Source of the DNA: Azolla caroliniana
Taxonomy: Eukaryota > Plantae > Polypodiophyta
NCBI GenBank assembly: GCA_043228905.1
Contig: JBHGNT010000010.1
Coordinates: 3,038,001-3,102,000, forward strand
Reading direction: 5' to 3'
Length of the DNA stretch: 64,000 nucleotides
In this document: positions 1-64,000 of the stretch, piece by piece
Layout of the letters: every line of letters starts with the position of its first letter
Numbering within the stretch: position 1 is the first letter of the stretch
Made by a program: the position numbers and the translations under genes
Notes under the pieces: generated by a model
Seen by the model: the letters and a program-made list of their open reading frames with translations, nothing else
What the model was told of the DNA's origin: nothing
Databases searched by the model: none

Positions 1-730
1 AAATAAGGATAAACCGTGCATTATGTACAATAACGAACCACTTGAAACTATGGAAAGCTCTAAATACCTTTGAGGTTCCTTTAAATCATAGATGGAATGA
101 ATATGCTTCCCACCGCTTAAAGGCAGGAAACATACCATTTTATGCATTTGAGAACACATGAAATCATGAAGAAATTAAGAGTTGGGTTCTCGAGAATTAC
201 CTTCTTGACAATTTGGTGTCACCAATGCTTCTCTATGGGGTGGAAGTATAGAGCGGTAGCATCCTTAAGTCCACTTGGAAATTGGTTGAAAAATGTCCCA
301 AAACATTTACATATAAAGTTTCTACAAGCCAAGAAACAAAAGTCATACACCCTCCCACTTATTGAGACAGGATCACTTCCCATTTAGATCATGGCCATGG
401 AAAGGGTTGTTAAATACATGCTTAAGTTTCATAATGTCCCTCACAACTACTGGGAATTGTATGGGAAGGATGCAAAAAGACCCAAAAGAAAAGAAAGAGC
501 AAAATTATGTGTTGTAATTGTATGCAAGATATGGAAAAATGGTTTGGAAGATGGGATGCAACACGCTTGCTTCATGATGCATCAATAGATTTTTTTGTAA
601 ATGAGATATTTTTTTTTGCTATGCTAATGTATCATGAAATGTGAAAAATATGGAGATTCATGCTTCACATACTATACCTACATATGTTGCATCTACCACA
701 AAACCATATTCTTCACCAAACAGTCACATT
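1..730 (+). mobile_element. Decayed non-LTR retrotransposon (LINE) ORF2, region C-terminal to RT
   Basis: Frameshifted fragments (KYLxxP..W, LYGVEVW-like, MAMERVVKYMLK) are homologous to the minus-strand LINE copy at 1320-3208. Confidence 0.65.
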
Positions 731-829
731 CTAAACTTGAACCTTTGACCTATAACACACCCAATACATAGTGTTAGATAAACCATATAGAAACCCTTAA
801 GTTACATATAAATTTGTATATGGTTTAAT

Positions 830-1045
830 ATTGTAAAGTCTAACATATAGTACATTCAGAATATTCTAGTCTTTAGTATATTCTAGGAATAGTCTATGGT
901 ATATTTTAGACGAGTATATTCTATATATATTTCTCAGGTATATTCTAGATATATTTCTCAAGTATATTCTAGACATATTCAATATCAGAACTTGTATAAA
1001 TATGCGTGTTCACCTGGATTACAATCAAGGTGAACAACACCAATT
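830..1045 (+). mobile_element. Fragment of a chromovirus-type LTR (same family as 38782-39212)
   Basis: TATATTCTAG repeat block and TGTATAAATA TATA box align by eye with 38890-39030. Confidence 0.65.
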
Positions 1046-1049
1046 ATAG

Positions 1050-1315
1050 TGTCGCGGTAATCCATGGGTACATGTCGAAACGGGGCGGGACCACTGGGGT
1101 CTTGAACCAGAGAGAGACGGAAGAGGGAAGACCGAGTTTCGCCAGTGCTGGATATGCCAGTTGTGACGCCGACAAGAGCATTTTCGGACTTGCACCGGAC
1201 GCAACCGAATGGGAGATAGATAGATTATATTATCGTCTTCGGAGGTCAAATATGACCTATGAGACCAAAAATATTACATTTCACGTGATACGTGTGAAAG
1301 TGAGTAGTGACTCTC
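1050..1315 (-). mobile_element. U5-end fragment of a Trp-PBS gypsy-family LTR
   Basis: Begins TGTCGCGG; GGGCGGGACCACTGGGGTCTTGAACC matches the U5 motif of the LTRs at 4308 and 10463; right boundary approximate. Confidence 0.55.
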
Positions 1316-1319
1316 GATG

Positions 1320-3205
1320 TTCAAGAACTTTACCAATGAATGTTGCAATCGAGAGTGCACATTGTGGTTGTTGAGAGGAATTCAAGCAAAGATTGGGCTC
1401 GGTTGAAGAGATGTGGAAAGCATGGTTGAATATGATCAAAGGCAAAGCATTGTATCAAAGTGTGATACTCAGACTCGCGAACTTGTCTAGGGCAAAGTGT
1501 GCATAGCCGACCACTCTCATCACTTGTGCCCCAACGCCCTGTTTCACATCGCAATGCATGTGAGCTAAGTCGCATGGAAGCAATGGTTCGAATGGTAGAT
1601 AACGGTATGGGCTCTAACATGTATCGATGTGTACGATTTCCCCATTCCACAAAGAATATGGTTTTGTAGTTAGGTGCAACATGTGTAGTATAATGTGTGA
1701 AGTGCTGTCGTGAAGATTCCGGGCCATGGTGAGAAAACAGGGAATATCGGAACAATCGACAAGGTGGAGCATGTGCAGTCACCCTTGTATAGATTGTGTA
1801 AACGATAGGGGCGCCATTAAGGCGCCGAACAGTAGTTAATTCGGGACAAAGGATCCCATGTAATAAGGGATTTATCCCACATTGTTACGCATCCCTCTCC
1901 TTGTTCTATAAAAGGAAGGGAGCGCCCTTTGTAAAGGGGTTGCCCATTTTGAGTTAGGAGGGTATACCGTTGGGTTTAGGGTTTGGTAGTTTTCTTCCTC
2001 TTCATCTTATTCTTAGGGTTTCTACTTTGGTCTTTCTCCCTATTTCGTTTAGGGTTTCATTTTAGTCTTCTTGATTGTCTCGTGGGTTTGGTCCATTCTT
2101 TCGGGTGGACGTTAGTATTCCGTTTAGGTTCTTCTTCTTGTGAGTGATCGTGCATGTTAGGGTTTATGCATTTGGGGTCTTCGGGTGTTAATCTCTCTTC
2201 TTCGTGTGAGAGTTTGGTTTTGGTTTGGGGTTTCTACAACAACGGCTCTTCGGCATTCCAGTTGCGGCACTTGGAGGTTCGGTTTCCTCTCCTCGATGGA
2301 GAGTGTTTCGCATGGCGGCCGATTCGAGAAGGGAGGGTGAAGTGGCACGAGAACAGTCCATCGTCTTCAGGGCGTGACCAACGATGGACGTCGCAGTCCC
2401 GGTGGCCCACTTGACTTGCCTTCGCCAGTTCCCATTCTTAACTTGTTGTATTAGCCTATTGATATGTAATAGCCATTGGATTCGGGCATGTAATCGTCTT
2501 GTTGTAAAACTCTTGTAATAAATATTCATGGTAGTGTATATCTATCTTCCTTGTAACATATTTCAGTCGGGTCCATATTCGCGGTGAACCGTCTTTTTGT
2601 GAAACCCTACACTCGTTGGAGCCGGAAGCCGATTCCAGACCGAAGCCTACAAAGCTTAAGGACTCCACCATCTGTCTCCCTAGTCCAAGACCCCCGCGGT
2701 CCCGCCTAAGATCCTACACGTACCAGCGGAATATCGCGACAACGCGAGCCTCCAAATTTGTCCCATGTCATGATACATTGGCGTTGCAAAAAGGCCTCAT
2801 TTATAGAGGAATCTAATGATGCATCATGAAGCAAGTGTCTCACGTCCCATCTACCATACCATTTTTCTATATCTTGCATCCAACTGGAACACAAAATTTT
2901 GCTTTTATGCATCTTTTGGATCTTTTTGCTTGCTTCCCACGCAATTCTAGGAAGTCGATGTGAGCGACTTTTTTGAACCTTAAGCATGTATTCAACAACC
3001 CTTTCAATGGCCATGATCTCAATGGGAAGCGATCTCGTCTCAAGGAGGAGGAGGGTGTAGGGTGTTTGTTTCTTAACTTATAGAAACTTTGTAAGAAAAT
3101 GTTTTTGGACATTTTCAAAATCTTTCCTCATAGATTTAGGGATGCTACCGTCCCATACTTCCACCCCATAGAGAAGAACCGGTGTCACCAAAGTGTCGAA
3201 AAGAT

Positions 3206-3208
<3 letters not shown>
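1320..3208 (-). mobile_element. 5'-truncated LINE ORF2 3' part with C-terminal zinc finger, split by a solo LTR
   Basis: ORF 1330-1782 has RLSSHALRCETGRW...RLCTLC...ESEYHTLIQC, the C-terminal CCHC motif of RTEX/CR1-like LINEs; homology continues at 2746-3208. Confidence 0.75.
1706..2741 (+). mobile_element. Solo LTR of the Trp-PBS gypsy group
   Basis: TGTCGTGAAG...ATCGCGACA termini, CTATAAAAG TATA near 1907, family U5 motif; degenerate 4-bp TSD GTGC/ACGC, consistent with the uninterrupted LINE copy near 655-670. Confidence 0.8.

Positions 3209-3265
<57 letters not shown>
3209..3265. repeat. (GA)n microsatellite
   Basis: Pure GA run. Confidence 0.95.
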
Positions 3266-3271
<6 letters not shown>

Positions 3272-3916
3272 AATATGGTGGCTCGTCGATTTACTTTGAT
3301 TCGATTTATTTGAAGGTGTACAACCTTGGACAGAAATGATGGCTGTCAGGAACAGTACTAAGACATAAGGGCATGGGTTCAAATCTTGCCATATCATGAT
3401 ACTATCCCCGTTTTAAAACGACGAGTGTTACGAGTCGTTTTGGATTGAGGACCCGGTTTGTGTTGTTCGGCCGACAGATAGACAGTAGGGTCGAACGTGG
3501 AATATGAATGGATTATACTAGAGTAATCGTAACCTATGATATTGTATTTGTATTGTGATTCGACTATTTTAGTTAGTACAGTTATAGCAAAACAGAATTA
3601 TGGAGAACAATATTATCGACACAAGTGCTCAGAATTCCTATAACTAAAAACTATATTAACTGAAAACAGACAATAGTAGTACAATGCTTTCGGTTCCTTT
3701 TTTATAGGTAACCTAAAAGACTACCTTAACAAGAACTACATTTTGCCTTGTCGGCAAGAACTACAAAACTTACATATTCGTCATTACTATTTAATTGGCA
3801 AAACTGCTGACTCATTGATTCGCCTAGTTGATCCGACTCCGACTATGTAGTTTCCGAACATTGTCGACTTCGATGCTTTCATATTTGTCCGACTCATTTC
3901 CTAATCGGCTAACACT

Positions 3917-3931
3917 TGGCACGCCAGTGGG
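3917..3931 (+). other. PBS-like site complementary to the tRNA-Arg 3' end
   Basis: TGGCACGCCAGTGGG, 2 nt after the LTR end; resembles the TGGCACGCCC(A/G)GTGGGAC PBS of Tat-lineage elements. Confidence 0.6.
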
Positions 3932-6900
3932 CCAGGGCCTTGCCAGGTCAAACCCACGGTAACAGACTACTCTTGATGGTCGGGGTTAAGATCGTTGTCC
4001 ATTTCCTCCTTGTCGTTGTCTTGCAGAATGTTGAATAATGATGGTTCGACTTCGTTGTCGTTGTCAGTGTTGGTGTTGGTATCGTCATCGGCGTTCTTCA
4101 CATTAGTGTTGCGGTTTGAGGGTGGTGGTTGCGATGATGTTGGGTCTCCGAGCTCTGGTGTTTGATTTCTTCTGGTTTGTTCATGACCTTCTAACTAAAT
4201 AGAGGTGTCGATTTCATGCTTATCAAATTCTTGCATAAGTTGAGTTATTTCTTCTCGATGACTAGCTGACATATCATACAAATCTTTAGCAATATCCTCC
4301 TGTACGGTGTCAGGAAAATCCTCGCGGATGCGTAGAAGTTGGGCAAGACCACGGGGGTCTTGAACCAAGGAATCAAGAAGTGAGGAGGAAGAGTCTGTGG
4401 TTTATGTAAGTCTTGAGACCGCGGTTTAACAGAGAAGGTTAGTGAAACGAGAGGGAGAGTGTAAGAGGATCGTGTGTAGACATAGGCGCAGACAGAGATG
4501 CTGAGAACAACTTGCGTGAGGTAGATAAGTTTCTATTCATCAAAACATGCGCGTAGCGCTGTGGGTGATTACAATCGGATCAGTGCCGGTGATCGAGTGT
4601 AGAGCTCTACAGTAGTTAGATACAAAGGTACGTAGGCACGCATAAGGTCGATCCCCTGGTCGGGAGCACTCGGGCGTCTGATGCGAGTAGGGGAAGCGCC
4701 TTCCAGTGGTACGTCGTAGGACTCTTGGTCTCCCCTCGTCTCTGTTTCTTTTCTTCTCTCTTGATTACCCCCCCTTAAAACAGTCAAAGGTTGCGCCTTT
4801 TATAGCACAAGGAGCGACCGTTACAAAGCATTCATGAGGTCCTGTCGCTTTCCCTTCCTAGATTCTCCCCCCTGATTCGCTCTCCTCGTAACTCTCCCTA
4901 GTTACGCGATGTCTGAACCCCCATCAATGCCTTAACTATCTAGTACACCTCCTTCTACCTATGCCTAGTATTTACACTATTTAATTCACTAGGGGTGTGC
5001 ACTCGTGCACACCAGTGTTCTTGCGCGTTTCACGTTGTTTCCACCTATGGCCCGGATTCTTCACGACAACCACCCCCACTAAACCGCACATACTCCGATA
5101 TGTGCCGGGTCGTGAATTTAGTGAGGAATTCCGGGCCATCTGCTACTTGACCTCCCCTTTTGAACTTACGCTATCGACTCTCGGGTCTGGTTCCGCCTCG
5201 TTCTGCCTCATGAAGGCCTTTATCCGCTTCCCGGTCACCGGAGTCGTCATTCGGGTTCCGTCGAGCTTCGTGAGATGATATGTCGCGTTATCGTTGACGC
5301 TAATTACGAGGTATGCCCCGAACCATCGCTTCGTGAACTTACGCATAGACCTATGCTGGTTGTCGAGGCTGTTGTCGTAGACTAACACCCAATCGCCTTC
5401 CTCGATCTTCCTTGGCCGGAGCCGGTGTGTTCGGTCGAACCGGGCCTTGTTCCGGATTCTCGCTTCTTTCACCCTCGCCGTGGCCCGCTCCACGTCTTCC
5501 GGCCTTTGCTCGAGTTGCCAGATTCGGGCCGTTAGCAATTCTTCTTGGCTCTTTTCGTTGGCCCAATCGATCGCCGTCCACGAGGCGATCGTCCGCTCCA
5601 CTAGCATGATGGGTTTTTGTCCAAACATTAGTTCTGCCGGCATGTACCCTGTCACCGAACTATGGGTAGTCCTGTCCGCCCATAGGGTGTAAGGGAGCAA
5701 CCTCGGCCAGTCGCTAACTCGTCCTTCACACGCGCGTACAACGGCTTTTCGATCAGACCGTGGCCCCGCTCAATCTTTCCATTTGCCTCTGGGTTGTACG
5801 CCGTCATGAGGGACAATTTTACGCCTCTAGAACCGATCGAATAGTTCCTCGGCCTCTTCCGCGTCTAGCTCTCCTCGGTCAGCCACGATTTTTCCCACGC
5901 ACCCGTATCGGCATATGACATCTTCGATCAGAAACTTACATATTGCCGTAGTGATCTTGTTTGTTAGTGCCCGACCCTCTACTTGGTTCGTTAGGTCTTC
6001 TCTAGCCAGCACCAGGTATCGCTTCTGACCCTCTCCCATCGGCATAGTTACTAAGTCGACCATCCATTTGAAGTGCACGACCGGGGGGTATGTTGGGTGC
6101 AGCTCGTCACGGTGTCAAACCACCGAGTGCATCTGACAACTTTCGCATGTGGACACGAAGTCGTGCACGCTCTTATATATACCTGGCCACCAGTATTTCT
6201 CCTTTAACTTCTCGAATGTCGCCCATGTACCCCGGTGTCTAGACCAAGGGCTTTCGTGGAACTCTGATATTAGCTTCTCTTGATCATCTCCCCGCGCTAT
6301 TACCCAGAGCGGCGCGTCGTTTCACCTTTTTGGGACCGTCCAGATTTTCCCGTTCCGTATGAACCACAATGTACCGTTCTTCTTTGGTACCGTAAACCAC
6401 CAATTAGAGTAAGGGGCACTCGATGGTTTGAGGATGCCCAACTCCACCTTCTGCTTAAGAAGCTCTATCAACATTGGCATGTGAGCTCTCGATACTTGAA
6501 TCGGTTTGAGACTCCATGGCACGTGCAACACGGTAAAGATCACCATTAGTTCGACAATGGTCGGATCGACGCACCCGATCTCTCCTGGCGAGAATGCGAA
6601 GGCTTTCCCGTGCCTCTCGAGCATCCTTTTGAACTGGTCCTCTTCCGCCGGCAGTAGGAAGCCACCCCCACCGATCTTCAGCTGTCGTAGCATTTTGTCA
6701 ATGAAACGGTGTCCTATGCCGGTCGGATCTCGCAAGCTCGGGTCGGTAGCGACCCCCTTTATTCGTTCCTAGCTGCCCTTCGGTAAGGGAGCCGCGGTGG
6801 GCTTCACCTTTCGGTCCACAGTCTTGTACTTGGTGTCTACTCGGGCAATCCGATGCACTCTGGTTTTTCTTTCGAAGTCCGCAATGACTTCATACATGAC

Positions 6901-7134
6901 AACCGAGTTGACCGGTATGACTCGGTCTTCGCTTAGGCCTCCTTTGACTACCTTCCCAATTTCTCCAAGGGTGTCATCAAACGAGATCGCCTCCATGGCT
7001 TCCCCAATCCATTCGTCGTGACTCAAGGCTCCGCACGCCTTTAAGAGTATCTCGGCCCGTTTTCTTTCTTGGCCACTAATGTTGGCTACGGTACATCCCC
7101 TGTTGTCGGAGAACAAAACTTTCCTTCCTATTTT

Positions 7135-7206
7135 ACAGGTGTGGGGAATTCTCCGGCTATCCGGACTATCGCGGCCCCACGCCTTGATAGCCCTTTCTAA
7201 AAAACC
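7135..7206 (-). promoter_or_regulatory. Putative -1 ribosomal frameshift signal (G GTT TTT plus pseudoknot) between gag-PR and RT
   Basis: Heptamer lies immediately before the PR-ORF stop, the -1 frame is open into the RT leader, stems GGGCTATC/GATAGTCC and AGGCGTGGGG/CCCCACACCT; equivalent site at 29834-29905. Confidence 0.6.
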
Positions 7207-8598
7207 ACCTTGTCGTTATTTCCAAGGGTGTCCCTGTTCCACTCGTGATTCTTTCGGATGGTAAAAAATTGGATAGAATGACGGCCATCCTGACTTTTTA
7301 CCCTCGCATAGGTTGAACCATTGTGCAACACTTTCGTCTCCATTCTAGCCGCCATTATATATGGTTCACCGAGGATGACCGGGTGGGAGGACGTCTCTTG
7401 CACGAAAAAGTGTTAGTTTATATCGACGTCTCCGACACTCACCCTGACGTTTGGGCAAGCCCCGTGTAGTTCTTCCGTGGCTCTTGTAGCCGTGCGGATC
7501 TTCCACCTGTGTTTGGTGTTGATCCGCCAATTCCCCTTTTTGTAGAAGTCCATGGACATCAGGATAATTTCCGACCCGTGGTCGATTAATGCCACCACCG
7601 GTTCCTTCATGCCCCCGATACGAACCAGGGTTTCTATAGTCGCTCTTGCCCAGTGTGGCCTGGCGCAGTGGCACTTCGCAAGCTCGTCTTCCGCAGCCAT
7701 CTCGTCGAGTAGTGTCGTCGTTACCTCAACTGGCTTCTCGAGCTCCAGTTCCGTCGCGAGACGCTTTCTCTTCACGAGGTCCACGATGTTGTCGTGGAAT
7801 TCCCTTCTCGCTATGCCAAGCACTTCCCTAAGCGTGAGTTCTATGCGGATGTCGAGAACTCGCTCCTCTATAACCTTTTGTAGGTTCGTTGTTTTCTCGA
7901 TTTCCGAGCTTAAACGGAAGCTCGGAATCCTGCCCTTCTCCTTCTCCTAGGACCCGGTCGGAGTGCCGTCGTGCCTTTTGGGCACGGTTCAGGTGTCATA
8001 CCTCCTCGAAAGGCCCGCTCCCCCGGTTTTCCCCGCTCGCCTTTCGTCGATCAGGGCCTCGTAGTTCTTGCACGTGGCCTCCACAAAGCCGGTGCTCTCC
8101 TCAACGGGGTCACTCCAGCTGGTAACTTCGCGCACACGCTCCTTCGCGTGCTCCGCTTCTCCCTTTTGTAGCCTTCCTCCGGACAAGGTATTGAGAATAA
8201 CTGGCGAGAACCCAGGTTTTGAATTGGGTTTGGCTGCCTTTTCATCTACGCGGATGCCGGCCGAAGCCGAGTAGTGGATGGCTTCGACGTGCCGTGTTGC
8301 GGCCTCTTCCATTAGCCTCTTCATGCCACCTCGTCCGAAATTCGAGTCAAGCAATATCCGTGTCGCTCGCATGTATCCTGGCATTCGAAAGATAAACTAC
8401 ATTACTCCTCAACGCTTCACCGAGGTTAGCGCGATCTCTCCGAGCATGTCCGGTGGCGTCACACCATATGCACCTCTGATTGGCCGGCGGTCGCTGGTCG
8501 CGCGGCTGACCCTCGTCACTTCGTCGGGCCTGGGTGAACTAGAGGTCGCGCACCATCCTTGTTAGTTCTTCGAGTCCTGCGCCGCCTGCAGGTCCCGC

Positions 8599-9682
8599 TG
8601 TCGTGAAGATTTTCGGCAATGGTGTGAAAATCGCATAAAACATCCAAAATCGAGTATGAATCATATAAAACAATAATAGTGAAAATACTATTTTAGATAA
8701 GTTTAATATCTTAGTACAAAAAAGATGGAGGTCTTCAAGAGCTTTCGAATGCAACTTACTACATAAGAAACGGACATCTAAATCTCAAGTTATGTGGGTA
8801 GGAAGTTTGCAAAGGAAAAGAGAAAAATAAAACTGTGAAATATCTCACATAGAAAGGAAAAGTTTAGGCCCAACTATATAAGCAGATTGAGATCGATCAT
8901 AATTCATCTATGTGTTAAGAGCACATAAGAAATAGTTGGACTTGAGCCACTTTTGTCTAGATGGACATATGTGGCTAAATCGCCGAATGTGGCTAAGTGC
9001 CCGAACCGGTTGGTGAGGAAACTCAAATCGGCTGACGATAGAACTGGAAACCGGATGCATCTGGCATCCGGCGACCGGATAGATATATAAATAAATATAT
9101 ATATGTATACAGAAGGAGTGCAAGTATGGATTTGAACCTTGCACCTCCAAGTTGAGAGTTTATAGGCTTACCACTAAGCCAAGACATTTTCTTGAAATAA
9201 TATTTTTTCATTGTAACTTTACATGTAAATTCTCATACATGAGAGCTAAAATGAGTGACGTGGTTATCATGCACCACATGTAATACATGAGCGCCAAATG
9301 GCAAACATGCATTTTATGCATGTCTTGAACCCTCAAATGCATGAGGCCATCTATAAACGAGGGGATGAAAAAGATCAAAGGGGGATTTAGTAATGTAAAA
9401 TTCTTATCCAGAGCTTTGTACTTTATATCAAAATTAATATTAAAAAGAAAATTTGTTATCCTTTTGATGATATACCTTGTTCTTCAAATCTAAAGTCAAG
9501 AGTTCAACCTTAATCTCTCTCTCAATCTAAAATCAAGCGTTCTATCTTATCTCAATCTCTCTCTCTTTCAATCTATCTTAAATCCTTTCTCACTAAAGCT
9601 AGCGCCAACTTCGAATCCTTCCGGTCCAGAACCCCGACGGTTCCACCTCACGATCCGCGCGTAGTGACGGATCTTCACGACA
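8599..9682 (+). mobile_element. Solo LTR (1084 bp) of a related Trp-PBS gypsy family inserted in gag
   Basis: Perfect 12-bp terminal inverted repeat TGTCGTGAAGAT/ATCTTCACGACA, perfect 4-bp TSD CCGC, family-like U5 end. Confidence 0.88.
9113..9186 (-). promoter_or_regulatory. tRNA-like Pol III type-2 promoter module inside the LTR
   Basis: A box TGGCTTAGTGG (9171-9181) and B box GGTTCAAATCC (9128-9138), 32 bp apart. Confidence 0.6.
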
Positions 9683-10440
9683 CCGCGACTACGTTTGCCG
9701 AGGGTGGGCCTAGCTCGAGCCACCTCCTCGTTTCTTCCATTCGGGTCGACGTCGGCTCGGCTCTGGTTTTGATAGCTGGTTCGGCCGGCGAGGACCCCTT
9801 TTCTTTCCAATCTCGGCATTTGTCAATCCTGCTGCATACTTCTTTGACGGTCGACTAGTTAGTCGTGAGACCGCGGTTGGTTTCAAGAAGAAGACCCACG
9901 CTTTCCTGGACGCGCAAGTCGAACGACATAACGAAAAATAGGATTTTGCTCGTTTCGAGCACGGTTCGGTCCAATCTAAAGAGCCGCAGGAACCATGACT
10001 CGAACTCCTTGAGGAGCGCCGAAGCGTTCTGACCCTTGTCGGGGCTGTTGACCCAATCCATAAAGTCCTTTCTCGATAGCCGGAGCGAGTCGTCGTAGCT
10101 GTACCTTTCGAGAACTTCCTCCGCGAATTCCGCCCAATCGCGGCAACTTGCTTGTATTTCGGCCATCTCTTTATGGATGTGTGGTGTCACAACCCGGGGA
10201 AACCCCGTTAGCCATCTATCCTCGGGTATATTCCTCATCTGCATTTCAGATTTGTAGGCCTCTAAGTAACTCGTGGCGTCTTTTCCACTGAACCAGCCTA
10301 TCTTGTCGACCGTTGCTTCTATGGTCTTGTCGAGGGCCCTCGCGCCCTCGAGAGTGCTAACCAGGAGGTCTACCGCCACCGCCATGATTGCTTCTGCAAG
10401 TTCGCTCCCTCTCGTTTTTCAGATTCCTTTGCCGCCCCTT

Positions 10441-10458
10441 TTCACATCGGGTTCACCA
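10441..10458 (-). other. Primer binding site, tRNA-Trp
   Basis: Minus strand reads TGGTGAACCCGATGTGAA, complementary to the plant tRNA-Trp 3' end (..TTCACGTCGGGTTCACCA, recalled) with one mismatch. Confidence 0.85.
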
Positions 10459-11227
10459 AATATGTCGGGAATATCCTCGCGGATGCGTAGAAGTTGGGCA
10501 GGACCACAAGGGTCTTGAACCAAGGAATCAAGAAGTGAGGAGGAAGAGTCTGTGGTTTACATAAGTCCTGAGACCGCGGTTAAACAGAGAAGGTTAGTGA
10601 AACGAGAGGGAGAGTGTAAGAGGATCGTGTGTAAACATAGGCGCAAACAGAGATGCTGAGAACAACTTGCGTGAGGTAGATAAGTTTCTATTTATCAAAA
10701 CATGCGCGTAGCGCTGTGGGTGATTACAATTGGATCAGTGCCGGTGATTGTGCGTGGAGCTCTACAGTAGTTAGATACAAAGGTACGTAGGCACGTAGAA
10801 GGTCGATCCCCTAGTCGGGAGAACTCGGGCATCTGATGCGAGCAAGGGAAGCGCCTTCCGGTGGTACGTCGTAGGACTCCTGGTCTCCCCTCGTCTCCGT
10901 TTCTTTTCTTCTCTCTTGATCACCCTTCCTTATAACAGTCAAAGGTTGCCCCTTTTATAGCACAAGGAGCGACCGTTACAAAGCATTCATGAGGTCCTGT
11001 CGCTTTCCCTTCCTAGATTCTCCCCCCTGATTCGCTCTGCTCGTAACTCTCCCTACGTACGCGATGTATGAACCCCCATCAATGCCTTAACTACCTAGTA
11101 CACCTCCTTCTACCTATGCCTAGTACTTACACTATTTAATTCACTAGGGGTGTGCACTCATGCACACCAATGTTCCTGCGCGTTTCACATTGTTTCCACC
11201 TATGGCCCGAAATCTTCACGACAATGG

Positions 11228-12500
11228 TGGATATTGCTTCCTCTATCATTTTGAAGAATCCTGGCCCCTATTTTTTTCGGTTATCTCTGTCGGCATGCGA
11301 GATTTGTAATTCTATTGCCTGTGTTGACCATGTCTTCCATCCTCTGTCGAGTGAGTCGGATACCAGTTTTAGAGTGTTGAGGTTATGGCGATTTAGTATT
11401 GCTCTGATTTTTTCTTCGCCCATACTCGCATGGTATTGTGTTGCGGCCAGTTGCTTGTGTAGATCTGTTAAATGTGCATTGGTTGCTCCTTCTGCTTGCA
11501 TGAGCTGTGCTTCGGCTACCAATAGGTCGAGTCTTTTATTTTCATACCTAGCTTCTATTTCGGTGCAGCGGATTTGTAAATTAGAATTCGTTGATTCCCA
11601 TTGTCGCTTTCTTCTGCATGCACCTCTTGTGTTGTTGTAGCTTTGAGTTCGGCTTCGGCCATTTGGGTAACAAAATAATATTCCTGAATGTGCACATATT
11701 CTTCTAACTCAAGTATCTGTTCCTCCTGTTGTTTTTCCTCTTGTTGTTGCGCTAACTGTCGTTTGAGCCGTTGTATTGCTTTGTCTTTTGCCTCCAGCCA
11801 TTTACCGATTTCTATTTTGGCCAATAGTAGACACTCTTCTCCCTTCTTGACTCTCGTTTCGGCTTCCTCTGCCAAGGCTCTTGTAGTTCCGATTGTTGAT
11901 TCAGCTTCAGACGCGGAAAGTCTGTCAGGTACTTTGTGTGCAAGCAATTGGTCTTTGGCCTATTTCAATTTTTCTTCTGTTTGTCAGAGTTTCTCTGACA
12001 ACTCATCTTTCTCGGCTTGCATTCTTTTACATTTATCGTTTAATACATCCGACGTTGCCGTTGCGTTTTTATATAATTCAGCCATATCTCTGGCTGCTCT
12101 GGCTGCTCTGTTTGCTCGTTCATATTCCCTATGGACTTCTACCACATGTAAAGGAGGCATTTGGATGGCTTCTCCCCTGTTTTTGGCATTGCGTTGTCGG
12201 CTGATTCGGTCAACTTCCTATTGTTCTTCCGGTTCAACCGCGCCAATCAATGACTTTTGGATCATGATTCGATCCTTGTGTTCTTGTGTCATTCTTTCTG
12301 ACACTTCCTGTAATCTATGTGCTAACCATTCTACCAATTCATAGGAAGTAACGAATTGTAGAATGGTTGCCAGCTCATGCGCCGCCGGATGAATTTCGGA
12401 AAAGCCTAATGCTTCCCGAGGACTCGTGACTGATGATTTTCCTTTTTCAATCCGACTTGTGTCCTCTGGGTTGACAGGAATCTCCGTTTTAGGTTGTTCA
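11228..12500 (-). pseudogene. Disrupted coiled-coil-rich ORF of the 3461-12735 element (continues at 3967-4303)
   Basis: E/K/Q/A-rich heptad-like fragments in ORFs 11268-11522 and 11555-11947; reading continues across the gypsy insert; no gag or pol motif recognised. Confidence 0.55.
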
Positions 12501-12539
12501 TCCGTTCTTTGCTTTTTTCTTAGAGATTCTTCTTGCTCG

Positions 12540-12583
12540 TCCTATTCAAGGGATTATGGGTTCGAGTCCCACCGGGCCTGCCA
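12540..12583 (+). other. ~44-nt copy of the tRNA-Arg 3' half including CCA (extended PBS on the minus strand)
   Basis: TCCTATTCAAGGGATTATGGGTTCGAGTCCCACCGGGCCTGCCA vs plant tRNA-Arg(UCU) 3' half TTCTAATCAAACGATTGTGGGTTCGAGTCCCACCGGGTGTG+CCA (recalled); 10 nt from the LTR. Confidence 0.72.
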
Positions 12584-12736
12584 AAATTTACTGTGTTGTT
12601 CGGCCGACAGACGACTCTCGATGACCGATAGACAGTGGGGTCGAACGTTCTATCAAAGAACTGTGGAATACGAATGGATTATACTAGATTAATTGTAACC
12701 TACGATACTGTATTTGTATCATGATCGACTATTTTA

Positions 12737-12993
12737 GTGGAGAATATCCGCCCAATCATGTTGGTGATAGCTTAGAAAACACCGAAGATACTGTTCCAGT
12801 GTTTGATTTGTTTGTTCTGCTTGTCCGTTTGTGTGCGGGTGGTAGCTGGAGGAGAGGTTACAAGTGACCTTGAGCATTTTGAAGAGGTGCTTCCAAAATT
12901 TCGAGACGAACTGAGGTCCACAGTCACAGATGATACTATCGGGGAGGCCACGATGCCGACATACCTCACGCATGACAGTTTCGGTGGTTTCTT
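12737..12993 (-). mobile_element. Chromovirus (Tf2/Tcn1-like) integrase core fragment
   Basis: RHRGLPDSIICDCGPQFVSKFWK...SSYHPHTNGQAEQTNQTLEQYLRCF. Confidence 0.85.
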
Positions 12994-13065
12994 CACTAGT
13001 GATTTCCTTAGTACATCACTAGTGAAAGCCATTATTTATGAAAAGAGAGAGAGAAAAGGTCCAAA

Positions 13066-13135
13066 TGGATGTAGCTCAGTTGGTAAGGTTGCCCAATGGA
13101 GACCAGATGGTCATGGGTTCAACCCCTACATTCCA
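13066..13135 (+). promoter_or_regulatory. tRNA-like module in the LTR
   Basis: A box TAGCTCAGTTGG (13072-13083), B box GGTTCAACCCC (13116-13126), acceptor-like stem GGATGTAG/CTACATTCC. Confidence 0.62.
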
Positions 13136-13191
13136 CAGTGGCATCTACTGAATTAAGAGATATATAAGAAGTATATAATAGAGAGGTGAGG

Positions 13192-13255
13192 AAGTTGGGT
13201 TTCGAACCCACAATGCAGTGCTTGTAGTGGTAACAACTTACCACTAGGGTAAGGT
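13192..13255 (-). promoter_or_regulatory. Second, convergent tRNA-like module in the LTR
   Basis: B box GGGTTCGAAACCC (13197-13209) and degenerate A box TACCCTAGTGG (13241-13251) on the minus strand. Confidence 0.5.
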
Positions 13256-13904
13256 AATTACAATAAAAAGAGATATATAGATAGATAGATTATATTATCG
13301 TCTTCGGAGGTCAAATATGATAGAAGACAAAGGAGAACCAAAACCCCAAAGCATTCGAGCTCTGATCCGACTAGAGGCTCACTGATGTGTGTGTGGGTGT
13401 GTACGGAGCTCGAAGCTCTGATTTCGGCCTGAGGACGCTTGTATTCTTCTCTGTCATTAAGTAAATATTTGGTATTGTTGCGTCAGGCCTCTCTCTCGCA
13501 CTACGTTGTTTCAACATCGTATATCTCTGTTTCTGAGCCCATGTGCTCATTTCCGGAATCCGGTGATAGGGCTTTGTGCTTAGCTAAGAACTCTGGTGAC
13601 CTAGCCAGATATTTGTGGCAAGCTTAGTAGCCTCTTTGCCTCCGACTCCCTAGTCCAAAAACCCCGTGGTCCCGCCTGATCCGACACGTACACGTGGATA
13701 TCCGCAACATCTTTGGTGAACCCGACATGAAGGGGCGGCAAAGGGAGCTTCAGGATGAGGGGAATCGAGCTCGCGGAAGCGATGGTGGTAGTTGTTGGCC
13801 ACCTAGTGAATGCTCGAGAGAGCTCTCCCGGCCTCGATAGGGCAATTGAGAACATAGTTAGCACGACATGCCGATTTAATGGAAAAGATGTCTCGAGCTA
13901 TTTG

Positions 13905-16255
13905 GGTGAAGGGCTTCCAACAGAAGACAAGAGTGGATTTTAATGAGATTTTTGCCCCGGTGGTGAAGATGACATCCATCCAGATGGTGTTGAGCATAGC
14001 GGCCAACATGAACCTCGAACTCGAATAGCTGGTTGTCAAGATAGCCTTTCTGCATGGTGATCTTGAAGAAGAAATTTATTGAAAACAGAAGGATTCGTCG
14101 AAAAGGGAAAGGAGAACCTAGTGTGCCGGTTGAGGAAGAGCCTTTACAGATTGAAGCAGGCTCCCTGGCAATGGTACCGAAAGTTCGAATCCTTCATGGC
14201 CGACCAAGGGTACCACAAAATGCAGGCCGACCATTGCGTGTTTGTGAAGAAGTTCAATGGAGGAGACTTCCTTGGCTTCCTGTTGTATGTGGGAGACATA
14301 CTAATTCTCGGACGAGACCATATCAAGATCGGAATGTTGAAGAAGTCCTTGAGCAGGTCATTCTCAATGAAGGATATGGGTCCAACAAGATAGATACTGG
14401 GAATGCACATTGTCCAGGACCGGACAAAGAGGCAGTTGTGGCTATCAAAGGAGAATTACATGACAAAGGTGATGAGGATACTACCGGCCACAACCGGTTG
14501 ATGCACTTGCGTATGCGGGTGCAAAAATCGAGAATGATAATGCACAGACAAATAGAAAGACAGTTCAAGTATTGATACACAAGTATTTATCGTCAAAAAC
14601 ACAAAATGGGAAAAACCACGGGAGCCCACAAACTTTGAACTAAATCACTATATCGAGAGGAAATACACAAGAAGAATCTCAAGGCAATCACCTTGAGTTC
14701 TTCTTTGTCTGACAGACGGTTGCAAAGTTACAACTCTCTCACACACTCTAGTTACGGAGGCAACTATCCACTATATCTTTTTACAACAATGATGATTCAC
14801 CACTCATAACTGCTTGCCCTAACTATATTTATACTCATATACATATATGAATATTTACAAATATAGCCCAATCGGATTCGGCCGATTTGGCCATCAGCCC
14901 AATCGGTCATCGTTCGATTATTGGGTATTCGATTTTTCGGCCTCGGTTGAGTTAGTTGAGCAAGGTCCCCAATGCCCCAACAATCGAAAGCTTGATGTAC
15001 GTGATGGTATGTACCATGCCGGACATCGGATATGCGGTCAGAGTTGTTAGCTGATTCATGAGCAATCTTGGAAGAGAGGATTAGGTTGCAATCAAGTGGG
15101 TACTCTGGTACCTGAGGGGCACCTCAAGCATGTGCCTTCAATTCATCTCAGGTAACCCCATATTAGAAGGTTTTACTCACGCGGACATGTCGGCTGATGT
15201 GGATACCAGTCGGTCCACGTCCGGATATGTAATGACTTATGCTGGGGGAGAGGTCTCGTGGCAATCGAGGTTGCAGAAGGTCGTGGTGTTGTCAACCACA
15301 GAAGCCGAGTACATGGTTGTTGCGGAAGCCGGCAAAGAAATAATCTAGATGAAGGAGTTCGTCGGAGAGTTGGGGATTTGACAAGAAGAATTCTGACTCT
15401 ACTGTGACAACCAAAGTGCCATCCACCTTGCGAAGAATGCCCCCTACCATTCGAGGACCAAGCACATCCAGAGGAGATATCATTGGCTCCAAGAGAGGGT
15501 AGAAGAGAAAGACTTTGCTCTAATGAAGATCCACACAACGGGGAATGGATCAGACATGATAAAGAAGGTGTTGTCAACAGAGAAGTTAGACACATGCCAG
15601 AGATGGGTTGGATTGTCAAAGCACCCCATGCCGGAGTGAAGGGGGAGTTTGTTGAGAAATGGTTCCCTCCAGATGGGAAGTAAAGCACGAGCCAGATTGG
15701 AGTTTTGAGGATCAACTATGGATACGAAGAGCCAACACCGGATGGGAAGTAGAGCACGAGCCGGATCAGTCAGATCCAAGGAAGAAGAAAGACCGGATCC
15801 GGATCCGATCCAGATAGGTATCCGGAAAAGTTCATATTTGTAAACAGGTTTTGTTACACCTATTTGGGACAGAATTGTAAATAGTCCTAAAGTTGTATTA
15901 GTATAAATACAACTAGGGAAAATCATTGTATGTGGACGAATAGTTGTTATTGGTTGTTGCCTCAGTAACTAAGAGAGAGTAGGAGAGAGACAGAGAGACA
16001 GAGAGAGAGTAAGAGTTGTAACTCTATTGTAACCCTAGTCTGATGAAGATGAGCTCAATGTTGTTGCCTTAGAGTTTCATGTGTATATTCCTCTCATCAT
16101 AGTGATATAGTTCGGAGTTTGTGGATTCTCATGGTTTTTCCCTTTCCGGGTTTTCCATCTCTGTACTTTGGTTTTCGGTCTTCTGTGATTTTTGTCTGTT
16201 CAATCTTTTCACCCCCATACGCATTAGTGAGAACCTGTTTTGGCCAGTTGGATCA
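13905..16255 (+). mobile_element. Decayed Ty1/copia 3' half (RT-RNase H, PPT, 3' LTR from 15650)
   Basis: VKGFQQK..., LKQAPWQWY, STSGYVMTYAGG, HSRTKHIQRRYHW; PPT GAAGGGGGAG then TGTTGAG at 15650; right end approximate. Confidence 0.85.
14470..14982 (-). mobile_element. Solo LTR inserted in copia RT, accompanied by a ~140-bp host deletion
   Basis: TGATG...CCCCAACA termini, minus-strand TATAAATA near 14826; host jumps from YxTK to (G)SLMY; no TSD. Confidence 0.65.
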
Positions 16256-19200
16256 TCTAAAAAAAACCCTCTTTGTACAAGCTGAGTATGGATTTCTTGA
16301 CCTTTATCAATGGAGTCTATGTCGTTGGAAGCTTGAAATCCAAAGAAACCATTATCACATCCGGAGACACTCCCTCAAGTTGCGAACAAGTTTTGATAAG
16401 GGCCACAAAAATGTGATGTACCATATATTACTCAACATTCCTTTTGTTTTTGATGCAATTTGATAGCGTCATATGGCATTCCACATCTCACAAAACCATG
16501 CTAAGGACATTGGATGACTACTCATTTTGATTAGCAAGCTTCTGCAAAGCATGCCTCAACCCTACTTCCAAGGCTCACAAAAACAGGTTACATCTCTCTA
16601 TCTAAAATGCATACAAAATCAGCCACCTTTAGAAATCCCTGCAATCTGATCGAAACTTTGTTGATGAATTCCAATGGCTGGAGTCGAAAAATGTATGCCG
16701 ATGACAGCAACACGTAGGGCTTGTTACCAAAGTGATATAAACTTTCACTATTTGTCTCCACTCATCCATAGAAAAGAGAAAGAGAAAAGCACCCCCCAAA
16801 TCTGAAAATTAAATAAACAAATAATCGATCCTCCCTGTCACTCCCTAGAAATGCTTCGTCCTCCATTAACATCATCCATCTCCATAGGACGGCTTCCCCA
16901 AGCAAAGCTGAACCAAACAACCTTATTTTCCTTATTCCCTCATCCATCATCTACAAAAAATGATGTTGAATTGACTCCCCCAAACAGAGTCATCCAATGT
17001 ATCCTTAAAGGCCTTCCCCTCACTAATGAAAAGAAGTCATCCAATGCATCCTTAAAGGCATTCCCCTCACTAATGAAAAGAAGTCCCTCCCGACGACCGA
17101 GTGTATGAAAACAACAGAAGTCGGAGTAGATAACCCGGTTTACCTGAAATAGTATAGAAAACACAAAAAGAAGATTTTTTTGGATATCCAAATCAGTTCC
17201 CTCAAGCAGAACCAATGCTAACTCTATTCCCCTTCCTTAATTCACCTCCACTCCTAACCAATAGAAGAGGCTCTCACTCTTATGTCACTCAAAATATGAG
17301 ATTGGCCGAAGAAAAACTAAGGACACCGAGAGTAATATGTAGCTAATGTGATGCCACCTTCAAGCTAATTGAAATTTGTTCCCTTAAGCAGAACCGATGC
17401 TAAACCTATTCCCCTTCCTTAATTCTTCTCCACTCATAACCAACATAAAAGGCTCTCACGCAATTCCATCCAACATGTTGACGCCCTTAGTGTGCAATAG
17501 ATTGGTCATTGGGTTGAGCAGGGGTTCCAAATCATGCTTGATTTTGGTTATGTGCAACCATGGTTTGCACAACAGAAAAAGGGGATGTTCCTTGATCAGC
17601 TAACTGAAGGACCAATCTAGTTTCACGATATTAATGTTGCTAATTCACAAGATTAACCATGTATTATGTGAGTGCTAATTGTGAATTTGATGAGTTTTAA
17701 CTATATGAATAATTGCTTGCAAGTTTCGGTGTATGTTTATTACATTCCAATTGTGAATTGTTCTATACTAATTTGGACAAGTTTTTAAAACAAATATTAG
17801 TTCATGTGAATTGAAGTTTGCAACCACTTTTCAACGTTGAAGTTACTAAGCATAAAGTTCGGTTGCATTTATAGTGTGGAAATTTACTCGAAAGCATTCA
17901 ATTGGTTATCCAATGTCATGCATGTATGATTGAGGCATAGGTCATCAAGAAGAAAGTTTACACTTCTAGAAGGGTCCTTAATTTGGTTGGAAAACATGCC
18001 TTCTTGAAATGAAAAGATTCATCTCCTAAGTTACTTGTCTACCATTGGCTCGGTAAAAGAAATCTCCTCTCAATTATTCAATTGAAGTTTGGCCATAAAA
18101 AGAGTCTTTATTTTGGTTGCTCCCTCATTTCATTTGTTGCAAACGCAACACTTATTGCAATCAGTTTAGCTTATGTAAAATACAATGCATATCACCCAAT
18201 GTGTAGAATAATCAAGCGCATGCAAGGGGAGAGAGGCTATTTCAAGAAACATTTTTATCTAACATGTAAGATGCCATAGATTAGAGTTCTAGCATAAAGC
18301 ATCAAATATGAGTAAATATATATCATTAGATGTTAATATGATATTAAAAATACATGTACGTGAATAATCATTTTCGAGGCAAAGTTTCTCCAAGAAAGAA
18401 TATCGACACATACTTCCCAATTTTTCTCCTTGAAAGATTGGCATAAACTTTTCAAATAGTGACACCTTATTCTAGATCTATCGATGAAGAGAGTGAACGC
18501 CAACTTGTACAAATGGGAAGCTAAATCCAAGTTATGTCAAACTTTATGGTAATGGGCAACACTTAATAATAGCAACTACCGCATACCAAAGTATTTAGTG
18601 GTTACAAATGTGGGTCTCATGGTTGTTCCACATCTTTAGATGATAATAACAACCTTACAAGTGGAAATCAATTAACTTATAATAAAACAAATTAAAATAC
18701 AAATAAAAAAGAATAGGCTACTCGTATACAGTAGGGAGCACGAACTAATTTAAGAACACGTATATAATGTCAAAGTTGTGCACGCACCATATCTCACATG
18801 TTTTGAATCATCAAAAAACAAACGATGCAAATTTAGGCGAGGGATGCAAATTATGGCCCAATGTATAAATGATTGGATGTTTTGAATATATAAAGTCAAA
18901 AGATTCTCTCTATTATGTAGTGATTTCTTAAAACACGACATTAATATGCTCCTAGCATGACTTTATGAATTGAATTTCGTTATAGAATTTATCTTTTACA
19001 ATATACTCCTCAGTCCTAGTATAACTTGGCAAATTGCATTTTGGATATGTTTCCAACTTCTTTTAATTAGCAAAGTAGCCTTATTTATCTCATTTCATCA
19101 AATTTATGGATTCATTGGTGTCATTTCTCTTCTTTTGTGAAAATACCTATTGTTAGCATGGTCTTTTAATGGGCAATGGTATCATTTTGAACAATTCCAA

Positions 19201-20203
19201 TGCCATTCTTGTGAAGCCATAGTTTTCGGAGAGATTAGTTATCATACACAATCTCGAACTAAAAATATGAAGAGTTCACTATAAGCAATTCTTAAGAAAC
19301 CAATTAGTATTGACGTAATCTCATGATTACATTTTTTTGGAGTTTTAAAATTATCACAATTTCAAACCCATTGCTCAAAGTATAATGCAGTACTATCTTA
19401 CTATTCCAACGAACCACACCTTCATACAAGAAGGTTTAGTATTTAAACAAAGTAATCATGTTTATTAGTATTACTCGTTAACCTTTTGGAAATCCTAAAC
19501 CTAATGTGTAAGGTTTAGGATTTGAACAAAGTAATCTTGTACTTCATCTAGGCATACATGTAATAAGGTAATGTAACAAAGTCTTTATATCTCATGTAAT
19601 AAGGTAATGTAAACCAGTCAACCTTTTGGAAATCCTAATTCATGCAAAAGCATCTACAATGCACTATTTATCAAATTCAAACATCTCATACATACATTAA
19701 TGCAATATTTCCTAAATTTGAGAGGATATTGCTCAAAGAAAGCATTTATGGCATTGCATTACCAGAAACATTATGCATTGTAGTAAACACGTTGCAACAA
19801 GTGTAAGTGGTAAGTGTGAAATGACAAATGAGTTCAATTTTAAGGAATGTTGTATGCATTAAACTTACTACATCTAAAAGCAACTACAAAACAATGTTGT
19901 AACTTGTAATTATTTCTTCTATCTTTTTTGGGATGGTAACTTATCATTAGAGATCATTCAAATATAAACCAAAAAAATGCAATATTCATCTTTGAAGATT
20001 AATAAAGAGAATATGTGCTAGATCTAGATATGTTGTACGAAACTTCAATCATGGAATATATACTAGGAATGAGACCATGCTTGATATTGGAATATATAGA
20101 AATAAGGCCATGCTCTAAGTAGTCAATATGTCTTTGGGTTTACGTAAGGATGTTATCCACATAGAGTTTGTCAACAAATGGTTAATCAACACTCATTGTT
20201 GTT

Positions 20204-21541
20204 GTTTTTTTTCCCTGAAAAGATATGCCTTGGTATTATTAAATCATAAGAAATACAAAAGTTGTGTTGGATAAACAAATATACCAACCGATTCCCTTGT
20301 ACCCTCATCATAGCCGATTTGTTGAGCATAGCTAGCAATAAGGGGTGATCAAGCAATAAGGAGAGATGCCCTCATTTTGCATCTTTTTGAAGCTTTTAAA
20401 GCTTCATAAACTCGGCCTTCTTGTGCATAACCTTATCAATGGCTGTTTTTTCCGAATTACTGCTTGATAAAACTGACATAGAAACATTATCATTGTAACA
20501 ACATCTGTAAGAAGTGCTTCACTTGAATGCCAGAAAGTAGAAATGTTTTTAGCTAAACTTCAAGCAATTTGCTATTTTTGTTTCTGGATTTCTGCTTTTC
20601 AAACTCTAACAGATGCCTCTCTTTCATAATACATCTTGCAACTTGTGCAACAACAACTTTCCAGCGCCATTCCTCATAATCAATTTGATGTGTATATGCA
20701 AGAACTGCACATATTTATACACCATATCTCCAAGATTTTTATCATCTACTCCTCCCAAACTGAAATTGAGCATTCAATGTAACCTATATAACACCCAAAA
20801 TTTGTAACAGCAAAATGTCCATAAACAAAGTTAGTAGACATTGTTTCCCAAAATGACGGGAACAATATACATCCAAATTATGTGATCTCCATCTTCCCTA
20901 AAAATGAGCATAGAGGTCCATATCCTTTTAAAATGCATTTGTCTCCTGAAAATGGCATCAGCATTGCCAGTGAAACTTTCATACTGACCACGTAATGTAT
21001 GAACAAGTAACAACCAAAATTCAGCAATTATAACTGAAGTATCTTGAGTGACATTATCAAATATTGATGTGCATCGCGCCTTCCAAATTACCCACATGAG
21101 AATAGATGAAATTGTCTTCCATATAATATCATCCCTAAATTGCAAACTGTCACTTATAAAAGGTTGAACCATTTGTATATGAGGAGGAACTATGTGAAAA
21201 GCTTCCACTATATCCTCCTTTTCATATAACAAGAGTTGTCCCTCTAGAATTCCCCACCTAACTGCACCCCAAGTGACCACACAATTAGCATGTATCAATA
21301 TCAACAACCTTAATACTCTTTGCCATATTTGCATAATTTTAGGACAAGACCACAATACATGCTTAATTGATTCTATCATACATCCACAACCAAAACCACA
21401 TGACTTACTATCTAATTGCCGCAACCAAGCCCGAACCGGTAGTGCATAATGGATCAATAACCAACGAAAAAGGACAATCTTCCTGGGAATCTGCATACTC
21501 CATAACCACTTCCAATATTTAGATGCATCCATTAAAGATGG
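20204..21541 (-). mobile_element. 5'-truncated L1-type LINE (zf-RVT region plus 3' UTR) with 19-bp TSD
   Basis: ORF 20831-21589 WKWLW..IPRKI..FRW...C.FGC..ESIKHVLWSC...WVIWKARC; TSD ATCAACACTCATTGTTGTT at 20185-20203 and 21542-21560; T-run (poly-A tail) at 20205-20212. Confidence 0.88.
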
Positions 21542-24500
21542 ATCAACACTCATTGTTGTTCCATTGTAGTACACAAAGTTTATGCACATACAAACACCAA
21601 CAACAACACAACTCGTAAATATGCATTTTGGGATCTACAAGTTTTAACTTATTCCCAATAATGTAACCTAAATGTTTAGACAATAAATCATATAACGTTT
21701 AATCTCATGCTAAGAATGGGCACATATGAAATGCATTGTCACATAAATTGAGATGTGTGCATGCATGCGGAGTTGATAATGGCAAAACTATATCATATTG
21801 ATACTATACAAACTCGTAAGAATTATATAAGCAAATGTGAAGCCTAGATACCCCCATAAGCATTAAATCTAACTTTTGAGCACTTTCCATTGATCAAAGT
21901 TGAAACCAAGATCCTACTAATATGTAAGAGTTTTTATTTTTTATTATTATTAGCCTTGTTTGGATCTTATCAAGTACAAAAATGATGAGATCAATGGTCA
22001 TGCTAGAAATTATACATACTCATCATGGCAATTTATCAACTCATAAATCACTTGATAGTGAATGAATAATAAGTAGAAAGGAGACCATAAACGAAAAGTT
22101 GATACACTAAGGTAAAGCAATAATGCAATCAATACATACATGCACAAGCAGATTTGGGCTCAACTTGTAGCCTACCTATCACAAGAATCAAGAACCCCCA
22201 TACATGAACACTAATTTACTAATTATCTTTTTGGGAAAAACAAACACTAATACTGACTATATGTTGGATCCTTGGGATTAAGTTTGTCATGCGTGTAGGT
22301 TGTAACAAAGTCATTATAATGTTGATTATTCTTATATTGCTTCACTAAATGTTGTTTTATTGTTGATTATAGTGTTGGCGCACACTTTGTTTATGGGGAC
22401 ATTATTTATATCAATTCTTATTCTAGACATGCCAGGTGTGCAAAATGATATAATCCTTTGGAATTAGTGTGAAATGACAAAGGAAGAACAAGAACGAAAA
22501 CCTTAAGAATCACTAAGTTGGCTTTGTAGGGCAAGGGTAAAGGCAAAGGTGTTCATCGTGAGAATAAAGCATCTTAGAGATTAGATGACTACCATCAAAT
22601 GTTGAAACTAGGGATGAAGTTAGCAAGGTGTATCTCCACTCTACATTTGAAGTATGATGTTTGCTATATTGACCATTCAAGCGAGCAATCCATCACTTTT
22701 ATTCAAGATACTTGAAATGGTGCCTAAGGAGGAAGAGATGGGGACATATAAACAATGAAAGAAGCCAAACCTTCAGGGACACATGACATATGGCACGAGC
22801 ACATGAGAGTTTGAGGGAAAAGAAGAAAATATGGTTCTTTTTACTTTCTTTAGTTATTGAAACTTCCCATTTCCTTGGACACCACACCACCAACAAACAT
22901 AGTGATGAATATCATCATTACTTTTATGATTATTCTCTCTACAATCCCAATTAGTAGTGTACATTGTGTGCCAATTAGATTTTTGTATCTTTAATTATGA
23001 CGCTAATTATTGCTCAATATGTCACTATTTATCGTATTTCTTGTAGTCATGGTATTGGATCTTATTAGGTCTTGAGGAATTAGGCCCAACCTTCTTATGT
23101 GTGTTACCAAACTCCAATATCTAATGTTAAAGTGCAAGGCTAATCTACAACAAGCTTAAGAGGATGAACATTGAAATACTTGGTCAAGAAATGACACACA
23201 CAAGAGAAGAAGAGAGATAAAAGATTTATCAAACATTGAGAAGAAGGGGAAGAGTTTGGATTATGTGGGAGCTAAATTGCTTGAAGATATCCCCCATATG
23301 GTCACTCATCATCCTAGATAAGCTTCTAAAATAACTTTGTAACTTTAAAAGAGGAGGCTTGGAGGCTTAGAGGTTTTGTGGCACATAGTTCATCCTCTAG
23401 AAAGAATCATATTGATGATCTTATGATTGAAAGTTGGTAATGGAAGTTGATCGATGAGAAGAAACCATTGGCATAACAATGAAGATTGGGGGGAATCTCC
23501 ACTACTTATCAATCAATGTCAATAATCTCACTCCATATCTCACTCCTTCTAATGGATAACATACATCATTTATAAAGTAAATTTATATTTTAATAAATAT
23601 TTAAAAAACGACTCCCAAAACATCAAGCCATTTCCGTCATGGTTTGAAGCTAGATAAACTACAAAACCATAAAGCCAATAAAAGGCTAAACCTAAACTAA
23701 ACCAAACCCTTGAACTCCCAAGTGACACCAAATTGTTCATAAGTATTTAACCAACACCAAACTAAACGGATTAAATCGTTAAATTAAGATTTTGTGGTTT
23801 CGTTGTCGTGATGTGGCATGGCCAAAGGTAGAAAGTGGGAAAAGGAAATGTAGAAGCATATGGAGGAAAAGGGAAGAAGTGTGAAAATGAGTGAAAAGAA
23901 AAAGAGTGTAATAGTTTGTGTAGATATATCTAAGAAAATATTAAGATTTGTCAACACAACGTGAATGAAGGAATAGAGCATTAAATGCAAATTGAGCACC
24001 CTCTTCATATAAAAGGAATATAAAAGGAGGAAAAGAGACATTCTTCTTCTACTTTTGCATTTGCTAGTTCATTTTTTTAGTGTTTTGGGTCTTCTTTTTC
24101 TTTTGGGTTTTTGGCGTTTTTGGGCACTCGTCTCCATCTCTTTGTCTTCTTCGTCTTTTGAGCTTAGGACCTCAAGGCTTCAAGGAGAGGTTTCGTAAGC
24201 CCATGCACCAATTGTTCGAAGGGAATACGGAGTGGCCTGAGAACTCTACTCCGACTTGTGGCCTCGTAGCCATATGTGGCAGCTACGGTCTCGACAACCC
24301 ACCCGATTTACCATCACTAGGAGCTTCAATCCTCCTCTCCTACCTTTCTTTCCGTATTTGTTACTTAATTATTGGTTAGCGTTGTGACTATCCTTCTAAT
24401 CGTCCACTCGAACTGTTGTACATACACACTAAGCTATAAATGGTTTGCTTCTTTAATCAAAACATTCTTGACCTAAACAAGTCTCTTTGTTATTAAACTT

Positions 24501-25269
24501 GTTTGTCTATCCTTACTTTTAAGTTTGTTACGTTAATCACTTGTTTCTACACTAACCTCGTGCGTTAATCGTCAGCCTACCTACAAGAGAGAGGGATGGA
24601 GGAAAGTGAAGGACACCACTTTCCTTTCGACTTTGGTCTCCCTTCGACTCTGCTCACTCTTCAACTCTATGCTCCCTTCGACTCTGAGGATCTTTCGAGT
24701 CTACTCACCCTTCAACCATAAGGATCTTTTGAGTCTAGGGATCTTTCAACTCTTGAGAGCTTTCGACTCTAGAGAACCTTCGACTCTAATGAGCTTCAGA
24801 GTTTGAGGAACGCCTTCTTAACATTGTGTCCTCCCTAGTCCCAGAGTCATATGGTCCTGCTCGAGTAGCACATGCACATGCGTTTACGCGACACCGTTCA
24901 ACTCAAACCAAACAGTTGTTGATTCTTAATTGGGAAAATTTCAATATCCTCAGAACATCTCAATATCCTAGTTGTTGATTCCTCAAAACATCTCAATATC
25001 TCTAATTCCAAGGCATGGACTTCTCAATCATTTCCAAGGTCAAGTTGGTTGGATTTTGAGAGCTTTGGTGTCACCTTCGTTGCCCCTACACAACCGAACG
25101 ACATCTTCCTCCCCTACAGACATTATTGAATGTCAAAGCGAAGAGTCAACTTGTCCTTGTAATTCTCTTCTCTATTCTTAATAATAGATTTCGTTAGCAA
25201 AAATTAGGGAAGTTACAATATACAAAAGAAAGAGGGAGGGAGATTACGTTAAGGAAGTATCTACTCAGC

Positions 25270-26370
25270 TATGGAGGTACCGTCGACATCAACGCCCCGA
25301 GTGCAATCTAGTGCATCAGCTCTTAACCCAATCTCTGTTTAGGGAACTTTAGACATCAGCCTAGCACTAGAGGATAAAGTGACTATTATGCAAGAGGTGG
25401 TTCGTCTTCAGGTTGTCAGTAGTGGTACATGTTCTGAGAAGCTGACCGAGCAAAGGGGATCTTCGACATTTGTTAAAGGCTTCTATCCAATCATATTTGC
25501 AAAAACTTATTGACATTCAGATATTAGGATGTGGTTGCAATCAATTGGAATTCGAGAATGGCAAATCGGTTTCGCATCTCTTGTCTTTGGGCTCGGCGGA
25601 TCTTAAGCGTGCCTTGGCGATGTTTTATCCTTGGCGGCATGGATTTAATACAGCTGCACTACATGAGGATTCGGCCGCTACGTTCACTTTTATGGAAGTT
25701 TTCCTAGGTTTGGAGGAAGAATGGAGGAAGATATTGCCTAAATTAGGTGCATCTATTGGTAAGGACTTGGCATTTCAGTCACAGACTATGAAGGAGGTTT
25801 TGGAAGGAGGAGCTCCATCAGTGAAATTGTTATGTAGGAAGGGAGATAAATTGACATAATGGATTCGATTGCCAAAATTAGATGGAAATGCTTTTCAAAA
25901 AATTTAGAAAGTTGTATATTATGGTTTATCAAATCAATGTTATAGGTATAAGGAAATAGGTCATCTTGCCAAAGCATGTCCATCGGAACAAGATATTACC
26001 TCGTCTGGTGAAGGTCTAGCTCAAAAATCTTTGGAATGGCAGACCGTGAATAGTTAGTTAGCATTTCGAGGAAAGAAAAAAAATTATTTGCCTTAAAGAA
26101 TTTATGATAATCCTTTGCAACATTTTCCGCTTTTGAATATAGTTTCGGGGGTTGAGGAAGCGCATTACAAGCCTTTACCTACTATTGCATTGGATGACGT
26201 TCATACTCTGCAAGCTAGTATGATTCGGGAGAGTGCTCCTTGTGAGGAGGTTGTGACTATGAGTAAATCTTCAAAGGTTCAAAAGTTGGTGCAACATTTA
26301 GAGAATCAATCAAACATGCAAATATGTCCTTTTAAGCCAGAAATTCAGCAAATTTCTATATCTAAGGACG
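25270..26370 (+). mobile_element. Decayed L1-type ORF1 remnant
   Basis: Zinc knuckle NQCYRYKEIGHLAKACP at ~25932-25982 preceded by a DUF4283-like region (YPWRHGFN..FLGL.EEW..IGK). Confidence 0.6.
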
Positions 26371-27607
26371 TCGTTCTCAGTCAGCCAAATTGTGGAGCAA
26401 GGCATGCAAGTTTAATTTAACCAAGGCGGTTGCTTCATCGAAAAAGAGGATTGACTCACCGCTCGCAGTCAAAGGGAAGGTGCAATGATCATTCTCGATT
26501 TGCATGAGATGCAATCGCCCATGCTTGCAAAAGGCACCAAAGGCGACACAGACATAGAGTTGTGGCACAAGAGGATTGGCCACATCAATCTCAATAAACT
26601 CAAGGCAATGCAATCGAAAGGAGTCGTCATCGGGATCCCGACTTTCAAAGAGAAGGAGATTGAAGGCGTATGTGCAGCCTGTCAATTCGGCAAGCAATAC
26701 CGACACCTGTTCCCAAAAGAGAGGAATGTGAGCAAAGGAGTGCTCGACGTAATTTCCGATGTATGGGAACCAAGCTCAAACGGCACCATTAGGAGGATGC
26801 CTATACTATGTCACCTTAATCGACAACTTCTCCAGGCATACATGGATCTTCCACATGCGACAGAAGAGTGAAGTGTTCTCACACTTCCAAAAATTCAAGA
26901 GTGGAGTCAAAAAGGAAACAGGCAGACATGTACGATGTCTTCAATCGAACGGAGGGAGTACTTCTCCGACGAATTTTTGGCGTTTCTCCGGAAAGAAGGA
27001 ATTCAGACAGAGTTTTCATGTTGACACACACCGCAAAAAAACGGAGTAGCCAAACGAAAAAATCGACACATCCTCAAAGTACCACGGGCCATGACGAACA
27101 AAAAGAATATGCCAAAGTCATATTTGGGCCGAAGCAGCAAATATTGTCGTCTACCTCATGAACCGGTGCACAACATCTGGTGTGCACGAGGTTACCCCGC
27201 ACGAAAAGTACTATGGAAACAAAGTCAGATGCGTGTGACACGGGTGTGAACAATTGCACGTCTTTTGTACAAAAACATGTAAATAGCATAGTAAGGATAG
27301 GGTTTTCGTGATTACTAGGAAAGAACGATTCGATAGGTACTTTAGTACCACACGGAGGGCCAGAATCGAGGGGAGATCTGTGAGAAAACCAATTATCATA
27401 AAGACAATGTAATGGTCTTCCCTTGTCCTACAAAAGGGGAGGCCCTGAACTATTTTAGAGATCATGGATTGGGGAGGACGAAGCTCTGCCCATTGAAGTG
27501 CCAAAGCTCTCTCCTCTCTCTGTATTGTGCTCTATACTATGGAAGAAGAAGGTGAATCCTCTGCTCGCACTGGAAGCCCGCGTGCACCCGACCAGAGGAT
27601 TATCATT

Positions 27608-27610
<3 letters not shown>

Positions 27611-27670
<60 letters not shown>
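27611..27670. repeat. (TG)25 then (CG)n microsatellite in the 5' LTR
   Basis: Direct reading. Confidence 0.95.
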
Positions 27671-27672
<2 letters not shown>

Positions 27673-30600
27673 TGCTTAGCTCAGAGCTCCTCCCCCAGTT
27701 GTGCCCGGTTGCACACATTGCGTGTTCTACGCTTAAACGAATCGAGACTCATTGTTCTGTCTCTGTGTTCTTTTTCTCATCTTTTCTGTTCTATTCTATT
27801 CTGTTTGGTTCTGTGTCTGTTTGTGTCCGAGCGATGTTAAGATCTTCCGAGGTCATGTGCAAGTGGAGACAGTCGGTTGGCTCCACTTCCCTTTTTCTTC
27901 CTCTATGTTCGGCTCCTTGGTTCAAGACCCCAGTGGTCCAGCCCCACTTCTACGCATACGCGCGGAAAAGCGTGACATCTTTGGTGAACCTGACGTGAAT
28001 CCGAAGATGAGAGGAAGTTAACTCGTTGAAGCAATGGTCGTGGTTGTAGACCACCTAGTTAACGCTCGACGTCCTTGATAGGGCCATAGAAGCAACGGTC
28101 GACAAGATAGGCCGGTTTAATGGGAAAGACGCAACAAGCTACCTGGAGGCCTATAGGGCCCAAATGTTGATGAGGAATATTCCAGAGGACAGACGATTGT
28201 CCGAATTTCCTCGGGCCGTAATGCCGAGCATCCATGCGAAGGTGCTGGAAGTGCAAGCGGAATGTCGTAATTGGGCAGACTTCGAGAGGCTGTTGCTCGA
28301 GAAGTACGGCTTCGATGATTCTCTACAGTTGTCGAAGAAAGATTTCATGGATTAGGTCAAGAGCCTCGGCAAAGGCCGGAACGCATCAACGCTCGTTTAG
28401 GAGTTCGAGACGCGATTCACGCGACTCTCAACACTAGACCGGACCGTGCTTGATACGAGCAAGGTTTTGCTATTTATTAAGTCGGTTGACTTGCTTGATT
28501 GCGATAACATGGGTCTCCTCTTACAGACGGATGAAGGGCTCACGGTTGATTGGGCCGCGGTTAAAGGAGTATGCAGCCGTATCGACAAATGGCGAGACTC
28601 GAAAAATGAGGAGCCATCAACAATTGGTCCCACTGCAGAGACAAGGGTTGAGTTGGCACCAACCGGATGGAGGAAACGAGAAGGTGGCTCAAGTTGGGTC
28701 AGGTTCCTACCACCGTGATCATGGGACCATCCAAGGGCACGGCTCTAGAGGAGCTGACGAAGATGGTGCATGATCTCAAGATCGCTCAGGCCTAGGGATG
28801 GCGGAGGTCAATCGCGCGACTGACAATCGCCAGTTGACCAAATGTGTATATGGTGTGATGTTGTTGGCCATGCCCAGAAAGAAGCTGAAGAAGGAGGAAG
28901 TGGACCGCGTAGAGAGACAGTTTCGCGGAATCACCGGATGGAGTGATCCGGTAGAGGAGAAGACCGGCTTTGTAGAAACCGTGTGCTAGAACTACGAGGT
29001 TCTGGTCGACGACAAGCGGGCCGGAGAGGCCAGAGGGGCAAGCCCTTCGGAGAGGTACGACACCCGGAGCGGACCCAAGAGAAGTGATTCACAAGAGAAG
29101 GAAAAGGGGAAATTCTCAAGCTTCTGATTTACCTCAGAGATAGAGAAACGACGGACCTACGGAAGGTCCTAGAGGAGCAAATCCTTGATAGTCGCATGGA
29201 ACTCACATTGCGAGAAGTGCTAGGAATAGGAAAGAAAAAGTTCCATGACAGCATCACCGATCTTGTAAAGAGAAAACGGTTTGCAACAAAGCTAGAACCG
29301 GAGAAACCGGTCGAAGTAAGGGCAGCACTGCTCGACGATTTGGCTGTGGAAGATGTGTTTACCGAGAGCCACTAAATGAAGCTGCACTGGGCAAGGGCGA
29401 CAATGGAGACCCTGGTTCGGATCGGGGATGTGAAGGAACCGGTGGTGGCATTGATTGACCATGGATCGGAAATTAACCTAATGTCCATGGACTTTTATAA
29501 GAAGGGAAAATGGTCGATCAACACCAAGCATGGGTGGGAGATACTCGCGGCTAAGCGAGCCACAGAGGAGTTGCACGGAGCATGCCCAAATGTCTGTGTA
29601 AGGGTTGATGACGTCGAGATAGACCAACACTTCTTTCTGCAAGAAACATCCTCCCATCAAGTCATCCTCGGAGAACCCTACATCACTGCGGCTCAAATGG
29701 AGACCAAGGTGTTGGACAACGGCTCAACCTACGCGAGGGTGAAGAGCCAGGACGGACGACACTCCGTCCAATTTCTGGCTTTTCACCCAAACCACGAGCG
29801 TAATCGCGATACTCTCGGCAGCGATAGCCGAGAGGATTTTTGAAGAGGGCTATCAAGGTGTGGGGTTGCAATAGTATGGACAACTGAAACAAACCCCACA
29901 CTTGTACCATAGGTAGGAAAATTTTGTTCTCCGACAATAGAGGTTGTACTATAGCCGGCATTGGTGGCCAAGACAAGAAGCGAGTCGAAGGGCGCTTGAA
30001 GGCGTGCGGAGCCTTGGGGCCCGATGAGGAGATCGGCGATGCCGTGGAGGTGGTCTCCTTCAATGACACCCTTTGGGAGATCAAGAGGGTAATCGACGAG
30101 GATCTAAGCGAAGAATTCAGTTGAGATGTACGAAGTCATCACGGACTTTGAGAGAGAGATTGGGGCGGACCGGACCTCCCGTGTGGACACAAAGTATACA
30201 AGATTGTGGACCGAAAGGTGAGGCCAGTTGCGGCTCCCTTGCCGGAGGACAGCTAGGACCGAATGAAAGGGGTCGCTACCGACCCAAGTATATGAGATCC
30301 GGCCAGCATAGGACACCGGTTCATCGACAAGACGCTACGAGAGCTGAAGATCAGTGGGGGTGGCTTCCTACTGCCAATGGAAGAGGACTGGTTTCAGTGA
30401 ATGCTCGAGAGGCACGGGAAAGCCTTCACATTCTTATCTGGGGAGATCGGATGCGTCGACCCAAGTATTGTAGAACCAATGGTGATCTTCACAGTATCGC
30501 ATGTGTTGTGGAGTCTGAAGCCGATTCCTGTACCAAGGGCTCACATCCCGAAATTGATGGAGCTACTTAAGCAGAAAGTGGATATGGGTATCCTCGAACC

Positions 30601-31634
30601 GTCGACTGCCCCTTATTCAAATTTGTGGTTTACGGTGCCAAAGAAGAAAGGTTCACTGCACTTCATTCAGGACCTGCAACCGATCAACAAAGTGATCATT
30701 CGAAATGCAAGAGTTGGACCGACGATTGAAGAGTTCGCGGAGGCCTTCGCCGGAAGGTCCATATAATCAGTCGGGGACTTATACTCGGGGTACGACCAGT
30801 TCCACCTAGCCATCAAAAGCAAGGACATCACGACGATGTAAACCCCTCTTGGCCTAGTTCGGATCTGTACCCTACCGCAAGGAGGGACCAATTTGGTGGT
30901 GCACATGGTGAATACGATTAACAAAGTGTTGAGGGACTGCATCCCGGGCATCACCATGCCATTCCTGGATGACATTCCAATCAAGGGATGTCTGGAGGAC
31001 GCGAAGGACGAATCGATCGGAACAAACGGATGTCGTAGGTTTTTCACGGACCACATCACCGACTGCGAGAAGATACTGCAGAGGCTCGAGGACGCTCGGT
31101 TTACCTTCTTCGGGGAGAAGTCGACTTTCGAACAACCGGTGATCCTAGTGGTTGGCCACCTGTGCGGTCCATATGGCCGGAAACCATCCACGGCAAAGGT
31201 AGAAGCTAACTCGGCTATGAAGGAAAAATGTGGGTCGGTAACCGAAGTCCGATGATTCTTGGGGGCGTGCCCCTTCTACCACATTGGGATTCCGCACTAC
31301 GCCCATATCGTCGAGCCACTCTATGGCTTCCTGAAGAAAGAACGGAAATTTAAATGGGGCATAGAACACGCGGAAGCAGTCCAAAGACTAAAGGAGATGT
31401 TGATTGTCACGGACACACCAAGCGTGGACTAGGACAGAGCACAAGGCTAGAAGACAGAGAGAGCTAGAACTAACAAGGCTAGAAATGAGACAAAGATAAA
31501 GATCAATGAGACAAGACGGGGTGAAACGAGAATACTAGATTGATGTGTCAATGACTGGTGTTGAATCCCTTGAAAGTGTTGGGAGACAGGTCCCTCCGGA
31601 TGGGAAGGGAGAAGAATAATGCCGATGAACTGTA

Positions 31635-31850
31635 TGAGGAGTACCCGGCTACGGAGAGCCGGATGGTGCAGGCCCAGTATGAACCGGATGAGTACCCGGC
31701 TACGGAGAGCCGGATGGTGCAAGCCCGATATGAACCGGATGAGGAGTACCCGGCTACAGAGAGCCGGATGGTGCAGGCCCGGTATGAACCGGATGAGGAG
31801 TACCCGGCTACGGAGAGCCGGATGGTGCAGGCCCGATATGAACCGGAGGA
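31635..31850 (+). repeat. 54-bp tandem repeat (4 units) in U3 of the 5' LTR
   Basis: GAGGAGTACCCGGCTACGGAGAGCCGGATGGTGCAGGCCCGGTATGAACCGGAT unit. Confidence 0.92.
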
Positions 31851-32337
31851 AGAGACATATTTGTAAATATGTTTCTGAGAGCCCATTGTGGCTATATTTG
31901 TAAATAGCCGAAAAGTCATATTAGTATAAATATGACTTAGGGCAAACTAATATTTGTGGTTGTTACTTTTCTTGTTGGTGCAAGAAGAAGTGAGAGCACG
32001 TAATAGTGTACAGAGAGAGAGAGAGAAAGAAAGAGGTCGTTGCCTCTGTTGTAACCGCCGCCTGTGGCGAAGAGCGTGAGTCCGAGGTCGTTGCCTCCGA
32101 GAACTCACTGTTATGTACATTCATACACAGTGACAGTTTGCAGCCTGTGGGCTGCCGTGGTTTTTCCCCTAGTTTGGGGTTTTCCACGTAAACCTCCTGT
32201 GTATTCTCTCCTTCTTTGTGTCGCGTTTTATTTCCCATTTTTCTGTGTATCATTCTAAGCTCGGTTGTGGCCAAGCGTTGCGCATAAGGAACGTCCAGTT
32301 CCCGTCAAGTGGTATCAGAGCGAAATTGACACAGAAA

Positions 32338-35300
32338 ATGGACGAATCGTTTGGCGGCATGTTCAAGCTCACCGGCTCCAACTATTCAATGTGGAAGTCG
32401 AAGATGAGGGACATGCTCGTTGTTAAAGACCTCTGGCTGCCGGTTCAGTTCGGGGACAAGAGACCGGACAAAATCGACGCCGCGATATGGGAGGTGATGC
32501 ACATGAAGACAACGGCATACATATGGTGCTTCATCGACATGAGCCTATACAACAACTTCAATGAAGAGAGCAAGGCTCATGAGCTCTGGGAGAAGATCGA
32601 CATAATGTTCCAGAACAAAAATGTTGTCAATCAGGTGTCGGTATTCCGGAAGCTAGTAAGACTCCGGTACCAAGATGGCTCCAGTATGGCGGAGCACATG
32701 AATGCCTTCCAGGGGCTGATACACCAGGCAACATCATTGGAAGTACCTCTGGCCGATGAGGTACTAGCGCTGCTCCTGCTCGGTTCCCTCCCGGATAGCT
32801 GGGAGACGCTGGTTGTCACTTTGGGCAACGCCGGGCCGGAAGGAAAACGGTTATCCCTAGCAAGAGTAAAGTCGAGCTTGCTAGATGAGGAGGCGCGTCG
32901 GAAAGACAAAGATACGAGCTCCGACTCCAAAGCGCTTCTTACCGAATCGGAACGCGGAAGACAAAGAAACCGTAGTCCCCAGAACCGGGAGAAGTCGGGG
33001 ACACGGTCAAAGTCAAGGGGGAGGCCTACTTGCTTCTATTGCGGCAAGCCGGGACACTTCCAAAAGAACTGTCGGAATTTCCGTAAAGACAAGGAAACCG
33101 ACGGTACCGATTCGAAGCAAACCCCGGACCGGAACAGTAAAGACCGGAACGGTAAAGACCGGAAGGGAACGACGGCAATCGCGGCAAGTGAAGAAGAGTT
33201 GATGCTCATCACCGAGGAGAGTGAAATAAACCTTGCCGGCGACGAGATGACCTAGGTGGTAGACTCCGGAGCGTCGTTCCACCTTACCCCGGACCAGAAA
33301 TGCTTCTCATCCTACTCAACCGGTGATCACGGCTGTGTCCGGATGGGGAATGAAGGTACATGCCGAATTGTCGGCATGGGAGACGTGTGGCTGACAACAC
33401 CAACCGGATGCAAGATGCTGCTGAAGGATGTCCAACACGTTCCGGAAGTTCGTCTGAACCTGATATCAGCCGGTCGGCTAGATGATGAAGGCTACACGGG
33501 TAGCATCCGGAATGGTGTCATGAAGTTCAGCAAAGGGAGCCTGATTGTGGCTCGGGCCCGGAAGGTAAACACACTGTACCTGATGAATGCTCGGTTATGT
33601 CCGGAAGAAGTGAACGTGGCATCCGACACTACCGGTGAGCTGTGGCACAAGAGGCTGTGTCATATGAGCGAGAAGGGGATGAAGAGGCTTGCAGATGACA
33701 ACCTCATTCCAGTGAAGAACGTGCACTTGGAGAAGTGCACTGATCGTCTGGCCGGTAAGCAGAACCGGACCTCCTTCTGATCAAGGCCACCGATGAGACG
33801 TAATGCACCACTGGAGTTGGTGCATACGGATGTGTGTCAAGTAGACATGAAGTCACATGCCGAAGCGCAGTACTTCGTGACGTTCATAGATGACCACAGC
33901 CGGAAGCTGTGGGCCACACCGCTGAAGACGAAGGATCAGGTGTTATCCGTCTTCAAAGAGCTCCACGCGAGAGTGGAAAGAGAAACCGGCCAGAAGCTGA
34001 AGGCGGTTCGAGCAGATAACGGAGGAGAGTACCGGGGGCAGTTCGAGGAGTACTGCCGCTCGAAGGGAATCCGGCTCGAATTTACCGTGCCGAAGACGCC
34101 GGAACTAAACGGACTGGCCGAGAGGATGAACTGGACCATAATGGAGAGGGTCTGGAGTATGCTAGCGCATGCAAAACTACCCAAGAAGTTTTGGGCTGAG
34201 GCACTGTCGACGGCGACATATGTGATTAATAGATCACCCTCAATACCCTTGGACGGAGACACGCCACAGAGAGTGTGGACCGGTAAGGAAGTATCCTACC
34301 GGCATCTGAAGGTGTTCAGGTGTTTCGCGTACGTGCATGTAGCTAAGGACCGGAGAGGAAAGCTAGATCCAAAGACCCGACCATGCATATTCCTCGGTTA
34401 CGGTGACGATGAGTTCGGCTACCGAGTGTGGGACCCAGTCGACAAGAAGGTATTCCGGAGTGGAGATATTATCTTCATGGAGAACAAGACGCTCGCCGAC
34501 TAGGAGTCGGAGAAGAAGATAATGAACTCCGAGTCGACCGGTAAGGATAGACTCTACGATGAGCAGACCCAACCGGCAAGAGACCGGTTAGCACTCGAGG
34601 AACCAGCCGGTTACGGTGAGGATACCGAACCGGTAGAAGAAGAGGTAGAGGAAGCTGAGACCAGAACCGGCCAAGACCCCGAATCGGATTCGGATGAAGA
34701 GCAAATGGAGGAGCCGGTCACCGAAGCCCAGAGACGGAGATATCCTCTCAGAGAGAGAAGGGCCCCCCGGAGATTTCCGGATGCAGAGCATGTTCTGCTG
34801 ACCGATGAGGGGGAGCCGGAAAGCTTCGAAGAAGCGAAGGAAGACACCCACAGCCGAAAATGGTTGAGTGCCATGCAGGACAAGATGGATTCCCTGCATG
34901 AGAACCATACATACGAATTGGTGGAGTTGCCGAAAGGAAAGCGGGCACTCCGAAACAAGTGGGTGTACAAGTTGAAACCGGGAGATGCCGGCAACCCCCC
35001 GAGATACAAAGCCAGGATCGTGGTGAAGGGGTTCCAGCAGAAGAAGGGCGTGGACTTCGACAAGATATTTGCCCCGGTAGTAAAGATGACCTCCATCCGG
35101 ACGGTGTTGAGTATAGCAGCAAGCATGGACCTCGAGGTAGAGCAGCTGGACGTGAAGACAGCATTCCTTCACGGTGACCTCGAAGAGGAGATCTACATGC
35201 AGCAACCGGAAGGATTTGTGAAGAAAGGGAAGGAGCACCTGGTATGCCGGTTGAAGAAGAGCCTATACGGACTCAAGCAAGCTCCCCGGCAATGGTACCG

Positions 35301-36383
35301 AAAGTTCGACTCCTTCATGACCGATCAAGGGTACCACAAGACGCAGGCCGATCACTGCGTGTTTGTGAAGAAGTTCAAAGGAGGAGACTTCCTGATACTC
35401 CTCCTGTACGTGGATGACATGTTGATCGTCGGACAAGACCAAGTAAAAATACGGATGCTGAAGAAGGCTCTCAACTGGACCTTCTCAATGAAAGACTTGG
35501 GTCCGGCAAGACAGATGCTGGGGATGCACATCATTCGAGACCGGTTAAAGAAGCAACTATGGCTGTCACAAGAGAAGTATGTGACAAAGGTGCTTCATCG
35601 GTTCAACATGTCAGAAGCGAAACCGGTCGGATCGACACTTCCGACAAACTGCAGGTTGTCCGGTAAGCAAAGCCCGAAGACGAAAGCAGAGAAGGCAGAT
35701 ATGATGAAGATTCCATATGCCTCTGCCGTCGGGAGCTTGATGTACGCAATGGTATGTACCCGACCGGACATAGGATACGCAGTCGGAGTGGTGAGCCGGT
35801 TTATGAGCAATCCCAGCAAGGAGCACTGGAACGCGGTCAAATGGATACTCCGGTATTTGAAGGGCACTTCAAATATGTGTCTCCGATTCGGCTCCGGAAA
35901 ACCTCAACTAGACGGTTTCACCGATTCAGACATGTCGGCTGATGTGGATACCAGCCGGTCTACATCCGGGTATGTGATGACATATGCAGGGGGAGCTGTT
36001 TCGTGGCAGTCGAGGCTGCAAAAGACGGTTGCATTGTCAACCAAAGAGGTGGAGTACATGGCGGCTGTGGAAGCCGGCAAGGAAATTTTATGGATGAAGG
36101 ACTTCATCGGAGAGCTCGGTATCCGGCAAGAGGAATACCGACTCTACTGCGATAGTCAAAGTGCCATCCACCTTGCTAAGAATGCGGCCTACCATTCCCG
36201 GACGAAGCATATCCAGCGGAGGTATCACTGGATCCAGGAAAGAGTAGATGACCAGGAGTTCGCACTGACGAAGATCCACACGGCCGAGAACGGGTCAGAT
36301 ATACTGACCAAAGTGCTGACACCCGACAAGCTGGACGCATGCCGGAAGCGGATCGGACTGGTAAGACACCCATGCCGGAGTGA
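32338..36383 (+). pseudogene. Copia gag-pol with three premature stops and a terminal 1-nt deletion
   Basis: Stops at 33253 (TAG vs TGG in the intact relative), 33778 (TGA) and 34501 (TAG vs TGG); zinc knuckle, DSGA protease, integrase, YVDD RT and RNase H all present. Confidence 0.93.
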
Positions 36384-37289
36384 AGGGGGAGTTTGTTGGG
36401 AGACAGGTCCCTCCGGATGGGAAGGGAGAAGAACAATGCCGATGAACTGTATGAGGAGTACCCGGCTACGGAGAGCCGGATGGTGCAGGCCCGGTATGAA
36501 CCCGAGGAAGAGACATATTTGTAAATATGTTTCTGAGAGCCCATTGTGGCTATATTTGTAAATAGCCGAAAAGTCATATTAGTATAAATATGACTTAGGG
36601 CAAACTAATATTTGTGGTTGTTACTTTTCTTGTTGGTGCAAGAAGAAGTGAGAGCACGTAATAGTGTACAGAGAGAGAGAGAGAGAGAAAGAGGTCGTTG
36701 CCTCTGTTGTAACTGCCGCCTGTGGCGAAGAGCGTGAGTCCGAGGTCGTTGCCTCCGAGAACTCATTGTTATGTACATTCCTACACAGTGACAGTTTGCA
36801 GCCTGTGGGCTGCCGTGGTTTTTCCCTTAGTTTGGGGTTTTCCACGGAAACCTCCTGTGTATTCTCTCCTTCTTTGTGTCGCGTTTTATTTCCCATTTTT
36901 CTGTGTATCATTCTAAGCTCGGTTGTGGCCGAGCGTTGCGCATAAGGAACGTCCAGTTCCCGTCAGAAAGGGACCAAGGATGTTACAAGTATTTATTCAA
37001 TTTCTGAGATTGAATATCTCTAGAATATACTCGAGAAATATCTCAAGAATATACCGTGACAGAATAATTCTAGAATATATTAACGACTAGAATATTCTCA
37101 ATCGCTCTACTTCTAGTTTCGGTGGGGGTCACAACCACTCACTTTCCTAGTAGGAATTGCGTGGGTTTCTCGCTAGCGCTACCGTTTGTGTTGTGTCTTG
37201 GGTCAACCTCAACTATTTACCCTCTCATAATAGAAGAAGTCGAGTCGACCGCTTCACTTGCACTCCTTCGCCCGTTGTTGTTCTAGTTC

Positions 37290-38645
37290 TCAGTGAGGGC
37301 CGCATGGTTGCTCAAGTCCGTTCGTGTTCAGGTACCGGTGAGCGCCACATGGTCACTCACGTTCGTTCTTGTTCTAGTTCTCGGTGAGGGCCGCATGGTC
37401 GCTCACGTACGTTCATGTTCCTATTCTTGGTGAGGGCCGCATGGTCGCTCTGACGGAACTCAACGCTCCTTATGTCCAACACTCGGCCGCAACCAAGATT
37501 CTTTTCATACACAGAAAAAACGGGAAACAAATGCACGCGACACAAAGGAGAGAAAAGGGTACACAGAATGTTTACGTGGAAAACCCAAAGAGGGAAAAAC
37601 CACGGCAGCCCACAGGCTACAAACTATCACTATATTGGAATGTACAAACAGTGAATTCACGGAGGCAACGACCTCGTGCTCACAATCTTCGCCATAGGCG
37701 GCAGTTACAACAGAGGCAACGACCTCGTTCTCTCTCTCTCAACCTGTACACTGTTACACGCTCTCACTTCTTGCACCAACAAGGAAAAAAAATGACAACA
37801 ACAACAACTACAACTATTACTAAAAGTCTGCCCTAAGTCATATTTATACTAATATGACTTTTCGGCTATTTACAAATATAGCCTCGATGGGCTCTCAGAA
37901 ACATATTGACGAATATGTCTCTTCCTCCGGTTCTCACCGGGTCTGCGTCATCCGGCTCTCCGTAGCCGGGTGCTCCTCATCCGGTTCATATCGGGTCTGC
38001 ACCATCCAGCTCTCCATAGCCGGGTACTCCTCTTCCGGTTCTCACCGGGCTTGTACCATCCGGTTCTCCATAACCGGGTACTCCTCATCCAGTCTTCACC
38101 GGGTCTGTATCATCCGGCTCTCCGTAGCCGGGTCCACCTCATACGGCCTCGGCCGAGTTTGTTCATCGGCACTGTTCTTCTCCCTTCCCATCCGGAGGGA
38201 CCTGTCTCCCAACATGCCTATTGGTATTCGTGTTCCAACTCTCGACAAGGACCGACATGGTCTCTCATGCTCGTTGGTGTTTGTGTTCCCTGTGAGGACT
38301 GCACATGGTCACTCACGCCCGTTGGTATTCGTGTTCCAGTCTTTGGTGAGGACCGCACATGGTCGCTCACTCCAGCTATTAGTCGTGTTCCAGATCCCGA
38401 CGAGCACCGACATGGTCGCTCATGCCTGCTAATGTTCATGTTCTAGTTCCCAGTGAGGACCACACATGGTCGCTCACGCCCGTTGGTGATCGTCTTCCAA
38501 CTCTCGACGAGGACCGACATGGTCTCTCATGCCCGTTGGTGTTCGTATTCCCCGTGAGGACCACACATGGTCACTCACGCCTGTTGGTATTCATGTTCCA
38601 GTCCTGGGTGAGCACTTCACATGGTCGCTCATGCCTGTTGGTGTT
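37290..38645 (+). repeat. Degenerate ~45-bp tandem array (CATGGTCGCTCA core) upstream of the chromovirus PPT, interrupted by a solo LTR
   Basis: Repeated GTGAGGACCGCACATGGTCGCTCACGCCCGTTGGT-like units at 37290-37450 and 38215-38645. Confidence 0.8.
37451..38214 (-). mobile_element. Solo LTR of copia family A
   Basis: Reverse complement of the 31577-32307 LTR including 54-bp repeats; no clear TSD. Confidence 0.88.
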
Positions 38646-40937
38646 CAATACCTCGTCTTCTGAAAGGGTTATTCCTTGTCTAGGATTTACAAAATACTTT
38701 GGAAGTGGACTAAGATTTTCATCAATAGTATCCCCTTAAGCCAAGGACCAGTTTGGGAAGGCGGCCTAAGAGGGGGGATAATGTCACATTCTAGACTCAA
38801 ACTTTTGACTTTTAACACACAGTACATCGTGTTGTGTTAACCATATGAAAACTCTTGTGAACTATTCACATTCGGTTGTGACCTTGTATATATTGTAGAG
38901 TCTAGTATATAGTACATTCGAGAATATTCTAGTCATTAGTATATTCTAGAATTATTCTGTGGTATATTCTTGAGATATTTCTCGAGTATATTCTAGAGAT
39001 ATTCAATCTCAAAAATTGTATAAATACTTGTAACATCATTGGTCCCTTTCAAGGAATTCAACACCAGTCATTGACACATCATTCTAGTATTCTCATTTCG
39101 CCCCCTCTTGTCTCATTGATCTTTATCTTTGTCTTATTTCTAGCCTTTTCAGTTCTAGCTCTCTGTCTTCTAGCCTTATCCGTCCAAGTCCACACTTGGT
39201 GTGTCCGTGACACTGACGGTTGCACCGACGAAAGTCGTATACAAGCTAGACACTCCGGTTTACATTACAGTGGACACAAGTCCGACTAGAATCGGGTGGG
39301 TCGTAAATTAGGAAGATGAGAATGGTGCACGGTTTCCCCTTCGGTTCGGCATGAAGGTGCTAAGCGAGCAACAACGAGGATATGCCCAAGTTAAACGCGA
39401 GCTATGGGGTATAATTTCAGTGGTTAAGGTCGACAAGGACTATTTAATCAAGACAGATGTAATTATAGAGACAAACTGCTTACCGATTCTCGGTATGGTT
39501 TCTGGATGCGCGACTCCAGACCGGGTGATGCTTAGATGGATTGCGTACATCAAGTCCCTAAATCCAGAAATACGGCATATCTCTGGGAAAGACAACGCCA
39601 TGGCGGATATGTTTTCAAAACCAAGATTCGAAAACGAGGACGGCATGGTGTCGGAAAACGAAAAGGTTGGCGTGCACTTTTTCAAGTCAGCCCGAATGAC
39701 AGCAAACAAGCGAAGCACTCCGCCCCCTGAACGAGTTCAACGAGGATGATTACGATGGGGAGTGGCTGCTGATCGGAAGATTCCTGAGTACGATGATGAC
39801 GAATGCGTCGTGGACAAAAGAGGAAGCAAGTCGACTCCGAAGGAAAGCTTACAAATTCTTCCTACGAGGTGGGAAAATCTGGCAGCATCCGAAGAAGCGA
39901 AACGACGCACGACTCCGGGTGGTGACGCAGGAAAAAGACCAATCGGTGTTGCTGACGGAGTTCCACGAGAGTCCTTGGTCCGGACATTGAGGGACATGGG
40001 CCACGTTCAAGAAGCTAAACGAGAAGTACTAGTGGCCGGAAACATACAAGGACGTGCACCACTTCGTGTCGACGTGTGAAGCTGCCATGTGCACTCAGTG
40101 ATCCGACACCATGACGAGCTGCACCCGACTTACCCGCCAACCATACACTTCAAGTGGATGGTCGACTTGGTGACGATGCCAATGGGAGTAGGGGGGATGT
40201 GGTACCTAGTGCTAGCAATCTGACAAACCAGGTGGAAGGTCGAGCATTGACAAAGAAGACAACCACGGTTATATTAGAGGATGTCGTATGCCGATACAGG
40301 TGCATGGGGAAGATCGTGGCCGACGGGGGGGGAACTGGATGCGGAAGAGGCTGAAGAGCTATTTGGCCGACTAGGGGTCAAGTTGTCCCTCACGATGGCG
40401 TACAACCCAGAGGTGAACGAGAAGGTCGAGCGAGGGCACGGGCCAATCGTAAAAGCTATAGTACGCACAGGCGATGGGCAAGTCGGTAACTGGCCGAGGC
40501 TCCTACCTTATGCACTGTGGGCAGACCGAACCACGCACATTTCGATGACCGGGTACATGCCAGCGGAGCTCATTACAAACAAAAACCAATCATGCCGCTT
40601 GAACGGACGATCACCTCATGGATGGTAGTCGATTGGACCGACGAGATGAGTCGGGTGGAGTTGTTGGTGGCAAGGATCTGACAACTCGAGCATAGGCCAG
40701 AAGACGTCGAGCGAGCGACGGTGAGAACAGAGGAGGCGCGGAAGAGAAACAAAGCTCGATTCGACAGGATGCACCAACATCGGCCAAGGAAGATTGAGGA
40801 AGGTGATTGGGTGTTAGTCTACAACAGCACCCTTGACAACCAGCATTGATCCACCCGAAAGTTCGTGAAACGATGGTTCGGCTCGTACATGGTGACCAGC
40901 GCAAATGACAACGCGACATACCACCTCATGGAGCTTG

Positions 40938-41748
40938 TGACGAGAACTCAAGCGCTCCTTATTTCCAACGCTCGGCCACAACCGAGCTTAGAATGATACA
41001 CAGAAAAAAAAACGGGAAATACAACACGACACGGAGAAGAGGAAGATACACAGGAGGTTTACGTGGAAAACCCCAAACTAGGGGAAAAAACCACGGCAGC
41101 CCACAAGCTGCAAACTGTCACTATGTAGTAATGTACAGAACAGTGAGTTCACGGAGGCAACGACCTCGTGCTCACGATCTTCGCCACAGGTGGCGGTTAC
41201 AACAGAGGCAACGACCTCGATCTCTCTCTCTCTCTCTCTGTACAGTTACGCACTCTAATTTCGTGCAAAACAGAAAATGACAACAACAACTAAAAGTTTG
41301 CCCTAAGTCATATTTATACTAATATGACTTTTCGGCTATTTACAAATATAGCCTCGATGGGCTCTCAAAAACATATTTACGAATATGTCTCTTCCTCAGG
41401 TTCTGCACCATCCGGCTCTCCGTAGCCGGGTACTCCTCATCCGGTTCACACCGGGCCTGTATCATTCGGCTCTCCATAGCCTGGTACTACTCATCCGGTT
41501 CACACCGGGCATGTATCATCCGGCTCTCCGTAGCCGGGTACTACTCATCTAGTTCACACCGGGCCTGTATCATCCGACTCTCCGTAGCCGGGTACTCCTC
41601 ATACGGTTCACACCGGGCCTGTATCATCCGACTCTCCGTAGCCGGGTACTCCTCATACGGTTTCGGCCGAGGCCGATAGGCCAAGGCCAAGTTTGTTCGT
41701 CGGCACTGTTCTTCTCCCTTCCCATCCGGAGGGACCTGTCTCCCAACA
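40938..41748 (-). mobile_element. Solo LTR of copia family A inserted in the gypsy integrase C-terminus
   Basis: Reverse complement of the family A LTR; perfect TSD GCTTG. Confidence 0.93.
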
Positions 41749-42336
41749 GCTTGATGGGACAAGAATAGCGATACCAATAGCGTGAAAGCGGATAAAGGCC
41801 TTCAAGAACCGGCACGAAGTGGAACCAGACCCAGCGTTGGAAACCAAAGGCGACGATTCGAACAAAGAGGACGAGTAAAGACTGGCCCGGAACCCTCCAC
41901 TGCTTCACTACTTGGCACATGCCGGAGGATGTGCGGTTTGATGAGGAAACGAAGCCGGATGCGTGTGAACACGGGTGTGCACGATTGCACGTCTTTAGTA
42001 CAAAAACATGTAAATAGCATAGTAAGGATAAGGTTTTGGTGATTACTAGGAAAGAACGATTCAATAGGTACTTTAGTACCACATAGAGGACCATAATCAA
42101 GGGGAGATCTGTGAGAAAACCAATTATCATAAAGATGATGTAACGACCTTCCCTTGTGCTTTAAAAGGGGAAGCCTTGAACTATTTTAGGGATCTTGGAT
42201 TGGGGAGAAAGAAGCTCTGCCCGTTGAAATGCCAAAGCACTCTCCTCTCTCTGTATTATGCTTTATACCGCAGAACAAGAAGGTGAATCCTCTGCTCACG
42301 CTGGAAGCCTGCATGCTTCCAACCAGAGGATTATCA

Positions 42337-42504
<168 letters not shown>

Positions 42505-43457
42505 CTGTCTGTCTGTCTGTTTAGTTCAGAGCTCCTCCCCCGGTTGTGCCTGATTGTACTCACTACGTGTTCTACGCCTAAACGAATTGAGACTCCTTGT
42601 TCTGTCTCTGTGTTCTTTTTCTTATCTTTTTTGTTCTATTCTGTTCTGTTTGGTTCTGTGTCTGTTTGTGTCTGTTTGTGTCTGAGCGACGTTAGGATCT
42701 TCCAAGGTCACCTGCAACTGGAGACAATCAGTTGGCTCCACTTCCCTTTTTCTTTCTCTATGTTCGGCTCCTTGGTTCAAGACCCCAGTGGTCCAGCCCC
42801 ACTTCTACGCATACGCATGGAAAAGCGCGACACTAGATCTAGCCCATGTTAGGATATTCAGCTCACTTGCATACGTGCACATCCCCGACGAGAAGCAACA
42901 AAAGCTAGATCCCAAGTCGGAGAAATGTATCCTCGTAGGATACTCATTGGAGCAAAAGGGTTACAAATGCTTCAACCCCTCTACTAAGAAGGTTCGAGTG
43001 AATCGGGACATCGTTTTCGATGAATCGGCATGCCGGTACAAACTAGAGACGATTCCGATTCCGACCCTAGTCGACCCAAAATCGGTCGAACAAGAGATAG
43101 AAGATGGCGATCAACTCGAACACATGTTCGAAGAAATCCCGATTACGATAAGGCTTAGTGGGCCACAAGAGCCCCCGAGCGACCAAAGCACATCTCAGCC
43201 TAGTTCGAAGATGGACAAAAGCAACACCAAAATGCTGGAATATGAAGACGACCAATTCGACGACAACGAATCGACTCACTCCCTCAATAGTGAGTTCGGT
43301 GGCTTCGATGTACCTATCATGAGGACACCTGGTGTAAAGAAAGCCATTGCCACAGCAAACGAAAAACTCTGTCGCTCCACCCATGAGAAGAATCTTGTTA
43401 GCTGATTTAGCTACAACGATTATATGGCATACCACTATGCCTTTATGATGAAGGTGG

Positions 43458-46400
43458 TGTTGGGATTACGGTCCCTCCGGATGGGATGGTCGGATATCCG
43501 GGAATCGGATGATGAATACCCCGGCTACGGAGCCGGATGATGAAGACCCCGGTTACGGAACCGGATGCTGAAGACCCCGGTTACGGAACCGGATGATGAA
43601 GACCCCGGTTACGGAACCGGATGCTGAAGACCCCGACTACGGAGCCGGATGACGAATGTACCCGGAGAGAGATCCGGATGCGGGGACATATTTGTGAATA
43701 TGTTTGCCAAGGGCCCTTGAGGCTATATTTGTAAATAGCCCGAAAGTCATATGTGTATAAATATGACTTAGGGCAAATAGTTTTGTTGTTGCTCATTCGT
43801 ATGCGAAGTGAGAGCAACCGAGAGAGAGAGAGAGATAGAGCGCGAGAGAGACGAAGAGGTAGACGCCTCTGTGTATTTCCGCCGCCTGTGGCGAGGACAG
43901 CGAGCTCAAGGTCGTTGCCTTGCAGCTCGCCATTGTATATTTCTCTGTGCATAGTTTGGTTTGGAGTCTCGCACTCCCGTGGTTTTTTCCCGTATAGGGT
44001 TTTCCACGTTAATCCCTGTGTATCGCGTCTTTCTCTGTATTTCCTATTTTCTGCTGCATTGATCCGCGATTAATCGGTTGTGGCCGAGCGGTGAAGGTGA
44101 ATCCAAGCGTTGATTCCCAACAAACTGGTATCAGAGCACGGTAACACAGAAAATGGAAGGCGGCGGCAGCGGGCAGCCGATGATGATGGTGCTGAATGCA
44201 CAGAATTACGCCGACTGGAAGATCAAGATGGAGGATCTTCTGATTGTTCGGGACCTGTACGAACCGATTGACAGGTCGGAAATACCGAAAGGGGTACTTG
44301 AGTCGGAGTGGAAGCTCCTGAACCGGAAAGCCGTAGCGACGATCCGACAATACGTCGACGTGAGCGTCCTACAACATGTGGCAAACGACACCAACGCATA
44401 TGAGATGTGGAAGAAGCTGTCGGGCCTCTACGAGAGGAAGAATGCGTTGAACCGGACCTCCCTGATGAGGAAGATAGTGAATCTCAAGTACCGGGACGGC
44501 GAGAGTATGGTGGAACACGTAAGCACGTTCATGGGATTCGTGAATCAGCTTGCGGCGATCAAGTTCCCGTTGGAGGATGCAATGCAAGCCATCATCCTGA
44601 TGTGTACATTGCCGGAAAGCTGGGAGAACTTGGTGGTGACTCTCAACACCTCCTGCACCGAAGATAACTTGTCTCTACAAACGGTAAAGACAAGTATTTT
44701 GAACGAAGAAGCGCGTCGGAGAGATAAGGAACCGGCCTCCGACCCGAAGATGTTGTTTACCGAATCGGATCGGGGAAGACAATGGAACCGGAGTCCGCAA
44801 AGACGGGAGAAGTCGGGGACCCGGTCGCAGTCAAGAGGAAGGCCCACATGCTTCCACTGTGGGAAGCCGGGGCACTTCCGAAAGAATTGTCGGCATTACC
44901 GAAAAGACAATGGAACCGACAACACCGATTCGAAGAAGTCACCGGAGAGAAACGGTGCATACCGGGGAGCCACGGACCGGAATGGTTCGGATCGGCGAGG
45001 ACAGGACCGGAAAGGAACGACGGCACTCGCGGCAAGTGAAGAGGAGATCATGCTCATCACCGAAGAAGGTGAACTAAACATTGCCGGCGATGAGACGACC
45101 TGGGTGGTCGATTCCGGAGCATCGTTCCACCTGACCCCGGAGAGAAGATACTTCTCATCCTACACAGCCGGTGAGCATGGCTGTGTTCGGATGGGAAATG
45201 AAGGTACGTGCCGGATTGCCGGCATAGGAGACGTGTGGTTGACAACCCCGACCGGATGCAAAATGCTGCTGAAGGATGTCCGACACGTTCCGGAGGTTCG
45301 ATTGAACCTGATTTCGGCCGGGAGGCTAGACGATGAAGGCTACACAGGTAGCATCCGGAACGGCGTAATGAAGTTCAGCAAGGGGAGCCTGATAGTGGCT
45401 CGGGCCCGGAAAATCAACACACTGTACCTGATGAATGCCCGGTTATGTCCGGAAGAGCTGAATGTGGCAGCCGACACTGCCGGTGAGCTGTGGCACAAGA
45501 GACTGTGCCACATGAGTGAGAAGGGGATGAAGAGGCTTGCAGAAGACAACCTTATTCCAGTGAAGCATGTGCACCTGGAGAAGTGCACCGACTGTCTGGC
45601 CGGTAAGCAAAACCGGACCTCCTTCCACTCAAGGCCACCGACGAGACGTAGTGCACCATTAGAGTTGGTGCACACTGACGTGTGTCAAGTAGAAACAAAG
45701 TCACATGGCGGAGCCCAGTACTTCGTGACATTCATTGATGACCATAGCCGAAGACTGTGGACGGCACCGATGAAGACAAAGGACCAAGTGTTGTGCGTCT
45801 TCAAAGAACTCCACGCGAGAGTGGAAAGGGAATCCGGCAAGAAGCTGAAAGCGATACGAGCGGATAACGGAGGGGAATACCGGGGGCAGTTCCAAGAGTA
45901 CTGTCGCTCGAAGGGAATCCGACTCGAGTTTACTGTGCCGAAGACGCCGGAACTAAACGGGCTGGCCGAGAGGATGAACCGGACCATAATGGAGAGGGTC
46001 CGGAGTATGTTGGCGCATGCGAAATTACCCAAGGGGTTTTGGGCTGAGGCAATGTCGACGGCGACATATGTGATAAACAGATCACCCTCAGTACCTTTGG
46101 ACGGAGACACGCCGCAGAAAGTGTGGACCGGTAAGGAAGTGTCCTACCGGCATCTGAAGGTGTTCGGGTGTCTCGCATACGTGCATGTGGCAAAGGACCG
46201 GAGAGGAAAGCTAGATCCAAAGACCCGGCCATGCATATTCCTCGGTTACGGCGATGACGAGTTCGGCTACCGAGTATGGGACCCGGTCGACAAGAAGATA
46301 TTCAGGAGTCGAGACATCATCTTCATGGAGGACAAGACACTCGCCGACTGGGAGTCGGAGAAGAAGGTGAAGAGCTCCAAGTCGACCGGTGAGGATCAAC

Positions 46401-48904
46401 TCTACGAGGAGCAGTCCCGACCGGTAAGGGACCGGTTAGCACTCGAGGATCCGGCCGAAGACGGTGAAGAAACAGAACCGGCCGAAGAAGATGAAAACGA
46501 TACCGGAACCGGCCCCGATCCGGAAATGGATTCGGATGAAGAAGAAGAATCGGAAGAACCGGTTACCGAAGCTCCCGAACGGAGATATCCTCTAAGAGAG
46601 AGAAGGGCCCCCCGGAGATTTCCGGAACCAGAGCACGTGCTGCTAACCGACGAGGGGGAGCCGGAGAGCTTTGAAGAAGCAAAGCATGACACCCAGAGCC
46701 GCAGGTGGTTGAGTGCCATGCAGGACGAGATGGATTCCCTGCATGAGAACCACACATTTGAACTTGTGGAGTTGCCGAAAGGAAAGCGGGCACTTCGAAA
46801 CAAGTGGGTGTTCAAGCTGAAACCGGGAGATGCCGGAAACCCCCCGAGATACAAAGCCAGGATCGTGGTGAAGGGGTTTCAGCAAAAGAAGGGCGTCGAC
46901 TTCGACGAGATATTTGCCCCGGTAGTGAAGATGACCTCCATCCGGACGGTGCTGAGCATAGCGGCAAGCATGGACCTCGAGGTAGAACAGATGGACGTGA
47001 AGACGGCATTCCTTCACGGTGACCTCGAAGAAGAGATCTACATGCAGCAACCGGAAGGATTCGAGAAGGAAGGGAAGGAGCACCTGGTATGCCGGTTGAA
47101 GAAGAGCCTTTACGGACTGAAGCAGGCTCCCCGGCAATGGTACCGGAAGTTCGACTCCTTCATGACCGACGAAGGGTACCTCAAAACGCAGTCCGACCAC
47201 TGCGTGTTTGTGAAGAAGTTCGAAGGAGGAGACTCTCTAATACTCCTCCTGTACGTGGACGACATGTTGATCGTCGGACGGGACCAGGTCAAGATACGGA
47301 TGCTGAAGAAGGCTCTTCACCGAACCTTCTCAATGAAGGACCTGGGTCCGGCGAGGCAAATATTAGGGATGCACATCATCCGGGACCGGAAGAAGAAGCA
47401 GTTGTGGCTGTCACAGGAGAAGTACGTGACGAAGGTGCTTCACCGGTTCAACATGTCGGAGGCAAGACCGGTCGGATCGACCCTCCCGGCAAACTGCAAG
47501 CTGTCCAGCAAGCAAAGCCCCAAGACAAAGGCTGAAAAGGAGGATATGATGAAAGTGCCGTATGCCTCAGCCGTCGGGAGCTTGATGTATGCCATGGTGT
47601 GTACGAGACCGGACATCGGATATGCAGTCGGAGTGGTGAGCCGGTACATGAGCAATCCCGGCAAAGAGCATTGGAACGCGGCCAAGTGGATACTCCGATA
47701 CCTGAAGGGCACGGCAAACGTGTGCCTCCGATTCGGCTCCGGTAAGCCCGAACTCGACGGCTTCACCGATTCGGATATGTCGGCTGATGCAGATACCAGC
47801 CGGTCCACATCAGGGTATGTGATGACGTATGCAGGGGGAGCCGTTTCGTGGCAGTCGAGGCTGCAGAAGACGGTTGCGTTGTCAACCACGGAGGCGGAGT
47901 ACATGGCGGCTGTTGAAGCCGGCAAGGAAATAATATGGATGAAGGACTTCATTAGAGAGCTCGGTATCCGGCAGGAGGAGTACCGACTCTACTGCGACAG
48001 TCAGAGTGCCATCCACCTTGCGAAGAATGCGGCCTATCACTCCCGGACGAAGCACATCCAGCGTAGATACCACTGGATCCGGGAAAGGATAGAAGACAAG
48101 GAGTTCATGCTGACGAAGATCCACACGGACGAGAACGGGTCGGATATGTTGACCAAGGTACTCACACCCGACAAGCTGGAAGCATGCCGAAGAAGGATCG
48201 GACTGGAAAGACATCCCATGCCGAAGTGAAGGGGGAGTTTGTTGGGATTACGGTCCCTCCGGATGGGATGGTCGGATATCCGGGAATCGGATGATGAATA
48301 CCCCGGCTACGGAGCCGGATGATGAAGACCCCGGTTACGGAACCGGATGTTGAAGACCCTGGTTACGGAACCGGATGATGAAGACCCCGGTTACGGAACC
48401 GGATGCTGAAGACCCCGACTACGGAGCCGGATGACGAATGTACCCGGAGAGAGATCCGGATGCGGGGACATATTTGTGAATATGTTTGCCAAGGGCCCTT
48501 GAGGCTATATTTGTAAATAGCCCGAAAGTCATATGTGTATAAATATGACTTAGGGCAAATAGTTTTGTTGTTGCTCATTCGTATGCGAAGTGAGAGCAGC
48601 CGAGAGAGAGAGAGAGATAGAGCGCGAGAGAGACGAAGAGGTAGACGCCTCTGTGTATTTCCGCCGCCTGTGGCGAGGACAGCGAGCTCAAGGTCGTTGC
48701 CTTGCAGCTCGCCATTGTATATTTCTCTGTGCATAGTTTGGTTTGGAGTCTCGCACTCCCGTGGTTTTTTCCCGTATAGGGTTTTCCACGTTAATCCCTG
48801 TGTATCGCGTCTTTCTCTGTATTTCCTATTTTCTGCTGCATTGATCCGCGATTAATCGGTTGTGGCCGAGCGGTGAAGGTGAATCCAAGCGTTGATTCCC
48901 AACA
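43458..48904 (+). mobile_element. Intact, young Ty1/copia element (family D), 665-bp LTRs 43458-44122 and 48240-48904
   Basis: Perfect TSD GGTGG; tRNA-iMet PBS 44126-44137; PPT 48228-48237; only 3 transitions seen between the LTRs; 28-bp U3 tandem repeat. Confidence 0.98.
44153..48229 (+). CDS. gag-pol: Ty1/copia Gag-Pol polyprotein (1358 aa; Gag, CCHC, protease, integrase, RT, RNase H)
   Basis: Uninterrupted ORF: CFHCGKPGHFRKNC, WVVDSGAS, LWHKRLCH, HTDV/ADNGGE/NGLAE, LYVDDM, GFTDSD..TEAEY..CDSQSA. Confidence 0.97.
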   Translation: MEGGGSGQPMMMVLNAQNYADWKIKMEDLLIVRDLYEPIDRSEIPKGVLESEWKLLNRKAVATIRQYVDVSVLQHVANDTNAYEMWKKLSGLYERKNALNRTSLMRKIVNLKYRDGESMVEHVSTFMGFVNQLAAIKFPLEDAMQAIILMCTLPESWENLVVTLNTSCTEDNLSLQTVKTSILNEEARRRDKEPASDPKMLFTESDRGRQWNRSPQRREKSGTRSQSRGRPTCFHCGKPGHFRKNCRHYRKDNGTDNTDSKKSPERNGAYRGATDRNGSDRRGQDRKGTTALAASEEEIMLITEEGELNIAGDETTWVVDSGASFHLTPERRYFSSYTAGEHGCVRMGNEGTCRIAGIGDVWLTTPTGCKMLLKDVRHVPEVRLNLISAGRLDDEGYTGSIRNGVMKFSKGSLIVARARKINTLYLMNARLCPEELNVAADTAGELWHKRLCHMSEKGMKRLAEDNLIPVKHVHLEKCTDCLAGKQNRTSFHSRPPTRRSAPLELVHTDVCQVETKSHGGAQYFVTFIDDHSRRLWTAPMKTKDQVLCVFKELHARVERESGKKLKAIRADNGGEYRGQFQEYCRSKGIRLEFTVPKTPELNGLAERMNRTIMERVRSMLAHAKLPKGFWAEAMSTATYVINRSPSVPLDGDTPQKVWTGKEVSYRHLKVFGCLAYVHVAKDRRGKLDPKTRPCIFLGYGDDEFGYRVWDPVDKKIFRSRDIIFMEDKTLADWESEKKVKSSKSTGEDQLYEEQSRPVRDRLALEDPAEDGEETEPAEEDENDTGTGPDPEMDSDEEEESEEPVTEAPERRYPLRERRAPRRFPEPEHVLLTDEGEPESFEEAKHDTQSRRWLSAMQDEMDSLHENHTFELVELPKGKRALRNKWVFKLKPGDAGNPPRYKARIVVKGFQQKKGVDFDEIFAPVVKMTSIRTVLSIAASMDLEVEQMDVKTAFLHGDLEEEIYMQQPEGFEKEGKEHLVCRLKKSLYGLKQAPRQWYRKFDSFMTDEGYLKTQSDHCVFVKKFEGGDSLILLLYVDDMLIVGRDQVKIRMLKKALHRTFSMKDLGPARQILGMHIIRDRKKKQLWLSQEKYVTKVLHRFNMSEARPVGSTLPANCKLSSKQSPKTKAEKEDMMKVPYASAVGSLMYAMVCTRPDIGYAVGVVSRYMSNPGKEHWNAAKWILRYLKGTANVCLRFGSGKPELDGFTDSDMSADADTSRSTSGYVMTYAGGAVSWQSRLQKTVALSTTEAEYMAAVEAGKEIIWMKDFIRELGIRQEEYRLYCDSQSAIHLAKNAAYHSRTKHIQRRYHWIRERIEDKEFMLTKIHTDENGSDMLTKVLTPDKLEACRRRIGLERHPMPK

Positions 48905-51011
48905 GGTGGCAATAGTTCAAGAAACGGAAAGTGTTCCCGAAGCATCCAAGGATCCACGATGGGTCGAAGTAATGAATGAAGAGATGCAGGCACTCTGCAA
49001 GAACGAGACATGAGATCTCGTCCCCCACTCACCCCACAAGAAGGCAATCGGCTACAAATGGATTTACAAAGTGAAGTATAATGCCGACGACTCTGTAAAC
49101 CACTACAAAGGTCAACTTGTAGCAAAATGATATGCACAAACACATGGAGTCCTCTATGAAGAGACATTTGCCCAGGTGGCAAAGATGATGATTATGCGGA
49201 CTGTGTTTGCACTTGTTGTGGCAAAAGGGTGGCACCTCCACCAGATGGATTTCAAGAACACCTTTCTTCAAGGCAAATTAGAAGAGGAGGTGTACATGGT
49301 ACGACCACCCGGCTTTGAATCCAACACTCATCTGAAAACCATATGCCGACTCAAGAAGCTTCTCTACGACCTTCAACAAGCACCACGTGCTTGTCATTCG
49401 AAGATAATACAACATCTTCATTGAATTGGCTTCCCAATGTCGAAATCCGGCAACTCCCTCTACATAAGAAGCGATTCAAGAAGTCTGATTGTTATCATTC
49501 TATATCATTGTGGATGATTTGGTCATTGGAGGTGAAAATCTAGTCAACATCAACAAGGTCAAGTCCCTCCTTTCTAGCAAATTCGACATGAAAGACATGA
49601 AGGAGCTCCATTACTTCCTTGGCATCGAGGTAATTCGGACTCCAGCCGGCATTATGATCTCCCAACGACACTACATCCTTAACGTGTTATATAAGTTCGG
49701 GATGACTAAGTGTAAATTGGTTGCAACCCCTCACGATCGAAATCTCAAACTTGATGCCGACTCTGGCATAGAAGAGTGTGAGCCGACTCAGTATCGACAA
49801 CTGATCGGGCGCCTCATCTATCTCACGATCACTCGACCCGACCTTAGTTACTCGGTCGTTCTCCTTGGCCAATTCATGCAAAAATCACGAGACATTCACT
49901 TGGATTGCACTAAGCGAGTATTACGATACATGAGCGGCACAATGGATTGTGGTATTCTCAACGAATCGGCCACACCAATTCGACTTGAAGGGTACACAAA
50001 TGTCGACTGGGCAGCTACAAAGTTGATCGACGATCGACCTCCGTATTTGTTTTCTCCCTCGACAATGGAGCGATTCCGTGGAGTAGCAAGAAGCAGCTAA
50101 ATGTTGCACTTTCACGCACAAAGGCCGAATAGAGGGGTGCAACCATGGCTGCATGTGAAGCCGTCTGGCTCAAGAGGATTTTTAAAGGATGTGGGCGTTC
50201 CCATCAAGGATTCGACTCCCCTCTACTGCGACAACATGAGCGGTATTTATCTGGCTAGGAACTCGGTGTTCCACGCACACATGACGCATATTGAAGTGCA
50301 CTATCACTTCATTCGAGAGCGCGTTCAGGCAGGAGATGTCGACCTTCAACACATCAGCATGCATCTTTAGACGGTCGACATCTTCACCAAAGCCTTAGGC
50401 CCAGCCGACAAGCTTCGAGAATTCATGTCAAACCTTGGATTGACGATCCCTGACTTACCAATCTTGAGGGGGAGTACAAGAGAGAACTAGATATTGTCCA
50501 AACCGGATAATAGCCGAAGCGGACATCAACCTAAAGGGACCAAGTTGAGCTTAAGGGGGTGTGTTGAGAATCAATCGCAACTTAGCCTTGTTTGTGAACA
50601 CACCCTTTGAGAATGTATGAGCACTCAAAGGTCAAAAGTCACACCACCACTCTCTACACATTAACTATGTGTCATAGAATCATATTATATGCCACATAAC
50701 GAATGAGTTTCATATTCCCCATGACTAATGAGTCTCCACATTCCCCAAGAGAGAGTGGTTGTTGTAGTGAGTTAATGAAGAGAGAGGGTGACCTTATATA
50801 AAGCACCCTCCTCCTACTTCATAGAGTGTTTGTTGTCCTCCCTTGTAATGCTACATTTTTGTATCTCATATTCCTTATTAATATACATCTTCTTCTTGAG
50901 TATTCTATTTTTCAATCTATCTAATCTAACTTGTGTTTCTCTCCTCTCCTCTCTCTTACACACATAACACACATCTCTTCCGCTGCCCAGAATCATATCC
51001 GATTCTTTACA

Positions 51012-52812
51012 TTATGTTTGTCATCTTAATCATTCACATCTAGATGTTGCCATGTGTAGGGGTTTTAAACCTATGTTTGAAGCAATTCAATTATCTTTAG
51101 GGAATTTTCTCTTTAATTGGCCACCTTCTTTTGTGCATGTTTGGTTTGGATATTTTACTCCGATTGATGTTATGATAGGAGCAAAAGGAACAACGTCTCA
51201 AGGAGACTGTTACTATTTTGATGTATCTGAGGAAGGAAGATTATGGCAAACTGACGTGGAATCGTCAATTTGGCAAATGGCATTGCAACATCCGGTGAGA
51301 GTGATTGGTAAATATGGTAAAAGTGGATTTTAGATCCTTCTCCTTTTGATAGTATGTTATTTTCCCAACTATGGGTTTTTTTTTAAAAGTCGTTGTTGGA
51401 CTTGCATTGGGATCCATCAAATTATCTTTGGAAACATACAAATCCTTCGTCTCATACTAAATTTTTTCAATTTTTTCAATATTCTGTGAAGTTGGGACGA
51501 CAATTGCTCTTAAGTAGGAAATTGCACCCGCCATCCACTATGAGAGTGTGGTTGGCGAATGGGGCCTCTTTAATGGATGCATCTAAATATTGGAAGTGGT
51601 TATGGAGTATGTAGATTCCCAGGAAGATTGTCCTTTTTCGTTGGTTATTGATACATTACGCACTACCGATTCATGCTTGGTTACGGCATAGTACATAAAA
51701 TTTGTATTCGTCTAGTATAACATTCATTTTCCTACATTGGAAAACGAATGCGAATGTTATTGAAACATTCCTGTGTTTTTTTCCCCTTTTTTTAAGTTTT
51801 GTTTTTTGTTTTTTCCCATTTTTTAGGTTTATTTACCTCATAATAAATAGTTAATCCAAAAGTATGGTATTTACCGTTCTTCGAGGGTGTTTACCATACT
51901 CAAATGATTGAAACATTTGCAATGCAAATGCACATATGGTGTGTATGGTTCATCATATGGTAACGACAATTAAATAGTAAGTTGTGTGGATTTGGGTGTG
52001 GATGTATGATGGAATCAATTAAGCATGTATTGTGGTCTTGTCCTAAAATTATGCAAGTTTGTCAAAGAGTATTAAGGTTGTTGATATTGATACATGCTAA
52101 TTGTGTGATCACTTGGGGTGCGGTTAGGTGGGGCATTCTAGAGGGACAATTGTTGTTATATGAAAAGGAGGATATAGTGGAAGCCTTTCACATAGTTCCT
52201 CCTCATATACAAATGGTTCAACCTTTTATAAGTGATAGTTTGCAATTTAGGGATGATATTATTTGGAAGACAATTTCATCTATTCTGATGTGGGTAATTT
52301 GGAAGGCAAGATGCACATCAGCATTTGACAACGCCACTCAGGATGTTTCTATTATAATTGCTTAATTCTTATTGTTACTTATTCATACATTATGTGGTCA
52401 GTATGAAAGTTTTACAAGCAATGTTGATGCCATTTTCAAGAAGCAAATGCATTTGAAAAGGTTATGGGATTCAATGCTTATTTTTAGGGAACATGGAGGT
52501 CACATAATATAGATGTATAGTGTTCCTGTCATTTTGGGAAACAATGTCTACTAACTTTGTTTATGGACACTCTGTTGCTACAAATCTGGGTGGTATAGGT
52601 TACATTGCATGCTTGGTTGCAGTCTGGGAGGAGTCGACCATAAAAATCTTGGAGATATGGTGCACAAATAAGTGTAGTTCTTGTCTATACACATCAAATC
52701 GGCTATGATGTGAGCACAATGGAGTCGGTTCGTATACTCCTTTATCCAACACAACTTTTGTATTTTTTGTGATTTTATAATACCAAGGCGTATATCTTTT
52801 CAAAAAAGAAAA
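51012..52812 (+). mobile_element. Decayed L1 ORF2 3' end (zf-RVT) plus 3' UTR, same family as 20204-21541
   Basis: Near-identical peptide ESIKHVLWSCPK...WVIWKARC; A-rich end near 52802-52812. Confidence 0.85.
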
Positions 52813-53203
52813 TGCTTTCAATAGTGCATTATTAAGGAAAGTTGAGATATAAATGATCTTCCAAGTAAACCCAAAACTAACTTTCCAATGATTATGATAA
52901 GTTAGTGTTTGATTACCTAGTAGATGTTGGGGTCTATGGTACAACTAGAGTATGGAAAACGGGTTTTTATTTTATTGTCTTCATAAGCACCACAAGAGGG
53001 ATGTAGGCTTAAGGGGAAATCGAATTTGGTTACATAATTTAGGTAATTTAGGTTGACCAACATCTTGTCACCTTTACCTGAACTACTCTTACAACACCTT
53101 AGAATATTTTCCTTTCCATAAGATCCTCAATATCATATAGATTGAGAGGGTTTATGATATTGTCATATTGCTTTAATATTTACATTAGTTTTATTGGAAA
53201 ACA

Positions 53204-53264
<61 letters not shown>

Positions 53265-53452
53265 CGCACATGTGAGAGAGAGAAGGGGAGATTAAGGTGT
53301 GTTACATGTACACATCTATAAGAGAGGGAGTGACTGAGATTGTAAATGTGATAGTGAGTGAGAGAGAGTGAGAGAAAGTGAGAGACAATGAATGAAAGTT
53401 CGAGAGGGCATGAAAGAGACAAACCATATGAGAGTGAGTGAAAGTAAAAGCG

Positions 53453-53505
<53 letters not shown>
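53204..53505. repeat. Compound microsatellite cluster (TG)n(CG)n ... (CG)n(AG)n
   Basis: Direct reading. Confidence 0.9.
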
Positions 53506-53507
<2 letters not shown>

Positions 53508-56500
53508 CATGAGTCGCATAGGAGTGGCTATACTTTCATTTCAATGTTTCCAATAAGATGTCAATGAAGGAGCCTTTGGCCATTATGGTCATTATAAAGT
53601 TACCTCGCATTGTTGGGAAAAGGACATGGATCGATACTAAGAGGCAAAAAAAAATTTAACTCTTTCAATAATATGAAAATTGGGAAGAGATGTCATTCTT
53701 GTTATTGGATGATGTTTTTTACTTGAAACCATAAGCCGGTTAGGTTTTTCATGCTCATCCAATGGAGCAACACAAAAATTATAAAAGAAAAGATTCCAAG
53801 ATGATGAGATCATGAAGTGGGGAGAGAAGAAGAACTTCACAAGTTTGTACATCTACTTTACTTTGTTCAGGTTTTTACAATTTTTGCATGTGTAACTTCA
53901 TTAGCTAAAAGACATTGAGCCGTTCTAGGTTAGCCTTTTTCTTTTTAGATATAAAGCAAATGCCATTTTCAAGTATTGAATGTGTAGAAAGAATTGAGAA
54001 CTTAATTTGCGTTAGAGAAATTGGTGCTTGCTTCAAAAGACTTCTTCTTCTTTTTTCCAAAAAAATTGCTTCAAAAGACTTGTTGTAGGAGACCCTAAAA
54101 AAGAAACAATAGTTGCCTCACTATAGGCGTGCCCCAACAAATGTTATGCCAAACTTATCGGTATTCTAATCCTTTATTTTGGATGGTGCTTTTCACAAGC
54201 CAACTAAGAGTTTAGTAATACAACAAATACTGAGCCATTTATGGAGATTCTAAAAAACAATGTACGAAAGAGTGCATTTTCATATCATCGTGCAACAAAT
54301 GCTAATCCATTTTCATGGATTGTTGCAATAAAACTTCAAAAATATTTCTACGACTCTTATAAAGGTAACCATAATAATGTAAACAAATGCAATAACTAAG
54401 CAATGCATATGAACAAGTTGTTTAATTTACAGTCTACTTACTAGTGGCCACACTATAACTACAAATTTAATAAATTAACACTTTCTTTAAGTGTAACGTA
54501 CAAGCACATTTCACACACCCCAAAAGATGACATGATTGCACTAGAATTTCTATATGTCCTAGATATATAATGTGCATGAGGAGATGCATGCATATCGATG
54601 TATACCCTATTATATGGGAAAGGTTTTTCACATGCATTGAAGTTGGAACTAGCATAGCTTGAATCTTGTTTGGTTCCCTCTAATGGGTATGAGATTATTG
54701 GCGTAAAGTATCAATCTATGAATAACTAAATATTGCAGTCAAATTTTCTCAAGGAAGTTAAGATGTTTTGTTAATGGAGTTTGCAAGCCTTGCAAGCAAT
54801 ACAATAGGTCAATCAACTTGTTGCTCACCTCAAGCTCAGTTTTCATTAAAGAAGTTGCTTACCATTCTATTAGTGAATGAAAACTTTGAAACCACGATTA
54901 AGCAATATTTACATGCCTTGAAGTGCTTGACATTGGGAGACACATGGCATTGGAAACATCTGCATGTTTGGATTATTGCAATATAGTAAATTATTCCCTT
55001 TGTTTGTTTTCTTCCTATGGTATTGGAAATATCTCGTGAGTTTTTTTTTTCCAACTTGTTTCGATTTCATTGTCACTATCCCAATGTGAATAGCTCTCAT
55101 GATCATTTGCATTTCGGATCAATATTCACAAAGTATGCATATTGATGATTTTGAAATGACTAAAGTGGCATCATTTTCGTAGCACATTTGACAGAAATGT
55201 CCTCCATTTATCATATTCATCAGGTGTTTCGATCATGAACTACAATCAAATATTGTTGGTGCTCTCTTATCTATTCCATCCAATTCTCATTTGTCATATC
55301 ACGAATATGTCTTTCTATAAATAGATCATTATAATTTTCATTCCTCTATGTTTAGATTTACGAAAATAATAATATTACTTTTCATAGTACCCCGTCAGGA
55401 TATCCGAAACTTCTAAAAATACATGAAACTTGTTACCAACATGGATTATGAAGTTCAAAAGAGTAATGTCAACTAGTGATTTGACAACATGCCTAAACTT
55501 ATGCTTATACTTGGTGGATAATGTCTATTTCTCAAAATTGGATTGTGAAAATCACAAGAACTATGTAAGACATTTTGATGAATCCAACTTCTCTTTGTAT
55601 AATAATCAAATCTACAATGCCTTGGTTGAGAAGAGATTGTCAATTTCTCAAATTTGGATTATGGAAACTCACCAAAACTATGCAAGTCATTTTGATGGAT
55701 CCAACTTCTCAAATCTACAATATCTTGATTGAGCACAAGTTGTGGAAACTTATGGGAGGAAGAAAATATTCCAACATCAGAGACAACAGCTGGTCCAAAG
55801 TGGAATTATGCCATACCTTGTGGATAGTAAGTATTGTTCTACTTGTTCATATATGACATCATCTGTATCATCATATGTACTAGCTTTTGTATCTTACAAA
55901 AAGAAGTGAGATGAAATGTCTCCTTCTGTTTTTCTTATGTAGACTTTTCAAGTAATATACTAAGGTGTATCTTCCTTAAAAAAATTAAATTTAAAAAAAA
56001 AAATCCAACATGGATGATGATGATGATGATGTCAACAATATGCCTACACTTAGTGTAAAGTCCCTACTTGCAAATTTGAATTCTAGGAGACATCAATTTG
56101 AAAATTGTTACCTATGGGCTAAATGGATACTTGTTCTTGTATTGATTATTTATTATATGTTCTTCGTACAAGGTCTTGGGTTTAAACCTCTCTAGACTCT
56201 CTCTTACATTTTGCCAAATTCTTCATCTTGAGTATTTTCTATCTTATCCAGCTCCTAATCCAAAACCTTGAAGTATATCCATTGCACTCATGCAAAGGTC
56301 TACTAGATGCACTTTCACACGACAACATTCACAATCTCCATCCACAATGTCATCGTGAATACCTCGGATAACACTTCAGCCCAACGTGAAACTGAGGGGC
56401 AAAATACTTTTTTATCAAACTTGGAAGAAGAGGACAAGTGTTTGTGGCAATGAATCCTTCGCCACAAACTTTAACAACATCAATGCCATTGATGAGACCC

Positions 56501-57536
56501 ATCAACACTTCATGCTACATAAAGTTCTACAAATATTGGCAAACTAAGGTGATCCTTCAACAATTGGTACACACGACATCAACACAGATGGAAGTAGGAG
56601 GCATCAGAGGTAGTACTCCCAACCACTTACTAGAGAACAACAAGAAGGTCAGTCATCTAGTAGCCAATTTTAAAGGTCATAGTAGTTTGGCCAAAAAACT
56701 TATTTTGGAACATTATAGAACCATTAACTAGTAGCAAAGCAATTGTTCCACAAGTCTACCATCTTTAGCTATTAGTGGCCTCGTTGAACAATATATCTTA
56801 TAGCTTTATGGTAAGAATGGGAAAATGGAAAGAAAGGGGGATTGTTGATATTAGTAGAATTAGCCTCAAACATCAAGAATCAATATTATAATATATATAT
56901 TTGTCTTAAGGATCCTTCATGAGCCACTCAAGAAGTAAAAAGAATGAAGGTACATGTAAGACTATGAAGGCACAATCCCCCATCCATCATCTCTTACTAG
57001 GAAAACATTATGTAAAGAATCATTGAAGAGAGGGAGAATAGTACCCTTCCTCCACCATCATTTTGTTTTAATAAAGTGATTAAGTGTATAAGTAATCTTT
57101 CATTACATTACAAGTTACAACCATGCTAGTTTATTGTGGTGAGGTTTGGTTAGAGGTTTGCACCTAGTGTAGGCTCTTGCAATTGAGTGTTGACCGGTGA
57201 TGCATGACATTTTTCTTGCATGGGTGGGGATTACTACTTTGGTTAAAAAGTCTCTACGTGAAAATAATGCACACATATATGTACCCACCCTTCTTGGTGG
57301 AGAGTTTATTATGAGGCTTAAATTTGCATGCCCTTCTAACAAGGTATAATACTTCTTGCAAATACATTATATCTCAAACTTGTGAGACGTAAGTGATATT
57401 CATCCTCCACTATATTTCCTTTGTATAGCTCGCATAGCTTCATACTTGGGTGATGATGCTATGTTGCTCCCTCAATGAAGTGTGAGGGCTCTCTGAGGTC
57501 AAGGTTCATGGGAGGTAATAAAATGCAATTGGATGC

Positions 57537-59469
57537 TAAAAAGGGGAGATAGAAAGTAGATGCCTATTGATGACTGTCATAGCCTCTGGAGCATCATCTA
57601 CCTCATACAACAAGAGACTGGAATGGAGAACCTCCCATACTACTCATCCCCAGGAGAAGAGGCAATCTGCATTAATTGTCAGGAATAAAGAAAGAACTTT
57701 ATTCCATACCTGTTGACCTAGTTAGCAGGACCAAAGAGCATGCTTGGTAGTTTCCTACATGTCACCCACAATAACAACATTGTCTAAGAATGGTTGCCAC
57801 ATCTCCTTTCAATGACTGACCTATTGCTAGTGTTGCATGTAGTAAAAGCCATCTGAAGAGAATATATTTGGTTGGTCGCCTGAAAGACCAAATCCATTTC
57901 CAATAAGCCTTCAAATGAATGCTTGAAACACCCCACTTATTCTTGTGCTTTTGAGTTGCAAGAGCTGGAATATTCTAAGACATGAGTAAGGTTCTTCCAA
58001 ATTTCACAATGTACTAAAAGAATGGAACTTTCTACAATGGATCCATCATGGGACTGGTCCAGAACCATCCCCTTGGGTCCCACATTAGCCTACTAATTGG
58101 CTATCATGCATATAACCATAGCATATCCCACAAATGAGCTACTTACAATTGTGGATCCAGTGGCCATTTCTTAGCAGATTTGGCAATCACCCTAACTAGA
58201 ACAATGAGCAGGTTTTGTAGTAAAATATCTGAGGGTGTACAAGGCTGCAATTTATTGTCCTATAGAATATGGAAATAAAAAATACATTCGTCTACAAAAA
58301 TGCCTTTAACAAAAAACATCATGTCATTCGTATGACAACCAAGCCACATATGCTCTTGCATTGTTTGATGTCGCATCGAGGCCTACGAGAAAGCCGTTGA
58401 AATATCTATTGTCATTGTCTTCGCCCCATATGCCGAGTGTAACTACTTAAGTTGATCCACTTCTAGCATTTATTGAAAATGAATTCAGGATCTCATTGAT
58501 GTTGGTTGCCCATTATCAAGTTTCCCCCATGCAAGACGAGTTCTAAGGCCCAATACATTTCCAACAAAATCTCGGATGAGAGAATTAGCCAAAAGTGGTT
58601 GATTCATCCAACCATCCCACGTGTCAAGCATTTGTTTGTGTAAGAAAATCTTGATTACATCCCATGCTTTGACGATTCCCAGGATAAATCTATTGGATGT
58701 CAGATTCTGTGTTAGTGTTTGTACATATGTCAAGAACATCAGCATTTCAAAGATGGCAACTAGTTTCCTCTGCATCAGCTGATTAAGCAACATACACTTC
58801 CAGGCCTATGTCCCTAGCAATAGTCCTCTAACTACAATCTTTGTTAGGAGAGCTCGAGATTGTATCAAGGGATCTATTAAAGTCAGCCCTCCCTAGCTTT
58901 GGGCCTAATCAAAACATCTCATGCCACATTGGTCACTGCACGAGAACCATTTTTTCCACCCTAGAGGAAATTACGTATGAGTCTTTGAACTTTCATGATT
59001 CCCGACCTAGAGAACAACCAAACATATGCGATAAACCACATTGAGGCCAACAACACCGAATTTGCAATCACAACCCAACTTGCAAAGGATAGGTGTTGAG
59101 AGTCTTATGGTTACATTATGGATCTTATGGAAGTATCGTTGTAAAAGACGATGTGATTCCATAATTCCTCTTCTCTCAGATATATTGCCGGAATTATGGG
59201 AGAGCTTATTGACGGTAGTGGGTGGGCAATATGACAATATGTCGGGCTCTTCAGATGTTGTTCTTAAGAAAAGGAAAAATTAATTGCAGTTATGGAGGAA
59301 GCTACCTCAGTTCACAGATTCCTCTCAAGGACCGATCTGGAAATATCATCACCCTTGGTCCTCGCATTGACCATCTCTTTTGTATATAACACTCTCTAAG
59401 TACATTTTGTAGCCTTCCAATGCTTTTCTTAATACTAATGAAGGAAATCTTTTGGGAAAAAAGAAGAAG
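57537..59469. mobile_element. L1-type LINE with 5' inversion (57537-~59057 minus; ~59058-59469 plus) and 14-bp TSD
   Basis: Minus arm VLLASMWF..QRLIRNFL*GG..VA*DVLIRPK..LIDP; plus arm TLWILWKYRC and A-rich tail; TSD ATGCAATTGGATGC at 57523-57536 and 59470-59483. Confidence 0.8.
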
Positions 59470-61127
59470 ATGCAATTGGATGCATGTGTTGTAAGGTCAA
59501 CACATACACTTAGCTGGATTATGAGTGATTGGTAAACACATGCTCTTTTCTACAACATGTGGGTGATATGTGGTGGTCACATGCTTTTTCCTTGAACACT
59601 TATGTCATGATGTACATGGTCACTATGCATGATTTGTTAGAGAGGGGGGGTGTGACATATGATTTTTGCTAGAGCACATTGTTTGCTCTGCAAGCATCTT
59701 AGTCTTCATTTCTCCTTGATTATGTTTCTCCTATGATAAAATTCCTTCTATGTGGGTGTGATCGGGTGTGATCATGTGCTCTTTGGTAGAGCTTTTGGCA
59801 TACTATGTTGAACTGGTTGTCTTCATCCAATGTCTTTTTCATTGTGATGTTAACATGCACGTATTTATTTGTCCAAGGACATTATTGTTTGAGGGTGCCT
59901 AATGATGATGGTTGAGGGAGGTAAATGTGAACTAAAGGAGAAAAGGAATAAACAAAGGCAAAGGATAGAGGGAGTGAAAAGGAGGAAATAGAGAAGGGGG
60001 TTCCTAGGAGTCCTTAAGTCAGAATTAGGAGGTTTGGCCTTGGGAAAAATAGGTGCTCCCTAGGGATAAAATCGGGGTTCCCTAGGGCGAAATTGAGGGG
60101 TCTTCCGTAGGGGCAATTAAGGAGGGTACGCCTAGAAACAATAATGGATTTGGCCTATGGCCAAGTTGAAAAGGCTTGTACCTTTCCCCCAAAAGGGAAG
60201 GATAAAAAGGCACTTCCAATGCTCGGTTTTTCTCATCGAAAATTCCATCAAGACTATCATAGGAGCAGTTCAATGGTCGAGCATCAATCATCCGGAGCAT
60301 GAGTTGAAATCTTGCCTCCCACGAAACTACCAACAAATAACCTTAAAGTTTCTTAATTGAGGGAAAGTGAGCTTTCCATAGGTTTCATTCTCGGCATACC
60401 AAAGCAAACCTTTGTTATTTTAAACCACATTGAGCAAGAATTATTACAACTCTTCCTAAAATTAGTAAATTCTAGAGAAGTTATCTAGATTAAATCATTG
60501 GAGAATTCAATTCAAATTAAATAAGGTTTACATTATTTAATGAACCTTTTTACGTAGGGTGAGAAGAAATTACAAAAAAAAGAGTTTGGGGCAATATCCT
60601 TGATTTAGTGTGGTGAACCTATGATCAACAACAATGTCACATTGGTCGTCATGGGTCTCACGTCCAACCTCATGATTGCTACCCCGTGATATTCTATGTG
60701 TCATCAAAGCTTAGGTGCTCAATTCCAATACCCCTAAACCCAATAATGAGCTCTCTTTCTTATTAGATAGTGTTTTGGAGCTCTCTCATTCTAGTACATA
60801 TATCAATGTTCATCGTCGGCCAATAGGGAGCTCATCCAGCCATCGCTTTTTCTCGGTGTGTTGATTTCCTTCTCTCTTATGTGGGCTTCTATTCCAACTT
60901 TCTCGCTCTATTAGAAACCAAGATAGGAATCAAAGCTTTATAGTCCCAATGCATATAAGTACGAGGCACAATACTTTAAAAACAGTTCCACCAACCTCTT
61001 TACATTTTCACCCCTCTTTCGAAGCCATTCATGCAAATAGAATTGTCATTGGAGTTAGCGATTGTGAGCTCTACACTTCAACTTTGCTGAAGTTCACATA
61101 TTACTACTTTTGAGTTCTTTGTTCAAT

Positions 61128-61580
61128 GGCAAGAAACAATGACTTCTTGGGTATGCTTCAAGTTGAAGATAAGCTCGATGGGACAAACTACCTGATGTGG
61201 TTGTCCATGACGAAGCATGTTTTTGTTGCAATAAGCAACTATGGTACATAGTGGCAAACGTTGACAAGAAACACGATAGTTCGTCTTTGTTGCTACACTT
61301 TGGCTGCAAAAGGAAATCCAAATATGGATACTTTGAAGGAGCTTATGTCTTTTCTTTTTCTTGATGGAATAGAAGTGGTCTGCTAGAGGGAATGCAAGCA
61401 CTCACTATTACACAAAAAGGGAAGAGTAAGTATGATTCAACTTTGGGTTCATCAAAACCAAAGCTTTGATCTTCCTCTTTCACTTCTTCATGTGTTGATG
61501 GTGATATGCAAAAGAAGAAGACGTGCAAGTATTGTCGAAAGGTTAAATGTAGTATTGATAAATGTAGAAAGAATGCCAAG
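61128..61580 (+). mobile_element. Highly decayed copia gag remnant
   Basis: EDKLDGTNYLMW gag N-terminal motif and a KKTCKYCRK knuckle-like segment. Confidence 0.5.
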
Positions 61581-64000
61581 CATAATGTTTAAAGAAGGAA
61601 TCTAACATTTCTATTGTTGATTGATGTATTACATTGAATTCAAAGAATGATGAAGTTAATGTTGGCCAAGATGTTTGGCATGTGTTGTTACATGTCATTA
61701 TGATTCATCATTACAGTGATTGTGAATGAGGTTGATGCATATTGGTCATTCGTCAAATATGGGTTATGAGTTTAGGGTTACATGTCATTCGTCAAATATG
61801 GAATGAGAATGACCCAATATAACTTCATTGATTGGATAGAATAGGATGACAAGAACACGTTCATGTTGGTGGTGCTCAACAACTTTAAGTGAAGTTCCGG
61901 TTTGGTTGGATCACCTCTGTTTCAAAGAGAGTTAATGCTTTTTCAACATTGTGGTCTTATACTCATCGTTCCAAACCCAAAAACAGGTCATGGAACTTTT
62001 GACTTGAGATCAAATAAAAATTAGACCCATTGAGGGCCTACTTTTTCAACATGTCGTCAATGGATCAAAAGGAATTGGGGACACTTCTTGAAGGCAAAAC
62101 AACACCAATGGTATCGTCAAGAATTGGGATGAAATCAAAGTAGCATGCCAACACGTCAATAAGAGAAGGCAATGGTATAGGGTCATTCAAACAATGGATT
62201 CAACTTCTATAAGAATCTAACTTGGGGATCTCAAGATCGTAAAATATCGCTATGAGTTTGGCTTGTAGTTGTTGATCCGAATAAAAGAAGGAAAAGGAAA
62301 GGTCTAAAAGATGAAAAATCAGTCAAAGTGCAAATTTGGACTCCAACGAATTAAGTAGGTGACTTGATCAAAGACAACATAATCATTACCGAAGCAACCT
62401 GCCAAAATTCTTGTTATAGTCATAACCTTAGGAACCAATTCTAAAGCCTAATTTCAATGGTTTAAGGGTAAGATAAGTGGGAAACCAATTACCTTAGGAA
62501 TTGGGACAAACCCATAATGACCTAGGAGTACAAGGGAGTTTGGGAACCTAAAGATTTGGGCTATATAAAGGGAGTTCTAGCAACCCCCTTTACTACAACA
62601 TCTTGAGATGATGTTGAGATATTGGTGAGGCAAATCTTTCTTCTTTCATGTCCATTCATCTTAACTTCCATGGTTTAACAAAAGGTACTATTCGGTCATA
62701 GTGGATGATGATGATAATATTGAATGTCCATATCTTGTCCTTCATGTACGAATAGTCAATGTGGCCAAGCACCTTTAAACCATTCATTTCTCAATCTAAA
62801 TACTCATTGCTATCATTAATTCTCAACAAGCAAGACAAGAAATAAGATGGAGGATTCAGGAATATGGGAAGACCAAAGAAAATAGGGATAAAGTGGCCAC
62901 AGAAAGGCCAAGACATAAAGAGAGAAAGGAAACAAGATGAATAAGACATCAACAAAGAGTCAAGAAGAAAACCAAAAATAGGGAAGATTTCATTTGAGGA
63001 AGCAAAATTGGCCAAGAATTAAGACTTTGATAAGTTGGGATGGTCTAGTCAATGACACAAGAAGCGTTGTTGAAACTTCATACCACAACTAAATTGTGCT
63101 CAAAGAAGAAAAGACGGCCATATGTTAGACAAAATAAAAGGAGAAAAGGGGGAGGGGGTGGTTAATAAAGTGATGTAGATTGTCACGCTTAAATCAAAAG
63201 AAGATGAGAGAACTCAAAGTACGAGCTTCTTTGAAAAAAATGTGAAAGTGTAAGTCTTAAAAGGAGGTGTGTGTAGAGGAGGGTGAGTTGGAAAAAGAGG
63301 AAAGATTGGTTATCTCCATACAAAGGGGAATCTAGCAAAGATGTTATACATGCCAAAGAGAAACTCAATTGACAATTCAAAAGGGATTGCCAAGGAATTA
63401 TGTACAACATGATATAAGATGTCACAATAGTTAATCAAATTTGCAACACCACGACATAATTATGTATGTCAATTGTTCATTTGGATGGAGACAAAGGAGA
63501 AGGATCGTGTAGTACTCAAACTAGCATTAACGTAAGCATCAGTAGTGCAATTGAACATCAAGTTAGAAATTCATGCAATACTACATTTAGAAGCAACATT
63601 TACCCAATGATAATCAAACATGTGATAGTGTGTAAACATACGAAATTATAATTTGAGTTAGAAATGCACCTCAATCATATCTTAATGTAATCAACATGTG
63701 TGAGAGGAGGATGTGTGCATGCCCATACCTATCAATGAATGTGGAGAAACCTAGAAGTAACCGTCAAGCGGAGTGGACATAGCTTCATTGTTATGTTACA
63801 TTTCTGCCATATCAAGGGATTAAATGTGATCATAACTTCTAGTGTTGTTCTACCAATAAAATATCAACTAGTTAGCTAGTTGGCAGATGTACATCATGCA
63901 AAAATGACAACTAATGAATAAAGCAATGCAAGACAATTGAAAATATATAATGGGAAGGGACACATCCTTCTATGGGACATTCCATCAACAAAATTATAAA

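Follow-up and report, generated by a model that had tools for sequence, protein, structure and literature searches.

A tRNA-Arg-like cassette in place of the polypurine tract in a non-seed-plant Gypsy lineage: possible priming of both strands by host tRNA

Minus-strand priming varies among LTR retroelements, in which half-tRNAs, self-priming and split sites are all employed. Plus-strand priming from a polypurine tract (PPT) is, to our knowledge, close to universal. Available accounts of Ty1 and Ty3 describe a split arrangement of the primer site, with pairing to the T-arm of the tRNA. The plant non-chromovirus Ty3/gypsy elements are grouped in the OTA superclade, which comprises Athila, Tat/Ogre/Retand, Phygy and Selgy, as set out in the accessible text of Neumann et al. 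(2019; PMC6317226). From excerpts on HIV-1, read-through into the primer tRNA accompanied by deletion is known in proviruses (PMC12657518), and a minor strong-stop product is reported at the modified A37 of the primer (PMC13191261).

The element described here lies in a window of 64,000 nt of Azolla caroliniana (contig JBHGNT010000010.1, positions 3,038,001 to 3,102,000), within which all coordinates are counted. It is bounded by two LTRs of the form TG...CA on the minus strand, one at 3459-3914 and a remnant at 12592-12738. The preliminary description had recognised them as direct repeats, which is borne out by identity at 106 of 114 aligned bases, plus three gaps; its boundaries at 3461 and 12735 are corrected to 3459 and 12738. 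Over aligned bases, the 3' LTR is 78-81% identical to the whole LTRs of two relatives, L003 and L040. The target-site duplication of the outer element is unreadable because the right LTR is cut at 12738 by a foreign integrase piece. The left motif, TGGCACGCCAGTGGG, starts at 3917, two bases past the left LTR, and the right motif, CCCACCGGGCCTGCCA, starts at 12568 and ends 8 nt short of the right LTR. Both tRNA-Arg-related sites previously noted inside the LTRs are real; the left one is part of a 41-nt cassette (3917-3957), and the right match, at 38 nt (12546-12583), is longer than first noted. The window sequence likewise has no purine tract adjoining either LTR, as had been stated. The features are as follows.

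3459..3914, minus strand: 3' LTR of 456 nt, which on this strand starts TGTTAG, ends AACACA and has a TATA motif at about 3696-3707
3915..3916, minus strand: spacer from the cassette CCA to the LTR TG, 2 nt (length 2 in 12 of 12 sequences, AG in 10 of 12)
3917..3957, minus strand: tRNA-like cassette at the PPT position, made up of the 5' half of a T-stem plus TTYG, an inner 4-bp hairpin, CCCAC, and an acceptor-like strand with a CCA end
3967..4307, minus strand: 3' extra ORF, C-terminal piece corresponding to residues ~777-890 in an intact relative, with one in-frame stop and the stop codon at 3969-3967 (tblastn with the intact L040 and L050 ORFs)
4308..11223, minus strand: nested, unrelated, Phygy-like Gypsy element with LTRs 94% identical, a tRNA-Trp-type primer-binding site (PBS) and a 4-bp target-site duplication, ACGG/ATGG
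8599-9682: solo LTR inside the nested Phygy-like element
11224..12545, minus strand: 3' extra ORF, middle piece corresponding to residues ~343-779, with a coiled coil; it carries a frameshift and stops and lacks the first ~345 residues
12546..12570, minus strand: primer tRNA-Arg copied by read-through over tRNA positions ~39-63; single-copy, with an overlap of 1-4 nt where it meets the ORF
12571..12583, minus strand: true PBS, 13 nt, tRNA-Arg type, at the same position in L003 and L040
12584..12591, minus strand: spacer from the 5' LTR end to the PBS, 8 nt here and 9 nt in L003 and L040
12592..12738, minus strand: 5' LTR remnant, U5 side, cut at 12738 by an integrase fragment of another element

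The relatives used for comparison are 80 loci on short metagenome contigs of one accession series, in which collapsed repeats are possible. The family order was assembled from overlapping relatives, no one of which is an intact element, and reads on the minus strand of the window: 5' LTR, 8-9 nt spacer, 13-nt PBS, gag-pol, extra ORF, tRNA-like cassette, 2 nt, 3' LTR. Placed from these relatives, gag-pol, the extra ORF of about 890 aa and the LTR TATA box all fall on this strand; gag-pol matches lie on the extra-ORF strand in all 12 loci that have gag-pol, and the TATA motif does so in 5 of 5 loci and in the window. Replication from either strand, which had been raised as a possibility, is not supported by this arrangement. 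The reading of the plus-strand motif as the real PBS, with the extra ORF antisense, was also rejected, since in L003 and L040 the PBS (12 of 13 bases matching) is followed by gag, and gag-pol lies on the extra-ORF strand. The RT-RH-INT order of pol is present in relatives (L030, P0018) and deleted in the window copy. P0018, a protein of 1830 aa with 83% identity to the L009 integrase, is the closest polyprotein and shows GAG-RT-RH-INT with no chromodomain. The outer family is a non-chromovirus Gypsy family with no polypurine tract, and the window copy is a dead, internally deleted member. That a coiled-coil ORF is the only coding content holds for the window copy only; for the family it fails, as that ORF represents the C-terminal 60% of a longer reading frame, the 3' extra ORF, in an autonomous gag-pol element. 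The extra ORF has no Pfam match above the curated cut-off; in the Atlas it resembles unnamed proteins of Streptophyta at 0.90-0.91 and, as weak leads at 0.87-0.88, DUF1985 and plant-mobile-domain proteins, and its middle domain has no Atlas look-alike at or above 0.9. The viral contigs and the prokaryote genomes that were scanned gave no match.

The nested element at 4308-11223 splits the broken minus-strand coiled-coil ORF, and a joint that bypasses it (4305 to 11231) was found in 4 of 4 runs. It agrees with the Phygy features given in the available part of PMC6317226, and it would have been inserted later, into an already deleted copy.

At the right junction, the tRNA-Arg match of 38 nt contrasts with the 13-nt PBS of the relatives, and the extension beyond the PBS is absent from all 80. 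Loose ends occur at the tRNA/ORF junction, at 12542 and 12543, and the bridging contigs have single-copy depth; the 38-nt copy also runs on into tRNA-gene-like loose ends (runs X2 and X5). The call of tRNA-Arg(UCU) comes from the reading of these loose ends together with general tRNA anatomy. A 44-nt tRNA copy with a CCT anticodon was discarded, since the ORF of other copies runs through 12543-12546 and the tRNA-gene-like contigs give TCT. The extended match is a one-off accident of the window copy and not a family design. About 6.8 kb is deleted at this junction, with the tRNA copy fused into the extra ORF. Plus-strand strong-stop DNA would have been copied through the primer tRNA as far as the anticodon loop, and the strand would then have jumped into the extra ORF by mis-transfer, losing the ~6.8 kb. 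We infer that a real host tRNA primed the minus strand and that the window copy is a fossil record of the event, over-copied to the anticodon loop.

Neither outcome that would have overturned the preliminary description, a normal PPT at one end or a motif at 3917-3931 that is not conserved, was found among relatives: the cassette is kept in 11 of the 12 that reach the 3' LTR junction, and in the twelfth the whole junction is absent, again with no PPT. Mean column identity across 12 sequences is 0.90 in the cassette, compared with 0.56 immediately inside the LTR and 0.50 immediately upstream of the cassette, and over the ~350 nt upstream of the cassette the same sequences share 50-89% identity; given these flanks and this divergence, the cassette is not a chance resemblance. 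The longest purine run within the last 20 nt before the LTR is at most 3 nt in all 12 cassette-bearing sequences. The tract just 5' of the 3' LTR that is typical of 'most' Ty3/gypsy elements is absent in the outer family (12 of 12 sequences), and since the cassette is shared by 11 of 12 relatives and no purine run exceeds 3 nt, its absence is a family trait. The preliminary description was therefore right that a sense tRNA-Arg 3'-end motif stands in the place of the PPT, and the feature is conserved in the family. A one-off rearrangement or chance match at the left site, in a family with a normal PPT, would suit a locus that is old, deleted and nested and whose right-hand extension is indeed one-off. 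However, the cassette in 11 of 12 diverged relatives, with a PPT at the LTR in 0 of 12, leaves this account very little room unless all contigs were misassembled alike.

The cassette is oriented in the sense of the tRNA and resembles the T-arm and 3' end with an inner hairpin, and its conserved letters are those common to the tRNA T-arm and acceptor end. The distance from its CCA or CTA end to the LTR is constant at 2 nt (12 of 12), the end being CTA in 2 of 12; a G-to-A change 8 nt from the end occurs in 3 of 12 sequences, all of one subfamily. In the inserted hairpin, the letters change from one sequence to the next and base pairing is preserved: one pair is A-U in 5 sequences and G-C in 7, and another U-A in 2 and G-C in 10. 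The covariation score was reached by 0 of 500 shuffles, a figure that is not a probability, the sequences being related. The outer stem shows compensatory change in 0 of 5 pairs and retains the tRNA letters. In L003, the last 10 nt of the cassette equal the tRNA end implied by its own PBS; in the window copy, counting from the 3' end, bases 6 and 10 of the cassette differ from the tRNA end copied at the PBS. Neither the left nor the right site had a significant tRNA match in Rfam, and ARAGORN predicted tRNA genes neither in the window nor in any of the 80 loci.

Our preferred reading, held at a probability of roughly 0.5, is that the conserved sense tRNA-Arg 3' end two bases before the 3' LTR may let a second host tRNA-Arg prime the plus strand. 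Host tRNA-Arg(UCU) would prime the minus strand at the PBS; RNase H would remove the template, leaving the cassette complement exposed in the minus DNA. There, a second tRNA would pair via its last ~10 nt, together with 5-nt and 9-nt T-arm boxes flanking the looped-out hairpin, and its CCA end would set the left border of the LTR, 2 nt away. On the evidence of sequence, the chances appear about even that a non-seed-plant Gypsy lineage gave up the PPT and primes both strands with host tRNA-Arg, the mirror-image site having come from a tRNA read-through product later trimmed to the T-arm and acceptor boxes. Conservation of the cassette at tRNA-shared letters, the want of an adjacent PPT, the fixed 2-nt offset and the agreement in L003 between the cassette end and the tRNA end implied by its PBS support tRNA priming. 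The predicted pairing between the tRNA piece and the cassette complement is only modestly better than in shuffles (fraction 0.003-0.08, at or below 0.05 in 10 of 12), as computed with RNA:RNA energies and in a partly circular comparison.

Against tRNA priming, the tRNA copied at the PBS would pair with only 5 contiguous bases of the window cassette complement, unless another isodecoder is used. This mismatch is tolerable if the cassette RNA is itself the plus-strand primer, that is, a tRNA mimic in the genomic RNA that is spared by RNase H and cut just after the CCA as a non-purine PPT. Such a primer would occupy the position, with the same 2-nt offset, of a PPT, and PPT cleavage specificity is matched to the RT of each element according to the available text of PMC5371799. 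Moreover, the U-G/U-A pattern at two hairpin pairs, in which U-G becomes U-A in 4 of 12 sequences, suits folding of sense RNA better than of minus DNA, and the inner stem carries compensatory changes. However, the outer stem keeps its tRNA letters with 0 of 5 pairs compensated, as sequence-specific pairing with a tRNA would predict, and the hairpin would presumably have to unwind into an RNA:DNA hybrid during minus-DNA synthesis; we consider a primer of this kind a tentative and rather unlikely alternative. Also at odds with tRNA priming are the CTA ends, the G-to-A change 8 nt from the end, and purine runs of 5-9 nt whose ends lie 43-47 nt upstream of the LTR in 7 or more of the 12 sequences. 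A displaced, degenerate run of this sort, ~45 nt from the LTR, might start the plus strand, leaving the cassette to pair with the PBS in RNA circularisation or dimerisation, or to guide end trimming or strand transfer. Up to 10 nt at the cassette end are complementary to the PBS. Since the PBS already lies 8-9 nt away from the LTR, long overhangs are apparently trimmed by the integrase. Yet conservation does not extend to the run (column identity 0.50), which the window lacks and which overlaps the stop codon and acidic codons; cis pairing of cassette and PBS also meets a mismatch after 7 bp in L040, where both sit on one contig. This course seems improbable, more so than the RNA mimic. The same complementarity, and the PBS-like appearance of both inner LTR junctions, might suggest that the cassette primes the minus strand in cis or that either strand is replicated. 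At position 12, however, the PBS agrees with the tRNA and not with the cassette, the read-through in the window copy took in a real tRNA and not the cassette, and all coding sequence and the TATA motif are confined to one strand. Minus-strand self-priming by the cassette, as earlier proposed, is thus not supported, and both variants are highly improbable.

If plus-strand priming by a second tRNA-Arg is correct, it appears to be new: no description of it was found in the literature searched, which comprised titles and abstract openings, mostly of open papers. A lineage of several subfamilies with a tRNA end in the PPT place makes plus-strand initiation by RT from a tRNA or tRNA mimic directly testable, and annotation tools that depend on the PBS and PPT may misorient such elements.

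Among precomputed Pfam domains, the archaeal-type second RNase H (PF13456) occurs in distant hits but not in the closest polyproteins, and the outer family is accordingly not Tat. It also lacks the RT insertion of its Rhodiola and Cannabis relatives, which we take to be 'Athila-type'. In a quick, unrooted RT-RH tree, built from the 59 rows of 120 proteins with more than 330 aligned RT-RH residues and without labelled reference sequences, the outer family groups with Riccia, Cryptomeria and unnamed proteins, apart from the Tat and Rhodiola/Cannabis-insertion groups (SH-aLRT 91). As far as the accessible text of PMC6317226 goes, a tRNA-Arg PBS is shared with TatIII, Ogre and part of Retand, and a large extra ORF 3' of pol is a further feature in common with OTA elements; the outer family differs from OTA elements in its sense extra ORF, its 13-nt PBS 8-9 nt from the LTR and its lack of a PPT. 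Athila has a PBS of another type, tRNA-Asp/Asn. Phygy and Selgy have a tRNA-Trp or tRNA-Ala PBS and no extra ORF, in contrast to the tRNA-Arg PBS and 890-aa extra ORF found here (PMC6317226). In defective HIV-1 proviruses, deletion junctions carry the PBS plus 7-54 nt of copied primer tRNA-Lys3, directly abutting an internal site further downstream, an arrangement like that at 12546-12583 of the window; such inserts account for the right junction of the window copy only, not for the family cassette (PMC12657518, available part). Helenus (TRIMp3; Kojima 2024, PMC10886601) is, in its accessible description, likewise an LTR element with a tRNA-like sequence. There, however, the sequence lies inside both LTRs and a PBS and PPT are present, whereas the outer family is autonomous and its tRNA-like sequence, a 3'-end fragment, occupies the PPT site and so lies outside the LTR. 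Self-priming Tf1 and Tcn1 have a PBS complementary to their own RNA, whereas in the window copy the PBS continues into host tRNA sequence. Canonical priming in Ty3 and HIV-1, as outlined in the available parts of PMC5371799 and PMC13191261, shares with the outer family a tRNA-primed minus strand and a primer site 2 nt from the left end of the LTR. In Ty3, according to available accounts, the 3' segment of the PBS serves to start the minus strand and is complementary to the tRNA, whereas the 3' cassette of the outer family is sense-identical to the tRNA and replaces the PPT.

By sequence comparison, the left junction of the element, where a tRNA-like cassette adjoins the LTR without a polypurine tract (PPT), is a real family trait, here preserved in a dead copy; the right junction arose by accident in this copy and is not a family feature. 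The layout is as follows, the element's genomic strand being the minus strand of the window:

3459-3914, left LTR, a direct repeat of the right LTR remnant
3917-3957, tRNA-like cassette, its tRNA-end-like motif 2 nt inside the left LTR
4308-11223, nested Gypsy element that splits the extra ORF; LTRs 94% identical, TSD ACGG/ATGG, tRNA-Trp-type primer-binding site (PBS)
12546-12583, tRNA 3′ piece with CCA, 38 nt, 8 nt inside the right LTR
12592-12738, right LTR remnant, a direct repeat of the left LTR

The two LTRs are identical at 106 of 114 aligned bases, and no purine tract was seen abutting either. The extra ORF, a broken coiled-coil frame on the minus strand, is interrupted by the nested element. 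It has 15 homologs of 39-72% identity (ENA only), several of which reach N-terminally beyond its start; intact versions measure 887-890 aa, of which the window retains about residues 346-887. Scanning metagenome contigs yielded 103 confirmed stretches, 80 of which were kept as loci for analysis; their accessions are all of one series and may represent collapsed repeats. The N-terminal domain absent from the window ORF is present in 40 of these 80. An intact sense ORF of ~890 aa lies 3′ of the integrase in two of them (L040:1706-4375 and L050:2059-4794), beginning with the N-terminal domain, whose look-alikes (plant-mobile-domain/DUF1985) are weak, and continuing with a middle domain that is conserved and a long coiled coil; Pfam gave no call for either.

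These relatives fix the strand. Matches to gag-pol lie on the extra-ORF strand in all 12 loci having them, and the LTR TATA motif lies on that strand in five loci and the window, never on the opposite one. L003 and L040 each show a complete LTR (447 and 454 nt), then 9 nt of spacer and a tRNA-Arg PBS of 13 nt, with gag downstream of the PBS in L003. The window minus strand is therefore the genomic one, which makes the right site the PBS and puts the left site at the PPT position; replication from either strand, entertained in the preliminary description, is unlikely given this one-sided placement. The PBS-LTR spacer is 8-9 nt (window 12584-12591, L003:2366-2374, L040:4877-4885), the usual distance being 1-3 nt, which would imply that a long overhang is trimmed at integration. 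At L006:1697, the same 13-nt PBS and its following bases stand behind an unrelated LTR with a spacer of only 3 nt.

At the left junction, 33 of the 80 loci match the last 170 residues of the extra ORF and 12 run >100 nt beyond the expected stop. The cassette is present in 11 of these 12; in L010, it is deleted together with the LTR start, and no PPT is found there. Its order in the 11 loci and the window is the T-stem 5′ half with TTYG, a 4-bp inner hairpin, CCCAC, a 7-nt acceptor-like strand, CCA (CTA in two sequences), 2 nt and the TG of the LTR. Column identity is 0.90 in the cassette, as against 0.50 upstream and 0.56 slightly inside the LTR, and the 350 nt upstream are only 50-89% identical between sequences. 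The inner hairpin carries compensatory changes at two of four pairs; the outer stem has none and retains the tRNA letters. No purine run longer than 3 occurs in the last 20 nt before the LTR in any of 12 sequences. For comparison, an A/G tract is clearly present before the 3′ LTR of a copia element in the window, and in the nested Gypsy the tract is only G-rich (longest purine run 5). Thus, the absence of a PPT and the tRNA-end motif hold for the family, and a one-off artefact on the left is unlikely.

The right junction is of a different kind. The 13-nt PBS is extended by 25 bases of tRNA complement, up to about tRNA position 39, and joined to the extra ORF at about codon 343 with a 1-4-nt overlap; no such extension occurs in any of the 80 relatives, and the copy has lost ~6.8 kb by our own sum from P0018 (a closest polyprotein), L003 and L040. 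The same structure is described for defective HIV-1 proviruses, where plus-strand synthesis continues into the primer tRNA and then switches to a site downstream (PMC12657518); PMC13191261 describes a minor stop at modified A37. Because the PBS runs on into tRNA complement, the minus strand of this copy was probably primed by a host tRNA and not by its own cassette, which makes the self-priming once suggested unlikely.

Four sequencing runs of the organism (at most three samples, three studies) show the family to be multicopy. All four contain the joint 4305 to 11231, which bypasses the nested insert. Diverged contigs span 3904-4304 and 3907-4219, running from the end of the ORF across the left motif and just into the LTR; with <31 nt on the LTR side, they were excluded as formal bridges. 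Contigs that join the ORF to the tRNA piece are at single-copy depth, other family copies diverge from the window at 12543 with the ORF continuing, and 12545-12576 is covered at tens of times the depth of single-copy sequence. Position 12544 is G in runs X1 and X2, the ORF letter of other copies; hence the ORF/tRNA junction shifts to about 12546. Loose ends before 12542 (two contigs in X2, ten in X5) carry a tRNA D-arm and an anticodon-stem 5′ strand pairing with 12546-12550, with a TCT anticodon; together with the window piece, they read in our view as a putative tRNA-Arg(UCU), for which ARAGORN and Rfam gave no supporting call. A diverged LTR copy in X2 and X3 (14-15 differences) starts at 12571, consistent with a short site common to copies there. 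Each run also contains 2-4 diverged contigs in which part of the same tRNA 3′ end (window 12546-12586) leads through AAA into an unrelated sequence that starts with TG; a tRNA copy therefore adjoins an LTR terminus in one or more further LTR families of the genome.

For the plus strand, we propose, at a probability of roughly one half, that a second tRNA-Arg primes at the cassette complement. It would anneal to minus DNA through ~10 terminal bases and two T-arm boxes, resembling the split primer sites reported for Ty1 and Ty3 (PMC5371799), and its CCA end would set the LTR border. Against this, the window cassette differs from the PBS-copied tRNA at two bases, the 6th and the 10th counted from the end, and the predicted pairing is only modestly above shuffles. 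The wobble patterns, which favor sense-RNA folding, also count against it; a doubtful rival is that the tRNA-mimic RNA is itself the RNase H-resistant primer. A further objection is that at least 7 of 12 sequences have a purine run of 5-9 nt whose end lies 43-47 nt upstream of the LTR; that a displaced PPT starts the plus strand, the cassette having another role, is less likely still.

Other features of the window include long inverted repeats (~460 nt, 79% complementary) flanking LINE-like fragments at 198-3206, possibly a DNA transposon, and a perfect 42-nt direct repeat (1214-1255 and 13279-13320), 12 kb apart and flanking the element cluster. The nested Gypsy shows Phygy features (tRNA-Trp-type PBS, NCGN-type 4-bp TSD) and contains an oppositely oriented solo LTR (8599-9682, TSD CCGC). 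A young, apparently intact Copia element (43458-48904; LTRs 99.5% identical, single 1371-aa ORF, normal PPT) has an older relative at about 31600-36970.

Except at plus-strand priming, the family works as an ordinary Gypsy element; it is assigned here to no named clade. The closest polyproteins, P0017 and P0018, match the L009 integrase at 83-85%, the nearest from named sources being Adiantum (49%) and Riccia (45%). Judged by these matches and by the Phygy-like nested element, the host is probably a land plant outside the seed plants. Unlike Tat, they lack the extra RNase H, and a quick unrooted tree sets them apart from Tat and from a Rhodiola/Cannabis group; Phygy and Selgy are excluded by PBS type and the extra ORF, per the table of Neumann et al. 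(PMC6317226). The literature searched, whose coverage leaves out most subscription journals, yielded no account of a tRNA end taking over the PPT position. Helenus carries a tRNA-like sequence within its LTRs and retains a PPT (PMC10886601), whereas here the tRNA end stands in place of the PPT.
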